Under the pieces are notes generated by a model. That model did not search any database. It was not told the DNA's origin and was given only the letters and a program-made list of their open reading frames with translations. DNA of 61,727 bases, the filler included, from Choristocarpus tenellus KU-1152 (taxonomy: Eukaryota; Protista; Phaeophyceae), in the NCBI GenBank assembly GCA_964200185.2. It is 10 parts of 10 records of this genome, joined end to end, with 100 filler letters (N's around TTAATTAATTAA, not from the genome) between each part and the next. Parts side by side here need not be neighbours in the genome. Positions count along the whole stretch, not along the records: positions 33,109 to 37,657 come from CAXNAD020014050.1; positions 37,758 to 44,150 come from CAXNAD020008230.1; 8 more parts are not named here. One strand, written 5' to 3'. Each line of letters starts with the position of its first letter. Position 1 is the first letter of the stretch. This document shows positions 1 to 61,727 of the stretch, one piece after another. The position numbers and the translations under genes are program-made.

Positions 1-399
1 ATGTACAAGTCAAGTCCAATCCACAGATTATCGAACGTCAGCTCAGCAGAACAGGGGTACTCTCAATTGAATCAATCAGGATAAGAAATATGTATGGTTT
101 TTTTATATCAGAAAGAGAGTGAGCTTATGTGGGTCTTAGGTCAGAAGAACTGAGCCGCTTAGAGCCATTTTTTGGAACTCTAATAATCATTTACCGTTTG
201 GGGTTTATTCGGGTTTACAAATACTGGCATATATCTGAGAACCCTTCCCGACCATCCATCCATGACCCTCTGCAACTACCCAAGTTACAGTTTATTCTGC
301 AACTTTTAGGCAAATCGGAGTTCCCCCTTTTGGGGTTCCCCACGCGCGTATACTGCTCGCGCTGGTTAAAGCGCGGGAAGAAATACTCGCGTTATTCGC

Positions 400-1620
400 C
401 TGTAACAGTGGTGGGCAGGGCCAACAGGTGCCCTCTGGGTATGCGGAGATTCTTTGTCGCAAACATCACGTGGGTGCTTGGAGTTCCTGATTTGGACTTG
501 GGGCAAGGATTGGGAGATCTGCACCTGATGTGCTGGGCATTCATGCCAGTGGGTTATGTATCTTGGACGTCTTGATATGGGTCAGCGTCAGAAGAATTGC
601 TGCCTGTGGTACCAGGACGAGTACTGTATTTAGTTTGTGTAAAATGTGGTTAGGGTGATCTAGGCCAATAGTGATAAATGATGGGAGAAACAAAATAGTA
701 TTATTCATTTTGTTCAGTTGTTGGTTGGATATACTGTGTATGCATGCTGTGTGCAATCATCCTCAAAATGGGAGTTGGGGTTGAAGCATTTTTCCCTCCC
801 CAAGGACTGATATGCTGGTCTAAGGATGGAGCAGGAAGAGGTGGGGTGATGATAGGATGCTTTGTAAGTATGCGCATCAGGTGTAGGATGACTGAGTATG
901 GAAAGGAGGAGGCCGCCAACATGACCTTGGTGTGGAAGTTGGTGCTGTTGTCGGGAATGGAGGGGACTGTGTTATTACTACAACTTTGGGTGTTGGAGGT
1001 AAGAGGGATACACCATAGGAGCAACGTGGGGGGTGTTTTTTCAACTGGAGAGTGATGTGTGTATATGTCGATTGAGGTCTGGGTTCTGGCTTCTCATTAC
1101 AATGCAGACGACCATGTGAACGGTGTTTCGACTCTGTTGTTGTTCATGACCTTGGGTAGGACACATATATGTTGATCCCAGCTGTATTGTTATTGTTTGT
1201 CCTCGACGTAGGGATGGATATGGATCACGCAACAAAGATGCAGGAAGGAGGTAGGCAATGTGTGGTGATCTCGAACCGTTGACCAATGGCATTTGTCGTG
1301 GTGACTTCTAGAGCATGGGATATGGATTGATAACATGCACACCTAGGGAGTAGGCTCCAGGACGGGAGCTGCTGATGGTGTTCTGCTCAGGGTGAATTTA
1401 GGGAGAGGACGTGATGGTCAATAGGGCCAGTTGTGAAAGTCAGTTAGCTGCTGTGGGTTAGCAGTTATTGAAGTTGGATTGGGTAAATATTTCTGTAAGT
1501 TGTCTTGATATGTTACCTGCAGTCAGTTGCTACATTGATGCCGTGTTGTTTTATTTGGTACTGAAGAATGCTGTACAGTGGGTAGGATCTCTGTTATTGT
1601 AGTCTTTGTAGCGATAGAGC
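400..1620 (-). mobile_element. Probable highly degenerate non-LTR retrotransposon fragment
   Basis: Strong strand bias (C/A-rich on the minus strand) and broken frames with weak resemblance to RLE-type LINE C-termini (ILFLP..ITIG). No intact motif. Confidence 0.3.
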
Positions 1621-1644
1621 GGTTATCAGTTGTGGGATGCTCCG

Positions 1645-1940
1645 AGACAAAGTAGACGAGAGGTACCCCCAGAGTTGCGTTTTAAGGGTAATGACAAAAA
1701 ATTCAATCTTTTTAGAAATATATATACATGTAAGATATTTTCTGAATTTTGTCGAAAAGTTTCAAATAATAGAAAAATCAACGATCTCAACTTAGCTCTC
1801 CATCCATAGAAATATGGGTGAATTGCAAAAGATTGAAGGACTGACCGAAAATGCAAAACGGGGAAAACTTGGGTACGTCCTGTTTATTTTGACTCTCTAC
1901 GATCATTCTGAGATTTGAGTAACTTCCTCGTGGGAGTCAT
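1645..1940. repeat. Dispersed repeat family C, copy 1
   Basis: Shares AAAGTA.ACGAGAG, CCAGAGTTGC...TTAAGG and AGAAATATGGGTGAA.TGCA.AAGATTGAA with 17006-17310. Confidence 0.7.
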
Positions 1941-2479
1941 TGCGACCCTCTGGCCTCGTGCATGTCCAACTAGAGAAGGTGGTGATCGAGTTACCACAAT
2001 AATAAGAGAATGTGCATTCAGATGCAGCTGAAGTGGCTGGTGCATGCATCCACTGGATACATGCACAGATATACCTCCAGCTGGTATCGCGGTTTATCCT
2101 CATAGGTGATCTACCTCCAACAATGCCCTCTGTTGGGCACTTTCCCTACCTCCGTATCTGGAGGATGGCACCGCATTACCCTGCTGCTGTGTGTGATGTA
2201 TTGGTTATCTATTTGAGAGTAGCTTAGCCGTACTGAACTTCTGGTTGCTCTCATCATCATCAGAGATCTCTTTTCCATTTGGAAGTCGCATTTCTCCATG
2301 AGGCATTTAGGCCTCGCCTTGAAATGCCTGTCAACATCCCTATGAGAGAAGTTCCAAACTTGTGACATTCCTTTGGCATTGAGTCAAATTTCACAACCAA
2401 TAAATCAACTTCACCGTTGACTTCCTTGTTGTCTCCTTCTAGAATATTCTCTTCTTTGTTGTTGTCGCCTTTAGCTTAT

Positions 2480-2734
2480 GAGTAATAGTATCTTAGAGAG
2501 TACGAGTTTTGCCCTGTTTGTCCATTTGGGGCTTGGCTTCCCATATTTTTTTTTTACATTTTCCTACTCCAAAATGTTTAGGAGTAGGTGAAATATATAC
2601 GTTATGAAAAGGAGTGTCTGGAACATGGATATTGGCACTTCTTAACAAACACGATAGCCAAATTACATCAAAATCGCAACCTTGGATTTTGACCCCAAAT
2701 GGACACGACTCTACCCTCTAAGATACTTTGGCTC
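2480..2734. mobile_element. MITE family A (~255 bp, Sola-like)
   Basis: TIR GAG..A.AGTATCTTAGAG.GTA / TACCCTCTAAGATACTTTGGCTC; 4-bp TSD TTAT. Confidence 0.9.
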
Positions 2735-3427
2735 TTATGTGTAGTCAAGTACATGTTTGATGCACTCGCCTGACCCTCATTTGCCATGATGACAGGCAGA
2801 ACTAGGGTGGCATAGGTATTGACCCACAAAAGTGGTTATGTGATGACTGATTTTTCTATCCTCTCAAGCACGCATCCTCTATCTATATCAACACCACAAA
2901 CACCACCCAGTCAAAGTGCCGTTGTGACAATGTGTATATTTCACCTGATACATATGACTGACTGACTTTCATATCCTGCAAGGTATGAATTTTCGTCAGT
3001 TCCACCCACACGAAAGAACCTCAAAGGTACTCGTTAACTCCACCTACACTTTGATGTTAAGCCCCACAATTCCCTTGTAATAGAAGAAATGTCGAAAGGT
3101 TGATGATGAAATGGAAATAAATTGGTACGTTTTCCTCAACTTTTTCAGAGTATCAGATCAATACTAAACCTTTTCTGGTCAATAACGTATCAAATATCAA
3201 ATCATTGGGAAAAAATTGATACCATCCTTTTCTGGAACTAAGAGTTTCTTTTCTTTGTATATTGTCTCTTTCAATGTGACGTGTTGTGACGTGTTGGGAA
3301 CCACAGTTTCAATCTCCCTCTTAATGTCTAATTGACGGAGGAGACCTTCCCAGTACAAATTAAATTCTTTGAAGTAGCTATCACTTTGGCGACCTGGTGG
3401 TGTCTGCGTGTGCGGAAAGTTAAAAGG

Positions 3428-5377
3428 ATGAAGGCGACCGACTACCGAGTCCCATGGGGTCGCCCCAGCGAACACCTCCTTGCCGTGCAGCAAGAGATCA
3501 ACGATCAGCAGATGCATGTCAAACGAGTGAAGGAGGCAAGGAGCTTGGTTGATTCTGTGGCCCCGTACTGTGCCGAGATGCCACATATGGTCGCTCAGTT
3601 CAAAAAGAAACAGGTTTGTTTTCGTTCGATCGTCACATGTAGCAGAAAACCCCCGTCTAGAATGAACACCGAATCCACTCCTCAATGTCGAACATGACAC
3701 CTGCAATACAGGGCTCTTCCGAACATGCTATAGCAAGTGTGGCGGTCTTGAATCATCTCAGAACAGACCAGGCCATGTTTTCACTACCCTTCATTTCCCG
3801 TTGCCTTCTTCGAGCATTCCATCATCTTAGTCACTCTTTAACGTGTACCAGGACGCTACCTTAGTAAAATATCGATCCACACGACGCCTGCTGTACTCCC
3901 TACTCTCCTGTTTGGGCAGTTTTACAGCCACTCCAAGACGTTCTAAACTACGAACCTTCCAGTAGAAACATACTTTCCTGTTTTCGACTGGTTTTGTAGA
4001 TATTAAATCCCTTTTCGATCACATTCCTCTTCAGAAAAGAAGAGGGAAATTATCTCAATCAATAGTGGGACACTCCCACGCAAAATGTAACTGGTCGTGG
4101 TACACTCCAAAATATTCAATTTTGGAGGCTTCTATATCACCACGTTGTTGAGTGGTAGATATTGACTTCTGTGGTCCAGATGAAAATTTGACGAATAGTT
4201 GATCATCTACATTTCAACTTGCTGTCCGACTATCAATACGAACAGATGCGAGAAGATCGTCAACGTGAAATTGCACAGGAGAACCACTCTCTTATGCACC
4301 GACTAACTCGCATCATGAGGGAGGAAAGGCATGACCCTCTGCCCCAGTTCAAGCACCTCTCCACGGAATACAGGGAGAGCTTGAGGCGAAAGAAGCTCCT
4401 GAAGCTAGAGGTTGGAAAAGGGTCATATTTGGTCGTTGATGGTACTGAAGGCACTGTCTCAATGCAGATCATCCATTGCACTCTGGGCTGCCTAGTATAG
4501 GTTGAATTCCTGTACAAGAACTACTCCATGTGCAGAAGGGGTGACCACAGACACGTCTATTTTAAATTCCTCAGTTCTTTTACCAACAGCACAATAAAGG
4601 CATGCTTCACCCAACCAAACTCTACTGCCAACCTTAGCTCACCTTTACCTCATAATGCACCTCCGCCCACTCATCTTTCAGGGCGAGAATAGACGCCTGG
4701 CCCGAGCAATCAAGGGCCAACAACCCTTTTACTCCACCGGGACCATGGTAAAGGCAGAAGGAGACAGGCAAGCACTGCTCAAAACAATGTCAAGAACACA
4801 GCGTCGAAGGGAGAGAATATCCCTCCTCGCCAAGGTCTCCAACAACTCACAATTGGTGGGGCGGACAAGCTCTAGCCCCTCCATCAGTTGTATGGCTGAA
4901 GAGGGTGTTGTCTTCCGCCCAGGGTCCACAGTGGTCAAGCTGAGGACGGCCAAGCAAATGCAGCATGAGGTGGCACGGGCAAGAGGAGCCCGAAGGGGAA
5001 GGGGGGGACCATACATGGACAGCAAGGAATGGTCGGATCTATCAGGTGTACAAGGTGGAGCAGGGAGTCGAACTTCTAAATTGGGAACTATAGCAGTCGG
5101 GAAGTCAGAAAAGGGAAGTGTTGTCCTGGAGATGCACCATACAGGGATCCAGGCCTCCACTGGCCACCCAAACTTGATCTTTACACCCTCTCTTATCCCT
5201 GCCAGCATGAAGCCGTTGGCCAGAGAGCACTCAATGATCGAAGATTCAAAGAGTGAGGGTTTGTGTGACATAGGCGATGTCTGCCAAAGGGACTCTTGTG
5301 GCTCAGGAGAGATGGGGGGCGAGGTAGGAGGATCTATGGCTCAGGTTATGCAGAAAAGAGTCATGGCAACAGTGTAG
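3428..5377 (+). CDS. CFAP97/KIAA1430 (Hemingway)-domain protein, 3 exons: 3428-3613, 4246-4410, 4682-5377
   Basis: Phase-0 GT-AG joins give MKATDYRVPWGRP...HVKRVKEARSLVDSVAP...KKKQ|MREDRQREIAQENHSLMHRLTRIM...RRKKLLKLE|GENRRLARAIKGQQPFYS. The two 'EN..L..R/AI' coiled-coil repeats followed by 'P.Y' are typical of this family. Confidence 0.75.
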
Positions 5378-6406
5378 TTGTCATAGGTGACCCTGCCTGT
5401 TCAAAGCAACTTGGTATGGATGGCTATCAAGTGCAAAGAGGATGGCAAGCAGGTCAAGAGGCTTTGTACATGTACGTGTGCATTTGCGTTGGCTAGGGTG
5501 AGGAAAAATTGCTCAGAAATGGGCAATATATATGCTTAGGTCATTGCACATGTTTATCAAAACTGACATTGATGCTTAGCCTATATTCTCTATTATTGCG
5601 CAAGCAAACATGATGGAATGCACCTTCGTCTCTACCTTTTGCTGCACCGGCTGGTGTATGTACCGTTTGAGAATGATTGCTTACTTCAGTTTATGTTACA
5701 ACCTGTAAGATGTAGGAACTTGCTTTGGGAATATCTCTATTGTAAGGCTGTAGGGATGTGGGAGGGGTACAGAGACAGGAAATGTACTAGTGATAAACGT
5801 CCTGCAAGCCTTCAAGAGAGAAGTACGGTTGGAGGAGTGACACAACAGTGTCCTGGATTGGGTCGAGTCCCAATATTTCACTCCACCACTAACTCCCATC
5901 ACTGCAGATAGCCCAACTCCAAATAAAATTATAGACTGTTCAAATGCTAAATATACAACAGGTAGCAAAAAATTACCCAAAAATGCCCTCCTTAATACAA
6001 CAGTCACAACTAAAGCTTTGCAATGGACAGCACAAAAAAATACAATATGTAGCATGTACATCTCCTATGAGTTGTCCTCATTGTCACTCCTGTGGCTCCC
6101 TTTTGCAATTGAGCCTTGCAAGGAGGCATTATTCTTGTCACCACTACCAGCTAAAGTCTGATGAAGGTGTTGGGGGATTGGATGGAGGTATGGAGGGAGA
6201 GGGGGCGTGGAAAAGTGTCAGAGCAAAAATACAGGCAAATCATAAAATGGACTGTACATGCCAACGATCCGGAAACACCACAACCTACCTCTGCTTCAAC
6301 AGGATAGTAACGATCAGACCGTGAAGGTGATTCAATGCCATCATTTCATCCATGAAATCCCCAAATATCACCTGCAGGTCTATCCTGCTATACACAATCC
6401 CTTCTC

Positions 6407-7715
6407 TCACCCCTCCTCCAACTCACAGTAGACACTTGCCTCAAACACATCGTGCTCCTGCAGCAGCCATTCCACATCTTCTTGTGTGAAGAATTCCCCC
6501 AGGTCATCTGTAACGCGAGTGACACACCCAACAACCTCTCGATTCCTGTACAGGAGGAGGGTAGGGAGCGCCACTGGATCGTAATCCCCATCTGCAGCAG
6601 AGCTGCGCATTCGGAGAAACTTTACAAGGGGCTTACGACACGCGAGCACCTCAAGGTACCGGTTCATTCGCACGCAGGCTGCAACGTAGGGTTCGTACAG
6701 ATGGACGACCACGCATGTTCGTGGATCTTCTATGTCCACCGCTAACACGAAATCCCCACGCTCCACCTCTCGAATTTGTCCAAACTGCGGTCGGCCTGTA
6801 CTGACCTTGAGTTGCTGCAGCCGGCGCTCCCGGTACCTCTGGAGAAAATTCTCGTCGTCGTTGTCATCGTCAGAGCTATCTCCCCCTCCCTCCACACTCA
6901 GTCCTACCATTGTCCCTTCCTGCGCCACTTCTTCCAATCTATGTCCTCGAGCCATTCTTTGTAGCATAGCTTTTCTGTACTCGCCCTCAACTACGTCCTC
7001 TGCATGAGTTAGAGAAGGGAGGGAACCAAATTTGGATGGACCACCAACAAGTGTTCCAGTCACAGCGAGAGGCAATGGGATAGGGAACCCAACCACTGTT
7101 TGAGCAGTAAACATACTCATCAATAAGATCCCAACCTGCGAAGGTCCTGCAGCCTTTAGCAATGCACCATCTCCACCACTCGCCCATACAATGAATCAAT
7201 TGTTTCCCCTGCTTACACTGACCATTGCAGCGGTACCACGACCACGCACAACAAACGCACCTGCTTCCGCCGAGGCCTTCCAAGCCTTGTAGTCCGCAAG
7301 GACGCCCTTAACTCCTGTGCGGGCGCGCTCTTTCTCATACCTCGCCGCGATCGTCCGCCTGACAGGCTCAGGACAATCATTCTCTATCCACTTCTGTTGC
7401 TTTTGCAGCTCGGACAGCTCTGCTTCCGGATCACTCGCATCCGGATCGAGCCAGTCTGCCCGGGCCTGCTCTCCCTCCTCATCACTTTCTTTCTCCCACC
7501 ATGTGTACTTCCCTGGAATGTTTTTCTTGAGAATCTTATCCTCCAAGTCACCCTAGCCGAACAGTGTACCACGGCAACAAGGACATCAGTAGATAACATA
7601 TAGGTTAATGGACCGTGGCTTGTAGTAAATATGTGTGCAGGTGGGGTGTGATACAATGAATCACCTCAAGCGCAAGCCAGTATCTATGGGTGACCGGAAT
7701 ATGTGGTCTTACCAT
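6407..7715 (-). CDS. PDCL: Phosducin-like protein 1 (PhLP1), exons 7715-7713 (ATG only), 7552-7261, 6999-6407
   Basis: MGDLEDKIL start, TGVKGVLADY helix-1 motif, FLQRYRERRLQQL, and a thioredoxin-like domain (VVVHLYEP...C...KFLRM...ALPTLLLYRN...GEFFTQEDVEWLL). Splice phases agree, and a CTAAC branch point precedes the last acceptor. Confidence 0.9.
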
Positions 7716-7840
7716 CCCGAGTGCAGGGGTTAGAAGGTCGAGGTACGAGGTGGTGTTGGACAAAGAAATTGATATTCTACATTTCAACATGCCTCCCAGT
7801 GGTGATCCATGAAACGCCAAAACAGACTCAAACACTTCCT

Positions 7841-9336
7841 ATGGATTCGGATATGGGAACCGGACAAGAGGGCGTGCAACTCCCAGTTAGTGTACCACAG
7901 AGTCTTGTAAATTATGACCCGCCTATCTTCGCAGGACTCCAGCCATCCTCTGATAGCACAGGATGGGGGAAGGGGAAGGGAGGGAAGGGGAAGGGAGGGA
8001 AGGGACAACACGAGGGTCAGGGAAAGACATCTCAGTTAGACGACATGGTAAACTCCATGTTGCCTCCACGGGAATGGACGGAGAAGACAGGAACGTGGAT
8101 GCAATACGTAAGCAAAGAACCCGCCACGCGCTTGGCCGTCATAATGCTTCAGGTGTGTTTGATCTCTTGGGTGATACATAAACTCATTTGTACGATGTAC
8201 GAGGAAAATTGCTTGCCACTATGGAGCGACACTTCTTCATTTGGAGTTATTCATAGCTTCATTGTGAGCCTTGATATCGCCTGGGTATTCCCTGTGAAGG
8301 AATTAACACATTATTGGACAGACCATTGAGTATTCCCCCAAATACGTTGCTACTGTGTATATATACATAGCAAGTATCCATATGAGAGAAGTATAGCTTA
8401 CAATTGATTGCCTCTCATATTTTCAATTTTGTCCGCATAACATGGAAATGTCCCCGTGAATTGGAGAGTTTGACGAACTTTAGTCGTTGCTGCATGCTCT
8501 AAATATCAACTCCTGGGGAGATAGGAGCAATTGGACAAAAAACTTGTGGAAAGACAGGCGTTGGAGAACGGAATATGCCCTGTGAGGGAGGACCTCTACT
8601 CTCAGGCTTTCGGTGGGTACCCCTCCTTCCTTTCCTATCAGCGCTTTTTTGTGCCATTGCGCTGAGCCTGATACATTCTCCCCCAAGTGATCAATGCTTT
8701 CGCTGACACCTACCACGTAGAATTATACTACTATATACTCTGGAGTATATTCGTACATGATTCCTGATCCAATGTGCTGTGCTATGTGTCAACTACACAG
8801 CAATCGGCAATTCAGTCAACTATGAATAAGTCACCAGTCCTAACGTTGTTAGAATATGGTGACGTCGTTACTGCTTGGGAGGCAGGTATTCAACACTCAA
8901 GAGTAATCCACTCTCTATCCAACAAAATATTAATGAGAGATTAAGTAATCCTCAATCATGAGAGGCAGGCGCCACACCACTTCTTACCACTTTGGACGAG
9001 GATCCTCCATGACACGGAATAAAGCTCTGGAATGCAAGTTGCAATCTTCCCTCAAGCTTGGAATCGAACTTTTGTTTGGAGATTGTAGAACATGGCACAA
9101 ACACTGATTGCCAGCCATGCCTCACTCAGAAAAACTGTATCTTTGCCCTCGTTTTAGATGAGCTCATCCGTCACGTGACACTGGATGGACCGGAAAGGGG
9201 CCTGCTCTGCTTGCGCGTGAGGGATGAGATCCATATGACTATCGATGCCTACAAGACAGTCTATGATAGCAGTGTAACCTTTGGCATTAAGAAGCAATTG
9301 CAGGCAGAGCATGGCATGAGCGACAAGGAGGAACAG
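7841..9336 (+). CDS. DNALI1: Axonemal inner-arm dynein light intermediate chain p28, 3'-partial; exons 7841-8152, 8525-8612, 9158-9336
   Basis: SLVNYDPP...NSMLPPREW...WMQYVSKEPATR...LQ|EQLDKKLVERQALENGICPVREDLYSQAF|DELIRHVTLDGPERGLLCLRVRDEI...AYKTVYDSSVTFG, the diagnostic p28 sequence. No later exons were found before the contig end. Confidence 0.95.
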
Positions 9337-10543
9337 GTAAAATCTGAGATCTTCACACGGCATGTACACAAGAACAGTCTGAACCAACAAACCAACTCTG
9401 GTTGCAAAATCAACACAAAGAAAATGTATGATCGGTTTGATTCTACTTGAGAACATCTGGTAGATTTTCTGTAATAGCCATTGTGCTACAGTGCAGAATA
9501 TTTAACAATTTTTTATGTTGTTTAGTTAACGGAGTCACGATCAACCTTTGGCAGATAAATCGCCAGATGTCTTTCAGTCTCTTTCTTGCCTAATGTGATG
9601 AGATAAGTCGAAGGCCATTGACCAATCCAGGGCCTCCAACGCCAACCCTGGTGCTCAATAGTCATACATTAGCTCCCCTATGTGACAGACAGCCTGTGGC
9701 ACAGTCCTAGATATTTATCATGACTTGTTTCATCAACACAGTGGCCTACAGCTACCTTACCAATGATCGTATGTTGATGATGACAGATCCACTGCATGCA
9801 CCAGAACCTTGAGGCCTATGCCGTAATGGTCCTGAAGATGAAATCAGAGGAGGGTGTGGTTTCCCTTGCGTGGGGTAGTGGATAGACTGAACTTACCAAG
9901 CACTTGAGGCGATTGATCAATAACAGTATTGATGGGGTTAACCTGACAAGTTCCTGTTGTTCCCCTTCTGCAAGAGTTTGAAATTCCTCTTGCATGCTGA
10001 CCACTGCGTTTGGCACTACTCTGTTTTTAGACAAACATACTCTCACGTCCTCCACAATAGGTAGGGTATCATGTCTATTTCCTTGAGTTTTTTTTAGAGA
10101 GCAAAACACTTTTTCCCCACACATGCGGATGTTTGCGTCCAACGTGTAGTCACTAGACCGTTCAGCCTGAAGAAGCATTCATTCCACACACTCTGAGCTT
10201 GGGCAGGCAGTTACTGTGTCTGCTAATGGATCTTTATATATTAGAATCTAAGAAAATGCAGTTTGAAGTCTTGGTTTTCCTTATCAATATGACTTTGTTC
10301 AGAGCACATTAAATTATATATATTTTTTGCTTCACTGCACAGATTCACTCACACTTATATTTATATTATTCATTATTTATTTGGGTGCAACCTTCTACGA
10401 CTTGAGATGTGCTCACCTTGTGCTTCATGTGTGTGTGTGTGTTTTGAACGCTTCTCTCGACCTTAGTGTAAAATATCCAACAACCTGATTACTCTTACAA
10501 ACCTTTGCTATTCCAATACTCAAAATACAACATAAATGAAGAG

Positions 10544-10597
10544 GGGTCAAAGTATCTGGAGGGGGGGGGGGGGGGGGGGGGGGGGTGGGGGGGGGGG
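10544..10597. mobile_element. MITE family B-type end at contig break
   Basis: GGGTCAAAGTATCTGGA followed by poly-G. Confidence 0.7.
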
Positions 10598-10697
10598 NNN
10601 NNNNNNNNNNNNNNNNNNNNNNNNNNNNNNNNNNNNNNNNNTTAATTAATTAANNNNNNNNNNNNNNNNNNNNNNNNNNNNNNNNNNNNNNNNNNNN
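10598..10697. other. Artificial contig linker N44-TTAATTAATTAA-N44 (also 16133-16232, 20124-20223, 28041-28140, 33009-33108, 37658-37757, 44151-44250, 50928-51027, 54420-54519)
   Basis: Identical 100-bp spacer with stop codons in all six frames, present nine times. Confidence 0.98.
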
Positions 10698-10714
10698 GGA
10701 TGTCTTCAGTTATT

Positions 10715-10899
10715 GGCTCAAAGTATCTGGGGGGGGGGGGTGGCGACTGTCCATTTGGGGTCAATTTTTTCATGTCGCGATTTTTGGGTGATTTGGTTGC
10801 ATACGCCTGATGATGGATAATGTAAATTCACTTTTCTTGATTTTGACCCAAATGGACACCCTGATGATGTAGACCCCCCCCCCACAGATACTTTGGGTC
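10715..10899. mobile_element. MITE family B (poly-G TIR, 185 bp)
   Basis: Ends GGCTCAAAGTATCTG(G)n and (C)nACAGATACTTTGGGTC; TSD TATT. Shares CAAAGTATCT and GTCCATTTGG motifs with family A. Confidence 0.88.
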
Positions 10900-12092
10900 T
10901 ATTACCTGTTTTGTTGTCGGATGTAGAACTTCGGCCTTTTCTTAATAGCCTATGTAACCCTGGTCTGCCCCTTGACAAGCGTTTTGGCTTGTCTATCTTC
11001 TTTGTTGACAATATCGAAACACTGCAATACTGTGTTATTTTAATGTATTGTAATATATAAAAATTTAATTTCTAGCATACATACCCAGAAAATACCTGGG
11101 TGTGACCAACTCCTGTCATTCTTTCCTCGTTCATAGACCACCTTCATTGTGCTATCACGGTCCTGCCTGAAAAGGTATGATGTCCATAAAATGATCGAGT
11201 TCATCACACAGGTCGATCTGGCTTTGGGTTGATGCACCCCACTTCTCGTTAATGATGCCATCAGATACCCCGATTATGTAAGTGGTGCTGAGTTATTGCC
11301 ACTTTGTAACCTCGAGGCTTACAGGTTTTCGTTTAGGTCTTTCTTGGTATTGGTGTTGATGTTTGGTGTGTGTGTGGACTTTATCTGGTGTGCCACGTAT
11401 ACCACAAAACAGATATAGAGGTTTTCACATATGTTTAAAGGTGGTCCAAGAAGATTGAAGAAACACTTCTGTTTCTGTTTGACAAGGTGACTTTTTCCTT
11501 CCCAAAAAAACACACTTCATATCTTTCCCTAAAAGTTGTGGAGGTCTATGATGTGATGACAACATTTATCTTTTTGTTTGGGGATGGATAGCGAACATGA
11601 GGTATGGAGGGCAGAGAGCTTTTTGTCTGGAGTACTTGGCAGACCGCATATTGTTTCGAAACAACCCCCTACTGTCCACGTTGGTCAGTGAGGTGGCAAG
11701 TGATATAATCTGGTCGAATTTCGTAAAGGGAATGTCGGGGTGCGAACCCTGGTTGAGGTCAGATTTTCTTCGTAGGAAATTTGTCTTTGGTGGACCACAT
11801 ATTATTAGAAGTGAATTGGGGAGGGTACACGTGTACCTTACTATATTAGTCAAAAGCACAAAAAATGACATTGAAGATCTGGTTCGCAACGGAGAAGATT
11901 TTATGGAGACGGGAGAAGTACGCACCAGATTCGAGAGAGGGGGGATGGGAATACTGAAAAAGATTTTCAGTACAATGGAATAGACTACTGTTAGTTTGGA
12001 GGTTAGAAAAAATGAAACACAAAATGTAGGTAGGAGGTGTGGAGAAGTTTCCAGACTAATTATAAGCGAATAATATTTATTAGTAGATTGCA

Positions 12093-12173
12093 TCATCAAT
12101 CTAACTAAAGATGTGTCATCAATCTAACTAAAGATGTGTCATCAATCTAACTAAAGATGTGTCATCAATCTAA
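12093..12173. repeat. 23-bp tandem repeat x3.5
   Basis: Unit TCATCAATCTAACTAAAGATGTG. Confidence 0.95.
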
Positions 12174-12949
12174 TGACTACACTAACAATAGTAGTATTAG
12201 TAGACTTGTGTAGGATATAATATGTCATACAATATATCTCTACACCTCCACAAGCTCAAATATATTATGATCACACAACAATATAATCAACATATATATA
12301 TATATAGATCGCATTTGAACACTCACCTCCATACACGCAACAACAATCCAGATTTGTTGCGTATGAGGGTAGAACAATCACACAAGAACCTACCATTGGA
12401 CAGATTTTGATGTTGCTGCCTATTGGTGTGTTCTAGAATTTTCAAGGTATCAATAGGCACCTTTAGATTTTTGTATCAGGAGTTGAATGATAAACGGTTA
12501 TGTGTTGTGGCACCCATAGTGGCTCTGGGGCTGTCCAGCTTCAACTTGGTCTCAAACAAACCTCTTTTTGCAAACTTGTACACAAGGATTGAATCCCAAC
12601 TCCTATATAGCCCGGGAGGTGGCTGGGCTTCACTAGGCACGTGCTGAGAGAAACGTTACCTCTAGCAGAGTCTGTGAATATGTGATACCCTTCGCCGCCC
12701 TTCAAAATTTTCAGACAGTGGCTGGGCGTTCGCGCACCCAGCGGAACCTGCTTAGACTGTGCCTACTGGAACACTATCCTCCCCGACAAGGGCGAGAGGG
12801 ATCAGGATATGATACCAGAGAGGGTCCATACATTGGTTTAGTGGCTGCTGCGTCGACTAACTTTGGGAGGGGGCGTGTTTGGCTCAGGAGGAAGAGAAGT
12901 AGTGTGACCTGGCAGTTTGACTTTGGTGCTATAATTTGTTTTCGGCAGG

Positions 12950-14064
12950 ATGGCGCAAGGAGACGATGCAACTGCTCAGTGGGCCCAGCGATACTCTATT
13001 GAGACCAATCCATTAGGCCGTGGATCATTTGCTACGGTGAGTTCCTTTGAGAAGGTTGATTGGGCGGCGTTTTATCCGTTTCGAAATGCAGCGATCTTGC
13101 CTGCTACGTGTGATCCTCAGGTCTCTCTCTTGTGGAGTTATGGGATTTAGGATTGGGTGCCTATGATAGCGAAAGTCAGCGAAAGGACTGGATTGAATTT
13201 TTTTTTGTGCCTAATCGCGTGCTTATCACTACTGGGAGCTTAGGTAGAAAATGCATGTGTGATGGCAAAGATTCTCTGGGGACTTACTTGACTTGAATTA
13301 GTCACCCCCGAATTTCGTATCTGAGCCAGAGCGCAAATGAGCCGCCTGCACAGCAGTGCGCGACAACTGTATATTGATATTTCATTGTCTTGGAGCATCG
13401 TCCACATACCTAGTGGATACAATTTTATGTCGATTGTGGAGGGGAATACCAAATCTTTTCGCCTGGAGCTTGTCAGGTATTCAGACATCTGATATTACCG
13501 CAGAAGGAGCGGCTGATTCGTGACTTCGCAGATATGGATGCTTCCTTCCCACCTTTGCATTTCTCCCTACCCCGAGATTAGCTTCGTATCCGTAGGCACA
13601 CCTGCACGGCATTTTGCTTGTCGTGCCCTTTGTTCGTGATGGAGTTGAGATGAGTGTTATTCCTATAGGTCCGCTTCCTCCTGGTTGATCACACCTATCA
13701 TCTCAGTCATCCCTTAAAGTCACCATATCACCATCGAGCGCTGTTTTCTCCTCTGCAACAGCTCTTCTTTCTTATAACATCCTGTCTGTTGTACCATTCT
13801 CTTCCTCTTCCTCTCAACCATACCTCCTCTCAATCTTCCATGTTTTGCGGTGTTTTCTGCACCCCTTTGTATATGTACGCACGCACGTTCACACCTGTGG
13901 CGCTGTGGGTGGGTGGGTGGGGATATCCTTACAGGTTCATCGTGGGGTGGTCAGGGAGACAGGGGAGGCAGTAGCTGTAAAGGTCATGAGTAGGTCTCGA
14001 CTGGGAGCACAGGCGATGAAGATGCTGTCAGCAGAGATCGGCATACTCCGCACCTTAAATCATC
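12950..14064 (+). CDS. Ser/Thr protein kinase (ATG1/ULK- or CAMK-like), first two exons 12950-13036, 13935-14064; partial
   Basis: LGRGSFAT|VHRG Gly-rich loop, VAVK lysine, and helix-C glutamate in 'AEIGILRTLNH'. GTGAGT donors on both exons. Confidence 0.85.
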
Positions 14065-16386
14065 GTGAGTGGATCGCTGGTGCTGTTGAATGAAGTTTGT
14101 TGGGTGCCCCATACCAAATGCAGTTTTATTTTACGTTGCAAAGTGTATACATGGGAGGGTTGTCGTGAGGTCAAGTATTGCCTTACAGAAGTTAGGTGTT
14201 GAGATTAGCGAGGTTTAGTGCCCTGGTTACCTAAACAAAACACCAATGAGATGTGTTATGAGATGTGTTCTGAAGGAGATGGTTCAGGTTTGGGGAGTGC
14301 AATTATTCTTTACCGTTGTCATTAAGGGTCCGCATTCATCGTTGCTTCACCTTTCAGAGGTATATAAATGATCCTCCCCTTACCTTATTCTCAACAATTG
14401 GTCTTCCATGCAATCGCCAAATGAAGTTGCTTGTCTGGAGACATGTGTCTTGGACAAGGCATTTGGATATAGTGTCTTGACTATGTGCTGTATTTCACCA
14501 ATAAACATACACCCAAGACAGTGTCACACTCGCATACCTAGGACAACCGTAACACTCAAACCCCACAATATTTTAGTTTTGCATACAAGAGAGCATTTTC
14601 CGGACAACAAACGTAATAGAGAAATAAATGCTCCTAAGCATTTGTTTGAATGGGTTACAGACCCAATGGGCTCAGCCGTTTGCTGATCAACAGATGGGAG
14701 AGAGCAACTGGTGCCAAGCATTGTCCCAGACAACTAATGTCTCACAGTAATTATCATCTACGATAACGGATGTGAAGGACCAAATGCCCCCGAGCATTTG
14801 CTGGGTGAAAGAGTTACGAGTATGTGTTGTGGACGTAGATATAGTTTTCCTTCCTGCACTTTTTTTTTTTTCTGTTACATTTTTTCGTTTTCGCCTTCCC
14901 TCATTTACAACCCCTGTCGCCCGGGTTTGGGAAAATAAAGTTAATGTGTGAAATAAGCGCTGTCGAGCAAACAGCCGTAGGCGTTGTTCCGGACAACTAC
15001 TGTTGCAGGGCAAAGTGGTAGTCGAGTTCTTTCTGTGTAGTGGGTATTTCAGAGTAAATTGCACCGATCGTCGCTCCGGCTACAGATGTTGGGGAAAAGC
15101 CTAGTGCTAGACCACGGATACCATAGAGACCATGGATTCGAGTGTTGCATGGACAACTGATGTTACATTGTAACTGGCCCCTTAAATGGTCCCGATAAAG
15201 GTCAATAAAGATAAACCAGCCCTACTGTTGTCCTGAATAGCAGATGTTACTGGGTGCATATGGCAAAGCATTCTAGATTTACACTAGTTGTGAGTGCTAC
15301 ATTCTCCTTAGATGATTGCATATGTACTGTAAGATATGAAGTTGATTAATAGGGGTATGCGTACTTGAGTTGGATTTCTGCTGTGCCTTTACGTAGACCG
15401 AAGTCAAACAAGGAACCATTTCTCGTCAGATATCTCTTGGTTGCTGTGCTGTAAAGGAATATTGTTTGGCGTGATGTAGACACCAACTGGAGCTCGATGG
15501 GAGGGGGTAGGAGATAGTTCTTACACCACTGGTCCTGTTCTATTTCTGCTCAGGACGGAAGATGTAGGTGCTGTTGTCTGTCCAGGAACAATCATACATA
15601 TGTACACAGTTGCTCCAGAGTGCAACTCTTGCCCCTGTTCTACTGTTAGAATGGAGATGTTCCTGAAGACTGAAGCTCAGCTTTTGATGGCACTAGAGTA
15701 CTGATGTACTCTGGTTTAATCTTTACCAAGAAGCATGCTTCGTGTGTGCATCCTATACCATCTTGGCTATGTGCTGGAACTAGGTTTATATTGTATATTA
15801 GTACACATACCTGATCTTGGAGTTCAGTCCAGTGCTACTGCGACATCAATGTAGATATGATGGATATGTATACATCACAGCTCTGCCCTTTCCATTATGT
15901 CAATTTTGCTGGGGGACCTATCCCTTCACCTCTGTTGTGCTCCTCCAACCCCTGACCTCACCTTTCAAGCTAAGAATAGGCTCCTGCTTCACCCACTACA
16001 CCCACCCATAGCTACCAAATCCACAAAAGGTTCCCACCCTAATGTCTGATCCTTGATGCCCCTACCACGTCTGTCACTAACACACTATCCCCCCCCCCCC
16101 TAATCTCACCCACTTCCCCCCCCCCCCCTCCCNNNNNNNNNNNNNNNNNNNNNNNNNNNNNNNNNNNNNNNNNNNNTTAATTAATTAANNNNNNNNNNNN
16201 NNNNNNNNNNNNNNNNNNNNNNNNNNNNNNNNCCATCAAGCCTCGAATGAACAATCTGATCTAAACACCCCCCCCTCCTCCTCTAGGATACTGTGGGCCT
16301 TGAGGAATCTCCCTGGTGTATATCATTGAAATTAATTGCAATAGGGTGAATATAGAGTCAAACCAATTGAGAGGTAGGTAGACAGG

Positions 16387-16647
16387 GAGTGAAAGTATCT
16401 TAGGGTTAGGGTACGAGTTTTGCCCTTTTTGTCCGTTAGGGGCTTGGCTCCCCACGGGTTTGTATCACACTTTACCTACTCCGAAACGTTTTGGAGTAGG
16501 TAAAATGTTTATGCTACGAATGTTATGTCCGGAACAAGGATATTGACACTTCCTAACAAACCCTATAGCCAAAATTATATCAAAATCGCAACATTGGATT
16601 TTGACCTCCAAACGGACGAGGCTCTACCCTCTAAGATACTTTGACTC
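16387..16647. mobile_element. MITE family A
   Basis: Same TIR and internal sequence; TSD CAGG; TTAGGGTTAGGG expansion in the left TIR. Confidence 0.92.
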
Positions 16648-16916
16648 CAGGGTGAAATCCTTCGGATCACAAGAAAGAATTAAAATATGCCATTTTGTTA
16701 CACAGCTGTAGAAAGAGCCTCTTGCTCAATTACGGTGTCATGTGGAAAGGGGGGATATCAATTTTGCATGCATCACTGTTAATGTGAAGGAATAAAACAT
16801 AGGCTATTATTGCACAGGGCAAGAACGATGGCTTAGAATGCAAAAAGGGTCCTAACCCGTCCACCTCTCACAATGTTTGGCTCATAGATACAACCATAAT
16901 ACACCACTTGAACATA

Positions 16917-16984
16917 TACATACATACATACATACATACATACATACATACATACATACATACATACATACATACATACATACA
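16917..16984. repeat. (TACA)n microsatellite
   Basis: Direct reading. Confidence 0.95.
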
Positions 16985-17005
16985 CACATATATGGTGTAT
17001 CTATG

Positions 17006-17310
17006 AGAGAGAAAGTAAACGAGAGTAGTCCAGAGTTGCACCTTAAGGATACCAGTAAATACGTGAAAGATTCGGGTTTCTTTTCTTCAAACCTGTTTAG
17101 AGGACTCTTTCCAAATTCTGTTGAAGAGTATCAAACAATACATAAATCAATGCTCCCAAGTCAAACTTAGCACTTCATCCGCAGAAATATGGGTGAACTG
17201 CAGAAGATTGAAATATTGGCTTAAAATGCAAAATGATAAAAAAACAAACAAACAAACCGAAGTTTAAAAGTCTGTTAGTTGTTCTTGATATTTTGAGGGT
17301 GGGAGTGAAC
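17006..17310. repeat. Dispersed repeat family C, copy 2
   Basis: Colinear similarity with 1645-1940. Confidence 0.7.
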
Positions 17311-18674
17311 GGTGTAAAGAGATTGCCCTGAATGATATTCCAACTCCTTTGAATACATGTTGTTGGTTGAGTTTGTTGAGCTTGACACCTCTCTTCATAT
17401 ATATTTTTTTCTGGTCCCAAAACAAGTGTAAAATTACATCTATTTACATGACTGATCAGCAACTCTCTATGGTTCTTCCATGTGCAGGATACCTTCAGTA
17501 TCTCCAAACTCGGAGACCATGACTCTGCGACCTCAGTTTTCATTTAAAAAATGGCGAAATCTTCCACCTCACATAAAGGGACTCCACCACCCAAACAATA
17601 ATAAGGTCTAGCATATTTTCTAAAGTTCAACCTCGGACTACTATGGTCCTGAACAACCTGGCCTCTCATGCCATGCAGCAATAATCAGCGCACTTGAGAT
17701 TGCACCTGTCGACGTATTTGACCACAACTGGTTGGACTTGGACCTCATTTGAGTAAAGAGGTAACTCAAAGTCTGTCGTTGTCATAGGGCCTCTGTCTGT
17801 GGACACAGTATTGTCTTCCATACCTCGCTCATCAATTCCTTCAACCCCTTCTCCTTCTGCACTTGAAAATACACCTGAACAAGCAGCGTCACCCCCTCCC
17901 TTTATCCCTTCACATCCTCTCCCTCCTCCACTTTCTCCTCCTCCTTCCTTTCCTCTCTCCCCTCCTCCCCTTCCTCCCTTGTCTACTATTTCTCCACTGC
18001 CACCAAATGAACCTTCCCCTTGTTCCCCATGTGTTGTTCCCCTCTCCTCTCTTCCTTCTTCTCCTTCTCCCTTGTCAAGGCAACCTCCTGCACCTGATGA
18101 AACAAACAGTGAGAATACCAATGAGCCCCAATCCCCCTTTCTAGATGGATTTTCCTACTCATCATCGCTTTTGGGTCCTGCCACTGTCCTCCTTTGCAAC
18201 TAGCTATTCTATCATCAGTGGCTCCAAAACCATACAGTCAGCTGGTGGTATATTGTGCTTGTTGCCAACCCTAATTTCTGCTGAGTCGACCAGGCAGACA
18301 TTCCTCAAGTTGCAGGGACAAATGCCTGGTTGATTAGCAGAAATTAGGCGATCATACATCCGGTCCCTAAAACTCGCATTCCATTATCAGATCAGTTACC
18401 ATGTGCTGCTGCTCCTGTTCTGCCGTTAGGGTTCTGCATACCTGTTGTGGCTTTATCCAGCACTTCATTTCCTTTTGCCCCAGTAGAGCGTTGTGCAACA
18501 CTACCAGAGTGTAGTAGATCTGCACTTGTCCGCACCCAGCGCATAGTGGGCCTACCACCAGAGCTCTTTGCCTGCCGTTGGGAGGATACGTGGAATTGAG
18601 GTCAAGGTTCAGGCATTCCTCACCCTCAGTTGAGAACAATAGCTTGAAATTTGTTCATTCCAAAAGATACATAC

Positions 18675-18945
18675 GAGTCAAAAGAGTATCTTAGGGTTAG
18701 GGTAGAGCCACGTCCGTTTGGGGGCCAAAACACGATGTTGCGATTTTGACGTAATTTGGGCTATCGTGTTTGTTAGGAAGTGTCAATACCCTTGTTCCGG
18801 ACGCACCTTTTCATAACGTATACACACATTTTACCTACTCCGAAACGTTTCTGAGTAGGTAAAATGTCATAAAAATACCGTGGGAAGTCAAGTCCCAAAT
18901 GGACAAACTGGGCAAAACTCGTACCCTCTAAGGTACTTTTCACTC
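18675..18945. mobile_element. MITE family A (opposite orientation)
   Basis: TSD ATAC; TTAGGGTTAGGG in the TIR. Confidence 0.92.
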
Positions 18946-19174
18946 ATACAATGGTATTCAGTGTCGATGTTACTGACACACGTCTTCAAACTGACTATGC
19001 TATATTTGGTGCTAGGTCCCTGTCAATCCCCTCCCACTTGTTCCCTTGCTCTCAAGAACATGCAACACGACTGGAAGCACTGTGTGCGCTGCACTTAACT
19101 TGGATTCAAGAGGTGAATAGTTTGGGCAGCAAGGTTTCATCTTGTATCGGAAAAACCGTTTGCTGTTAGTATGT

Positions 19175-19431
19175 GTGCCAAAGTATCTTAGAAGGTACAG
19201 CCGCGCCCATTTGGGAGCCAAAGTCCAATGTTGCAATTTTGATGTAACCTTGGCTATTGTGTGTGTTAGGAAGTGTCAATGTCGATATTTTGGACACGAC
19301 TTCTAATAACATACACATTTTACCCACTCAGAGACATTTGGAGAAGGAAAATGTAATAAAACGCCCATAGGAAGCCAAGCCCCAAATGGACAAACAGGGC
19401 AAAAATCGTACCCTCTAAGATACTTTCACTC
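19175..19431. mobile_element. MITE family A (opposite orientation)
   Basis: TSD ATGT. Confidence 0.92.
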
Positions 19432-19789
19432 ATGTGTAGGTCCACTGAACTAGGAGAATTACAAATGAGCCAACTGTTGAGCACCTTACGCCCTTGTTGG
19501 ATTGTATGATCATTGATTTACTGGAATAGAAGTGAACATAAACCGGACAAAACCCTTGAAACACAAACCCTTGAAACTCTAACCCTTGAAGCACATCATT
19601 TTCATAAATGTTCCCATGACACCGCCTTTTCTTGTCTTGAGGGAGACTAGGCATTGCATGGGCCCGTCAGCAACCGGTAAGAAAATAGGCTCAACTTGGC
19701 AACGACCTTTTTTTCTAAGATTGGTTTATGAGAAATTGTTGAATAGTAACTTGAATTGCTCTGAAGAATAGGCCAACCATAGCTGCAAT

Positions 19790-20048
19790 GAGTGAAAGTA
19801 TCTTAGAAGGTACGAGTTTTTCCCTGTTTGTCCATTTGCGGCTTGGTTTCCCACGGGTTTTCAATGACACTTTACCTACTCCAAAATGTTTGGGAGTAGG
19901 TAAAATGTATACGTTATGAAAAGGTGTCTCCGAAACATAGATATTGACACTTCCTAACAACCATGATAGCCCAAATTACATCAAAATTGCAACATTGGAT
20001 TTTGGTCCCCCAATGGACGCGGCTCTACCCTCTAACATACTTTGACCC
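19790..20048. mobile_element. MITE family A
   Basis: Same sequence; probable TSD CAAT with a 1-nt offset. Confidence 0.9.
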
Positions 20049-20083
20049 AATACAGGAGGTCACGGAGGATGGCGGAAATATAA

Positions 20084-20123
20084 GGGTCAAAGTATCTTGG
20101 GGGGGGGGGGTGGTTTGTGAGGG
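20084..20123. mobile_element. MITE family B-type end at contig break
   Basis: GGGTCAAAGTATCTT followed by poly-G. Confidence 0.7.
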
Positions 20124-20223
20124 NNNNNNNNNNNNNNNNNNNNNNNNNNNNNNNNNNNNNNNNNNNNTTAATTAATTAANNNNNNNNNNNNNNNNNNNNN
20201 NNNNNNNNNNNNNNNNNNNNNNN

Positions 20224-20366
20224 CCTATACAGTCGTTAAGTATACCTCAATTGCACCAACCCTATACAGTCGTTAAGGATACCTCAATTACACCAACCCT
20301 ATACAGTCGTTAAGGATACCTCAATTGCACCAACCCTATACAGTCGTTAATGACACCTCAATTGCA
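20224..20366. repeat. 37-bp tandem repeat x~4 at contig start
   Basis: Unit CCTATACAGTCGTTAAGGATACCTCAATTGCACCAAC, no spacers. Confidence 0.95.
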
Positions 20367-21749
20367 ATTTGCATTCGAACTGCAAGGGCCTTTGCTGAGC
20401 TTCTGTCCATGGAGTGTGCGGCCGTCCACACTTTATTCCCTGTGAACTCGTACAATAGCTCCTCGTTTTTAAACCTGATGCAGAGGCCTAGAGTGAGGAC
20501 TTGTGAATGCCTAAGGATCATTACCACCAAAAAGAGCCCTTGTGAAGTTGGTGACAGGTCAAGGTCGTTCCTTGCACTACTTTACCGGCCTACGATGGAG
20601 ACTATCACACAACCACCTTAGCTCAGCATCAAGCATCTGAGTCCAGAGTACTCCAGCCAGGTCTGCCTACTTTAGTAATGTTGGAGGAGCTTGAGGATAA
20701 AAAACCACCAGACGATACTCTGCATGTGTTTCCTGGTGTTAGCTGAGGGCAAGCTGTGCATTTTTCTGCATTTTTCTGTGTGAGTCATGGATACTGGACT
20801 CCAATCTTCTATGCTAGACCTATTTACTTGGAGAAGGGCAGTGATCACAGAGAGAGGCGAGTGACTATATCTGAGGCCGGATTCAAACTTGAATAGGGTT
20901 AACCTCAGCTAATGATATTAGCAACATCATGAGAAGATTTAGACCCTATGTTTATCGATAGGATTTCTAGTTTTGATGATGTAAAAAAAATATTGTAACT
21001 ATCATACTTGAGCAAACTAATATATGATTTCACGAATAGCATCAACCAGGGGGGGAGGGTGACAATAAGTGGTACTGTACAAGATTAAATTGCATGTTCC
21101 ATTCTTATTTGAGCCATCCTTTGCTAGAGGGGAGTCCCGTTGAGAATCATGTGCTTCAGGCACACTAAAGGATTATTTCACAATTGCATGGACGAACTTC
21201 TGTATCCTCCACCACAGCTATAGTCTCCTAAAGGGAGTTAGTTGTATTTCAGGCAAGGGTGGGATATCAGACTAAAGATTTATGAAGCCTTAGATGTTCA
21301 AGAGGACCTAAATTCGATCCCCCTCTAAGACAGGATGGTTCTTTTGCAACATTGACCTTGCAATCTCGGAAGGTGTTTGGGCCTCTAGGAGCTATTATGC
21401 TCCCTCTTAGACTTGGGCTTCAGGCATGCACACATTCAAAGACACATTCACTACTGTTGGAGTACACATACATGTACCATGTTGTCTATTGTCGTGTTTC
21501 ATTTGTATCTAAGTGAAATCATTTGAAATTATGGATTATGGGACATACTACGCTTTGGGGCAAACACATCATGTATCAATACAGATACTACCAAGCATTT
21601 CATTTTCGTACTCACACATGTACCAACACATAATCCTCATGCTCACAGGACAGCAGGGATGTATGCCAACCTGATACTCATCATCCGAAATAATTTGTCA
21701 GCAGTTCATTGTGCCAAAGATCGGTGCTCTCACAGAATAGAACGCCCAC

Positions 21750-24700
21750 CTGTGATCTTCCTGAACATGGTCTATCAGTCCCAACTCCACTAGACGTTGT
21801 CCAATAGCCACAGCCTCTTCCGGGCTCCCTGCAATGTCCACATTACACATCCACACGACTGCCTCAGCCCCCAGAAAGGATTTTTCAAAGGTGCGGGAAA
21901 GCATAACATGATCCTGTGGTGTTTGTTGTAACAGATTCCACATAGTTACACCAGATGAAGGGTTAGGGTTAGGGTTATGTAGGAGGTAGGAAAGGAAGTA
22001 TGCCCGTGACACTTGGGCAACATTGAAGGCCTCCCCCTTCAGTAGTTGTTGATGGGCATATTCTAGGAGCCGTTGAGTCAAGACTGGCGCTTGTTGGCCA
22101 AAATGAAAAATAACGGGCCTCTTGTGATCAGGAGATGTTTACCAAGATTTCCACATGTATCTGGGACTTGCCATTTGCCGTAAGATATAGGCTTATTGGA
22201 TGGAATGTGGAATGAAATTTGAGACTGTGAAAGATGCACTGATGGGATGTTATGAAGTTCCTGGAAGAATTCCCTGCTTTCAGAATCATTCTATACAGGA
22301 TATTCTCTGAAAGGTTACAAAAGCAACTTGAGCAAGAACCTAGCATGCAATATACTACCAAATTGCCGATAAGCACTGCATAGAGCGATACATTTGAGTA
22401 GCCCAGCTCATTCACATTCATGGAACAAAGGATGCAATCATCCAGAGTGCTGACGAACTGGCTCAGCATATCAATGATGACAAAGCCTGTTGACTATTGG
22501 TTGAAGATGTGAGAGAGGGCGGGGGTTGTCTGCTTGTACTGCAGATCTAATATTTGCTGTGGCAAGGAGGATGATCCTAAGAAGTGATGCTTCAAGTTTA
22601 TCTTCATTGTGTGATACTAACCCTCACCTTGACATCTATCTGAGCCTGCATTTGCCCGCATAGAATCTCTGCTGCTTCCATTGTGAGGTCCATAGCACTG
22701 TTGTACTCACAGTCCACGGTGGCTTCGTTGCCACTGAAACGTTGGAATTTATATTCCGTTGCCAAGCTCTCGCTTGCCTGGGTAAGGTTGCAGCAATGGT
22801 GTATTGTGTCACAGAGATGAAGTATAGGTCCAACCTGTGCCCACCTTATCTTTTTGTGTAATAGTGTTGAAAAGTAGTATTTTGTGTTGTTAGTAAAAAA
22901 TAGGCTATATATGAAATTGATAAAGAATGATCTTATGTCCAACCCCTTGCTATCTGTAGCCCGAAAGACCCAAAATATCTGGGGGGGCGGGGGGGCGGTC
23001 TACACNNNNNNNNNNAGCCAGCTCTTATGTGCGCCGGGAGGCGCCAGAGATGGGGGGGGGGGGGGGGGGCGGTCTACACCAGGGTGTCCATTTGGACCAA
23101 AAACGTGAAAACTCCATTTACATTATCCATCCGACATATGCCACCAAATCAGCCAAACATAGCGACATGAAAATATTGACCCCAAATGGACAGCCGCCAC
23201 ACACACCCCAGATACTTTGAGCCAAGTGCAGAGTATCAACCTCATACCTTCTATACATGTAGACAAGACACAAACTGGGCAATGTTGGAGACCATGTATT
23301 ATTCCTCACCCAATCCTGAACTCCCTCAAGAGAGTGCACTGAAAGCATGGACAGGTTAGAGCAATAGGCAATCATCCTTTTTTGGTTCACCAAACTACCT
23401 ACCATCACGATATTCTACTTGACCACATCGGCAGAAACAGAAACTAGCTTTATTGAACCCTGAGTGATTTCAAGGGGGATAAAATTGGTTATGACTCCAC
23501 ATTCAATGGTAACATTTTTGCTTATTTTAGTGTGTTTGTGTTTGCCTATGTGCGTGATCTAGGATCAGTATGACACTTGTTTGTCTGCGCGCGAAGGTGT
23601 GGTGAGGTTTGAAGTACAATTTCTGTGCAATTTCTGTGCAATTTCAAAAATGATGTGAGAATAGAGTAAGGGACTAGTATGATTCTCACCGTGGATTGTG
23701 AGCTTGTGCTCTGGCGCCTGGCTTTGCTACGCCGGTATAACTTTTTCGTGGCTTGACCCTTTGCTGGTTTGTCCAGGGGGACATCAAGGTACTTCAGAAG
23801 ATGCAGCAGCTTGCGATCCTGAGCATTGGAACATTTTTATTTTATTGAGGTTTAGTGCTGAGAAAAAGTACAAATCAAAAAATAGCTTGAATGAAGAAAT
23901 TGCCCTCCTCCTTGTGCTTGCAAAGATCTTAGTCTATGTTTTCTATACTACACACAACTCTGTGTCACAGTTTGTGTTTTGTGTTGTGTCCACAGCTGTT
24001 CAGTGCATGGACTTGAGTGATGCAAAATGACAACATGGATATATGCTCCCCCATGAAGACGAGAAATTACCCCAGATGGTGTATCATAGACATTCTACTT
24101 AGGACAAAAGGGATACAAAGGTGTGTGTATCAATATCAATCAACCAACCTCAGGAGGCATAGTCTCAGTTAGGTGTGCAATGTCAACCATCCCTGCATTA
24201 TTTGGAGGCACAATGTTTACAATGAGCCTTGAAATCATGACAGAGAGCACGAAGTATGGTGTGCTTTGCTCCAGATGTGTCGCCTGTAAAACAAAATTTG
24301 ACACATTACAGAAAATCACCAAGGGTAGTTAGTGCACTAGGATATGGATTGGCGTTGCTGAGCACACAAGGTTGGCAATGTTGGGGTTTTGCGACTAGCC
24401 AATCCACCAGGTGCGCCACCTGAACAAACAAACAAAAAACAATCTTCAAAATACTTTTTTCATGTCGAAATGGTTGAAAAAACCGCCACCTTAACACAAA
24501 TGTGCAAAATAGATGCATTGCAACAATCCCCCACGGCAGTGCTTGAGGAGATGGATTGGTGTTGCCGAACAAAGCAAGGTTTGCAATGGTGGGATTTATA
24601 AAACATGGAGACAAATGTGAACTGCTGTGCGGACAAACCATTCTGATCACTGTCTTAGAACAGAAGATATGTACAAGAGGTCTCTGTAACGAACTGAAGT

Positions 24701-26440
24701 ACTCTACTTCAACTTTTCTCACTCATCAGCATCGAATTAACAGTCATATACCTACTGGTGTATGTTGTAGTCCCTGCATTGACTTGTTCTTACTTTGATG
24801 CTTATGATGTTCGACTCAGTTGGCTCCCCAGTGCTCATTGCTGTATTGCCACCCCCTGTACTATGGGGGTCCAGGGAAGCTTTCTGGAGCCCCTTTAAGA
24901 TCATTGTCTTCCCCATTCCTGCATCAGACTCCAACATGCAGCATAGCACTGCTCCTTTGGCACAATTTTGCATGGTTGCAACAACCTTTTCTTGCATGCC
25001 CCATACATACATACATACATAATATATATATGCAATTATTTCAGAGTTTCTCGTGAGACATTGGAACTCTGATTTGAACGATAGGCAGGGCATGGTCATC
25101 ACAGTAGGAGACTAGGATCAATACGAAAGGATGTTCAATCTCCCATCCAAATTCTGAAAACATTAGCCTGTTGTCAAAAGATGAGATTGTCATTCAACAG
25201 TAGTGTGGGTTCTTGCTTGAGAGCTGTTTGATTGAAGGTTGGAAGTTGTCACTCTTAAAACGATATCGCCACGTCTCCACATTCGGACAACCTTTCACTT
25301 GCTTTCCACCGGAGGAAAGCATAGTATTCTCTGTTGAGATGTTGAAGTCGTTAGAAAAATGTTAGTCTGCAGACTTGGTACTCACAAAAAGTCAAGGAGA
25401 AAATTTCACATTTGTGAGCATTACAAATCTGCTTACATGGTACCAGAGGTTTGAAAAACAAACATGCCCTCCCGCCCCCCAAAACAAACAAAACAAAACA
25501 AAACAAAACAAATCGAATAGAAAAAAACTTACTCCAAGGATCGTGAACAGCTACCGGAAAGATAATGTCTATGTTCTTAATAATGAATCTGCCAACCATA
25601 GTGCTGTTGCCACCGAAAAGAGTCAGTTGTCAGGTAAAGGACACTATAGCATGATAGAAACAAGTCCCTAATCTAGTTCTGCTAGATGACTGCTTTACCT
25701 CTGATAGAACCTCCTTCCGCCCAGTGACGGGTAAGAACCTGTTGCTACCGCTTGGTCTGCCTGAGCTTCCTGCGTCGCAATCTCCTGACTCCGTCAGTAG
25801 TGTCCCACCTACCACAGGCAGTCTATCACTATTTCTGCTGAATGTTTTGAGCTGAAATCGCCGGCGCAGGTTCACCATGAAGAAGGGAGTAAGGTTCACA
25901 ACATGTGTAAATATAACGTGAGATTTCACGCTTCTTCTATCTATACCCTTTGGGGTCCTCTCCTCAGAATGGGAACTAGTTGCTAACTATGTGCTCTAGT
26001 TCGCTCTTGTGAGGAAGCAATCAATCCGACCAGACATAAGGGGCTTCAAGCATTGTCTGACAACATAAGGTCATTTCAGTGCATTGTCACGTTCTAAGTT
26101 CCCCTTCACAAAAGTTTGACTCGTCCTAAGTTCCCCCTCTACTAGTATCAAGGCATATCCCACAACTAGCATATTCCCGTAGTCTACTCTGGATTTCTAG
26201 TTAGGCACACCTTCACGAGTTGAGGGTTGCCGCAGCATGTGAAGAGAGACCCAAATATGTGTGGGCTTCTGCATCCACTCTAGAACTACACATTTTTCAC
26301 TCCAATGAAGAGTATTCTGCCATAAGTGTGTTGGATGGCTGCAGTTTAGGGTCCGTTTGAATGTCCCTTGCCTGATAAACCTCGATGTCGAAGCTCTTTC
26401 CCTTGGGACGCATTTTACCCACGCTCTTGACATGGATGCC
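21750..26440 (-). CDS. ADCY10-like (class III cyclase + STAND P-loop NTPase) protein with DEP domain, internal exons 26440-26372, 25851-25699, 24985-24794, 24283-24149, 23818-23690, 22777-22628, 21913-21750; partial
   Basis: KGKSFDIEVYQ (end of cyclase domain), VTGRKEVL, Walker A ESDAGMGKT, ATHLEQSTPYF, and a DEP signature (IDVK|DHVMLSRTFEKSFLGAEAVVWM...SPEEAVAIGQRLVELGLIDHV). A 10-N gap at 23006-23015 leaves the NTPase-to-DEP link uncertain. Confidence 0.65.
22967..23223. mobile_element. MITE family B spanning a 10-N gap (possibly two copies joined)
   Basis: GACCCAAAATATCTGGGG...GTCTACACC...CCCCAGATACTTTGAGCC; the flanks do not form a TSD. Confidence 0.8.
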
Positions 26441-26984
26441 CTGCAGCATATCCCTTTGCCGCTGATCATTCACCAACCCGAGCATGATTGCACCAAGCAG
26501 GCACCGCGGGTTAGGAAGGCGTTCCACCGTGAGTGTCAAAATATTTATATTCCAATATACCACCAAGGCAGTAGTCTCACACAGGACTAGTGATGCATTT
26601 CAACATCTGACGATATCAGAGACCAACCATGCCTGCCTTAATCTGTGGGTCATCACCACCCCACTACTCTCTGCATAGTCCTCAAGCATCCACTTCCAAA
26701 CCTACTAGTCTCTGCTCTTCCCCACCCTGTAAGACAGCTTTCTCCCTCCCTATAATTTTCCTTTCTGATGTAGGGAGTTCGAAACTTGACCCAGCTTGGC
26801 GTTGAAGGTCATGGCTTCTGATAGTCTGAAGATAATAGATACGCTTTGATGCAGATTGAGAACATACTTTGAAGCAACTGTAATGAGGAGGATCTAGCCC
26901 TAGTGCTCCAAACAATGGAAAAAAACAAAAGGGGTGAAGAATCTTCTCCATAGTGGTGTAACAGCAGTTGAGGATACCAGGTGC

Positions 26985-27245
26985 GAGTGAAAGCATCTTA
27001 GGGTTAGGGTACGAGTTTTGTCCTCTTTGTCCATTTGGGGCTTGGCCTCCCATGGGTTTCTTGTAACAGTTTCCTACTCCAAAATATTTCAGAGTAGGTG
27101 CAATGTATACGTTACGAAAGGTGTGTCCGGAACAAGGATATTGACACTTCCTAACAAACACGATAGCCAAAATTACATCAAAATTGCAACATTGGATTTT
27201 GATCCACAAATGGACGAGGCTATACCCTCTAAGATACTTTGGCTC
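26985..27245. mobile_element. MITE family A
   Basis: Same sequence and TIRs; TSD not exact; TTAGGGTTAGGG in the TIR. Confidence 0.9.
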
Positions 27246-27592
27246 TGTGATAAATCGAAAAATCTGGAAGATCCTGCTCTCCATTTCGGCTGGCAACGAA
27301 TTGAAGGCATCAGTTATGCTCGACAGCATGTGTTGCAGTGCGCAATGCCTGGTTGGTCGTTACCTGGCAGAAGTTAGCTGAAACTTGGGTCAACGCAGAT
27401 GAGAGGGAGGGAACTTATGAGGATAATTACATACTACCTAGTCAACGTATTAGATGGCCTCAGCCTATTGGTGTCATAGTTTCCGTCAGCGCCCTCTATG
27501 CATCAATCTCATTATTGTTGGTCCAGGTGTTATTTCACTTGAACAATTCAGCACTGTGCCGATACGGAACGTTCACCCATGTGTTCAAAATC

Positions 27593-27696
27593 TACTTATA
27601 GAAGTGGATACTTATAGAAGTGGATACTTGTAGAAGTGGATACTTGTAGAAGTGGATACTTGTAGAAGTGGATACTTATAGAAGTGGATACTTATG
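27593..27696. repeat. 16-bp minisatellite x~6.5
   Basis: Unit TACTTRTAGAAGTGGA. Confidence 0.95.
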
Positions 27697-27977
27697 CCTT
27701 CATCAAAGAGGGTTGTAATCCAGTCAGTGCCTTTATTGTTCGATACAACGTGTGTCCTACTGCCTATGGATTACTGTTATGGCTGTCTCTTACTTCAAAC
27801 TGCCACTATGGTTTGTTTCTACAATATCAGGCGTCTTCGATGCCTGCCTAGTTATTGACACATGTGCCAAGATCATGATATGTCATTCAAGGGAGGAAAC
27901 GAACAATGGGGGGTGGGAGAGTTGAATCCAACACCCGAGAAGATCCAAATTATTATATATATATATATTTGTTTTTT

Positions 27978-28040
27978 GGGGGGGGTCTACACCAGAGTAT
28001 CCATTTGGACCAAAACCAGGAAAAGTGCACTTTCATTATC
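27978..28040. mobile_element. MITE family B fragment at contig break
   Basis: (G)nTCTACACCAGAGTATCCATTTGGACCAAAA matches the internal part of the 23060-23130 copy. Confidence 0.75.
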
Positions 28041-28208
28041 NNNNNNNNNNNNNNNNNNNNNNNNNNNNNNNNNNNNNNNNNNNNTTAATTAATTAANNNN
28101 NNNNNNNNNNNNNNNNNNNNNNNNNNNNNNNNNNNNNNNNCCCCCCCCCCCCCCCCCCCCTTGCCCTTTTCCCTAAGACACTACCTTGTCCATGCTTTAC
28201 CCCTGCAG

Positions 28209-30717
28209 ATTCAGCACATTCACAATAGCAGCCTTGTTGGGTGGTCAGGTTCGTTTAACCTTCCACCTTTTGGATGTGGTGATGTGATCTGTAAGGGCTG
28301 GGAATGCAACCAACTGATCTCCTTGGTACAAGCGAGGGCCAATCAGGTGCGGAGGAGGAATCAAGACTTGCTTTGATCACAACCAATTCACAGCAGTGTA
28401 AATAATAGTATGAACCGGTGGTTGTTTTTCTCTGTCGTGTAGTGGTTGACCTCATTTTGATTCATATTTTCAAGCTTTTACTCTCTATTCTTGATCATAC
28501 CTCTAATGTTCATTATGTAGCGTGGCAAATCAGACTTCCTTTGCATCAGAAAATATGCTTACTGAATCGGGGGTGCTTAGTAATCTTGTATGAGATATCT
28601 CATACTTGCTATTGTCTTCTGTCACTCCTTACGCCTTTTGTTGAGGATGACCTTTGGTCAAGCGATTACCAGTATTTGATGCAGGTCTAGTTAGGTTTTG
28701 CAGGGTGTTCCAATGGTGCAAGATGGTCCGTACAGGGATGTGTGGTATATATTTTTTAAGATTTATGTCATCCTAATTCTTGCCAACCAAGGGTCTTTTT
28801 GTTGCAGAAAAAAATGTCAACCGGTAAGTCCCGCCACCCCTGTTTCAAACAGCGATGAGGAGTCTTGTTTGTGTTGACTCTACTTCTCTTGAGAAGTACT
28901 AAATTCCTAATGATCATGTTAGCTTTCTCTACCCTGGTTTTTGCCTCAAACATTAGTACCCAGTTTTAATTCTGTTATTTAAATTTCAGCATATTGTGGA
29001 TCATCTGGCGTAGCCTCACAAGCACCTGGAACCCCCTCGTATATTTTTGTCCGCATGTATTGTTCAGGAGAACTTGAGTGCCAAGAAGCTCTTGGAAAAT
29101 ATTCCCACACAAGCCCTCCCATTTCATGGGGCCCCCTTGCCTGTTACTTCAAGCGCAAGCCTCTACCAGGGTCTGGTATGGCCCTCTGAATATGCTACGC
29201 ACATATCTCCGATGACATGCAATCAACACAAGTTGCCAATGATTACAAAAGCAGTTACCAATCAATCTCCTATGGTACTGGGCTGTGATAAACCACCAGT
29301 TAAAGGATCATTAGTGGCTGTCCCACATGTCCTCGGAAATAACAGCCAGTTAATGTCCCCTCTAACTGCTGCTGGCAACCTGCCAGGCTGTTCACCCAGT
29401 TGGGACAAAGTGTCAAAACTCCCTGCAGCACTGGGTCCTCATCGCCTCCAATTCTTCCCCCCCTGCGTTGATACTTCAACAGAACCACTTGGGCCCCTGG
29501 AAACAGCGGGAATGGCCTTGGCACCTGCCAAGTCCGCAGATAAAACTCTTCTGGAAACTCCTTTGTATGACATGGCCAGTTTGCCCCTATTTCCCTCGTT
29601 GCCTTTGGATCAACTGGATGGGAACCCTAGATTGAGGAGAGTGGCGAAGCCAGGGACGTCAGTTGCATGTTCAAGTGTACTGAACTTACCCGTCAATGAT
29701 CAGCCTAGCTTCTACAGCCCTGTACCTTTTGTGCAAGTGGGATCCACACCTATGAGGAATTCGCTAGGTAATGGGGGAATCACTGACAGCACATATCTAG
29801 CTGAGCTTCTCTCTGAAGAAGCAAGGTTAAGATATGGGGCGGGACGGACCAACTTTGGGCATGCATCAGACCAGTCAAATCAATTACAATTCCGTAGATT
29901 GGTGAATGGGGCACCACAGGAAAGATCCTCATCAGTTCATCATGAAAGTATTTCTGAGAGTGGCGGAACTGGGATTGGGGAGGGCCAGGCCAGAAGAACA
30001 ACTGGCTGCGCAGATATGATGGTTGGTGTACCAACCACGTACAAGCTACCTGTAGGAGGCCAAGAACCTATTTTACGGGCAACAAGGTTGTACAATATGG
30101 ATGGGGCCAGTGCTTCTCAGGGTGTTGAGGATCATTCATCACTAAACATTCCTCCAGTGAGGTACGTGAGTGCAGTGGTTGGCACGCAAGGTGCCCCTGT
30201 GTTATCTATACCTGAGCAACAAGTGTCACCCGGTTTTCATCAGCAAGGAGGTGCCAGGATTTTGCAAGCATCATATTTGCAAGAGAGGAAATTGGGGGGG
30301 GGAACAGACAATCATGGCAACTGGAACTCCGTCATGGCTGATCCAACTCTTCAGAAGCTGAGTCGGCAGATTGATCCAACCACACTTCCTTGCCCAGAGT
30401 CCCTTGTACAAGAATCAGGACTTCATCATTGGGGTTCAAATAAAAATGAGATGTGGCTACAATCACATTCAGGAAACATTGCAGAAGGGTCAGGAAAAGC
30501 ACTGAATGTAATGCCGTTGAAGGAACCATCGACTGGACCAAAGACACAGAGACTGTCGGTAGAAGAGCATAAGGGCTTTTTATGTATGAAGGGTGATTCA
30601 AAGCAAGAAATTACGACAGAGGAGTTGACATTGCCAGTACCTCCTGCAGAAGGAGCACAGGAGGGTGGCATGACCAAAGAAGATGCCCTTCATCTTCGTT
30701 CCCTCCTCTGGGAATGA
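28209..30717 (+). CDS. 3' end of an unknown gene: exon 28209-28325 and large terminal exon 29068-30717 (mostly disordered, Pro/Ser/Gly-rich)
   Basis: A 556-codon open frame preceded by a CAG acceptor in phase 0. The upstream 117-nt exon has CAG/GT boundaries. No domain recognised. Confidence 0.65.
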
Positions 30718-31968
30718 GTGTGTTCTATGTTTCATAGCGTTTCAAGTCAGATATTAAGAGATTTTCAGAGTGTTGAGATGCCTTACAAGAGTAGTCATAT
30801 CAGCGAAAACTGGGCTGTAATTTTTGTTCATTTTATTTTCTTTGTACTAAATGACTTTGCCGTTTTTTCCCCTCTCCATCGCCAGTGTTTCACTCTTTCT
30901 GGAGTATCCTGGTAGTGTGCATGTGTACGCTCAGTGCAAGTAGAACAATGAGAGGTTTCTTTTTGAGTTGTGAAAACAGATTTTATTAATTCTCTTATTA
31001 TTGTATTAGATCTGTTGGAGTAAGATTTTATGTTCATGGTATGATCATACGAGATGCAAGGTTTGCTGCAGTGTGGTCGACTACATTGTCGATTTATGTT
31101 GAATGCGTCCTGGAGAGTTATACAACTTAGTGCCAAGTGTTCCCTTTGTGTGCAGTAGTGTATTGTAATGGCCTCCTTTTGGTGTGCGTCTTTGAATAGA
31201 TCAGAGAGGAAATGGAATGCTAATTAGTAGCAATGCAATAGAGCCTTACACTTACATGACTTTAAAAGGTTGCAGTCAACCCCTGCAAACTCCTTGTCCA
31301 TACATAGACTACATATATGCCTGATCCAAAGAATCAATTTTTCACTGCCGGCTGATGTAAGACGGCTGAGCAAACTCCTTCTACACCATCTTCACGAAAT
31401 GAGAGATTTTAGTTGAGAAACACTTCTGGAACTCACTACAGCAAAACTAGAGAGTTGTACGCATTACCAACAGACTTGCTCAACAGCCTCAAAAACACTA
31501 AACAAAAGTATTTTGGTGTGCAAATACTACATTGCAAATGTGCGCTTACGTTTTGTTTTTCAGTCTTGACACACGATAATGAATGGCACTACTCTTGGGG
31601 AGGAATAAATACACTCCTTCCCACCGTTACCTTAATCCAACATTCAAGTTCAGCTAGACCATATCCATAGCCCATTCTCAACTAGCCAACTGCATGTAGG
31701 TGAAGTTGAGCCCCAATCAACTTTTATTCTCGTTTTTTTAACTATTCATGTAAAATAAGATATTCATGCTCTCATAAATCCCATACACTATGAAGTGTTC
31801 TGGATTGTGGTTAGCTACATTATTCCCAGAAACTATGTGTTGATGGTGGCATTGTACCAATCTCCAATCAATACTGGATGGAGAGGGTGCTACTTTGAAA
31901 CAGTATGATGACAGTAGCCTCCTCTGATGTCCATCTTTTGATGATGAGAGAAGAGAGGAAACAATTCT

Positions 31969-32225
31969 GAGCCAATGTATCTTAAAGGGTAGAGCCGCGT
32001 CCATTTGGGGGCCAAAATCTAATGTTGTGATTTCGATGTAATTTTGGCTACGTGTTTGTTAGGAAGTGTCAATATCCTTGCTCTGGACACACCGTTGCAG
32101 AACGTATAACTTTTACCTACTCCGAAACATTTTGGAGTAGGAAATTGTCATAAAAACCCTGCGGGAAGCTATGCCCCAAATGGACAAACAGGGCAAAACT
32201 CATATCCTCTAAGGTACTTTCGCTC
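31969..32225. mobile_element. MITE family A (opposite orientation)
   Basis: Same sequence and TIRs; TSD not exact. Confidence 0.9.
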
Positions 32226-32939
32226 TCTCAACTGTAAGGGTCACGGTGATTGGTATGGACAACACTACTAAAATTGACAGTAGGCAAGGAGGATGATGTG
32301 TCAGGAGATTCAATGGGAATGGGAGTCATCCAAGTGTAACTACCACAGACATCCCCTTTCCATCTTGAGGTGCAGTGGGCGTGACTCTGGTTGGGAGGGA
32401 GGGATCCCTTCATTGGCACTGACTGACAAGCGTTGTGTGTTACTGCTTAGAATATCTAGGGGTGGATGGCACTGTGGAAAGCTAAGTGGGAGGCGAGACA
32501 TATCCATTATCTTGGTGTTGGAGGTCTAAGGGTTACAACTGTCAGAGGAATTTTGGGACAAGGTCTTTGAGAGCCTTCAAGTTCGTTGGCACAAGATCCC
32601 AGGAGTCCTCTTCGGAGATTGGGTACAACTCTTCATTACTTCTATAAAGAGGAGTACTCCAGTTCTAATCATTGAGCAATCGATGTATTCAAATTTCTTT
32701 CAATGTTGTCGTCATCCACCATATCTCACATTATTGATTGATCACATGCAGTACCACCTTAGCTTTTCCTTCGTCTGGCAGAGGAACAGAAGAAATTTAT
32801 GCGGATAGCAGCAATTTGCTGGCTACCCAAATGATGTTCTCTTGGGTGGGGTGGGGCCAATGTAAGCACAGTCAATTATATCCAACTCTTTTTTTTACAT
32901 TTAATCACTTTCGCACCTTTTATTATTTCTGGACCAAGT

Positions 32940-33008
32940 GACCCGAAGTATCTGGGAGGGGGGGGGGGGTCTACACCAGGGTGTCCATTTGAACCAAATC
33001 AGGAAAAG
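32940..33008. mobile_element. MITE family B truncated at contig break
   Basis: GACCCGAAGTATCTGG(G)nTCTACACCAGGGTGTCCATTTG. Confidence 0.85.
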
Positions 33009-33134
33009 NNNNNNNNNNNNNNNNNNNNNNNNNNNNNNNNNNNNNNNNNNNNTTAATTAATTAANNNNNNNNNNNNNNNNNNNNNNNNNNNNNNNNNNNN
33101 NNNNNNNNGTGGGTGGGGGTGCGGGAAAAGGAAA

Positions 33135-33166
<32 letters not shown>

Positions 33167-33179
33167 GTTGGGGGGGGGG

Positions 33180-36100
33180 GCTAGAGTTCGGTCATTCATG
33201 AATGGAGATGATTTGGAGGTGTGCGACCGAAGGTGGTGCAAGAACGGCAACCTTATTGTGGCAAACGTTGAACACTCGACGGATCCAACACTTATCCGCA
33301 AGGCCCATAGTCTTCTACGCGACGTATTTGGGTGCCGCACTAGATAGGTTCGGACTCAGGAAGAAAAAAAACGTGTCTACTGCGTGCCAAGAGCGTGACT
33401 CTGCCGTTCATTCTTGACAAATATGTAACGAAGTGCATTCTATGCCAGATTCACATCGATCTTGTAGCCGAAGTCCGTCGTCACCGTCTTCGCAACGAAA
33501 ACGGTCGCCTCATCGGGTCCCATTGCCTTTCCCTGAGGATTGACGGCCTCAGGAAAACATCACTGCGTCTCAAGTGGGACGAGGGTCTGCACCAAGGCTT
33601 CCGGCAGGCAGGAAGGGCCTAGCACGCGTTCTTGAAGGAGAGACGTGGATACCTGCAATCATTTGCGTACATGGGACAGCCCAACCATGTGGCATTCAAG
33701 TGTTTGCCATGCGATAAGGTTACATCACGTACGTAGGGGTTATTCCGGTGTTGGTTCAATATCTTGAGGTGTACCACAGCACGTTTGATTTTCATGTGGG
33801 GAAGAGCCAAAGTATCTTAGAGGGTACGAGTTTTGCCCTGTTTGTCCATTTGGGGCTTGGCTTCCCTAGGGGTTTTTATGACATTTTCCTACTTCAAAAT
33901 GTTTCGGAGTAGGTAAAAGTTATACGTTCTGAAAAGGTTTGTCCGGAGCAAGGATATTGACACTTCCTAACAAACATGATAGCCAAAATTACATCGAAAT
34001 CGCAGCGCTGGATTTTGACCCCCAAATGGACGCGGCTCTACCCTCTAAGATACTTTGGCTCGGAAGAAAGACATTACGATGTACCAACACTCACACACAA
34101 AGTCTTGGGGTCTCGCGATTTCCGTTTGTGGTGTGGGTCACCGCGTGCACTGTGTTAGCAACGTGTAAACATGGACAAGGACACATCGCTACCACAACTG
34201 CACGCCCGACACCTATCCATAGCGAACGAAGACAAACAATAAGTTGGAAAGAAATGGAAAAAAGCCAGCACACCCTTATTACCTTCCTCTTGCCGTCCTT
34301 GTAGGCTCGGCCGAAGGAGGTCTCCATCTTCTCTTTCATATCGCCCTTTGACGCCGCGTTGGACACGAACACCTCCACCCTCCTGCTCCATTCAAGGGCT
34401 GCCTCCGTCACGTTGTGCCTCTCTGACTGAAGGAGATGACGGTGTCCCCAGGATTCGTGTACCTATCATAGGAGGGCAGGTCCAAAACATTTCCTGAGGA
34501 GTACATTGTATTGCGCACGGATTCATCATATGGCAATGTATGAGTAACGTATTGATTCGGGGCAACACAGTCATGGTGCGGTTTGACACGTAACATACTG
34601 ATTCTGGGAAACACACTCATAGTACGGTTTGACGCCCCTTAACCGTCACCCAGCTTGTTGCGTTACTGTTTAACGATGATCTACACCTATACAAAAAAAG
34701 TCGTTGCTCCCATGAAGAAGGGCGTGTGCGACGTAATTAACGAACCTGTCAACGAGGAAGTGGAGGGCCCTCATGGGGATGTCCGTCGCAGCACCTTGGT
34801 ACTCGACGTCACACATGGTTTGGAGCACCAGAGGAGATGGATCACTCCCGTGGCCAAAAATGTCGTCGACGGTGACTCACTTGTTGCACGTGAACTCTGT
34901 ACCATCGTTGTGCGCGAGAAGAATCATGTCCTGGTGGCATTTGAGATGGTTATCAGTGCCTGCGAGAGGGCGCCCCCCCCCCCTTGTCTTGCACATTATA
35001 AGCAGGGGACGATCTTCCACAATCAAGCCCACCTTCGACACCATAAGAGCCCCTGACTGAAGAGAAGGCAGGAGCGAGCGCGTGGGTCTGGCATGCGTCA
35101 AACTTGACAGTAACAGCACACAAGTATGGTATCGTTAAGCTTCATGAAATTGCATACCACTAACATAATAATAGTACAACGAGGGTGGAACGCAAGTCAA
35201 ATAACAAATGCACAAAATAATAGGAAATTCTTTTATAAAAGGAAAGACAAGTAACATCAGCAAGCGATTTGTGGACAAATCAAACAAAGAACTACGAAGG
35301 ACACGGAGGGGAAGAGCAAAAGACACAAAAGGAAATACAAGGTACGAAGAAGATGAAACAACATGGGGAAAGCGAAAAGAAAAGACACAAGACAGAATCC
35401 GCATCTCTTGAACGGCCGCCACCGTTTCCGATCGACACTCGGGCGGACTGATAACGGCCATGGCGGATTGCAATAGTCTCCCGCAATACACCCCGTATTT
35501 CAGCGCTGGCGAACTCTGCAACTCACCGTGTAGGTGGTGAGGTTGCACAGCCCACGGGTGGGGCACAAATAGCGCGATAGTGCCCTGAGGATGTATCTTC
35601 ACCTGCAAGCACTTCATCACCTGGCGCAAGTGGGTGTTGGTCACCTCTTCGTCGTTGAGGGGTCTTGACTCAGCGGTGATGGACACTATGGCAAGCTTTG
35701 GCGCGTTGTAGAAGGCGAACTCTTTCAGGCCGTCTAAGGGTAGTGTTGGGTCGAGAGGGCGAAGGTCGTGTAGTGCAGCATTCTCAGCCCTGGTTGGACA
35801 TCATGACACATGACACAGTACACAGACAGCACGACGAAAAGTACAGCATCGTAACAACGGTGCAGGCAATTTTATCAATAAGTGAGGATCTGATAATATT
35901 TTTCCGGCATCCCCAAAATGTTAAGCCGTACCCTCCACAACGCCAGACCCATCAGATACATCTTTTGGAAGGAGGGGAGACGACAAACAGGTAAGTTCCA
36001 TGGTCCATGGAAACCTCCAAAAAAACGCCATACCGAACACACAAAGGACGAGCAATACACATGATGTACAACCAGCCAAGACCCACGTGCAAACCAACGC

Positions 36101-39100
36101 GAAACTGAACACGCAGAGACGAACTGTATGTCCTTATAATGTGCAACCACGCTGAGACCCACATGCACTTCTCCATGTCCGCCGTTTCGCTGCGTGAGGG
36201 GGGACACAAAAGGCTTTGCCTGCTGGGTGACCCGCCCGCACTCCTTGCGTTACATTTACCCTTACCCTTGACCCTGCCCCAACCCACTGCTGCGTTCCCC
36301 ATCGGTCCAGTCCCTTCACTGCCCTCCTGTGCCACGGGGCAATTGATACACAATCGATCCTTGTCCCTCTCGTCCCACAATATCCACGTTGGCACATTCG
36401 CCCATGTGCGTGATGGAGCACTTTGGGCAGGAACACCTGCCGCGCATGGCATCGAACGAGAGCGTCAAACAGACAGAAGAGCATTTTTCCAAATCATTAA
36501 TTGGGCGCAACAACGCAACGTGGGGATCCACGGCTACAAAGGACCACGAAATTGGCTGCACAAAACAATACAAACTACAGGTGCGAAACAATAGTCGGTT
36601 GCGACATGCACTAACACACTCGGGCTGTGGCAAACAAAGAGACCTGGGGGTAGCGACCGCAGCGCCACACAGAGAGGGACCCCGCCACATCCACTGGTGT
36701 GGTGGCGTGCATTGCTGAAGCAAGACAACTTAGTTATCCGTTCGGGCGATCGGATGAAAACCAATCTTACACCATTAATTACCCGCCATCCGCGTGTGCA
36801 CAACTACAACTACATTACTCACCGAGCCGTAGGTGGAGGATTACATTCAGTACAGCAAACGCCCGCATTCCACTCTCCATGGCCGTTTTGTTCTTCTTCC
36901 GCACCAGGAACGCTGTCGACAGAACCCCCTTCGCCCGTATCCTCCCTGCCTGGCAGTCTGTCCCCTCCCTCGTCTTCATCCTCTCCTTCGTGTTCGTCCC
37001 CTCGGTATTGTTCGCACCCTCCCTTGTCTTCGTCCTCTCCTTTATGTTCGTCCCCTCCCTTGTCCTCGTCCCCTCCTTTGTGTTCGCACCCTCCCTCATC
37101 GTCTTTCTCCCGTCCATCTGATGCCAATCCGTTGTTGCTCTCGACGTCAGCGCCGCCGCCATTACCGCCCCGCCCGCTGTGGATCTCATGGAGGTTAACC
37201 TGGTTGAGGACATCCTGGTATTTCCCATCCCAGGTGGTGAGGTAAGCGCGTAGCGTCGAGTCCTTCTCGAGAATCTGGTGGTGGACACGGCGGAGAACGT
37301 TGTTGAGGAGAGGAGGGGACAATGGTGACGTCAAAAATGGGAGAGTGTAAAGGAAGTACGATAGCATGTCAATCGAACAGAGCAAACGATACGATTGACG
37401 TGGTAAATACGTCTAATGGAGGCGGCTTGCGGGGCGAAATAGTTTGAAAGAAGTCATTATCAAGGATGCCAGCCTGTCTGTAGTTTACGACAGTGACACG
37501 TGTTGGAGGCGGGAACGAGGTACAGATTGACCAAGATCTTGCCCGGAGTTGAAGGCAACGGTTGGTTATTCCCGCTATTAGCAATGAAGCCGAGATCTGA
37601 CAAAACTGCATCGTTTGTTGTAGGGAAGGCAAGTCTCTCGCTCATGATGATGACGAANNNNNNNNNNNNNNNNNNNNNNNNNNNNNNNNNNNNNNNNNNN
37701 NTTAATTAATTAANNNNNNNNNNNNNNNNNNNNNNNNNNNNNNNNNNNNNNNNNNNNCACTCACGGCTCTGACCCGTTGCAGAGGTTTCATTCCGACCAC
37801 CGTCGAGATGTTTGCCCTCAGCTGCCGGACGGGCCCCGCTTGTTGGTCGCCAGATGAAACCTTCTGCAGAAGTTGGGCCACCTCCCTTTTCCTCTCCTCG
37901 TAGTGGGGCTTGACCCAGAGGTCGTGCATATTGCACTTCTCATATGCGAGCCTGTCCATTTCCCTGGTAGCCCGTGCCACATTCACATAACGTCCAAAAT
38001 TCAGAGCAGTTTTGCAACAATCAATAAGTGCGGTGCCGAAAAAGACGCTGACAGTATATTTTAAAATTGAGGGGCGCATGGCGACGTATGGGTGCACACG
38101 AGATACGGAAAAGGCAAAAAAAGATAACCACTGCAACTGCACCATTTACCAACCTTTGGAGCTGTGGTGTCCACTTCTCCTTGGACACAATCTGCCTGGT
38201 GCGCGAGACAACCATCTCAGACATGTGCGCGTCTGATTCGATGTCCTTGTAGTCCCTCGCCGTAGGAACCTTCCCGTTGAACGACTTGTACCTGAAAAAA
38301 GAGAATGGCCATGAAGGACGTCAACAAGAACAATGTGCAGGTAATGATGAGGAAAGGGTCGCCACTGCAGAAAATATTCACGGATCGATTGTCATAGTTC
38401 AGAAAAGACAAGAGCGCACATACACAGGAAACACACACTGTTCGTAGAATTTCCACAATACTACAAAGGGTTCTTCGTTCGACACAACAATGGCTGACTA
38501 CATTCTTCATCGTAGGAGATACGTATTTAACGTTCCTGTGCAATGTGCTGCGACCTGCACACATTGCGCTTACTGCTGTCTACACGATAAAACACAGTGA
38601 TGGTTTGACCTGCCTAGCAAGCAGATGGATGCATAGCCCCTGCTTGAGAAAAGTGAAGCCAGCAAACTCCTCGCAACTCAGATAGTTCAGTGTGACTGCG
38701 TTGCGGTCGATCTGTGATGATGAGGTCTCACACACTTCCTTCAGTACCTCGAAGGACTCTGGTCGAAGGGACTTTACGCCTTGCTGCCAGTTTCGTGGAG
38801 TTGTTTTTGCCGGGGGAGGAACGTTCACCTTCGCGATGGGCAGAAAACGGAAAATATTATGCACCCAGCCAGTGAGGATGAGGCATCGTTATACCATGCC
38901 AACGAGGTATGTATGAGTGGGGGGGGGGGGTTCAGGCAACACCGTCGATAAAATAAACAAGGACGCTTTTTATTGTTCGTCTGTGGTTAACCACACATAC
39001 ATACTACATGGTCACTCGAAAATCAATAAGTTGGTTGACAGGGTTCCTAAACGCGGGATAACTATCTCGACTTAGGTTGAATAGGAGGACAAAGAGAGAT

Positions 39101-40038
39101 TTCACAACAGCTCTAACCCAACTAGAGGAGGAGTAGAGCGCCACCATCCCACCAATGTTGACAACTCCATCAGCTTTTTGTACATTTTGTGGATCTCTAC
39201 TAGTGACTCTTCTTTTTTCTTCGTCTGTTGCTTGATAGCTTCTTCGAGCTCGTGCTGAAAAAATATCTTATCGTACAGCGTGCGCTCAACCGCACTCTCG
39301 GTCGCGTCGTTCAATGCTATAAGCGTGGTCCCACAGTGTAGTGGGCGAATGGGACAAGGGGTAGGTGGGAAGCGGTCGCGGGACACACGCGGCATGCAGT
39401 ACTGAGCCATATGTTGCTGTGGACAGAAAGACCACGAGGGATAAAAAATATCAACAACGAAAAGATCCTCAATGGGCTAACTGACAATGAACCAAACAAA
39501 GGAAACTCGGCAACAACTTCGTACATCAGAAGAGTCATCAGGCGATCATGGAACAACGAAAAAACTCAACTTACTTTGTTGCTTAGTTGATCAGAACGAT
39601 CAGGCGATTATGGAACAACGACAACACTCCATCACCCACCGTTGGCAATTAGCCTTCCTTCTGCTTGGTTGAACTCCATGTAGACCCGCATCACGAAAGC
39701 GTGTTCGGGATCAAACTCTCTATTCATCACCGTTACTCTATGGTTTCCGTCCAGTGTACGTCCTTGAATAAGCAGTCTCGCTGGACTACGACAGACGGAG
39801 CAAACTGCTCCAGCCAGCCTTTCTCGTGGATAAACTTGCTGACGCGCGCAAGGCCACGCTCGCTCAGTGGATGCACCATCTCCGTGCGTGTGATGTTGCC
39901 GAGTTTCATCCGGTACGTGCCGAGGTAGTGGTGTTCTAGGAGTGAGGACATGCCCTTTAGATTGCTGTCCCACGTTCTCGATCCGTGGGCAGCGCCATCG
40001 GCGGTCGGGTGGGTTGTTGTTGAGCGAATGCTGGACAT
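33180..40038 (-). pseudogene. Decayed multi-exon gene: ParB-like domain + helical/HTH-like region + acidic linker + PHD-like finger + beta-class N6A/N4C DNA MTase-like fold (spans linker 37658-37757)
   Basis: ParB motifs V(H)PLSERGLARVSKFIHEKGW..FAPSV and LDGNHRV, then LIAN|ALNDATESAVERTLYDK. Cys/His cluster CSCPKCSITHMGEC...RLCINC. MTase-like LRQVMKCLQVKIHPQGTIALFV, HQDMILLAHN and IPMRALHFLVDR|YTNPGDTVISF...EAALEWSRR. Contains in-frame stops and frameshifts; the 3' limit is approximate. Confidence 0.65.
33804..34061. mobile_element. MITE family A, in an intron of the ParB/MTase-like pseudogene
   Basis: Perfect TIR GAGCCAAAGTATCTTAGAGGGTA; TSD GGAA. Confidence 0.95.
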
Positions 40039-40289
40039 GGCGAAGGTTGGGAGGGTGTGACGGGGATCGATAAATAACAGGTGCACGTGGTATGTACGGA
40101 AGGGAATGAATTGAAATGAGGACTGAGGGACGGCAGGTGCTGCTTTATTTCATCTGGTTGGTCGGTCCTCAAAACTCAGATTTGTCTTTCCGTTGACAAT
40201 TGTGTTATAAAAAATATGAATATCGAACAGCATACGATTTCATATTGGAAAGAGACAGAGAGTAACAGATTTTTGTGACCTTTTCGTTT

Positions 40290-41340
40290 CGTACGTTTCA
40301 AACGTATTGTATCAATGAAGGATGTGGTTTGTATTTGTATTTGTTGATGTAAAGATTAGAATATTATTATTATTTCGTAAAACCCCTAACGCACGTGTCT
40401 TGGGTCTTCAAGGGTTTAGAAGATCAGATCGGATCTTTAAAACTCTATATCCTCTTTTTTGTCGTCTCTAGTATTATTAAGAATCCTAATGTCGCCAAAA
40501 AGCGGTTTTAGTATTTAAATAAATTGTGGGTACCAGTTGGAAGTGACCTTTTAGTTTCTGAAAATTGGAAACGTGTGAGATCCATAAGGTGCGTTTCTTG
40601 TATTTTCAAAAATTGTAAGAACGATTATTACTGGATTTACTATTTCTAAAAATCCTAATGCACGTGTTTTGGGTGTTCAAGGGTTTAGCAGATCCGGATC
40701 CGCTAAACCCAAAGAACCGCGTTTTGTCGCCTCTAGTATTTTCAAGAATGCAAATGTCCAACAATTTAAGATTTTATACTTAAAAAAATTAGAGGGTGCC
40801 AGTTTTTTTTTTACCTTTTGGTTTCTGAACATTGGAAACGTACAAGATCAATGAAGTATGTGCTTCACATTTAAAAAAAAATTAAGTACGGGTATAATCG
40901 GATTTACAACTTCCAAAAACCGTACTGCACGGATTTTCAGGATCATGGATCTCAGGGTTAGCCCACGGATTGCCCGGAGTTCAAAGAAAGTTGGTTTCGG
41001 AACATTGGAAACGTACAATATCAATTAAGTATGTGATTTCTATTTTAAAAAAATTGTAAGTACGGGTATAATCGGATTTACAAGTTCCAAAAACCGTAAT
41101 ACACGGATTTTCAGGATCATGGATCTCAGGGTGGTCCCACAGATAGCCTGGAGCTTAAACAAAGTTGGTTACGGAACATTGGAAAGATACAATATCAATT
41201 AAGTATGTGATTTGTACTTTAAAAAATTTGTAAGTACGGATATAATCGGATTTACAACTTCCGAAAACCGTAATGCACGGATTTTCAGGATCATGGATCT
41301 CAAGGTGGTCCCGCAGATAGCCCGGAGCTCAAACAAAGTT
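40290..41340. repeat. AT-rich tandem array: three ~173-bp units (starting 40827, 41000, 41174) preceded by two diverged ~270-bp units
   Basis: GAACATTGGAAA(C)G.TACAA.ATCAAT.AAGTATGTG and TATAATCGGATTTACAA.TTCC.AAAACCGTA.T.CACGGATTTTCAGGATCATGGATCTCA recur at 173/174-bp spacing. Related motifs occur at about 40560 and 40290. Confidence 0.9.
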
Positions 41341-41414
41341 CATACGCCCGCCTTCGAATCTAATCACTCCTAGACCTTCTCACTGCCCAAGACCGCCTGT
41401 TGCCCGAAAACACC

Positions 41415-43914
41415 ATGACAGTTGCTTCCACAGCAAGGGGGTGGCTTTTGTCGCCTGCGTCTCCCCCTGTGTTGCCCCCTCACCAGCCCACGAACAATGA
41501 AGCGCTGGAGCTTTCTACCAATGACGCTTCAGCGACCGGCGCCAAGCTTCGCCGAGGATGGGCTGAACCCATCCTGGTCAACGAATAGGGTGACTGCTGC
41601 AAGCGCTTAGCCTGTGTGAAGAAGTTCGCGGCAGATAGCGAGTCCTTCCTTGCACGCACGTTGGCCAAAGAGCAGGACATCATCCGGGCGTGTGAGAACC
41701 GCCGCGATCGTAAGCACTTCGTTGGTGACCGTGTACCTGTGACTAAGTTGGGTCCTGGAGGTGGATCTATGCTCGCGGCCGGCATTCCCGTCTATGCGCA
41801 GTTTCTCAAGGCATCGTTCGGAATATCCAATCATGTCATCGACGCTTGCAAAGGCACACCTAACGCAAGAGCATCCACCGGCGTGGAGAGGTGGGTTTGA
41901 TATATGTACACAGTGTTATTTTTCCCCGGTATATTTTCCCCCCTGCTTGATGATTGAACAGTAGTCCTATTTCAGAACAATGTAATCCGACCGTACTCAC
42001 CACATTCACTTTGCAGTTACCACGCCTAAATGTCTGATATTCAAAGTTAAAGATCCCTCCAGCATGAAGTTATGTGTTACCTATGTGTGTATATACACGT
42101 GCGATATGTTTTTTTATGCTTCAACAATATCATCTCATCCGACCGTCCCCGCGCTGCTGCAGCAGTTACCACGTGTAAATATTTTCGGAATTAGAGATCC
42201 GCTGCTGACATACGATCCCTCTAGGATTCCATCCTCCGTCCCTTGTATCCACCTCCAACACATCTCCCATCCATTTATATACATACGTGCGCTACTACAA
42301 CAGGAACAGCACGAACAAAGATAGGGACATGGCTCCGAAGATAGACTACTGGGCTGATACATATGGGTAGTTCACGCCTCACAAGTCCACAATTGTGATC
42401 TACGGTGCGAACAAAGAGGTAGGTTTTGCTCTTGGTTTTGGAGAGGTTGGCCGCACCCTGTGTTGGGAGTTAGTTGCAAACCGTGTGACCCAGCAGTACG
42501 TAGAAGAGGTGGATCGAAGTAGCATTTCGAGTGGTGGATGTTTATTACTTCAACCGGTATGATGTTATGGTTAAAAGAACATGTGAAGATTCGTACCAAG
42601 GGCTATTTTTTTCGTTTGCTATTTCGAGACTACAATGTTGATGATGATACTCTTCGTCGCATTTACGACGGAAGACACACTAACTGTTATCCGTGTACAC
42701 CTACTCTGCGGCCCCAGGCCCGGTCTGACATTGGTAGCAAAAGTGTGTACTTCGTATGTCTAAAGCGCTTCACGATGAAGATGATGATGATGATGATGAT
42801 GATAGATTCGCCTCCTTTGCCGCTTCTGCAAACGGTGGCAAGGCCCGAACAGAATGACGCTCCTGGCAGATTTACGAAGATCATTGTATTTGCTCTTTCG
42901 TAACGCACGATGTAAGCTTGCTTGACCCTGTCTTCCGCGTTCTCAGTCAAGTTATTGGTCAGCCTGCCTTCAAGAGATTTTGCAGGGGTGTTCTTCGAGT
43001 GTTCCTTCTCAATAACTCCTCGCTTGCCCACACAACCAACATTTTAAACTAGGAGCTATACAAGGATTTTTGCAAAGAGGTAATACGGGTGTATCCTGAC
43101 GACCCTTCCAAGCAGGTAAGCAGGGCGCACTTCCTCCGATTGCTCAGAGAGGACAGGCCCAACATCAGGGTGAGGGTAGGAGGCGAGTTTATGAAATGTG
43201 ACATATGTGTCACGTTAAAAGAGAAGCGGCATGGTTCGCCTGGTGTAAAACCCACGAACGACTCCACCGTCCTTGACTCCATTGATAAGGGGCTATCAGA
43301 CCATCGAGAGGTAGGTGTTCAGCGTTAATTTTGCAACAAGCGTACAGTGGCAACATGTCGCCGTCATTGCCCTCCATTGGGAAGAACATCTGTTGCCTTT
43401 TGCGAATGAAGGCTCCCACGCAGGTGCTTATGGCAGCAGCAGCAGCCTCACTCACCGCAAAAATGTTGTTATTACCTGCCCAAACATCTTGTATGATAGA
43501 CTGCTTCCTGGTCGTCTACAACGGGATGTAGGAGGGACAGGTCATGTAGCGGCCTTCCGGCCCCGTACGTACGTACTTCCTACCATCCCGATAATACTGT
43601 GTTTGTAATGAACGCAGCAATAAAAAACATATCCAAAGACAATCATTTATTGTTACCTGCACTCCATTTTTGTTACTAACCTGGGACGTGTTAACAAGTG
43701 GCTGGTTTATTTGATTTACAGACGTGATGTTGCTCTCCCCCATTCGCCAGATTATCCAAGCGGATTGGCTGGTCATCGCCAACAGCACCAGCAGCGCCAT
43801 GCGGGCCAAAGCCGACGGCAAACCTCTCGGCTTTGTGTTCATGTCCGTAGACGTCGCGAACCAGACAGCACAGGCCCTCCCAGCACTTTACCCACCTACC
43901 CACGGCGGTGACAG
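41415..43914 (+). pseudogene. Sola1-type DDD transposase relic with introns (exon-like 41415-41890, 43053-43310, 43751-43914); 3'-truncated by contig end
   Basis: N-terminal CCKRLAC and GIPV(Y)AQFLKASFGIS. Middle ELYKDFC...VSRAHFLRLLREDRPNIRVRVGGEFMKCDICVTL...DHRE. First catalytic Asp region FMSVDVANQTAQALP, compared with DG[AM]DQ...LP. In-frame TAG at 41586-41588. Confidence 0.7.
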
Positions 43915-44091
43915 GTAATCACACGCACGCATAGTTCATCTGACAACAAGTTTGCAGCCGCACGCGGAACAGAATAGACGACCATGTTTTATTCTACGGA
44001 TGATTGCAAAGTCCCAAGAAATAACCGCTAAAACAGACGCACATAATTCCACTACCTATTCCGTTCATCATGATGACGACACACCGTAGAA

Positions 44092-44150
44092 GAGCCAAAG
44101 TATCTTAGAGGGTAGGGCCGCGTCCATTTGGTGGCCAAAATCCAATGTCG
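44092..44150. mobile_element. MITE family A, truncated at contig end
   Basis: GAGCCAAAGTATCTTAGAGGGTAGGGCCGCGTCCATTTG. Confidence 0.88.
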
Positions 44151-44500
44151 NNNNNNNNNNNNNNNNNNNNNNNNNNNNNNNNNNNNNNNNNNNNTTAATT
44201 AATTAANNNNNNNNNNNNNNNNNNNNNNNNNNNNNNNNNNNNNNNNNNNNAAACACTACAATGCCCTCCAAAACATCTATTCAAAACATAGCTCTCCTGT
44301 AATAAAAAATAAATCAACATGGCTGACACCACCCCCCCCCCCCCCAACTTTTCCTGCACTGCTGACCATATCCCACTATCATGTCTACATTTCTTGTTCA
44401 CACCCATTTTTTGAGTACTTCCCTCCTCCTCATCCCCCCCCTCCCGCCTACCTACACACTACAAAATTGGAAAGTACCGGTCATCCTCAGAGTGGTTTAC

Positions 44501-47500
44501 CTTGTTAAGCACCAGTACCATCTTCTTGTCTGGCCTGGCAAGTACTGCTGCCTCCACAGCCTCCGCCCTACTCCCCAAGGGATCTCTGGCATCCAAAACC
44601 TCCAGGATAACGTCCGCTGTCTCAACCACCTTTGCAGAGTACAACGGAGTGGACATGGAGCAAAAAAAAAGAAAGTAGAGGGTAACAGTAAGCATGCCTA
44701 CTGGTGTGGAAAGGGGTGATCAACATAGAAATAGGCATTAGAGCAAGCAGACAATGAGAAGTTTTTTAGTCCTAGTGGTCTGAGACAAAAGTCCTTCAAC
44801 TCCCTTTCATCTTTGACTCCTCAAGAACATGAAAACTATCACCTCACCTTCTTGAGTTCCCTCAAGTAGGCTCTCCTGGATTGCTTCCCATGCCTCACCA
44901 CATCATCCACATTCCGGAATTCATCCTTGGGACAAAGAAAACACACACATACAAACACACACAGACATACGCCTCATATCATACCATGTCATATCATGTC
45001 ATATCAAATGGGGGAAACTATTAGGCTGACTGGCACACACCCGGTTGAAACTTATAAAAACCAAGACGACAAAATAGGGTATAACCAAACAAAACGTACC
45101 CAAACCATACCTGAGATGTGCAGGATAGACCGCACACCAGAAAATAATAATAAGAAAACAGTGTGTGCCCTAGCACCAGTCCTACCTACTACGGAGAGAT
45201 GTCAAAGGGGATCTTCTGACTCAGCAGAACGAATTTGAAAGCAATCAAATGAGGAACACTGATCCGTTTCTGCAAAACTAAAACCACATCTTGATGAGCA
45301 AGGTAAATACTGTTGGGCAACTATCCAAGAGAACCACATACCACTCGAAGTCCCCAATTCCAAACACCTATCAAAACACACAGCCCTCATTGAATCCTCC
45401 CTTCAACTCTCAGGCATAGGTGAGGTGCTCTAGAGGTCAGCAGTGTGACGCTCACTTACTCTCACTTACGCTCCCATTAAGGTACACCTTTTTGCTGTCT
45501 GGCACTCTCACACCTACAACAGGAATCGCCCCTCACAAGCATAAAGGAGAGGTTTTCCTACACCAAATAGAGATTCAATCCCATGTTTGTGTGTCAAAAC
45601 TGACACACAAACCTGACGAAACATTAAACCCCAACAGAAGCACCGCTCACATATCAAAGACCACATCCCTTAACACCTCTCCCAGCATTACCCCCCTCCC
45701 TTTCCCCCACCTATCCTTCACACAACGCACTTTTGTTCTTCCCTCTTCTGCCCTTGCAAAATCCTCCTGTGCACTCTCTGCCCCAGACACCAACCCCTCC
45801 AGTGTTTGACCCCCGGGGGCCAAACCGCGCCTCTTCATCTTTATTCCGTTCACAAGAATGAGAGGCAAAAAGGTGCAGGTAGAGAGGAGAAACAGAGACC
45901 GTGCATAAAAGGAATTGAGAGTAGAATGGGGGAGGTTTGGGATCAGAGACTACTGAGAACGACTCGTATTGTTCTGTTAGTTCTGTTTAAAAAAAAAAAA
46001 CCTGCAACATGAAAGTACGAAGAGGAAGATCAAACACACTCAACGAAACCAATTTCGTATACTTTAGATCACACCACATGGGAGTACAATCAATAGTACA
46101 TAGCGGATGAAGACATCTGACATTGACATTCTTGACATTGCTGTTGCCTACTTCGTCAAGAAAAGTGAGGCCATTTAGAAATAGTCTTATCGAGCACACC
46201 GTGCTGTCGTTCTGCTTACTCTCGTCTATATTCTAAGACCGACTTGTGGCACATCAACAGATGGGGTCAACGCCTTCTTATGGAATCCACAACCACAGAT
46301 CACATGAAAACACCATACACAAATAGGAAACAACCGGCCTATCATAGAGGAGGAATATTGACACCATTTGGTCTAAGCCAAGCAAGCACATAAGCGTTTG
46401 TTACATCCACAGCCTGCGCTGTCAAGGGTTGGACTCCCCTGCCTGCCTGCAAGTGAGAAGCAAACCTATTGCCATCAAAAGAACAGGAGTAGCAAACCTC
46501 CTCTGACAAAGGCATTCAACAAGGGGACCAGCATGAAATCATTGAAGGGACAGAAAAATGCACTGTTGACCACATTGCGAGAATCTTGGTTTGAGGGCGT
46601 CTGACACTACGAGATTTTAAAACGTTAAGTGATCACCCGTTGCAACATTGACAGTTACCCTCACAAACACAACCACAGCATCGTGCCATATGGTATCACC
46701 AACCAATATTGGAGGAGCATCCTCAAACTCAAAGAGGGACAACAAGAGAACACAACTATATGTTTTGAGAAAACCGCAAGTCTTTATCTTGTAGCAAAGT
46801 GGTGCAAGACCCTCTTCTGTGAATGCATTTCAAACACATGATTCAACAACAGATATTTATTAAGAAAATACTCTCAAGGACCATTCTTAACACTAAAATA
46901 TCCACTACTCTGTTGGTGTTGTGTCTTTATCTCCCAACACCACTTAAATCTCTCACCAGTTCCGCTCTCCTCTTCTCCTTCATTGCCACCTTGTTGGCCT
47001 CTAGGCGCCGCTTGGCATGCTCGATCTCTGCCAATACCTATTTGGGTAGCGTTATTGAGTTGATAATTGAGCAAATTCCGCTGATCAGGGTGATTGGATG
47101 GGTATCACAGAAGGGCTGTTTTACTGCCTTCTGGTTCTTGAATATGACACACCGCACAATAGCAACATCATTCTCCTCTACTGTGACTATCTCGTCAAGA
47201 TTATACTGACAGCTTGCATAGAAGCATTTGGCGTATGAAAATTTCAACAATATGCAAACTAAAGTTGAAACGCATTGTTAGCCAGAGATAAAAAATGCAA
47301 GCAATTCTAAAAGCCAAGGCAGGATCCGTGAAGACAATTCGACAAAATGAAATGTGCATTCATAGCTTTGAGTTTGGGCTGGTGTTGGCGTTGCTGTGGA
47401 AACGTTCGAAGACGGCTCAAATGAGATTACATGAGCTCCACTGCAGGGTGGCCAGGTGCTCCCCTGGTCTACACTGAAGAACCTCTCGGATAGAACAACA

Positions 47501-48259
47501 TATGATACTGTGAGGAGAAACGGCTGCTGTACCAAGCGCACAGTGCGCATCAGGTATACAACGTATCAGACTGCGTGGGATGTGGGTCAAACATCGACTC
47601 CATCTGGAGGTGAACCTGGTTCTACAAAAGTTCAACCTTGTGAAAGTTGGCAAGAGGCAGAGCACTCACACAAGGTTAATCCTTGTCCCTCATAGAAACT
47701 GTCATTTAAGGAGATTCAGGCAATGAGTCAGCGTAGACTCTCTTCTCCTACAGCCTCGTATGCTGGCTCCACAGATGTCACGGACGTGCTTGCATTCAGC
47801 GGATATGATACTCCCACAACGGTTACAACGACCCGAGATTCCATCCACTTCCTTCCCCCCTCCTACCTCCTCCTTGAAGGGCATGGAGTTGGGAATACCA
47901 GGGTCCTTGACCTTTCGGTTTGCCTTGGGGTTCCTTCGAGACTCCTTTTTCTGCTTCCGATGGTGTTCAGCTACCTGAAACAGGTAGTTGGCGGAACCAT
48001 TCAAAGCGGTTTGAACGAACAAATGAAGCTTGAACCTATTAAAGGCACTAGTTCTAGGCAAGATGCAGGGGGAGAAACTTCCGTGGATGCATATGAGTCG
48101 ATGGGAGAGAGGTGCATATTATAAAAGCCAGTTGTGCCACGTACAAGACAAGCGCAGGAAATCGACAGCCTCACACACACCACGTTTTCATACCCTCTTC
48201 TTTATCTTGTACTTCTGTTGTAGGCTTGTCCTCTTGGACTTCCCCTTCTTCTTCACCAT
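44501..48259 (-). CDS. GNL3: Nucleostemin/GNL3 (Nug1/Grn1) circularly permuted GTPase, 3'-partial; exons 48259-48194, 47974-47867, 47037-46957, 45838-45731, 44925-44848, 44629-44501
   Basis: [22 protein letters not shown]|VAEHHRK...[14 protein letters not shown]|VLAEIE...[11 protein letters not shown]|[21 protein letters not shown]...VLVLNK. All joins are phase-0 GT-AG. Confidence 0.95.
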
Positions 48260-48750
48260 GGTTATAACGACCTCTCACACTATCCAAAGTTGCGGCAAGG
48301 TTGTACAACCGAGGACACGGCGTGTATCGCTGGGTTGGCAGGGGTTGGGTACCTTCAAGGGTAGATAGAATCTTTCAGGTGAAATGAAGAGCCTGGAAGG
48401 CTGAACCTAACACCAATATCATAGGGCCGTGAGATAGAGAGGGGGAGAGGTGTAAGGTATAGGACGATGTGTGGTAGTGGACAAGTCCATTGTTGGTTAG
48501 AAACACCGACGCCTTCTACGAGCAAAAAAACTGTTGACTCTCTCACCTAATGTTATGTTGGATATGATCCGCAATGATCAAGAAATACTCTTCTGTCACG
48601 TAGTGAGGATCTTCCTTCCATCGTAACTTTTGAAGTGGGGGACTTTTCTCTTTCAGCACGGGATATGGATAGTGCAGAAGGTACATCTAGGAACTGGACG
48701 AATCGTTAGACCTACCTTACACGGAGAAGCTTCGAGTGGACTGCTTGACA

Positions 48751-50650
48751 ATGCCAGCACTGAAGTTTATGGGACGTCGATGGGGTGTGGGCGGTGACGA
48801 ATTTGCTCTGCCATCCCTATGCTCCATGGGCTTACGAATTCTGTGGAGTACTGCCCTCGTTATTATGCTGGTGAGAAATATAGGCATCGATCGCACACTT
48901 GTGCTGCAATTCTGCAACATTCCCATCATCCATTTAGTGAACGTCAGTAGGATGACTTGACCTCACATCAAGCTTTGTCCCGTGTGCGCGATGCGAAGTT
49001 TGAGGTTGATGGAGAACTTCGTGCATGTGCAGATGGCTGGCTGGTCTACACGTACTTTGTCTGCTCTCTCACCACCTTCGCCCTTGCGGTCGTTGTGGAA
49101 TGGGGGATCACACGTGTTTCTGCATTGGGTATGTTGTCCCTTCTTGATCTCGCCAATACACCTGATGCCGCTGTGGTGTCCAAGAGATTATAATTGGAGT
49201 TTGTACAAGAATGAAGGGGTGGGATGGTCGTCAGAAGATTACCTTGGGTCAAGTCTCGCAAAGTGACTTACCTTGCCTCTTCTAAAACAGTTCTGCAAAG
49301 CTTGTCCCTCCCCTCGACCTTCACATCACTACTTCTCTTCACCATACTTTTGTCTTGTTCGACTTTCTAGGGAGCATTGCAGACACTGCGCCGCGAGAGA
49401 GTATGGGTTTCTACTTGAAGATTCACGCAATGCTTGGGATCGTACAGTTGATCTTGGCGGGACTGGGGGTAGCCCTGATTACCTATTTCGATTCAACTTG
49501 TCAGGGAGCGCTCAGTGACCACGCCCTGGACATCCTTGTTGCTGCTGTTGTGGCCAGCCAGGTCAAGCTTTCTCCCAACATTAAATATGTCTCGTATTGT
49601 ATCAGTCAGGTTTTGATAGACATTGTACTTTCGAATTTTTTTATCGGGTTCGGGTTAATTGGTAACATAAGGAAGCAATGCGGGTCGTCTAGCTGCAGCA
49701 CTTGCCATGGAATCCCCTACTCTCTCCTTCAGGACATGACCTCTGCAAGATGCTATCCATGTGGAAATATACCAACACACGTACTAGTTCACGTGTACCC
49801 CACCCATCCTCTGGTCCACTTCCCTGTGCAACCATCCTCGCATACCTTTCCGTCACGAATCCCCGTTACAATCAGTATCACCTTATACCCACTGCCCTTT
49901 CGTGTTTCTTTCAGCTGATGGATGTGATCATGACCTGCTGCTGCTGCTTCCTCATGGTGGGAACCAGACAGCAGGGCGCAAGGGGCCGTGAGGAACAGGA
50001 GCATAGCCAGTACGAGAGATTCCCTGCTGATGAGGTGACTTAATTTCATTGTTGTTCATGTACTTAGAACAGATCCACTGTCGAATGTTGCTTCGGCTCT
50101 GTTGAATTACAGTAGTCGAGCCCTGGTTGACGCCCAAGTGCTGTTCTTTGTATTTGGTCAAGTAATCGTTGGAGTGCATTCAATGCAGTATAGTTTGTAG
50201 GCACTATTGCGCCACTGGAGAGTGGAGTTGGTGGACGCGATGGTGAAGGATGGCATTATTATTATTATTATTTTCGTTATTTTTCCTCCGACTAGTCTAA
50301 GGGGGCCCTGGACCTGTGCTCGAAACGGTGGTCCAAAGAAGGCACAATAATACACACACACACACACGCACTGCTTCTCTCTTCTTTTTTTCTTTTTTTT
50401 ACGATTGAAATTTTTAGTCGCCGTTCGTCATTCAACTACCTTTGAGTGCCCGCCCTCTTGACCTGCAAAAAAAATGAACATTCAAACGCCGTCCGTCCGT
50501 GGTCGATAGATCGAGGGGCAGTGGTCGCAGCGCTGCAGGCTGGTCTACCGCTTAGGAAGCATGTGCACCTGCGGGCTGTTCGGGAGCGGATCGAGGGATG
50601 CTGACTTCGGCCATCTGTCCAGGGTGATGGCAAGGATATTCCACACGGAG
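48751..50650 (+). CDS. Diacylglycerol lipase (DAGL alpha/beta)-like, N-terminal TM region; exons 48751-48870, ~48951-49128, 49371-49561, 49915-50034, 50510-50650; partial
   Basis: MPALKFMGRRWGVGGDEFALP start resembles the DAGL 'MP....F.RRW....D' N-terminus. Also VSALG|SIAD..PR, four hydrophobic helices and W..RCR...DFGHLSRVMARIF. The exon 2 acceptor is uncertain. Confidence 0.8.
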
Positions 50651-50847
50651 GTGGGGTTATTATGGTTTCGAGAGGATCATCACCATTTCGTGTCGTGTTG
50701 GGGTTTGTTTGTTTTTTTGTTTTTTTTGTCCTCGGGTAGGTAGTAGGTGGTGGTGTCTGCTGCCCCCTTGTCACAGGCCCTGTCGCCACTCTCTTAGAAA
50801 GTAGTCTCGAAAAATGTCGGTCGGTGCCCCCCCCCCCCCCCCCCCCC

Positions 50848-50879
<32 letters not shown>

Positions 50880-51211
50880 CTTTATCAGTCCTTATCGTGC
50901 TTGTGCTTCCCGTGGTCTGTTGTTCTTNNNNNNNNNNNNNNNNNNNNNNNNNNNNNNNNNNNNNNNNNNNNTTAATTAATTAANNNNNNNNNNNNNNNNN
51001 NNNNNNNNNNNNNNNNNNNNNNNNNNNATGGATATGTTTATTAGCGGAGTGAGCACTATCCTTAAGGTGGGGGGGTGGTGCTCTCCCTTGTTATCTAATT
51101 CATTCGTCATCAAACACGTCAGAGATATGTTTAAGCATGTTTGTGACAGTTACTTAGACTACTAGTCTATATTGCACACTCTCAACTGTATCAGATATAA
51201 CTAGTAGTGTA

Positions 51212-53380
51212 GAGGGGGCGTACCTATATAAGAGAGGGTAGGGGCAAGCGAAAAACCCCTCTTATACCCGATCCTCTCTTATTGTATATAAGAGTGATTT
51301 TCTCTTAAACCGAGGGATTATGATAAGAGAAACCTATGTTATATTGAGCAACAGTGCTCGTAGGCACTTTATACTTGTCCCCGATCGATGACAGAACGAC
51401 GCCCTAGCTGTATGTGCTTCTCCTGTGCCTTCAAGAGTAGTTACATGTAGATATGTATTGAACATTACCCTCGGTGAGTCCATTTCAATGAAGCTGTGGT
51501 GGTGCAGCAAGCACCACATCTACACCACCCCTTGACAGTATACCAGCTTCGTATGTATATGCAGTAGTGTAACTTTGGTAAATTACACTCATTGCAATGT
51601 ATTCATCCATATGTATGGTACACCTTCCCAAGAAAAGCATCTGCAAGCTGTTGGATGGCTGGATAAACGACTCACAGTTCAAATCAAATCAAAGTTTAAA
51701 GCCAATCTTCCTCTAATGCCCTGCCCTACGTATTCAATTGCACACTACAAGCATAATATACAGTACGGTATCAAAAACGCCACCATATATCAAATACACC
51801 TGCACCGCCAAGCACCCCATCGTACGCACTGAGTAAAATAACTTATTCACTAATAAAAAAATTACGACCGCCAATAAAATCGTGAATGCCTCTAGTTTGA
51901 TTGCCCTTGCCTCAATTGGGCTGAGCCAAGCCAGCTTTGCTTTCCAGAGATAGTATGAAACATCGTTCATGCTCCACTCTTCTGTGGTGGTTTCTAAGCT
52001 TGCAAACTCGTCAGCTACTTGAGAGTATACGGCGGTGGAGGAATCGAGAACACTGAAGAGGCTACTCCTTTCTCTTCACAGCCCCCAATGAGCTGCCCCC
52101 TCTTATAAACCCATCGTCATCCTCGTCACCCAAGCTCTCATTGTCTGACTGCTACAAGGATTCCTCGAGCAGCTGGTCTTTCATGTTCTCTAGTACTGCA
52201 TTGGCCACTTCATCCTTGTCTTCCACACCAATCCACGTTCTCTCTGTGTCGATGGAAGCCTGAGACGGTTTTCGGTCGGGCTTGAGGTCCAGAGCGTCAA
52301 GAGCATTGGAGATATCCTCACTAATATATAGGGACACCTTGTGGGACGTACCTCTACTCGCAAAATGACCACCCGTGATATTACTACTGTACACAGTACA
52401 GACATTACAGTACGACAGAAATGTGCGCAAAAACAAAACAAAACAAGCATGATCCTTATCTGCAGACAGTGCAGAAAGATAATTCAATCACAACCACAAT
52501 CACAATCAACCTGCTTTCAGACTTTCAATCCACGCGCTGATGCATCTCGACGTATTTGACACACCCCTCGTAGACTTGGCATCAGGCATCAGCGTCTGCG
52601 CTTTCTCCATACTGGTTGTTGTCTCCTTCAACTTGTAGAGGGTGCTGTGACCAATTCCAAACCTTTGAGCAACTACAGTTTCCGTCATGGTCTTCAGGAG
52701 GGTCGACGCTTCCACCTTCTCTGCAAAGCTTAAGCATTTTCGATTTTCGGCACCGCGAGGCTTGTAGGACGCAACTTTCTCTGTAGATTTATTTGGCAGC
52801 ACCTTCCCCTTGCCCTTGTTCTTGCTATCGTGGCGCTTTGACACCATGTTGTCACCAGGTGGAGGACCCAAAGCCCTGCGCTTGGTGGGGCTCACGCACA
52901 ATTTACACACGTGTTTCATTTCGCTGGCGCCAAAAAGAACCCACGACGCCGCAAATGCCATGAAGATAGCCACTACAAATGCAACACTTATGGCATGTAT
53001 AGTTTGACGGACCAGGAGTACTACACTGTATGTTGCAGCTGGATCCCGGTGCGCAGGGCATCGTTATATCTGTACAATTCAGTCGTCTAAACTTGATATG
53101 TGCAGTACTGAAAGGCAAAAGATTGGTATGCTGTGTTCTGGTCGTTTGAGGAGGTTTGTACCTTTGTTATATTTTGCTTAACTTTAGACATGAGTTTTTG
53201 GGAAACTCGTTGGTCAAGTGGTGAAAAAAAAATGAGAGTTTGCTCGTATAAGAGAGAATTGGCAGGAAAAAGTCAAAACCTCTCTTATATATAGCTTGAA
53301 AAGTGGTGACAAGAAAATTTTCCCTCTTTTATATCCCGTTTTCTCTTATATCGACCTCTCTTAAATAGATACACCCAGTC
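51212..53380 (-). mobile_element. Internally deleted pogo/Tigger (Tc1/mariner superfamily) element
   Basis: TA on both sides. Imperfect TIR GAGGGGGCGTACCTATATAAGAGAGG versus GACTGGGTGTATCTATTTAAGAGAGG (reverse complement), with subterminal CTCTTATA repeats. CENP-B/psq-type HTH RKCLSFAEKVE...VAQRFGIGHSTLYKLK. No DDE core visible. Confidence 0.8.
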
Positions 53381-56300
53381 TACATGTAGATTCAGTAAGC
53401 AAGAGAGGTATTAGTTGGTAATCCCTGATTTCCTCTTGTATATTAATAGATGATACGAATGGGGTATATTGACTTTGGCGCTTTAAGGCAGTCCCTCTAT
53501 TTAAGATAATCACTCCTCTACAACATTTGGCATTTCCCTTACGTCACTCCTACCAATACACGTAAGTTTCTCCCCGTTCCATGTCTTCTGATATAGAAGG
53601 GACACCAGTCCATGGTCGGGGCCAAAGCAATGTCCCACCTGCTGAAAATGGTCGTGAACAACTTTGTTATGGAGGGTTTACTTAACGCGATAATGGAATT
53701 AGAGCAAGAACGGGATCGTCGTTTTATGAGGGATGTTAGTATTAGAGTCGGCGGCGGTGACCATCCCGCTGTCCTGACCGCTGTGTCCAGCACGCGGCCT
53801 CTGACTGGTTGTGTACTAGCCGAAGTCGGGTCCAAATCATCCCTACGGGGTGCAGGGTTCCGAAATAAGGCAGTCGATCATTCCTGCCATGCAGATATGA
53901 ATCTTTCCATCTCGGACGGCACAATCCAATGCACCGTGGCCGTAAGAGGAGGCTCGTGGATCGGGGAGATGGACCGCGAGAGAGGAGAAATATTGGGGTG
54001 GTGCCCTTGACACTTGGAAGTGATCCACGGACAACAACCGTTGTTCCTAACGAACTGATCTCTGTACAAGATGAAGACAAGCGAGGCAATGCAACCGAAC
54101 CTGCAGCTGTGACCAAGCCTGCACCAGATGGACCTGGAGCAGTCACCACACTTTGTTGAAATCTGGGATTGAATTAATCGTGATCTTGTACGGTGGCAGG
54201 TTGGTTGTGATGAAGGGGTGTCATAGTGCAATGAAGTAATGGTGAATTCATGGCGATGAACCTAGTGATATGATGTGCATAGTCAGAGGTTATTACAACA
54301 GGATCCCCTATCAGAGACGAGATCAGGACCAATAGAAGATGTTTAAGTTCGTAGATAGTGCTGCTGGTACACTATAGACACCATCGGTGGAGTAGATTAG
54401 GAAATGCAGACACCACTGGNNNNNNNNNNNNNNNNNNNNNNNNNNNNNNNNNNNNNNNNNNNNTTAATTAATTAANNNNNNNNNNNNNNNNNNNNNNNNN
54501 NNNNNNNNNNNNNNNNNNNGTGGTGCGGGTGGGTGGCGGGAGGGTGGTGGGGGGGGGGGGGGGGCGGGGGGTGGGGGGGGGGGGGTGGGGGGGGGGGAGG
54601 CATTCTATTCACTGCTGTGGTACATACAATAACTAATCTTGGACCTCATTTCTTTGCAACAGCAATATTATTTCAAAACTCAAAACACAACTAGTGCTGT
54701 CATCTGATCCTAAAGACATAAACGCTTATCATATCGTGTCGTGTACTAGTTGTGTTTTGAGTTTTTTGAGGTCTCCGACTCTCAGTCAGTCATTGAAAAA
54801 AAAGTTTTAAAGTTAGTAGTAGTGATCAACAAGGAATCATCTTGTAGGGTTTTGACAGGTGTTGATGTTAATGCTATTTTATTGTATATTGTGACACAAT
54901 GTCACAGTTGAGTACTTCAATTCAACTCTCCATCCCCATCCCCACATGTAGTTCCACATGGACAACAGTAGACTTGTTTGACACTAAGTATGACACTAAA
55001 TATAAAGTTAGGGTGATCAGTGAGATGCAGCCCTGAAATGTCCTACTCGCCTGCAGCTATCTACATACCCACCTACTGCCCAATTATTGACTAGGAAACC
55101 AACAATCACTACTAATTCCTCATACTCTCATTTTTCTCATTGAAGGAGTTCCTAAAGTTGAGCATTACATTTACTTTAAAGGTACATAGTAGTTGACTGA
55201 CTTGTTTTGGGGAATATATGTATGTATATATAATCTGTGCTAACCTGAGTAGAGTGGAACAGTGGATGCATTAGTAGGTGGGCTGACATGCCCCAGGGTG
55301 AACTTGGACGCCATGACATGGGGGGTTAAGTCTGCAGTCAAAAGAGTAATGTCCATCTCAAACTATAGTTCATATTCCAGACAAAAATATGGTGTCTTTG
55401 AGCAAGCGATACAATATCATTGTTGTGTGGAACACACTCTTCCTCCTACAAAAAGTTCTCACTCCAATATATTTAGTGCATAAAGGGTGTTTGCCAACCA
55501 TTAAAGATATCTTCTTAAGAGTCTCCTTGTGAAATTCTCTCCTAGAAAAAAAAAATTGAATATCAAAATGATATTTTGCAGCGTTAACTTGGGAGTCACC
55601 TGATTGTGGATATTCATTATTGATCAGATCATCCTTTGTACATAATACAATTGAAACAGTGTGGTGTTATCTCTATCATGGTATCAGCCGTAGCACTAAT
55701 CGCTGTAAAGGATTTTATCTTTCTTCTTCGAACTAACACAAATGTACTGGGAAAAAAAAGAACAAAGGAATATCTTACCCTTCCTCTGTCAGGATTTGGC
55801 TTCAACAGTCTCTGAAGGCAGGCTATAAATACTACACAAGATCGTACCAGACTTTTCACATCTTTTGTGGTCTTCCAAAATCTCATCAAAATCCCACTTG
55901 CTCTACCTATTCTACAGTATATCCACTGAGGAGCCCCAAGACACGCCTTCCCAATGCAGTCTTGCTTTGTTCCGTAAACTATTTGACTGATGCTGAGCAG
56001 AGGAAGCATCATTTAGTATTTACTGCCATGTCCATGGCTATTCTATTAATAGCATCCTACCACTCTAGACTGTAAGTCATCTAATAAGTCATTATGTATG
56101 ATGTACAGTGTTGGGAGGAGAGATACACAAAGCTTTCAGTTCATCGTCAGAACAACAAACCTCACTACTGTGACTACAAACCAGGGGCCTACTGAACGAT
56201 CTAAATTAATGATTGGGTCAGTCACCTTAGAGCAACTGATCATCTCTACACCTCAGTGCACTCAAACATTATCATCATCATCATCATCATCAAGGGTCAG

Positions 56301-56617
56301 TCATCACAGTCTACTACTATAAACAGGGAGAGAGAGAGCAAAGGCAGCAGATCATAGGAGGGGGAGGCAGAGGAGGGATCAGCCATAGGAACACTACCAG
56401 ACAACACCAATAACGACACTCAACTTGACTATTCAAGGTACTCCGTACAATAATCTCATCCAATAAAACGCCCTCTAATCAAAACGGGCACACATGTGGA
56501 GATCATACATAACGCCTCCAACGCACACAGTCACAGCAAACTGAAAAGCCAATGTACTAGACACAACAGAAGTACATGAGATGAACCCATCACCTTCAAC
56601 AATAAATATTTTCACTA

Positions 56618-59600
56618 CTACACAATGTTCCCCTTCCCAGACTCTTCCTCTGCATGCCCAGATGATGCCACTGCAGTGGAGCCCCCTCGACTCAGGATAA
56701 ACTTGGCTTTGGGGACTGGCTTGTCTCTGTCACAAAATGGAGAATAGTTGCATACACAATGTCCTGCACCCTTACCCCTTACCCTACGAAGTGTCAAGGA
56801 GATGCGGGTTGAACGTCGAATAATCACGCCTTCTACCTTCCAAGGAATCAATCACAGTTAGAGAGGTTGAGGAGGCAGGGTGAAAGAACTAAGGTTGGAG
56901 GGGGCAGGGGGGGGTTGGCATGACATGCGGATTCAGGAATGAAAAACAGAATGAACACCTTCCTTATCGGGATTAAAATGTATCCCACTAAGCAATCATT
57001 TTGAAGAGCTCTTGGGTAGCCTAGAGTAGATCTGTGTATACAGAATTGACATCTACAAAATTCCAATAGGTACCATTTCATGGCAGGTGCTTGTTATTGG
57101 GACCCCATTTTGTGCCCACAAGTGTATGCTGAGATTGCCTCATTGCCCAAAATGGTCACTACACCGGATAGTCAACATCCTTTAACGCCATTACTTTATT
57201 TATTACACAAAATCATAATTTAAAAAAATCATAAACGTAAACAGAAAAATGTGGTTATTTCAAACTAAACGTTTTCCTCATTGACACGTACTGTAGTGGC
57301 TATACATTCAGCATGATGAAGTCCTCCAATAACAAAATATGTAACAATTATTCTGTCCCACTGTTGTCAAACAGTCACATGTAGGTAGAGAAAATAAAAA
57401 AGACGGGGGTTTCCACAGTTACAAAAAAGAAACACCAACAGTCATGGCCCTCACGCTCACCCTGGGTCTGCCTGGCATACGCGCACACCTGAACAGTCCC
57501 CGCCTGCCAGGTACCTGAAAACACCATCCGCTATCCATTTGCCGATAACAACTAAACACACCACATAATTGGAACCACTGAACAATCAACGCTGGAAAGA
57601 ATTGAAAAAATTACAAAAGTTCAACGATGAACTGCAATACTACTACTGCAATAGTACTACTGCATTGCTGCATCTTGGGTCTGTATCCTTGATCCATCTA
57701 CCTGCAAGATAACCCCACCTACCCTCAACACCTCTCATTTGAGTGACACTCCCTGGGTATAGAGTACAGGCTGATCCAACACCCTATGATAATTAAAACT
57801 AAACTTTTTTTTTTCCACTGATCCGAACTATAAGTATTGCAATAGTTAACCACAAGCACTTTCACATTCAAAGTATAATAAACGTACATTCCCAACAATA
57901 TTATATTTTATTATTGATCTAGAAAGCAGGATATCTTCAAAAAAAAAAATTGTTAAAAAAATACAACATGAAATAAATTGATAATACGTGAACACAAGAC
58001 CGGTACGCCAAGTCTTCTATATCGTTATTCTCATATAGACAAAAAAAAAGTTCTTGCGAGAAGTTGAGGTTTTACTATAACTATGATGGGATGTTTGAGC
58101 TTTTGAATGCAGGTCAATGTCGCACTACAGTCACTAGTGTTAACAACAAAATAAAAATAAAAATAAAAAAAGAAGAGTGCCCTGCATCATTCATTTTCAA
58201 ATTAAAATACCCAACAGCACCACCAAGCCTCTACCTACCCAACATACACATGCACTACCCATTGCCAGAACTTTGAAAAATGTACAAATCAGCAACATTT
58301 GCAGTGGGGGTGGGGGCTAGGGGGATTGCGGTGATCGAACTTGCCGAAGAAATATTAATATTATTTTTAAACATTATTAATGACTGTATACAAAACCACA
58401 CATTAAAGTACGCATATAAAACTATATATATATAAAAAAAGTATGTGTATAAATATATGCACATAAATACGTACTCCTTCTATCCCATAAGTCTGTTCCT
58501 TTTATTATGCATGTATGTGGCTCTTCGGGATGACCTCCGATTTCAAACACGGATTTTTACACTAGAATACCCTTACCTAACGTTTTTTACACTAGAATAC
58601 CCTTACCTGACGTTTTTTACACTAGAATACCCTTACCTGACTTTTTTACACTAGAATACCCTTACCTGACTTTCACTCAATGCCGTTAATCCAACAATTC
58701 ATTCAGTGCCTTCTTCTGGGCCTATGCCCGCCTAACCTCTCTGTTCCATATTTTCAGAACAATTTCAGGATATACTTTTTCAAAAATACGATTCATCTTT
58801 TACGTAAAAAACGTCATCAAGGAATCCAACGCAAAAATCTGTGTTTGAAATCGGAGGTCATCCCGAACAGCCACATGCATAGAGGAACAGACTTATGGGA
58901 CAGAGAGAGCATAAATATAAAAAATATATACTTTTGCACCAAAAACAAAGGAAAAGACAGTTGATTCTATGTTCGTAGGACATACGACAGTTTCAAAAAC
59001 AGTTTCAAAAACAGTTTCAAAAACACCATGGTGGTCACACTCAATTCTGAGCAACACCACGGAGAACAGGTAGCAACTTCTGAACAAACAAAAAATAAGA
59101 CCTTGACGTGTGGTACAAAAATATCAGACATGCCAAACCCACTCTCTTAACCAAATTCAAAACATTATAATTTCGATCACTTTGCCTCCGGAAATTTAAA
59201 AAAAAAAAATCGACTGCGTGTTGGATATCTGTACAATCTTTTTTTTTGTACTCTTCACAGCTTGTACACCTCTCTTCATCACCCTTATGTTTTAATCACT
59301 AAATATCTTTAGGGTAAAATTTTAGATAAGATATGATAGATATCCCACCAACCTCTTCCTCTATTCTCCTCTCCACCCCCATCCATGACAAAAGAGATGA
59401 TGTCACAGATCATCTTATCAAAGAACATGATGACACTCCTTGAGAAAGATAGTAAACCTAATCCAACATCATGGCAGGCTGCTATACCTACATCTCCTTC
59501 CCGGTTCTCTTTGCCGCCTAGATGACTTGTTTCCCTCTGAAATTTGCCGTAAATCCATACGTGTACCCACATGAATTACCTCTGGAAGGTTGCACTCTTG

Positions 59601-60092
59601 GAGGGTAGATATGATCTGTCTTGGTATGATCTTGCCAACACCAGGAACACCTCAGACAAGTCACTACACTCAAAAACCTTCAATGCCACAATGTCAAAAT
59701 AATCTGTGCACACAAAAAACGCCTGATCCTCACACATCTAGGTATATGACACATATGACATATTCATGCCTGAAAAAGAAATAACAAAACCCAATACGCT
59801 GTAACCATGGGCATGTAAGAAGGGTGATCTACCTCACATAGTTACAGCTAACACCTTAGGAGGCATATTCAATGAGATGTTCTACACCACGGGGGGAGAC
59901 TTTTGCCTTCCAAAATAATAAATATAATCAATAAAATCAATATAATCAATATAATCAATATGATCAATGCACCATGCCTACTTAATCTCCTCCATGAACC
60001 AAGGGTAACTCTCCCATCAACACAGAACCTAATATTTTTTCCCAATTATTATTAGTAACACGACTGCAGTCAACATACCACTAACACCTCAC

Positions 60093-60141
<49 letters not shown>

Positions 60142-60996
60142 TTCACATACACCATGTCTTCAACAATCCTCACAAAATTCTGTCAACCAATCAAAATCAC
60201 CACAAAACTGTCTTCGACCAATCAAAATAATCACCAATGTGAACCGCGACACTACATGATACATTAATCATAACAGATACAAAAAGTAAAACAACTCACA
60301 CTCGAGAGATTTAGTTTCAAAAATAAAAAATAAAACTAAAAATACAACTTTTTTTCCGAACCATATACAGAATATTTAGTACATTATTATTATTAGTAGT
60401 AGTAGTAGTAGTATTAGTATTATTATTATTATCACCAAAAATCACCTTGTCTGTTTTTCGCATGGGTATTCCATGGGACCAAACGTAACGAGCTTCCCCC
60501 TCCATCACCAGCAATGATCCAGGTGGGAGATACAAGCTTCGGAGTCGAATCCCATCCGGATGCCTAAAGTCCATCACACAGCCTTTTTTTTCAAGATTGT
60601 ACGGTCATTTACAAGAGAGGGGGCAATGTCCACATCACATTGGAGAGGGGAATAGGTCACCACCAAGGAAGTCAGAAAGCAGGCAGGCAATGTTTGGAAG
60701 AAGGCAGGCAACCAAGCAAGCAGACGGGTCAGTAAAAGTAAATAATTTGTTGAGGGTCACTATGATTCAGGTCACTAGCAATAAATAACTCTGCCTGTGT
60801 TGCTTGTGATCCCCTTATTTACTTTCTCTTTTAAGGCGCATGCATACTGAGCTGTCTGTAAAATAATAAAAATAGCGTATCAAGAAACAAAAAAAAAATG
60901 AAAAAAAAAAACACCTCACCGCTTCCAAGAGAGAGGGATGCAAGACCATCATCAAAGGCAGAGTGGGTGTCCACGTGTGATGATATCCCTTGTCCA
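56618..60996 (-). CDS. ALKBH8: ALKBH8-like 2OG-Fe(II) dioxygenase, last three exons 60996-60920, 60582-60446, 56836-56618; 5'-partial
   Basis: [14 protein letters not shown] (HxD), SLSLGSG|[31 protein letters not shown] (distal His), [13 protein letters not shown] (RxxxxxR) and the Zn motif [10 protein letters not shown]. Confidence 0.9.
58511..58880. mobile_element. MITE with ~48-bp TIR and internal 30-bp tandem repeat x4 (58554-58672), in the ALKBH8 intron
   Basis: ATGTGGCTCTTCGGGATGACCTCCGATTTCAAACACGGATTTTT versus AAAAATCTGTGTTTGAAATCGGAGGTCATCCCGAACAGCCACAT. Internal unit TTTTTACACTAGAATACCCTTACCTGACG. Confidence 0.8.
60089..60152. repeat. (CATACA)n microsatellite
   Basis: Direct reading. 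Confidence 0.95.
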
Positions 60997-61244
60997 CTGC
61001 AATATATCACATGTACACAAAAGAGTAAAGGGTTAAAAACACAGTAGCTTCGAGCAGGGCACAAAAATCAAAACCTAACAGGCCGGTTAAGGTTTAGAAC
61101 AATTTCCATTTCCTTCTCAAATAAGTGTGGGAAAGACTGAAGGGGGGGGGGGGGAGGTTTGTATAAATGTAATTCAAGTCTGGACACTTCAGTACGCTTT
61201 CTTGTTTTCATGGCTCCAGCAAGACCTGATCGACAAAGCTCAAC

Positions 61245-61284
61245 CCCTAACCTTAACCCTAACCCTAACCCTAACCCTAACCCT
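61245..61284. repeat. Interstitial telomere-like (CCCTAA)n
   Basis: About six CCCTAA units, one variant. A shorter (TTAGGG) run lies at about 21959-21977. Confidence 0.85.
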
Positions 61285-61495
61285 CAAGAAGGCTTGAAGA
61301 TACATTGTGATACAATGTACACAAAATAAGTGAAAAAAAAAAAAAACTACGATTGAAGGTGTGTCTAAAATTGAAGGTTTTCACCTATCGTTCATTACTT
61401 AATTATTTATTAATAGTTACACTCCTATTAATTATTTATCTTCACAAAATAGTTCAAAGGCTAGGGAAAGGGTTAGGAGTAGCAGGGTTGGGTTT

Positions 61496-61552
61496 GGATG
61501 GGATGTTGAAGAGTGGATGGGATGTTGAAGAGTGGATGGGATGTTGAAGAGA
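61496..61552. repeat. 19-bp tandem repeat x3
   Basis: Unit GGATGGGATGTTGAAGAGT. Confidence 0.9.
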
Positions 61553-61599
61553 GAGTACTGCAAAAACACATGCAGAGTCGGACAGATAGTTGACAGACA

Positions 61600-61727
61600 T
61601 GTAACTAACCTGTAACTAACATGTAACTAACCTGTAACTAACATGTAACTAACCTGTAACTAACCTGTAACTAACATGTAACTAACCTGTAACTAACCTG
61701 TAACTAACATGTAACTAACCTGTAACT
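61600..61727. repeat. 11-bp minisatellite running off the window end
   Basis: Unit TGTAACTAAC(C/A), about 11-12 copies. Confidence 0.95.

Follow-up and report, generated by a model that had tools for sequence, protein, structure and literature searches.

The analyzed window is a stretch of 61,727 nucleotides, filler included, joined from 10 parts of the Choristocarpus tenellus KU-1152 genome (GCA_964200185.2). It contains a CpG-rich block at 33181-44091, delimited by CpG observed/expected ratio and by the coverage of diverged copies, which is the visible, unstranded part of a transposable element of at least 10.9 kb. Inside the block, a decayed transposase gene on the plus strand (41415-43914) and a decayed, spliced accessory gene starting at 40038 on the minus strand diverge from a repeat array. 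The CpG observed/expected ratio is 0.91 and 0.95 in the element's two contig pieces versus 0.36 to 0.69 in the other 8 of the 10, whereas the rise in GC content is small (0.51 and 0.47 versus 0.39 to 0.47); the base-compositional enrichment in the original prediction therefore holds for CpG and only slightly for GC. The element's ends (TIR and TSD) are out of sight because both fall at assembly gaps (N at 33009-33108 and 44151-44250) or behind a MITE, and self-comparison found no inverted pair at the block edges, both of which abut gaps.

As originally proposed, the transposase gene is decayed and lies on the plus strand. It has four exons and two in-frame stops, and exons 3 and 4 are 70 to 74% identical to P0001, a DUF7869 protein of Ectocarpus sp. 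CCAP 1310/34. Exon 1 (41415-41890), with a putative ATG at 41415, an in-frame stop at 41586, and a GT donor, is a probable exon outside homologue coverage. Exon 2 (42304-42418) has AG/GT borders and an in-frame stop at 42368 and weakly resembles the beginning of P0001 (E = 2.3). Exon 3 (43053-43310) carries a CxxC motif and is 70% identical to P0001 (E = 4e-34), and exon 4 (43751-43914), at 74% identity, includes the first putative catalytic Asp. Together with these motifs, DUF7869 suggests a putative Sola1 transposase; a literature search on DUF7869 found no paper. The gene is truncated just past this first catalytic-looking Asp, and the full DDD core is not in the window, where nothing credibly matches P0001 residues 157-786. 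Beyond exon 4 come the MITE from 44092 and then the N gap from 44151.

The accessory gene comprises 11 exons and ∼952 codons in the window. Its start, strand, and decay agree with the original prediction, which had given it about 14 exons reaching ∼33180; homology ends at 33455. Exon 1 (39640..40038, minus strand, as are all that follow) encodes ParB/Srx-like motifs (GWLEQ...LDGNHR), is collinear with P0060 and P0085, and has a frameshift near 39769, where other copies have extra letters. Exons 2 to 5 (39416-39174, 38828-38614, 38291-38150, and ∼37965 to a gap; region 37758..39416) are predicted, at low confidence, to be helical in a modeled homologue; intron 2 has a non-GT donor. Exons 6 and 7 (∼37277-36823 and 36436-36163) encode an acidic tract of 18-bp repeats followed by an eight-ligand Cys/His finger over the splice junction, with a frameshift near 36374; other copies carry 1-nt insertions there, at 36374/36376. 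The methyltransferase-fold region, with degenerate motifs IV, I, and II, spans exons 8 to 10 (35789-35527, 35052-34746, and 34462-34283), which contain a stop at 34877-34879 and a frameshift near 34428 and are 69 to 79% identical to P0102, the closest uninterrupted homologue (512 aa). Exon 11 (33455..33652; stop at 33560-33562), 79% identical to P0102 residues 192-258, opens a conserved C-terminal region. The other ∼250 aa of that region are absent, P0102 residues 259-512 being unmatched anywhere in the window. Three other candidate exons (36630-36725, 35924-36022, and 33182-33352) were rejected as intronic by homologue alignment, and the first two are also spliced out in joints.

Among the joints listed, contigs of run X3 join across one transposase intron (43311-43750) and five accessory introns, including 38829-39173, ∼38292-38613, and, between exons 6 and 7, a joint from 36421 to 36854; spliced family contigs come from this one run, which is not on record as RNA. 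Many annotated family members are fragments, and when the methylase exon was used in a word-based search for homologues, none emerged from 209 candidates.

Between the two start codons lies the shared upstream array (∼40219-41340, unstranded, 64% AT), which consists of three 174-bp units and older degenerate units and corresponds to the AT-rich array foreseen between the divergent genes. It is internal to the element rather than subterminal and includes a 30-bp palindrome at 40681-40710, the score of which was reached by 0 of 200 dinucleotide shuffles. AACCG words in this spacer were considered as element termini, the TIR of the Ectocarpus element Sola1-1_Ec32 being 282 bp with AACCG..CGGTT in the published description (PMC12477816), and were rejected since they belong to array units.

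Two copies of a 258-bp MITE (neither assigned a strand) are nested in or adjoin the block. The copy at 33804..34061, in intron 10 of the accessory gene, has a 23-bp TIR starting with GAG and a 4-bp TSD (GGAA), and loose ends pile up at its borders, 33809 and 34061; it is a later insertion and not an element end. Short TIR, GAG termini (which we assume to be a Sola2-like feature), and 4-bp TSD give this insertion the look of a Sola2-like MITE, for which no autonomous partner was identified. The second copy (44092..44150, 94% match) enters the N gap. It was considered as the element's TIR and rejected as an independent repeat, with 9 copies in the window; the summed depth of this repeat is far above that of the element.

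The element is a member of a high-copy, multi-copy family. Diverged copies cover 30 of 30 bins, in both element halves, in all four sequencing runs, and of the 17007 X1 records placed on 6.4 kb of the element, 7352 lie at 90 to 95%. Searches for relatives elsewhere confirmed none of 533 and none of 326 candidate stretches in metagenome scans for linked copies, and neither of two candidates among viral contigs searched with P0001.

Do the two genes belong together? Chance proximity of a Sola-type transposase fragment to an unrelated repeat, either a non-autonomous element or a family of host genes, would fit the hidden ends and the differing divergence of the genes, the transposase being 70 to 74% identical to its Ectocarpus match and the cargo just ∼25 to 40% to its own. 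It would also fit the spacer coverage, in which none of the records listed (32 of 32433) bridges 40910-41436. Against such an accident, the CpG-rich block is continuous, and listed records tile 39859-40910, from the cargo start into the array. The interval 40200-41400 had been singled out as the place where a transposase with a TIR of its own would reveal it; no terminus-type loose ends occur there among the 24 listed rows of 1458, in contrast to the MITE end at 44092, with 639 X1 records bearing unlike loose ends. Because the genes and spacer share one CpG-rich block, copies cover both halves, and the pairing is already published for Sola1-1_Ec32 (PMC12477816), we conclude that this is very probably one two-gene Sola-type element, as first proposed, and that chance neighbors are an improbable account.

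The published element also removes the claim that this combination is undescribed for Sola. By its published description, Sola1-1_Ec32 carries a Sola1 transposase and, on the opposite strand, a ParB/N4-N6 methyltransferase gene of ∼1100 aa (PMC12477816). The window element compares well with that description as a large brown-algal element (>10 kb) with an opposite-strand, methyltransferase-fold accessory gene. Nested insertions and pseudogenized transposases are likewise reported as common in giant brown-algal Sola elements (PMC12477816). The element type is thus already known, described in 2025 in Ectocarpus, and the pairing itself is not new.

The original prediction gave the cargo a ParB, a PHD-like, and a methylase module, to be recovered by profile searches. 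Of these, the methyltransferase was found by hhalign and Foldseek, whereas Pfam found none of the expected domains. Foldseek with the homologue P0079, as modeled by AlphaFold (pLDDT ∼90 in the core), matched M1.HpyAVI (E = 3e-9) and also CcrM, PvuII, and RsrI, with the best structural matches at 9 to 16% identity. A family profile that included the window exons aligned to 11 beta-class enzymes at 95.9% in hhalign (E = 5.9e-9), versus 0.1% for a reversed control. At the level of profiles and models, these results confirm a predicted beta-class amino-methyltransferase fold with motif order IV...I-II. It shares fold and order with the four enzymes named above, with phage ParB-methylase fusions, and with bdelloid N4CMT.

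Unlike beta-class amino-methyltransferases, the window family lacks the DPPY-type, FxGxG, and motif II residues. Catalytic motif IV, [DNS]PP[YFW], is found in 0 of 32 family rows (the window reads SITA), and so is its aromatic residue (0/32). In SAM-binding motif I, FxGxG, the first Gly is replaced by Glu in all 18 rows, and the acidic motif II residue (Glu) is lost in 20 of 20 (Val in 19 and Ala in 1). These rows are not independent, including duplicates and near-identical paralogues; among the control beta-class enzymes, 9 to 10 of 11 show the motifs. The loss is not the window copy's own decay, because it is shared by the uninterrupted P0102 and by Discosporangium and Ectocarpus members. 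By these motif counts, the methyltransferase is most likely inactive, probably a pseudo-enzyme.

The published account of Sola1-1_Ec32 predicts that its methyltransferase produces 4mC or 6mA and suggests self-marking (PMC12477816), a role also put forward in the original prediction. An active N4-cytosine or N6-adenine methyltransferase marking its own element would accord with the modeled beta-class fold and with bdelloid N4CMT as a eukaryotic precedent. Motif IV still begins with D, N, or S in 29 of 32 rows; one member, P0022, keeps SP and a shifted GxGT (1/18 rows). These remnants stand against the family-wide substitutions and the lack of a PF01555 (Pfam) match in any family member scanned. 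With the catalytic and SAM-binding motifs gone across the family, the self-methylation idea is undercut, and we consider an active enzyme quite improbable.

The other two modules stay at motif resemblance. In the N-terminus, the ParB/Srx motifs G..QP...DG.R align in register, with a weak hhalign signal (2.1%, E = 0.023, versus 0.1% for three controls); Pfam found no ParB in the exon pieces and homologues scanned, a KorB match on P0060 (E = 0.038) fell below the cut-off, and the P0085 structure model (pLDDT, 38) was discarded. We therefore describe this region as ParB-like by motif only. The finger presents eight putative Zn ligands in C4HC3 order (CxxC-x9-CxxC-x3-H-x3-C...CxxC), seven of which are identically spaced in P0079/P0042, both short at the N-terminus. 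It is common to the window gene and one Ectocarpus subfamily and absent in the P0085 subfamily. Canonical PHD fingers have C-x4-H-x2-C spacing and a Trp ahead of the last CxxC; this one has C-x3-H-x3-C, lacks the Trp, has no Pfam match on P0079, and is modeled there at pLDDT 47 to 59, so that PHD-like is a motif-level label for it.

A SET-like C-terminus, suggested by eye, was unsupported (hhalign, 0.1 to 0.2%, against just 6 bacterial SET sequences). Pfam detected no ParB, PHD, N6_N4_Mtase, DUF7869, or SET in 23 of 23 single exon pieces or in 72 cargo homologues, and no ParB, PHD, PF01555, or SET in 9 further proteins. PHROGs searches on 11 proteins gave just weak unnamed matches, and neither alignment A2 nor P0085 gave anything meaningful in sequence searches of the PDB.

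A dead methyltransferase domain can serve to bind DNA or as a scaffold, as in METTL14. METTL14 and the DIRS1 retrotransposon methyltransferase, the latter also transposon borne, resemble the window protein in having an amino-methyltransferase fold without an active site; they belong to other clades and elements, and the source, as far as it bears on this, does not describe a DNA transposon on which an unpermuted beta-class domain follows a ParB-like N-terminus (PMC4738411). Giant algal DNA transposons that carry both a ParB-like protein and a methylase of the PF01555 type are reported for Bostrychia (Plavaka PAG2/PAG3), and the ParB-bearing PAG3 adjoins tandem arrays of inverted repeats in these red-algal elements (10.1101/2025.02.11.637652). 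They differ in their EnSpm/Plavaka transposase and in having methylase-SET and ParB-2OG oxygenase fusions as separate genes (10.1101/2025.02.11.637652). With respect to Sola1-1_Ec32 as published, the window family stands apart in its dead motifs and its Cys/His finger, the main text of that paper not mentioning PHD (PMC12477816).

Our preferred reading, to which we assign a probability of about 0.55, is that the window holds a decayed copy, truncated at its ends, of a probable giant brown-algal Sola-type DNA transposon regulated by a dead-methyltransferase-fold protein. Intact copies would move by cut-and-paste with a DDD transposase, and the shared array would drive both genes. The accessory protein is predicted to bind the element's own repeat array and to regulate it without methylating DNA: the ParB-like N-terminus would bind array palindromes, the dead domain may act as a DNA-binding or scaffolding module in the manner of METTL14, and the finger may contact chromatin, so that the family stays expressed. 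That self-binding regulation is the protein's main role is, in our estimate, about an even bet.

The same element and dead enzyme would also suit a transposition cofactor that loads the transposase or steers insertion via the finger; Harbinger has such a cofactor in its Myb/SANT partner. The motifs suggest an N-terminus of the DNA-binding type and a finger of the chromatin type, which would fit such a role, as would retention of the gene whether or not the lineage has DNMT1 and its apparent coexpression with the transposase (X3 joints, in a run not on record as RNA). However, most Sola elements transpose with a single gene, the array lies internally between the start codons and not subterminally, and the P0085 subfamily has no finger; a cofactor is unlikely, in our view. 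A functionless passenger, that is, a captured methylase that decayed and was carried along, might explain the loss of all catalytic motifs and the many fragmentary annotated members. It is very improbable given that the same noncatalytic residues and fold are conserved over Discosporangiales and Ectocarpales, an uninterrupted 512-aa member exists (P0102), and spliced joints occur (X3).

Returning to self-binding regulation, its purpose might extend to anti-silencing. High CpG was weighed as a sign of anti-silencing and rejected: the window copy gained CpG transitions in 13 of 30 cases versus 23% expected (∼2.6-fold excess, p = 0.01; 70 rows kept of the 80 listed among 2468, with 10 dropped at <80% support), it was therefore unprotected, and youth is the simpler account. 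The family persists in Ectocarpales lacking DNMT1, so the role cannot be solely anti-5mC. In Arabidopsis, the VANC proteins encoded by VANDAL elements bind these elements' own tandem repeats, with anti-silencing activity shown there (PMC5735166). The likeness is a functional analogy only, of a transposon protein acting on its own family's tandem repeats; VANDAL elements are Mutator-like (PMC5735166), and homology to the window protein is not implied. By this analogy, giant brown-algal Sola transposons might have kept a phage-type ParB-methylase, now a noncatalytic reader, since before Discosporangiales split from other brown algae. The reader would bind palindromes within the element's own promoter, and its PHD-like finger and dead fold would shield the family from host chromatin silencing. 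We hold this palindrome-binding, VANC-like version to be doubtful, if conceivable.

The locus itself is ordinary, and what it adds is the enzyme's predicted loss of activity. If the active site is gone family-wide, the published idea of self-methylation is hard to hold, and this correction would shift the focus from a search for 4mC or 6mA to DNA and chromatin binding. As the family occurs both in brown algae that have DNMT1 and in others that lack it, and offers a discrete candidate binding site, self-regulation of a transposon in two silencing regimes would become testable.

The element at 33181-44091, probably of the Sola type, is a real, decayed, and end-truncated member of an already described kind of giant algal transposon. 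Its plus-strand transposase gene, decayed as the original prediction held, has four exons with stops at 41586 and 42368 and matches a DUF7869 protein of Ectocarpus sp. CCAP 1310/34 (P0001; domain E value, 6e-32) at 70% identity in exon 3 and 74% in exon 4. Residues 157 to 786 of P0001 have no credible counterpart anywhere in the window; past exon 4, the sequence runs into a MITE at 44092 and then a gap at 44151. The minus-strand accessory gene, also decayed and spliced, has 11 exons (not ∼14, as predicted) and ∼952 codons; three frameshifts and two in-frame stops interrupt it, and intron 2 lacks a GT donor. Ectocarpus homologues align collinearly with the gene, starting at the N terminus and continuing through the gap at 37658-37757, in support of the order of the pieces there, and its last 254 residues, measured against the homologue P0102, are absent from the window. 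The nearest homologues are C. tenellus proteins (69 to 79% identity), and all 10 named homologues (20 of 72 looked up) are brown algal, from Choristocarpus tenellus, Discosporangium mesarthrocarpum, Ectocarpus sp. CCAP 1310/34, Pylaiella, and Scytosiphon. Identity to Ectocarpus is 70 to 74% for the transposase exons (43053-43914 versus P0001) and only ∼25 to 40% for the cargo, a disparity possibly due to horizontal transfer or cargo exchange.

Between the divergent genes lies the expected AT-rich tandem array, a 64% AT spacer that contains three 174-bp units, older ones, and a 30-bp palindrome that none of 200 shuffles equaled. We surveyed copies in four coded contig runs, all from one study. 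Contigs covered 30 of 30 bins in both element halves, mostly at 90 to 99% identity, and this complete coverage by diverged copies indicates that both genes and the spacer are parts of a high-copy family. The 32 records listed (of 32433) include a tiling series across 39859-40910 that connects the cargo start with the array, and no record among them crosses 40910-41436. MITE ends, the positive control for a terminus, yield hundreds of unlike loose ends, where records diverge from the window; among the 24 rows shown of 1458, none falls within 40200-41400. This favors the predicted single two-gene element, although it falls short of proof. Among the joints shown, contigs of run X3 skip one transposase intron (43311-43750, GT..AG) as well as five cargo introns; the joints listed for X1 and X2 include none of this kind. 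The simplest reading is that the X3 joints, from a single run not recorded as RNA, are spliced transcripts of other copies.

Self-comparison identified a 258-bp MITE family with 23-bp TIRs starting GAG and nine copies in the window at 82 to 94% identity, eight near-full and one cut by a gap (2487-2734, 16392-16647, 18685-18939, 19177-19426, 19795-20044, 26990-27245, 31969-32225, 33804-34061, and 44092-44150). Its summed X1 depth is ∼1.5 million, versus 2,000 to 65,000 for the element. Contigs join spacer positions 40475-40479 and 41409 to the MITE start, suggesting that other element copies carry MITE insertions within the array. Another short repeat family, whose similar termini precede long G runs (10544-10744, 20084-20113, 22967-23080, and 32940-33008), adjoins several assembly gaps and may cause the breaks, including the one at the element's left edge.

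The window is gapped eukaryotic sequence carrying spliced host genes, with exons for phosducin (6407-7552, −), axonemal dynein light chain (7694-8329, +), a weakly matched protein kinase (13689-14093, +), a DEP domain (21698-22138, −), and a 2OG-Fe(II) oxygenase (60317-60604, −). Another exon (44459-44719, −) resembles a GNL3-type GTPase by eye and is Pfam negative. As predicted, the element is CpG-richer than neighboring DNA, with observed/expected ratios of 0.91 (33181-37657) and 0.95 (37758-44091) versus 0.36 to 0.69 across the remaining 8 of 10 pieces. Consistent with CpG-poor host DNA, two brown algal studies place DNMT1 in Discosporangiales (D. mesarthrocarpum) (10.1101/2024.02.19.579948; PMC12459048). 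From 80 difference rows shown of 2468, we kept 70 in which at least 80% of X1 depth differed from the window; 30 were C-to-T-type, with 13 of the 30 at CpG (23% expected; p 0.01). This copy has undergone CpG decay, and the transition excess makes youth a more likely explanation of its high CpG than protection. The piece at 51028-54419 also has a raised ratio (0.69); it contains an ORF (52506-53063, −) with a weak, below-cutoff CENP-B N-terminal HTH match (E value, 0.005) and is possibly a pogo/mariner-type remnant.

The predicted cargo domains held up unevenly. At the N terminus, GWLEQ and LDGNHR motifs align with the ParB consensus, but the profile probability is 2% (0.1% in controls), a resemblance to ParB rather than membership. 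Spliced exons 6 and 7 encode an eight-ligand Cys/His finger, whose splice junction is matched by an X3 joint and whose ligand spacing is common to the homologues P0079 and P0042. Relative to the PHD consensus, its His is displaced by one and the Trp is missing, so it appears PHD-like at most. Two accessory subfamilies occur side by side in the Ectocarpus sp. CCAP 1310/34 genome, that of P0079 with the finger and that of P0085, which lacks it, with a lysine/glycine-rich linker in its place. A SET-like C terminus was tested and found no support. Pfam did not detect a methyltransferase domain in the exon pieces or homologues, but structure and profile comparisons recovered the fold. An AlphaFold model of P0079 that used 73 family sequences is confident in its core, with 142 residues at pLDDT of at least 90, and its top Foldseek PDB matches were beta-class enzymes (M1.HpyAVI, E value 3e-9; also CcrM, PvuII, RsrI, MboIIA, and bdelloid N4CMT); among viral models, the matches included methylases of phages and giant viruses, one of them carrying a ParB/Sulfiredoxin annotation. 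A five-sequence profile including the window exons scored 95.9% (E value, 5.9e-9; 215 columns) against 11 beta-class enzymes from bacteria and phages, versus 0.1% for the reversed control.

Catalytic motifs, positioned by alignment to those 11 enzymes, were counted in 83 aligned rows from 84 family proteins searched. Neither [DNS]PP[YFW] nor its aromatic residue (motif IV) occurs in any of 32 covering rows, Glu replaces the first Gly of FxGxG (motif I) in 18/18, and Val or Ala replaces the motif II Glu in 20/20; these rows include duplicates and close paralogues but come from Choristocarpus and Discosporangium as well as from two subfamilies in Ectocarpus. The 11 controls, including one locus without any motif match and one truncated sequence, retain motif IV in 10 (6 PPY, 4 LPY) and motifs I and II in 9 each. 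Motifs I and II are equally dead in the uninterrupted P0102. For beta-class enzymes, losing all three motifs predicts an absence of SAM binding and catalysis, and we predict the same of this domain. The self-marking by methylation originally proposed is thus not supported, and an active self-methylating enzyme is improbable, even though the first motif IV position is still D, N, or S in 29/32 rows and the homologue P0022 retains GxGT, both of which argue against a fully dead site.

The combination is not new. As described in PMC12477816, Sola1-1_Ec32 (21.5 kb, 282-bp TIR, 4-bp TSD) has an opposite-strand 1104-aa accessory gene with ParB plus N4/N6 methyltransferase, for which self-modification was put forward; the element resembles it, by description, in its opposite-strand gene with a methyltransferase-type fold. 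In Bostrychia, methylase-SET and ParB-oxygenase accessory genes adjoin inverted-repeat arrays (10.1101/2025.02.11.637652). The term "PHD" does not appear in the main text of either source. Inactive methyltransferase domains are described for METTL14 and DIRS1 elements (PMC4738411). In the literature searched, with most subscription journals outside it, the accessory methylase is nowhere called inactive and the finger nowhere noted.

Intact copies would transpose by cut-and-paste, and both genes would share the upstream region. We consider it about an even chance (∼0.5) that the accessory protein would use its ParB-like part to bind the array and would keep the family expressed without catalysis; the main rival, a transposition cofactor, seems doubtful. 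The predicted pseudo-enzyme is a modest new point, and it alters the choice of experiment.

Follow-up and report, generated by a model that had tools for sequence, protein, structure and literature searches.

A locus on the minus strand of Choristocarpus tenellus KU-1152 DNA raises the question of whether a gene with the fold of a DNA methyltransferase lost its catalytic motifs long ago or only in one decaying copy, and what role such a protein would have. The first-pass annotation of the stretch analyzed here (61,727 nucleotides in ten joined parts, hereafter the window) described three exons with the motif order of beta-class N6A/N4C methyltransferases and with neither DPPY/SPPY nor FxGxG intact, and proposed that the ancestral protein was a catalytically dead enzyme used for DNA or SAM binding. 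Absent from that annotation were a stop codon in exon 2, the rest of the gene, its ParB-like N-terminus, and the fact that accessory genes combining ParB and methyltransferase domains have already been described in algal transposons.

Gene structure and decay of the window copy

Each of the three annotated exons is bordered by AG and GT exactly where it had been placed, their phases agree, and the same joins are spliced in annotated relatives, of which P0001 covers the exon 2/3 and 3/4 joins and P0050 (Scytosiphon, 590 aa) covers all of them. The peptides singled out earlier (KLAIVSIT, LRQVMKCLQVKIHPQGTIALFV, HQDMILLAHN, and IPMRALHFLVDRYTNPGDTVISFS) are present. Exon 1 (35527..35789, minus strand), which is also supported by its codon map, holds the start of the methyltransferase-fold domain and the motif IV position, where SITA (35683-35672) stands in place of the expected SPPY/DPPY, and is 85% identical to P0002 and 64% to P0050. 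Exon 2 (34746..35052, minus strand) encodes core strands, the family-conserved FTCN, and the motif X region, and contains an in-frame TGA at 34879-34877; in P0010, an annotated copy, a sense codon occupies this place. A 36-nt micro-intron removing this stop was ruled out because P0010 and P0050 have residues across the spot. In exon 3 (34283..34462, minus strand), the positions of motifs I and II are degenerate, and a single nucleotide has been deleted near 34426. The peptide FSQRGTT, previously likened to the GsGTT of motif I, is read out of frame after this deletion; in both runs, contigs of other copies are one base longer at this point, and relatives at the same position read S[FLY]S[AT]ERHNV. 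The likeness is therefore an artefact of the frameshift, FSQRGTT is ruled out as a remnant of motif I, and this motif has diverged further than was first stated.

The gene extends in the window from 33441 to about 40040. A further exon (33441..33652, minus strand), with fitting acceptor and phase and one in-frame TGA, encodes a helical region after the methyltransferase fold, matches P0001 residues 83-151 (77%) and P0050 residues 335-391 (60%), and no later piece of the gene was found in the window; when 64 proteins were compared with it, the relatives' final domain (P0050, about 405-540) had no match there. Upstream, a zinc-finger-like exon (36163..36436, minus strand) encodes a Cys/His-rich stretch that matches P0002, P0050, and P0045 and has a frameshift near 36375, where other copies carry an inserted base; relatives match the FYVE zinc finger below the cut-off (best E 0.0012). 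The next exon (36823..37310, minus strand) encodes a helical stretch and an acidic linker, with a donor at 36822 and an acceptor that is not fixed, and matches P0066 393-423 (48%, E 0.007) and P0040 (E 1.7e-4). Pieces of middle exons, also from this gene, lie at 37786..39317 (minus strand, borders not mapped) and have weak collinear matches to P0066 (39317-39123 to residues 162-221, E 0.055; 37959-37786 to residues 334-401, E 0.61). The first exon (39635..40041, minus strand) encodes a ParB/Srx-like domain with LDGNHR and has a frameshift near 39760.

The order of the gene is thus ParB-like exon, helical pieces, acidic linker, zinc-finger-like exon, methyltransferase-fold exons, and further exon. 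P0066 (Ectocarpus sp., 1,153 aa) has six ordered minus-strand matches in the window, from 39951 to 34292 (E 3e-4 to 0.61), with one additional chance match elsewhere in the window (E 0.82), and P0050 matches five of the window exons at 43-67%. A join between parts (37658-37757) falls inside the gene, just downstream of the middle exon pieces, and the collinearity with P0066 supports the gene order across it. Such runs of N in the window (e.g., 33009-33108 and 37658-37757), which consist of paired 44-N around TTAATTAATTAA and often lie beside G/C runs, are joins rather than biology. With two stops and three frameshifts, the window copy is a pseudogene from which no full protein is made. The nearest annotated relatives of its exons are proteins of C. 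tenellus itself, at 72-91% identity.

Predicted methyltransferase fold

The family is predicted to have the beta-class amino-methyltransferase fold, i.e., a permuted Rossmann fold with the order IV...X-I-II. In hhalign, a profile of nine family rows aligned to 12 beta-class methyltransferases over 161 columns (Prob 95.9, E 6.4e-9), and its score of 65.1 exceeded the best of 100 block shuffles (28.1) and the reversed alignment (13.3), which places the resemblance above chance. The structure model, which is of a 60%-identical relative rather than of the window's protein, matched bacterial beta-class enzymes first, followed by METTL3-METTL14 and MTA1-MTA9 chains. The resemblance suggested by the first-pass annotation is therefore seen in both profile and structure comparison. 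Single sequences scored weakly against a home-made HMM of the 12 beta-class methyltransferases (best 8.2 bits, window 5.9), so the signal requires profile-profile or structure comparison. With Pfam N6_N4_Mtase (PF01555), the search that had been proposed as a check, neither the exons of the window nor the proteins of the family matched, even with E limits of 1 or 10. When exons and relatives were scanned with Pfam, PHROGs, and NCBIfam, no methyltransferase, ParB, or SET family rose above cut-off, and PDB sequence searches returned nothing significant.

Loss of catalytic motifs across the family

A family HMM applied to 87 proteins gave 15 rows spanning motif IV and 33 spanning motifs I and II, which are not independent and represent about five lineages with 21-38% identity; the counts exclude P0024, a protein of 2,309 aa with unrelated repeats, and P0023, a false row from the regex. 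Motif IV ([DNS]PP[YFW]) is absent from all 15 rows, which have variants such as SIGA, SIAT, DLTR, PLGL, and SPGK, as it is from the window. FxGxG is found in none of the 33 rows, and GxG is kept in one (P0025); the first glycine of GxG is replaced by glutamate in 31 of the 33, the other two having G and D. The acid column of motif II, in the ungapped register, holds V, L, A, or M in every row (33/33), and an invariant E lies three places before it. Thirteen positions are invariant in seven rows across lineages, and invariant residues include C215, D271, E285, E295, R265, and R292.

The decay of the motifs is graded. Motif IV begins with S in the window, P0050, and P0002, with D in P0045/P0027, and with P in the P0034 lineage of Ectocarpus; P0025 from Discosporangium, nearest to intact motifs, keeps SPG (SPGK) at motif IV and GEG at motif I. 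P0025 is the least degenerate member and would be the best candidate for residual SAM binding. Gene models without breaks in Scytosiphon and Ectocarpus have the same degenerate motifs with conserved flanks, and the absence of motif IV from 15 of 15 rows and of FxGxG from 33 of 33 places the motif loss before the window copy. The first-pass suggestion that the changes are older than recent decay was accordingly borne out, and the check for an intact consensus, with motif IV and FxGxG missing from every relative compared, left the dead-enzyme reading standing.

Motifs I and II have known roles bearing on SAM binding, the acidic residue of motif II binding the SAM ribose, and motif IV has a role in methyl transfer according to the available part of PMC4738411. 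Given these roles of the missing motifs, methyl transfer by the family appears unlikely, and so, with slightly less confidence, does SAM binding. In the earlier proposal of a dead methyltransferase used for DNA or SAM binding, the loss of catalysis is supported and SAM binding is not, as the family has lost motif I and, in the ungapped register, the acid of motif II.

N- and C-terminal domains

A ParB-like domain is predicted at the N-terminus of the same gene. The first exon, read with X at the breaks, aligns to P0066 44-181 (E 7.7e-11), and a two-row profile compared with six phage ParB proteins scored 48.8 (Prob 94), the highest of 60 shuffles reaching 29.1; this test is partly circular because the reference set was seeded from the only phage match of P0066, a ParB-like protein at E 0.6. 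The ParB-like piece of the window alone scored 2.8 bits, Pfam detected no ParB, and NCBIfam placed a DGQHR domain in P0066 at E 0.1. The tail of the relatives may be a degenerate SET domain, which we presume from its sequence pattern. Its model (pLDDT 55.7) had no Foldseek match under E 0.001, and among the matches listed, the MLL4 and MLL1 SET domains (E 4.8 and 5.5) had the highest query TM.

Genomic context

The gene is an interspersed, multi-copy repeat family. Many divergent contigs, from two runs of a single study, covered each of the 30 bins of the region 33200-37650; hundreds of them extend over introns as well as exons, and several partial copies are annotated. Upstream of the first exon, a tandem array (40367..41340) consists of 3.0 copies of a 174-nt unit (40818-41340, 89% matches) and decayed units to 40367, with palindromes at 40681-40710, 40915-40937, and 41089-41111 that are candidate binding sites, identified with no shuffle control. 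The array separates the gene from broken plus-strand frames (42340..43915) that lie head-to-head with it and contain KCDIC...H and VFMSVDVANQTAQALP, motifs that we take to resemble a Sola/DUF7869-type transposase. Pfam and metagenome scans of these frames were blank; in 2017, Sola domains had no counterpart in Pfam, as stated in the accessible text of PMC5751038. No terminal repeat pair or target duplication was found between the joins at 33009-33108 and 44151-44250. The gene is likely an accessory gene of a large brown-algal DNA transposon. No relatives of it were found in metagenome contigs, viral contigs, or plasmids, and a viral origin was rejected as the gene is spliced and viral relatives were not found, the latter being a weak negative.

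Other repeats are present in and around the gene. A high-copy, MITE-like repeat of about 253 bp with terminal inverted repeats (33809..34061), very deep in both runs, lies inside the intron that separates exon 3 from the further exon; the window has at least nine copies or parts of it, with others near 2487, 16390, 18690, 19175, 19790, 26990, 31965, and 44092. Short tandem arrays with 16-nt and 37-nt units are located at 27593-27688 and 20224-20366, respectively, and an 11-nt satellite array (61597-61727) lies at the window's end. A minus-strand frame at 52506-53063 weakly matches the CENP-B N-terminal HTH (E 0.005) and is probably what is left of a pogo-type transposase. A 103-aa open frame (41589-41897, plus strand), located after the array and before the transposase-like frames, has a coding look and no family match, and a 567-aa open frame (29014-30717, plus strand) has no Pfam match. 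The window is eukaryotic in character, with spliceosomal introns, flagellar genes, and ordinary host genes encoding a phosducin-like protein (6407-7552, minus), an axonemal dynein light chain (7694-9450, plus), CFAP97 (4192-4500, plus), a DEP-domain protein (21698-22138, minus), and a GNL3-like protein (47702-48118, minus).

Possible function

We are moderately confident that the locus is a broken copy of a repeated transposon accessory gene, whose product is predicted to have combined a ParB-like domain with a dead methyltransferase fold and likely regulated the element that encodes it by binding DNA, with no catalytic activity. In CcrM dimers and in METTL14, the non-catalytic subunit holds DNA or dimerises. 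By analogy, the dead methyltransferase domain in intact elements would act as a DNA-holding and dimerising module, while the ParB-like domain would bind the palindromes of the 174-nt array between the gene and the transposase-like gene and the zinc-finger-like stretch would contact chromatin. The divergent promoter region of the element may thereby be controlled or protected, or assembly of the transposition complex helped. We infer each of these steps, and the mechanism as a whole is offered tentatively, with slightly less than even expectation.

Beta-class enzymes act as dimers with divided labour, and the protein might instead be the inactive half of a two-subunit methyltransferase, comparable to METTL14 or MTA9, which targets and holds DNA that an active partner, of element or host origin, methylates. 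The METTL3-METTL14 and MTA1-MTA9 chains in the fold lists are consistent with such a role, as are the description of METTL14 as an inactive subunit in the portion of PMC4738411 available and the Pfam-detectable PAG2 methylase of red algae, which indicates that enzyme-like relatives exist in algal transposons (bioRxiv 10.1101/2025.02.11.637652, as far as accessible). This alternative is unlikely, as no intact methyltransferase was found in the window frames scanned or among the 42 and 21 relatives from searches that were seeded with degenerate members and could therefore miss an intact sister clade.

A little less likely still is an active enzyme with non-standard motifs, performing methyl transfer or another reaction through the FTCN cysteine and two glutamates. 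Some lineages keep S or D first in motif IV and the invariant residues named above could serve catalysis, clades with unusual strand-4 motifs are described in the part of PMC4738411 consulted, and 4mC or 6mA is predicted from the Ectocarpus accessory protein in that of PMC12477816. On the other hand, the P0034 lineage has P first in motif IV, an aromatic residue is absent from the fourth place, and the GxG glycine and the motif II acid are lost as counted above.

A domesticated host gene family that involves no mobile element is improbable. It would fit the many introns, the lack of terminal repeats or a target duplication among the features found, and a transposase that is a candidate by motif resemblance, but it would not fit the hundreds of divergent contigs, the many broken partial gene models, or an array and head-to-head layout that match published elements whose genes, in the texts available, are spliced too. 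Loss of the motifs by decay of the window copy alone, or drift of a domain without function, has very little probability: the copy is broken and, among the best-supported differences listed, departs from the majority of copies by at least nine silent and at least 14 replacement codons (an uninformative count, not clearly non-neutral, with 23-33% silent expected), but the unbroken gene models with the same degenerate motifs, i.e., P0050 and P0066, largely refute it.

Comparison with known systems

The preferred reading, that of a non-catalytic regulator encoded by a transposon, can be compared with accessory genes already in print. In the available text of PMC12477816, the 21.5-kb element Sola1-1_Ec32 of Ectocarpus, of a type with terminal inverted repeats (AACCG-CGGTT) and a 4-bp target duplication, carries a gene for a 1,104-aa protein with ParB-like and N4C/N6A methyltransferase domains opposite its transposase, and the protein is predicted to make 4mC or 6mA, with the proposal that it binds and modifies the element encoding it. 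The family studied here likewise belongs to brown algae, is predicted to have both domains, and encodes about 1,100 aa (1,153 in P0066); the broken frames opposite the gene in the window are a candidate transposase. In contrast to that prediction, every family member seen here is without motifs IV, I, and II. The Sola1-1_Ec32 gene probably belongs to the same family, being likened by its published description rather than by sequence, and the E. siliculosus protein Esi_0352_0027 is a member. The gene is thus of the ParB-methyltransferase accessory kind and, by its motifs, not an active methyltransferase. An inactive state of algal ParB-methyltransferase proteins was not reported in the literature searched, which covered few subscription journals or supplements.

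The red-algal genes PAG2 and PAG3 are accessory genes of Plavaka, Mutator, and Zisupton elements; PAG2 combines an N6-adenine methylase, detectable by PF01555, with SET, and PAG3 is ParB-like and lies beside inverted-repeat tandem arrays (bioRxiv 10.1101/2025.02.11.637652, available part). The gene here resembles PAG3 in having a tandem array with candidate palindromes (no chance control) beside it, and differs from both in that ParB and methyltransferase domains, separate genes there, are fused, and in having no PF01555 match. CcrM, M.MboII, M.RsrI, M.PvuII, M1.HpyAVI, TTHA0409, and rotifer N4CMT have the same permuted fold and motif order. Unlike these enzymes, which are active and have [DNS]PP[YF] and FxGxG, the family has lost the motifs, and they are 9-17% identical to the model. 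As pseudo-methyltransferases, its members resemble the inactive domains of METTL14/Kar4, the DIRS1 retrotransposon, and the second domain of fungal clade 4 (PMC4738411, in part), and the DIRS1 domain is also transposon-borne. These domains belong to other clades (MT-A70, PCIF1-like, and DpnA-like), and none is described in the available part of PMC4738411 as ParB-fused within a DNA transposon.

A broader reading, possible but rather doubtful, is that an old ParB-fused pseudo-methyltransferase family of giant brown-algal transposons, including the Ectocarpus ParB-methyltransferase, methylates nothing and acts on its own array as a sequence-targeted, non-catalytic chromatin or anti-silencing factor, similar to but independent of VANC of VANDAL, a known self-binding case (bioRxiv 10.1101/2025.02.11.637652, available part). 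The 2025 proposal, as stated in its accessible text, is that ParB-methyltransferase proteins of algal transposons bind the element that carries them and alter it epigenetically. Should the brown-algal family consist of pseudo-enzymes, a methylase fold would have stayed constrained throughout an algal class despite the loss of catalysis, no 6mA or 4mC is predicted on brown-algal elements, and the bind-and-modify proposal would need another mechanism there.

Follow-up and report, generated by a model that had tools for sequence, protein, structure and literature searches.

In Ectocarpus, the giant transposon Sola1-1_Ec32 carries an accessory gene whose 1104-aa product combines a ParB-like domain with an N4C/N6A methyltransferase domain (Dinatale et al. 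2025, PMC12477816); the protein was predicted to be an active methylase, and a table in the same paper lists the gene as Ectocarpus-specific (PMC12477816). Red-algal Plavaka and other transposons carry PAG3, a ParB domain joined to a 2OG oxygenase, and PAG2, an N6A methylase joined to a SET domain, and tandem inverted repeats adjoin PAG3 (10.1101/2025.02.11.637652). Fusions of ParB with a methylase are also enriched in phages (PMC12704722). In the literature that we found, no eukaryotic transposon ParB protein had been assayed, and the sole brown-algal report assumes an active methylase.

The locus described here lies in a window of 61,727 nucleotides (the whole stretch of DNA that was analysed, filler included) from the brown alga Choristocarpus tenellus. 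It shares with Sola1-1_Ec32 the host group, a ParB-like and an amino-methylase-like domain in one gene, a large element and, going by the published description, an accessory gene on the strand opposite to the transposase (here transposase-like); it differs in that the Ectocarpus protein has 1104 aa and is called a methylase, whereas the product here would have about 870 aa without methylase motifs. With PAG3 and PAG2 it shares a ParB-like domain carried as transposon cargo, with tandem inverted repeats alongside, but in red algae the partner domain and the host lineage are different and the methylase is on a separate gene. A transposon gene of the ParB-plus-methylase kind is already published; what the sequences appear to add are conserved ParB contacts and lost methylase motifs. 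We regard the locus, with high confidence, as decayed transposon cargo. Its fuller reading, which we consider probable, is a dead copy of a ten-exon, many-copy gene of brown algae that likely served a giant cut-and-paste transposon as an accessory and whose product is predicted to join a ParB clamp, a helix-turn-helix (HTH), a finger and a dead methylase.

Exons and lesions of the window copy

The gene occupies ten exons on the minus strand, from 40038 to 34283, and its intact product would have about 870 aa (843-876 aa were seen in the family here). The preliminary description had placed it at 38610..40038, an extent that holds for exons 1-3 and leaves out seven further exons, to 34283.

39640..40038, minus strand: exon 1, nucleotide-binding domain of ParB/Srx type, with 40 nt deleted at 39769
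39174..39316, minus strand: exon 2, helices with the Box III Asn; it is followed by a CT donor instead of GT
38614..38828, minus strand: exon 3, predicted helix-turn-helix; a GC-AG intron follows
38154..38291, minus strand: exon 4, helical domain
37765..37963, minus strand: exon 5, helical domain; the next intron holds the assembly gap 37658-37757
36823..37274, minus strand: exon 6, long helix, acidic linker of 18-bp repeats, first Cys pair of the zinc finger
36163..36436, minus strand: exon 7, Cys/His finger that is PHD-like by its motif, with a basic linker; frameshift near 36370
35527..35789, minus strand: exon 8, start of the beta-class methylase fold; SITA at the motif IV position
34746..35052, minus strand: exon 9, middle of the methylase fold; in-frame stop at 34879
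34283..34462, minus strand: exon 10, degenerate methylase motif I/II region; frameshift near 34425; more exons possible

Two minus-strand frames were present as originally read, with stops at 39733 and 39632, one containing MVHPLSERG...APSVVV and the other LDGNHRVTVM; against a 525-aa Choristocarpus tenellus protein they gave 81-82% identity (E 3e-57), far above chance. Exon 1 ends at the GT donor (39639), exon 2 begins after the AG at 39316, and TTPRNWQQGVKSL falls in exon 3, again as proposed. The break between the frames is a 40-nt deletion at 39769, spanning 13 codons, with the loss of residues 91-103 of the Choristocarpus paralogue (81% identical). The missing piece was found in the paralogue and in contigs from 4/4 runs; loose ends occurred on both sides of 39769 in 4/4 runs, and 2 contigs of run X3 crossed the site with extra letters. 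The deleted form in the window was matched by no contig among the 32 of 875 pieces listed. Pairs of GT/GC and AG separated by 11-56 nt could mend the frame as a small intron at 39769, but the relatives are longer there, not shorter; because they carry 13 additional codons, no intron can be removed at this position. Of a domain described as intron-split and hidden by a frameshift, the splicing of exons 1/2/3 and the frame break both stand, but the break is a deletion rather than an intron, and is plain decay rather than a special mechanism.

Joints 38828-39174 and 38290-38614 in run X3 agree with introns 2 and 3 and are evidence of spliced forms, not of expression; no exact joint for intron 1 was present among the 15 of 77 rows listed. 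In all, the window copy bears five lesions (the 40-nt deletion, the lost splice donor, 2 more frameshifts and 1 stop) and is a dead pseudogene. Its exon 1 additionally has the Box I Arg changed to His and the Box I Ser to Phe. Among 40 of 1924 rows listed, 7/18 of its private C-to-T changes were at CpG (expected 22%, p 0.09).

Nucleotide-binding and methylase-like domains of the family

Both folds were modelled on relatives of the window copy. In the model of the near-complete Cladosiphon relative P0025, the N-terminal half has a pLDDT mostly >90 and resembles ParB 7bnk (Foldseek E 6.5e-5; VIA Z 10.7, rmsd 2.1, 94 residues); together with the central HTH that follows the nucleotide-binding domain, it resembles KorB 8qa9 (Z 10.0, rmsd 2.8, 141 residues). 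An Atlas model of the relative P0001 has a TM of 0.59-0.68 to the ParB/Srx fold. In the structural comparison, sulfiredoxin (Z 8.6) ranks below ParB, Noc and KorB with HTH (Z 10.7-10.0), which match best. By sequence profile, the Pfam ParB family matched neither the gene pieces nor the intact paralogue and was absent from the 25 families listed for 126 relatives; ParB-like matches in PHROG were weak (best E 0.006), and profile searches of solved structures recovered neither ParB nor methylase. The ParB/Srx-fold domain with HTH claimed at the outset is thus found in structural models of the relatives and not in sequence profiles. From these models, the full-length Cladosiphon protein is predicted to consist of a ParB nucleotide-binding domain, an HTH, a zinc finger and a beta-class N4/N6 methylase fold.

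The nucleotide-contact residues of M. xanthus ParB are R54, S68, G73, R95 and N127 (PMC13229309). At the positions assigned by spacing to these residues, the relatives have R in 86/99, S in 80/100, G in 89/102, R in 87/97 and N in 12/12 spliced members, and so, on alignment, the Box I, Box II GxxR and Box III contacts are conserved across about 100 relatives. The ParB hydrolysis residues are not kept, the E93 position being N in 81/102 and the Q52 position variable. Bacterial ParB/Noc/KorB CTP clamps (7bnk, 6sdk, 8qa9) therefore share with the family a nucleotide-binding domain plus HTH fold, the R/S/G of Box I, the GxxR of Box II and the N of Box III, but have GERR with the hydrolysis Glu where the seaweed proteins have DGNHR with that Glu replaced, at 11-18% identity; the seaweed family, furthermore, has no ParA partner, is spliced, and is fused to the finger and the methylase fold. 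Sequence does not reveal which nucleotide is bound (PMC12704722), and the nucleotide-contact residues proved dispensable in phage ParB proteins that partner T-dioxygenases (PMC13229309).

The C-terminal part of P0025 resembles the methylases M.BceJIV (Z 8.4; rmsd 3.0, 127) and M.MboIIA (Z 8.4; rmsd 4.8, 138); CcrM also matched (E 7.3e-5), and language-model features gave 0.92 to N6_N4_Mtase clusters. The fold and motif order that it would share with these beta-class amino methylases, of the N4C/N6A type, are seen in low-confidence models (pLDDT 42 when the domain was modelled alone, mostly <65 in the full model). No gene piece or relative matched a Pfam methylase family, and the methylase part of P0025, used as a query, recovered only itself (1/3210 candidates, lengths 463-1476 aa). 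For catalytic motif IV we take the consensus to be [DNS]PP[YFW], and for SAM binding a motif I of FxGxG with an acidic motif II. At motif positions set by aligned ranges and the usual numbering, the four covering sequences have CLNR, NVGA, SIGA and SITA at motif IV, of which 0/4 are canonical; the first residue is N or S in 3/4, and Pro-Pro-aromatic occurs in 0/4. The Gly-rich SAM loop was present in 0/3 covering sequences, as was the acidic residue after the next strand, and the motif losses span three subfamilies. The domain is most probably a pseudo-enzyme whose catalytic motifs are gone and, because they are gone, the protein likely binds the DNA of its element instead of methylating it. 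METTL14 is likewise inactive with disrupted active-site motifs (PMC4738411); it differs in that no active partner subunit is known for the seaweed family.

The surrounding element and the distribution of relatives

The gene lies within a block with the features below; host genes flank the block.

33109..44150, no strand: whole block, 11 kb, many-copy, bounded by assembly gaps
33804..34061, no strand: MITE-like insertion, 258 bp, downstream of exon 10 and outside the element proper
40190..41390, no strand: tandem array between both genes, built of three units of 174 bp and two related ones of ~268 bp
41412..44090, plus strand: transposase-like gene, spliced and decayed, with frameshifts and with stops at 41586 and 43050; a MITE interrupts it, as does the gap at 44151

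Related contigs numbered 8969, 6557, 1051 and 338 in the four runs of one study, mostly 90-99% alike, and they covered 30/30 bins in 4/4 runs, across both genes and the array. The ParB-methylase gene is head-to-head with the transposase-like gene, with the array between them. The latter has GT..AG joints at 43308-43749 in run X3 and matched nothing in Pfam or other libraries; by its motifs it presumably resembles Sola1. Each 174-bp unit of the array has one imperfect inverted repeat (40916, 41090, 41264), which occurs 3 times, only inside the array, and may be a candidate binding site; many contigs span the array, and the unit joints vary. Palindromes were no richer in the element than in its flanks, perfect palindromes in the array did not exceed shuffles (2 vs mean 2.3), and dispersed intron palindromes were sought and not found. 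Neither terminal repeats nor a target duplication were seen, both element ends falling at assembly gaps. The flanks are depleted of CpG and the block is not: CpG observed/expected is 0.89 and 0.95 in the block vs 0.36-0.69 in the remaining 9 of 11 segments, a contrast that may reflect youth or gene-body-only methylation.

Relatives were found in at least seven brown-algal genera, and of 20 clusters looked up, all 13 that carried a name were from brown algae. Median pairwise identity was 28% among 89 domains; together with the clusters, this bears out the initial view of a eukaryotic, spliced and long-resident gene. No stretch of the broad family alignment was conserved enough for scanning. In a midpoint-rooted tree of 91 rows and 114 columns (rows P0038, P0044, P0047, P0059 and P0089, probably misaligned fragments of other exons, were disregarded), single genera hold deep subfamilies: Ectocarpus sequences fall into 3 clades and those of Pylaiella and Sphacelaria into 2 each, a pattern as in transposon families. 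As the tree has no prokaryotic outgroup, no donor is claimed. The early hint at transposon-borne ParB proteins and ParB-methylase fusions was right, given the transposon-like block and the C-terminal methylase-fold domain; the picture of a ParB/HTH locus had its domains correct and missed the pseudogene state, the copy number, the zinc finger, the methylase fold and the earlier publication of this kind of gene.

Competing explanations and a possible role

An unlikely alternative keeps the transposon cargo but has the ParB-fold half act in transposition or as an enzyme (end pairing, transposase loading, nuclease, kinase), without chromatin protection. The GxxR motif of the family is of the DGxHR kind known from non-partition members, GmrSD_N and DUF1015 gave weak Pfam matches (4/126 relatives each), the hydrolysis residues are unlike those of ParB, and the gene is head-to-head with the transposase-like one. 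However, the zinc finger and the retained methylase fold suggest binding of chromatin or DNA marks, ParB, Noc and KorB with HTH match better than sulfiredoxin, and many DNA transposons are mobile without any ParB-type accessory gene. Less probable still is an intact protein that is an active N4C/N6A methylase marking its own transposon, as published for Sola1-1_Ec32 (PMC12477816). Apart from that prediction, the modelled beta-class fold and the N or S opening motif IV in 3/4 sequences would be consistent with activity, and the 1104-aa Ectocarpus protein, longer than the 843-876 aa here, may hold intact motifs; the absence of Pro-Pro-aromatic (0/4) and of both the SAM loop and the acidic residue (0/3), in three separate subfamilies, argues against it.

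We give very little credence to a domesticated single-copy host gene in which the frame break comes from misassembly, a very small intron or programmed frameshifting: the deleted form was indeed in none of the contig pieces listed, but there are four further lesions, substitutions at conserved sites and thousands of related contigs, and the 13 extra codons of the relatives leave no intron to remove. An integrated giant-virus gene or a phage-derived contaminant is, if anything, the least credible; phages are enriched in such fusions, and viral ParB-like proteins gave structural matches (9-16% identity), but the gene has nine introns and host genes on the block flanks, and confirmed relatives numbered 0 of 27 viral pattern matches and 0/99 metagenome contigs, with none in 50,697 phage records.

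Returning to a transposon accessory with a dead methylase, a clamp-and-protect role is conceivable, although we would not bet on it. The HTH would recognise the inverted repeats of the array between both genes; nucleotide binding would close the dimer, which would spread along the element like ParB/KorB; the finger and the dead methylase domain would bind chromatin or DNA on the element; and the element would stay open for transcription or transposition with no methyl mark written. VANC of Arabidopsis VANDAL transposons, described as an accessory protein against silencing of its own element, offers a possible functional analogy only. The most specific version is speculative and rather improbable: a brown-algal transposon cargo since before the first class split, in which a nucleotide-gated ParB clamp with a histone-reading finger and a dead methylase is loaded at the array, spreads over ~10-20 kb and shields the element from silencing.

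The window copy is a fossil, and interest rests with the family. Should its members combine a dead methylase with a live nucleotide pocket, the self-methylation proposal would be wrong, and a ParB-like clamp on chromatin would be the testable alternative, for which there are now a near-complete relative, P0025 of Cladosiphon, and a candidate array for binding. Were the specific version true, parS/ParB logic would have been reused in the nucleus as sequence-specific anti-silencing.

Frame break and decay of the window copy

The preliminary description had read an intron-split ParB domain hidden by a frameshift, and its two minus-strand frames, with their motifs, were found at the positions it had assigned to them. 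When the first frame was used in a protein search, a single protein was returned from 67 candidates, a 525-aa Choristocarpus tenellus gene model (P0001) with 81% identity; aligned back to the window, this paralogue matched both frames (81-82%), and 13 of its residues (91-103) were absent from the window. The extra letters at 39769 are present in two spanning public contigs of X3, one of four sequencing runs compared, and loose contig ends occur at 39769 in all four. The reading frame is broken by the loss of 40 nt. Because the deleted form appeared in no contig among the 32 of 875 pieces listed, an assembly error confined to this position, in place of a true deletion, is still conceivable; the remaining results are unaffected by it. 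From these matches the window is taken to be brown-algal sequence.

Relatives from Undaria, Ectocarpus and Cladosiphon extended the match to 34283, and splice motifs gave ten exons totalling 2570 nt, or about 870 aa once the missing stretch is counted in. Introns 2 and 3 are identical to joints in X3 contigs, the others being placed by homology and GT-AG. An assembly gap separates exons 6-10 from the earlier ones, but both sides of it are covered by single relatives (P0001; P0003, another family protein; and P0025, the full-length Cladosiphon relative). Intron 3 (38613-38292) is of GC-AG type, in agreement with the X3 joint; an Undaria gene model continues unspliced across this site.

Lesions of the window copy
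39769, minus strand: 40-nt deletion (paralogue and contigs)
intron 2, minus strand: CT donor
near 36370, minus strand: frameshift
near 34425, minus strand: frameshift
34879, minus strand: stop

The conserved Arg and Ser of Box I, a ParB nucleotide-binding motif, are also altered; at the Ser codon, the entire depth in each of the four runs shows the other letter. The window copy is dead.

Predicted folds, nucleotide pocket and methylase motifs

Neither the ParB nor the methylase domain was found by sequence profiles. The 843-aa Cladosiphon protein was modelled from a 126-row alignment, and the structure model, of high confidence over residues 22-433, gave ParB, Noc and KorB as its first matches (Foldseek E 6.5e-5): ParB at VIA Z 10.7 (rmsd 2.1, 94 residues) and KorB with its HTH at Z 10.0 (rmsd 2.8, 141 residues), followed by sulfiredoxin at Z 8.6. 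As judged from this model, the window gene is a real ParB-fold gene. Residues 597-812 of the model match beta-class methylases (Z 8.4); a second model, made for the C-terminal part of an Ectocarpus protein and of low confidence (pLDDT 42), matches CcrM, M1.HpyAVI and METTL3-14, and language-model features reach N6_N4_Mtase clusters at 0.92. The Cys/His finger, absent from one Ectocarpus subfamily, is named PHD-like by motif only.

CTP-contacting residues of M. xanthus ParB, taken from PMC13229309, were mapped onto the family by spacing, giving R in 86/99, S in 80/100, G in 89/102, R in 87/97 and N in 12/12, the last counting spliced members only (raw column 12/85, since fragments run into the intron). 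Asn takes the position of the ParB hydrolysis Glu in 81/102. According to PMC12704722, the nucleotide that is bound is not predictable. In the family, the strand corresponding to the DPPY-bearing one of the matched methylases, placed by the aligned ranges of the structural match and motif numbering, ends in CLNR, NVGA, SIGA or SITA; of the three sequences that extend far enough, none has the Gly-rich SAM loop or the acidic residue that follows the next strand. A pattern scan found a canonical methylase motif in none of the collected proteins, most of which are fragments short of the methylase domain. Loss of the motifs is likely old, with the fold kept, because the three subfamilies covering the methylase domain stand apart in the tree.

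A brown-algal family probably carried by transposons

A three-sequence profile search of 1.84 billion proteins returned 190 at E up to 0.001, mostly exon-sized among the 150 listed; 13 of the 20 clusters looked up carry names, and all 13 are brown algae (Ectocarpus, Cladosiphon, Sphacelaria, Pylaiella, Scytosiphon, Choristocarpus). Across 89 rows, median identity in the ParB domain is 28%. The tree splits into several deep clades, a single genus being found in two or three of them, and the window's nearest paralogue clusters with Sphacelaria, Undaria and Ectocarpus (support 100/99). The column just past the end of exon 1 is E or K in 74% of rows, which would fit fragments of one exon each continuing into an intron donor that they have in common. 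The proposal of a long-resident eukaryotic version is supported by these results, with the residence in transposon lineages and not in one host gene.

In language-model features, P0001 residues 30-270 resemble a fungal DUF3723 cluster (0.89), and a weak DUF3723 match was obtained for 2 of 126 relatives; our literature search found no paper treating DUF3723 and ParB together. DUF3723 may be the fungal counterpart of the family. The Ectocarpus gene model P0116 combines a ParB exon with what we take to be a hAT-type transposase-like piece, which hints at ParB cargo on other transposon classes as well.

The gap-bounded block holding the gene (33109..44150) is flanked by host genes for phosducin, an axonemal dynein light chain and a DEP domain protein; both its ends fall at assembly gaps, and its termini are thus outside the visible sequence. 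Upstream of the ParB gene is a tandem array with three units of 174 bp and two related ones of 268 bp, and beyond it a spliced plus-strand gene in decay whose Cys pair and next strand presumably resemble those of Sola1 transposases, a label for which library searches gave no confirmation. Divergent contigs over the ParB gene, array and plus-strand gene numbered 8969, 6557, 1051 and 338 by run, all four runs being from one study, possibly that of the source itself, and covered 30 of 30 bins. Palindromes showed no overall enrichment in the element.

CpG o/e is 0.89 and 0.95 in the two segments holding the gene, array and plus-strand gene, 0.96 in introns within the element, and 0.36-0.69 in the other 9 of 11 window segments. 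Host segments also have raised TpG/CpA, and together with their CpG depletion this would point to methylation of CpG sites, whether past or still present, which is uncommon in brown algae. Among brown algae, DNMT1 is reported in Discosporangium only (10.1101/2024.02.19.579948).

Other features of the window
2487, 16392, 18685, 19177, 19795, 26990, 31966, 33804, 44092: copies (8 near-full and one partial within 62 kb; similarity 82-90%) of a MITE-like repeat, 258 bp long and bearing terminal inverted repeats of 23 bp; the element contains two of the insertions
52155-53063, minus strand: weak CENP-B-type HTH match (E 0.005), probably a pogo-like transposase remnant; segment CpG higher (0.69)
29014-30714, plus strand: 567-codon open frame of low complexity, without a Pfam family; CpG o/e 0.31

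Known cargo and a proposed role

For ParB in a brown-algal transposable element, the open literature yielded one paper, Dinatale et al. 2025 (PMC12477816). It describes a gene for a 1104-aa protein with ParB-like and N4C/N6A methylase parts, on the strand opposite to the transposase of the 21.5-kb Ectocarpus transposon Sola1-1_Ec32. Two further papers describe red-algal ParB and oxygenase cargo beside inverted-repeat arrays (Petroll et al.) and phage methylases linked to ParB, with METTL14 inactive (Iyer et al. 2016); green-algal versions are reportedly covered by Iyer 2011. A ParB domain with an inactive methyltransferase in a eukaryotic transposon was not found described in the open literature.

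The intact protein would most likely bind its own element: the HTH would recognize inverted repeats of the array, as candidate sites; nucleotide-gated closure and spreading would follow, as in ParB and KorB; and the finger and dead methylase domain would hold chromatin or DNA, so that expression or transposition would be favoured. The CpG contrast between element and flanks fits such protection, but also youth of the element. The window gene is a dead copy of an already described kind of transposon cargo, and what the family may add, and is worth testing, is the pairing of a putatively live nucleotide pocket with an apparently dead methylase.
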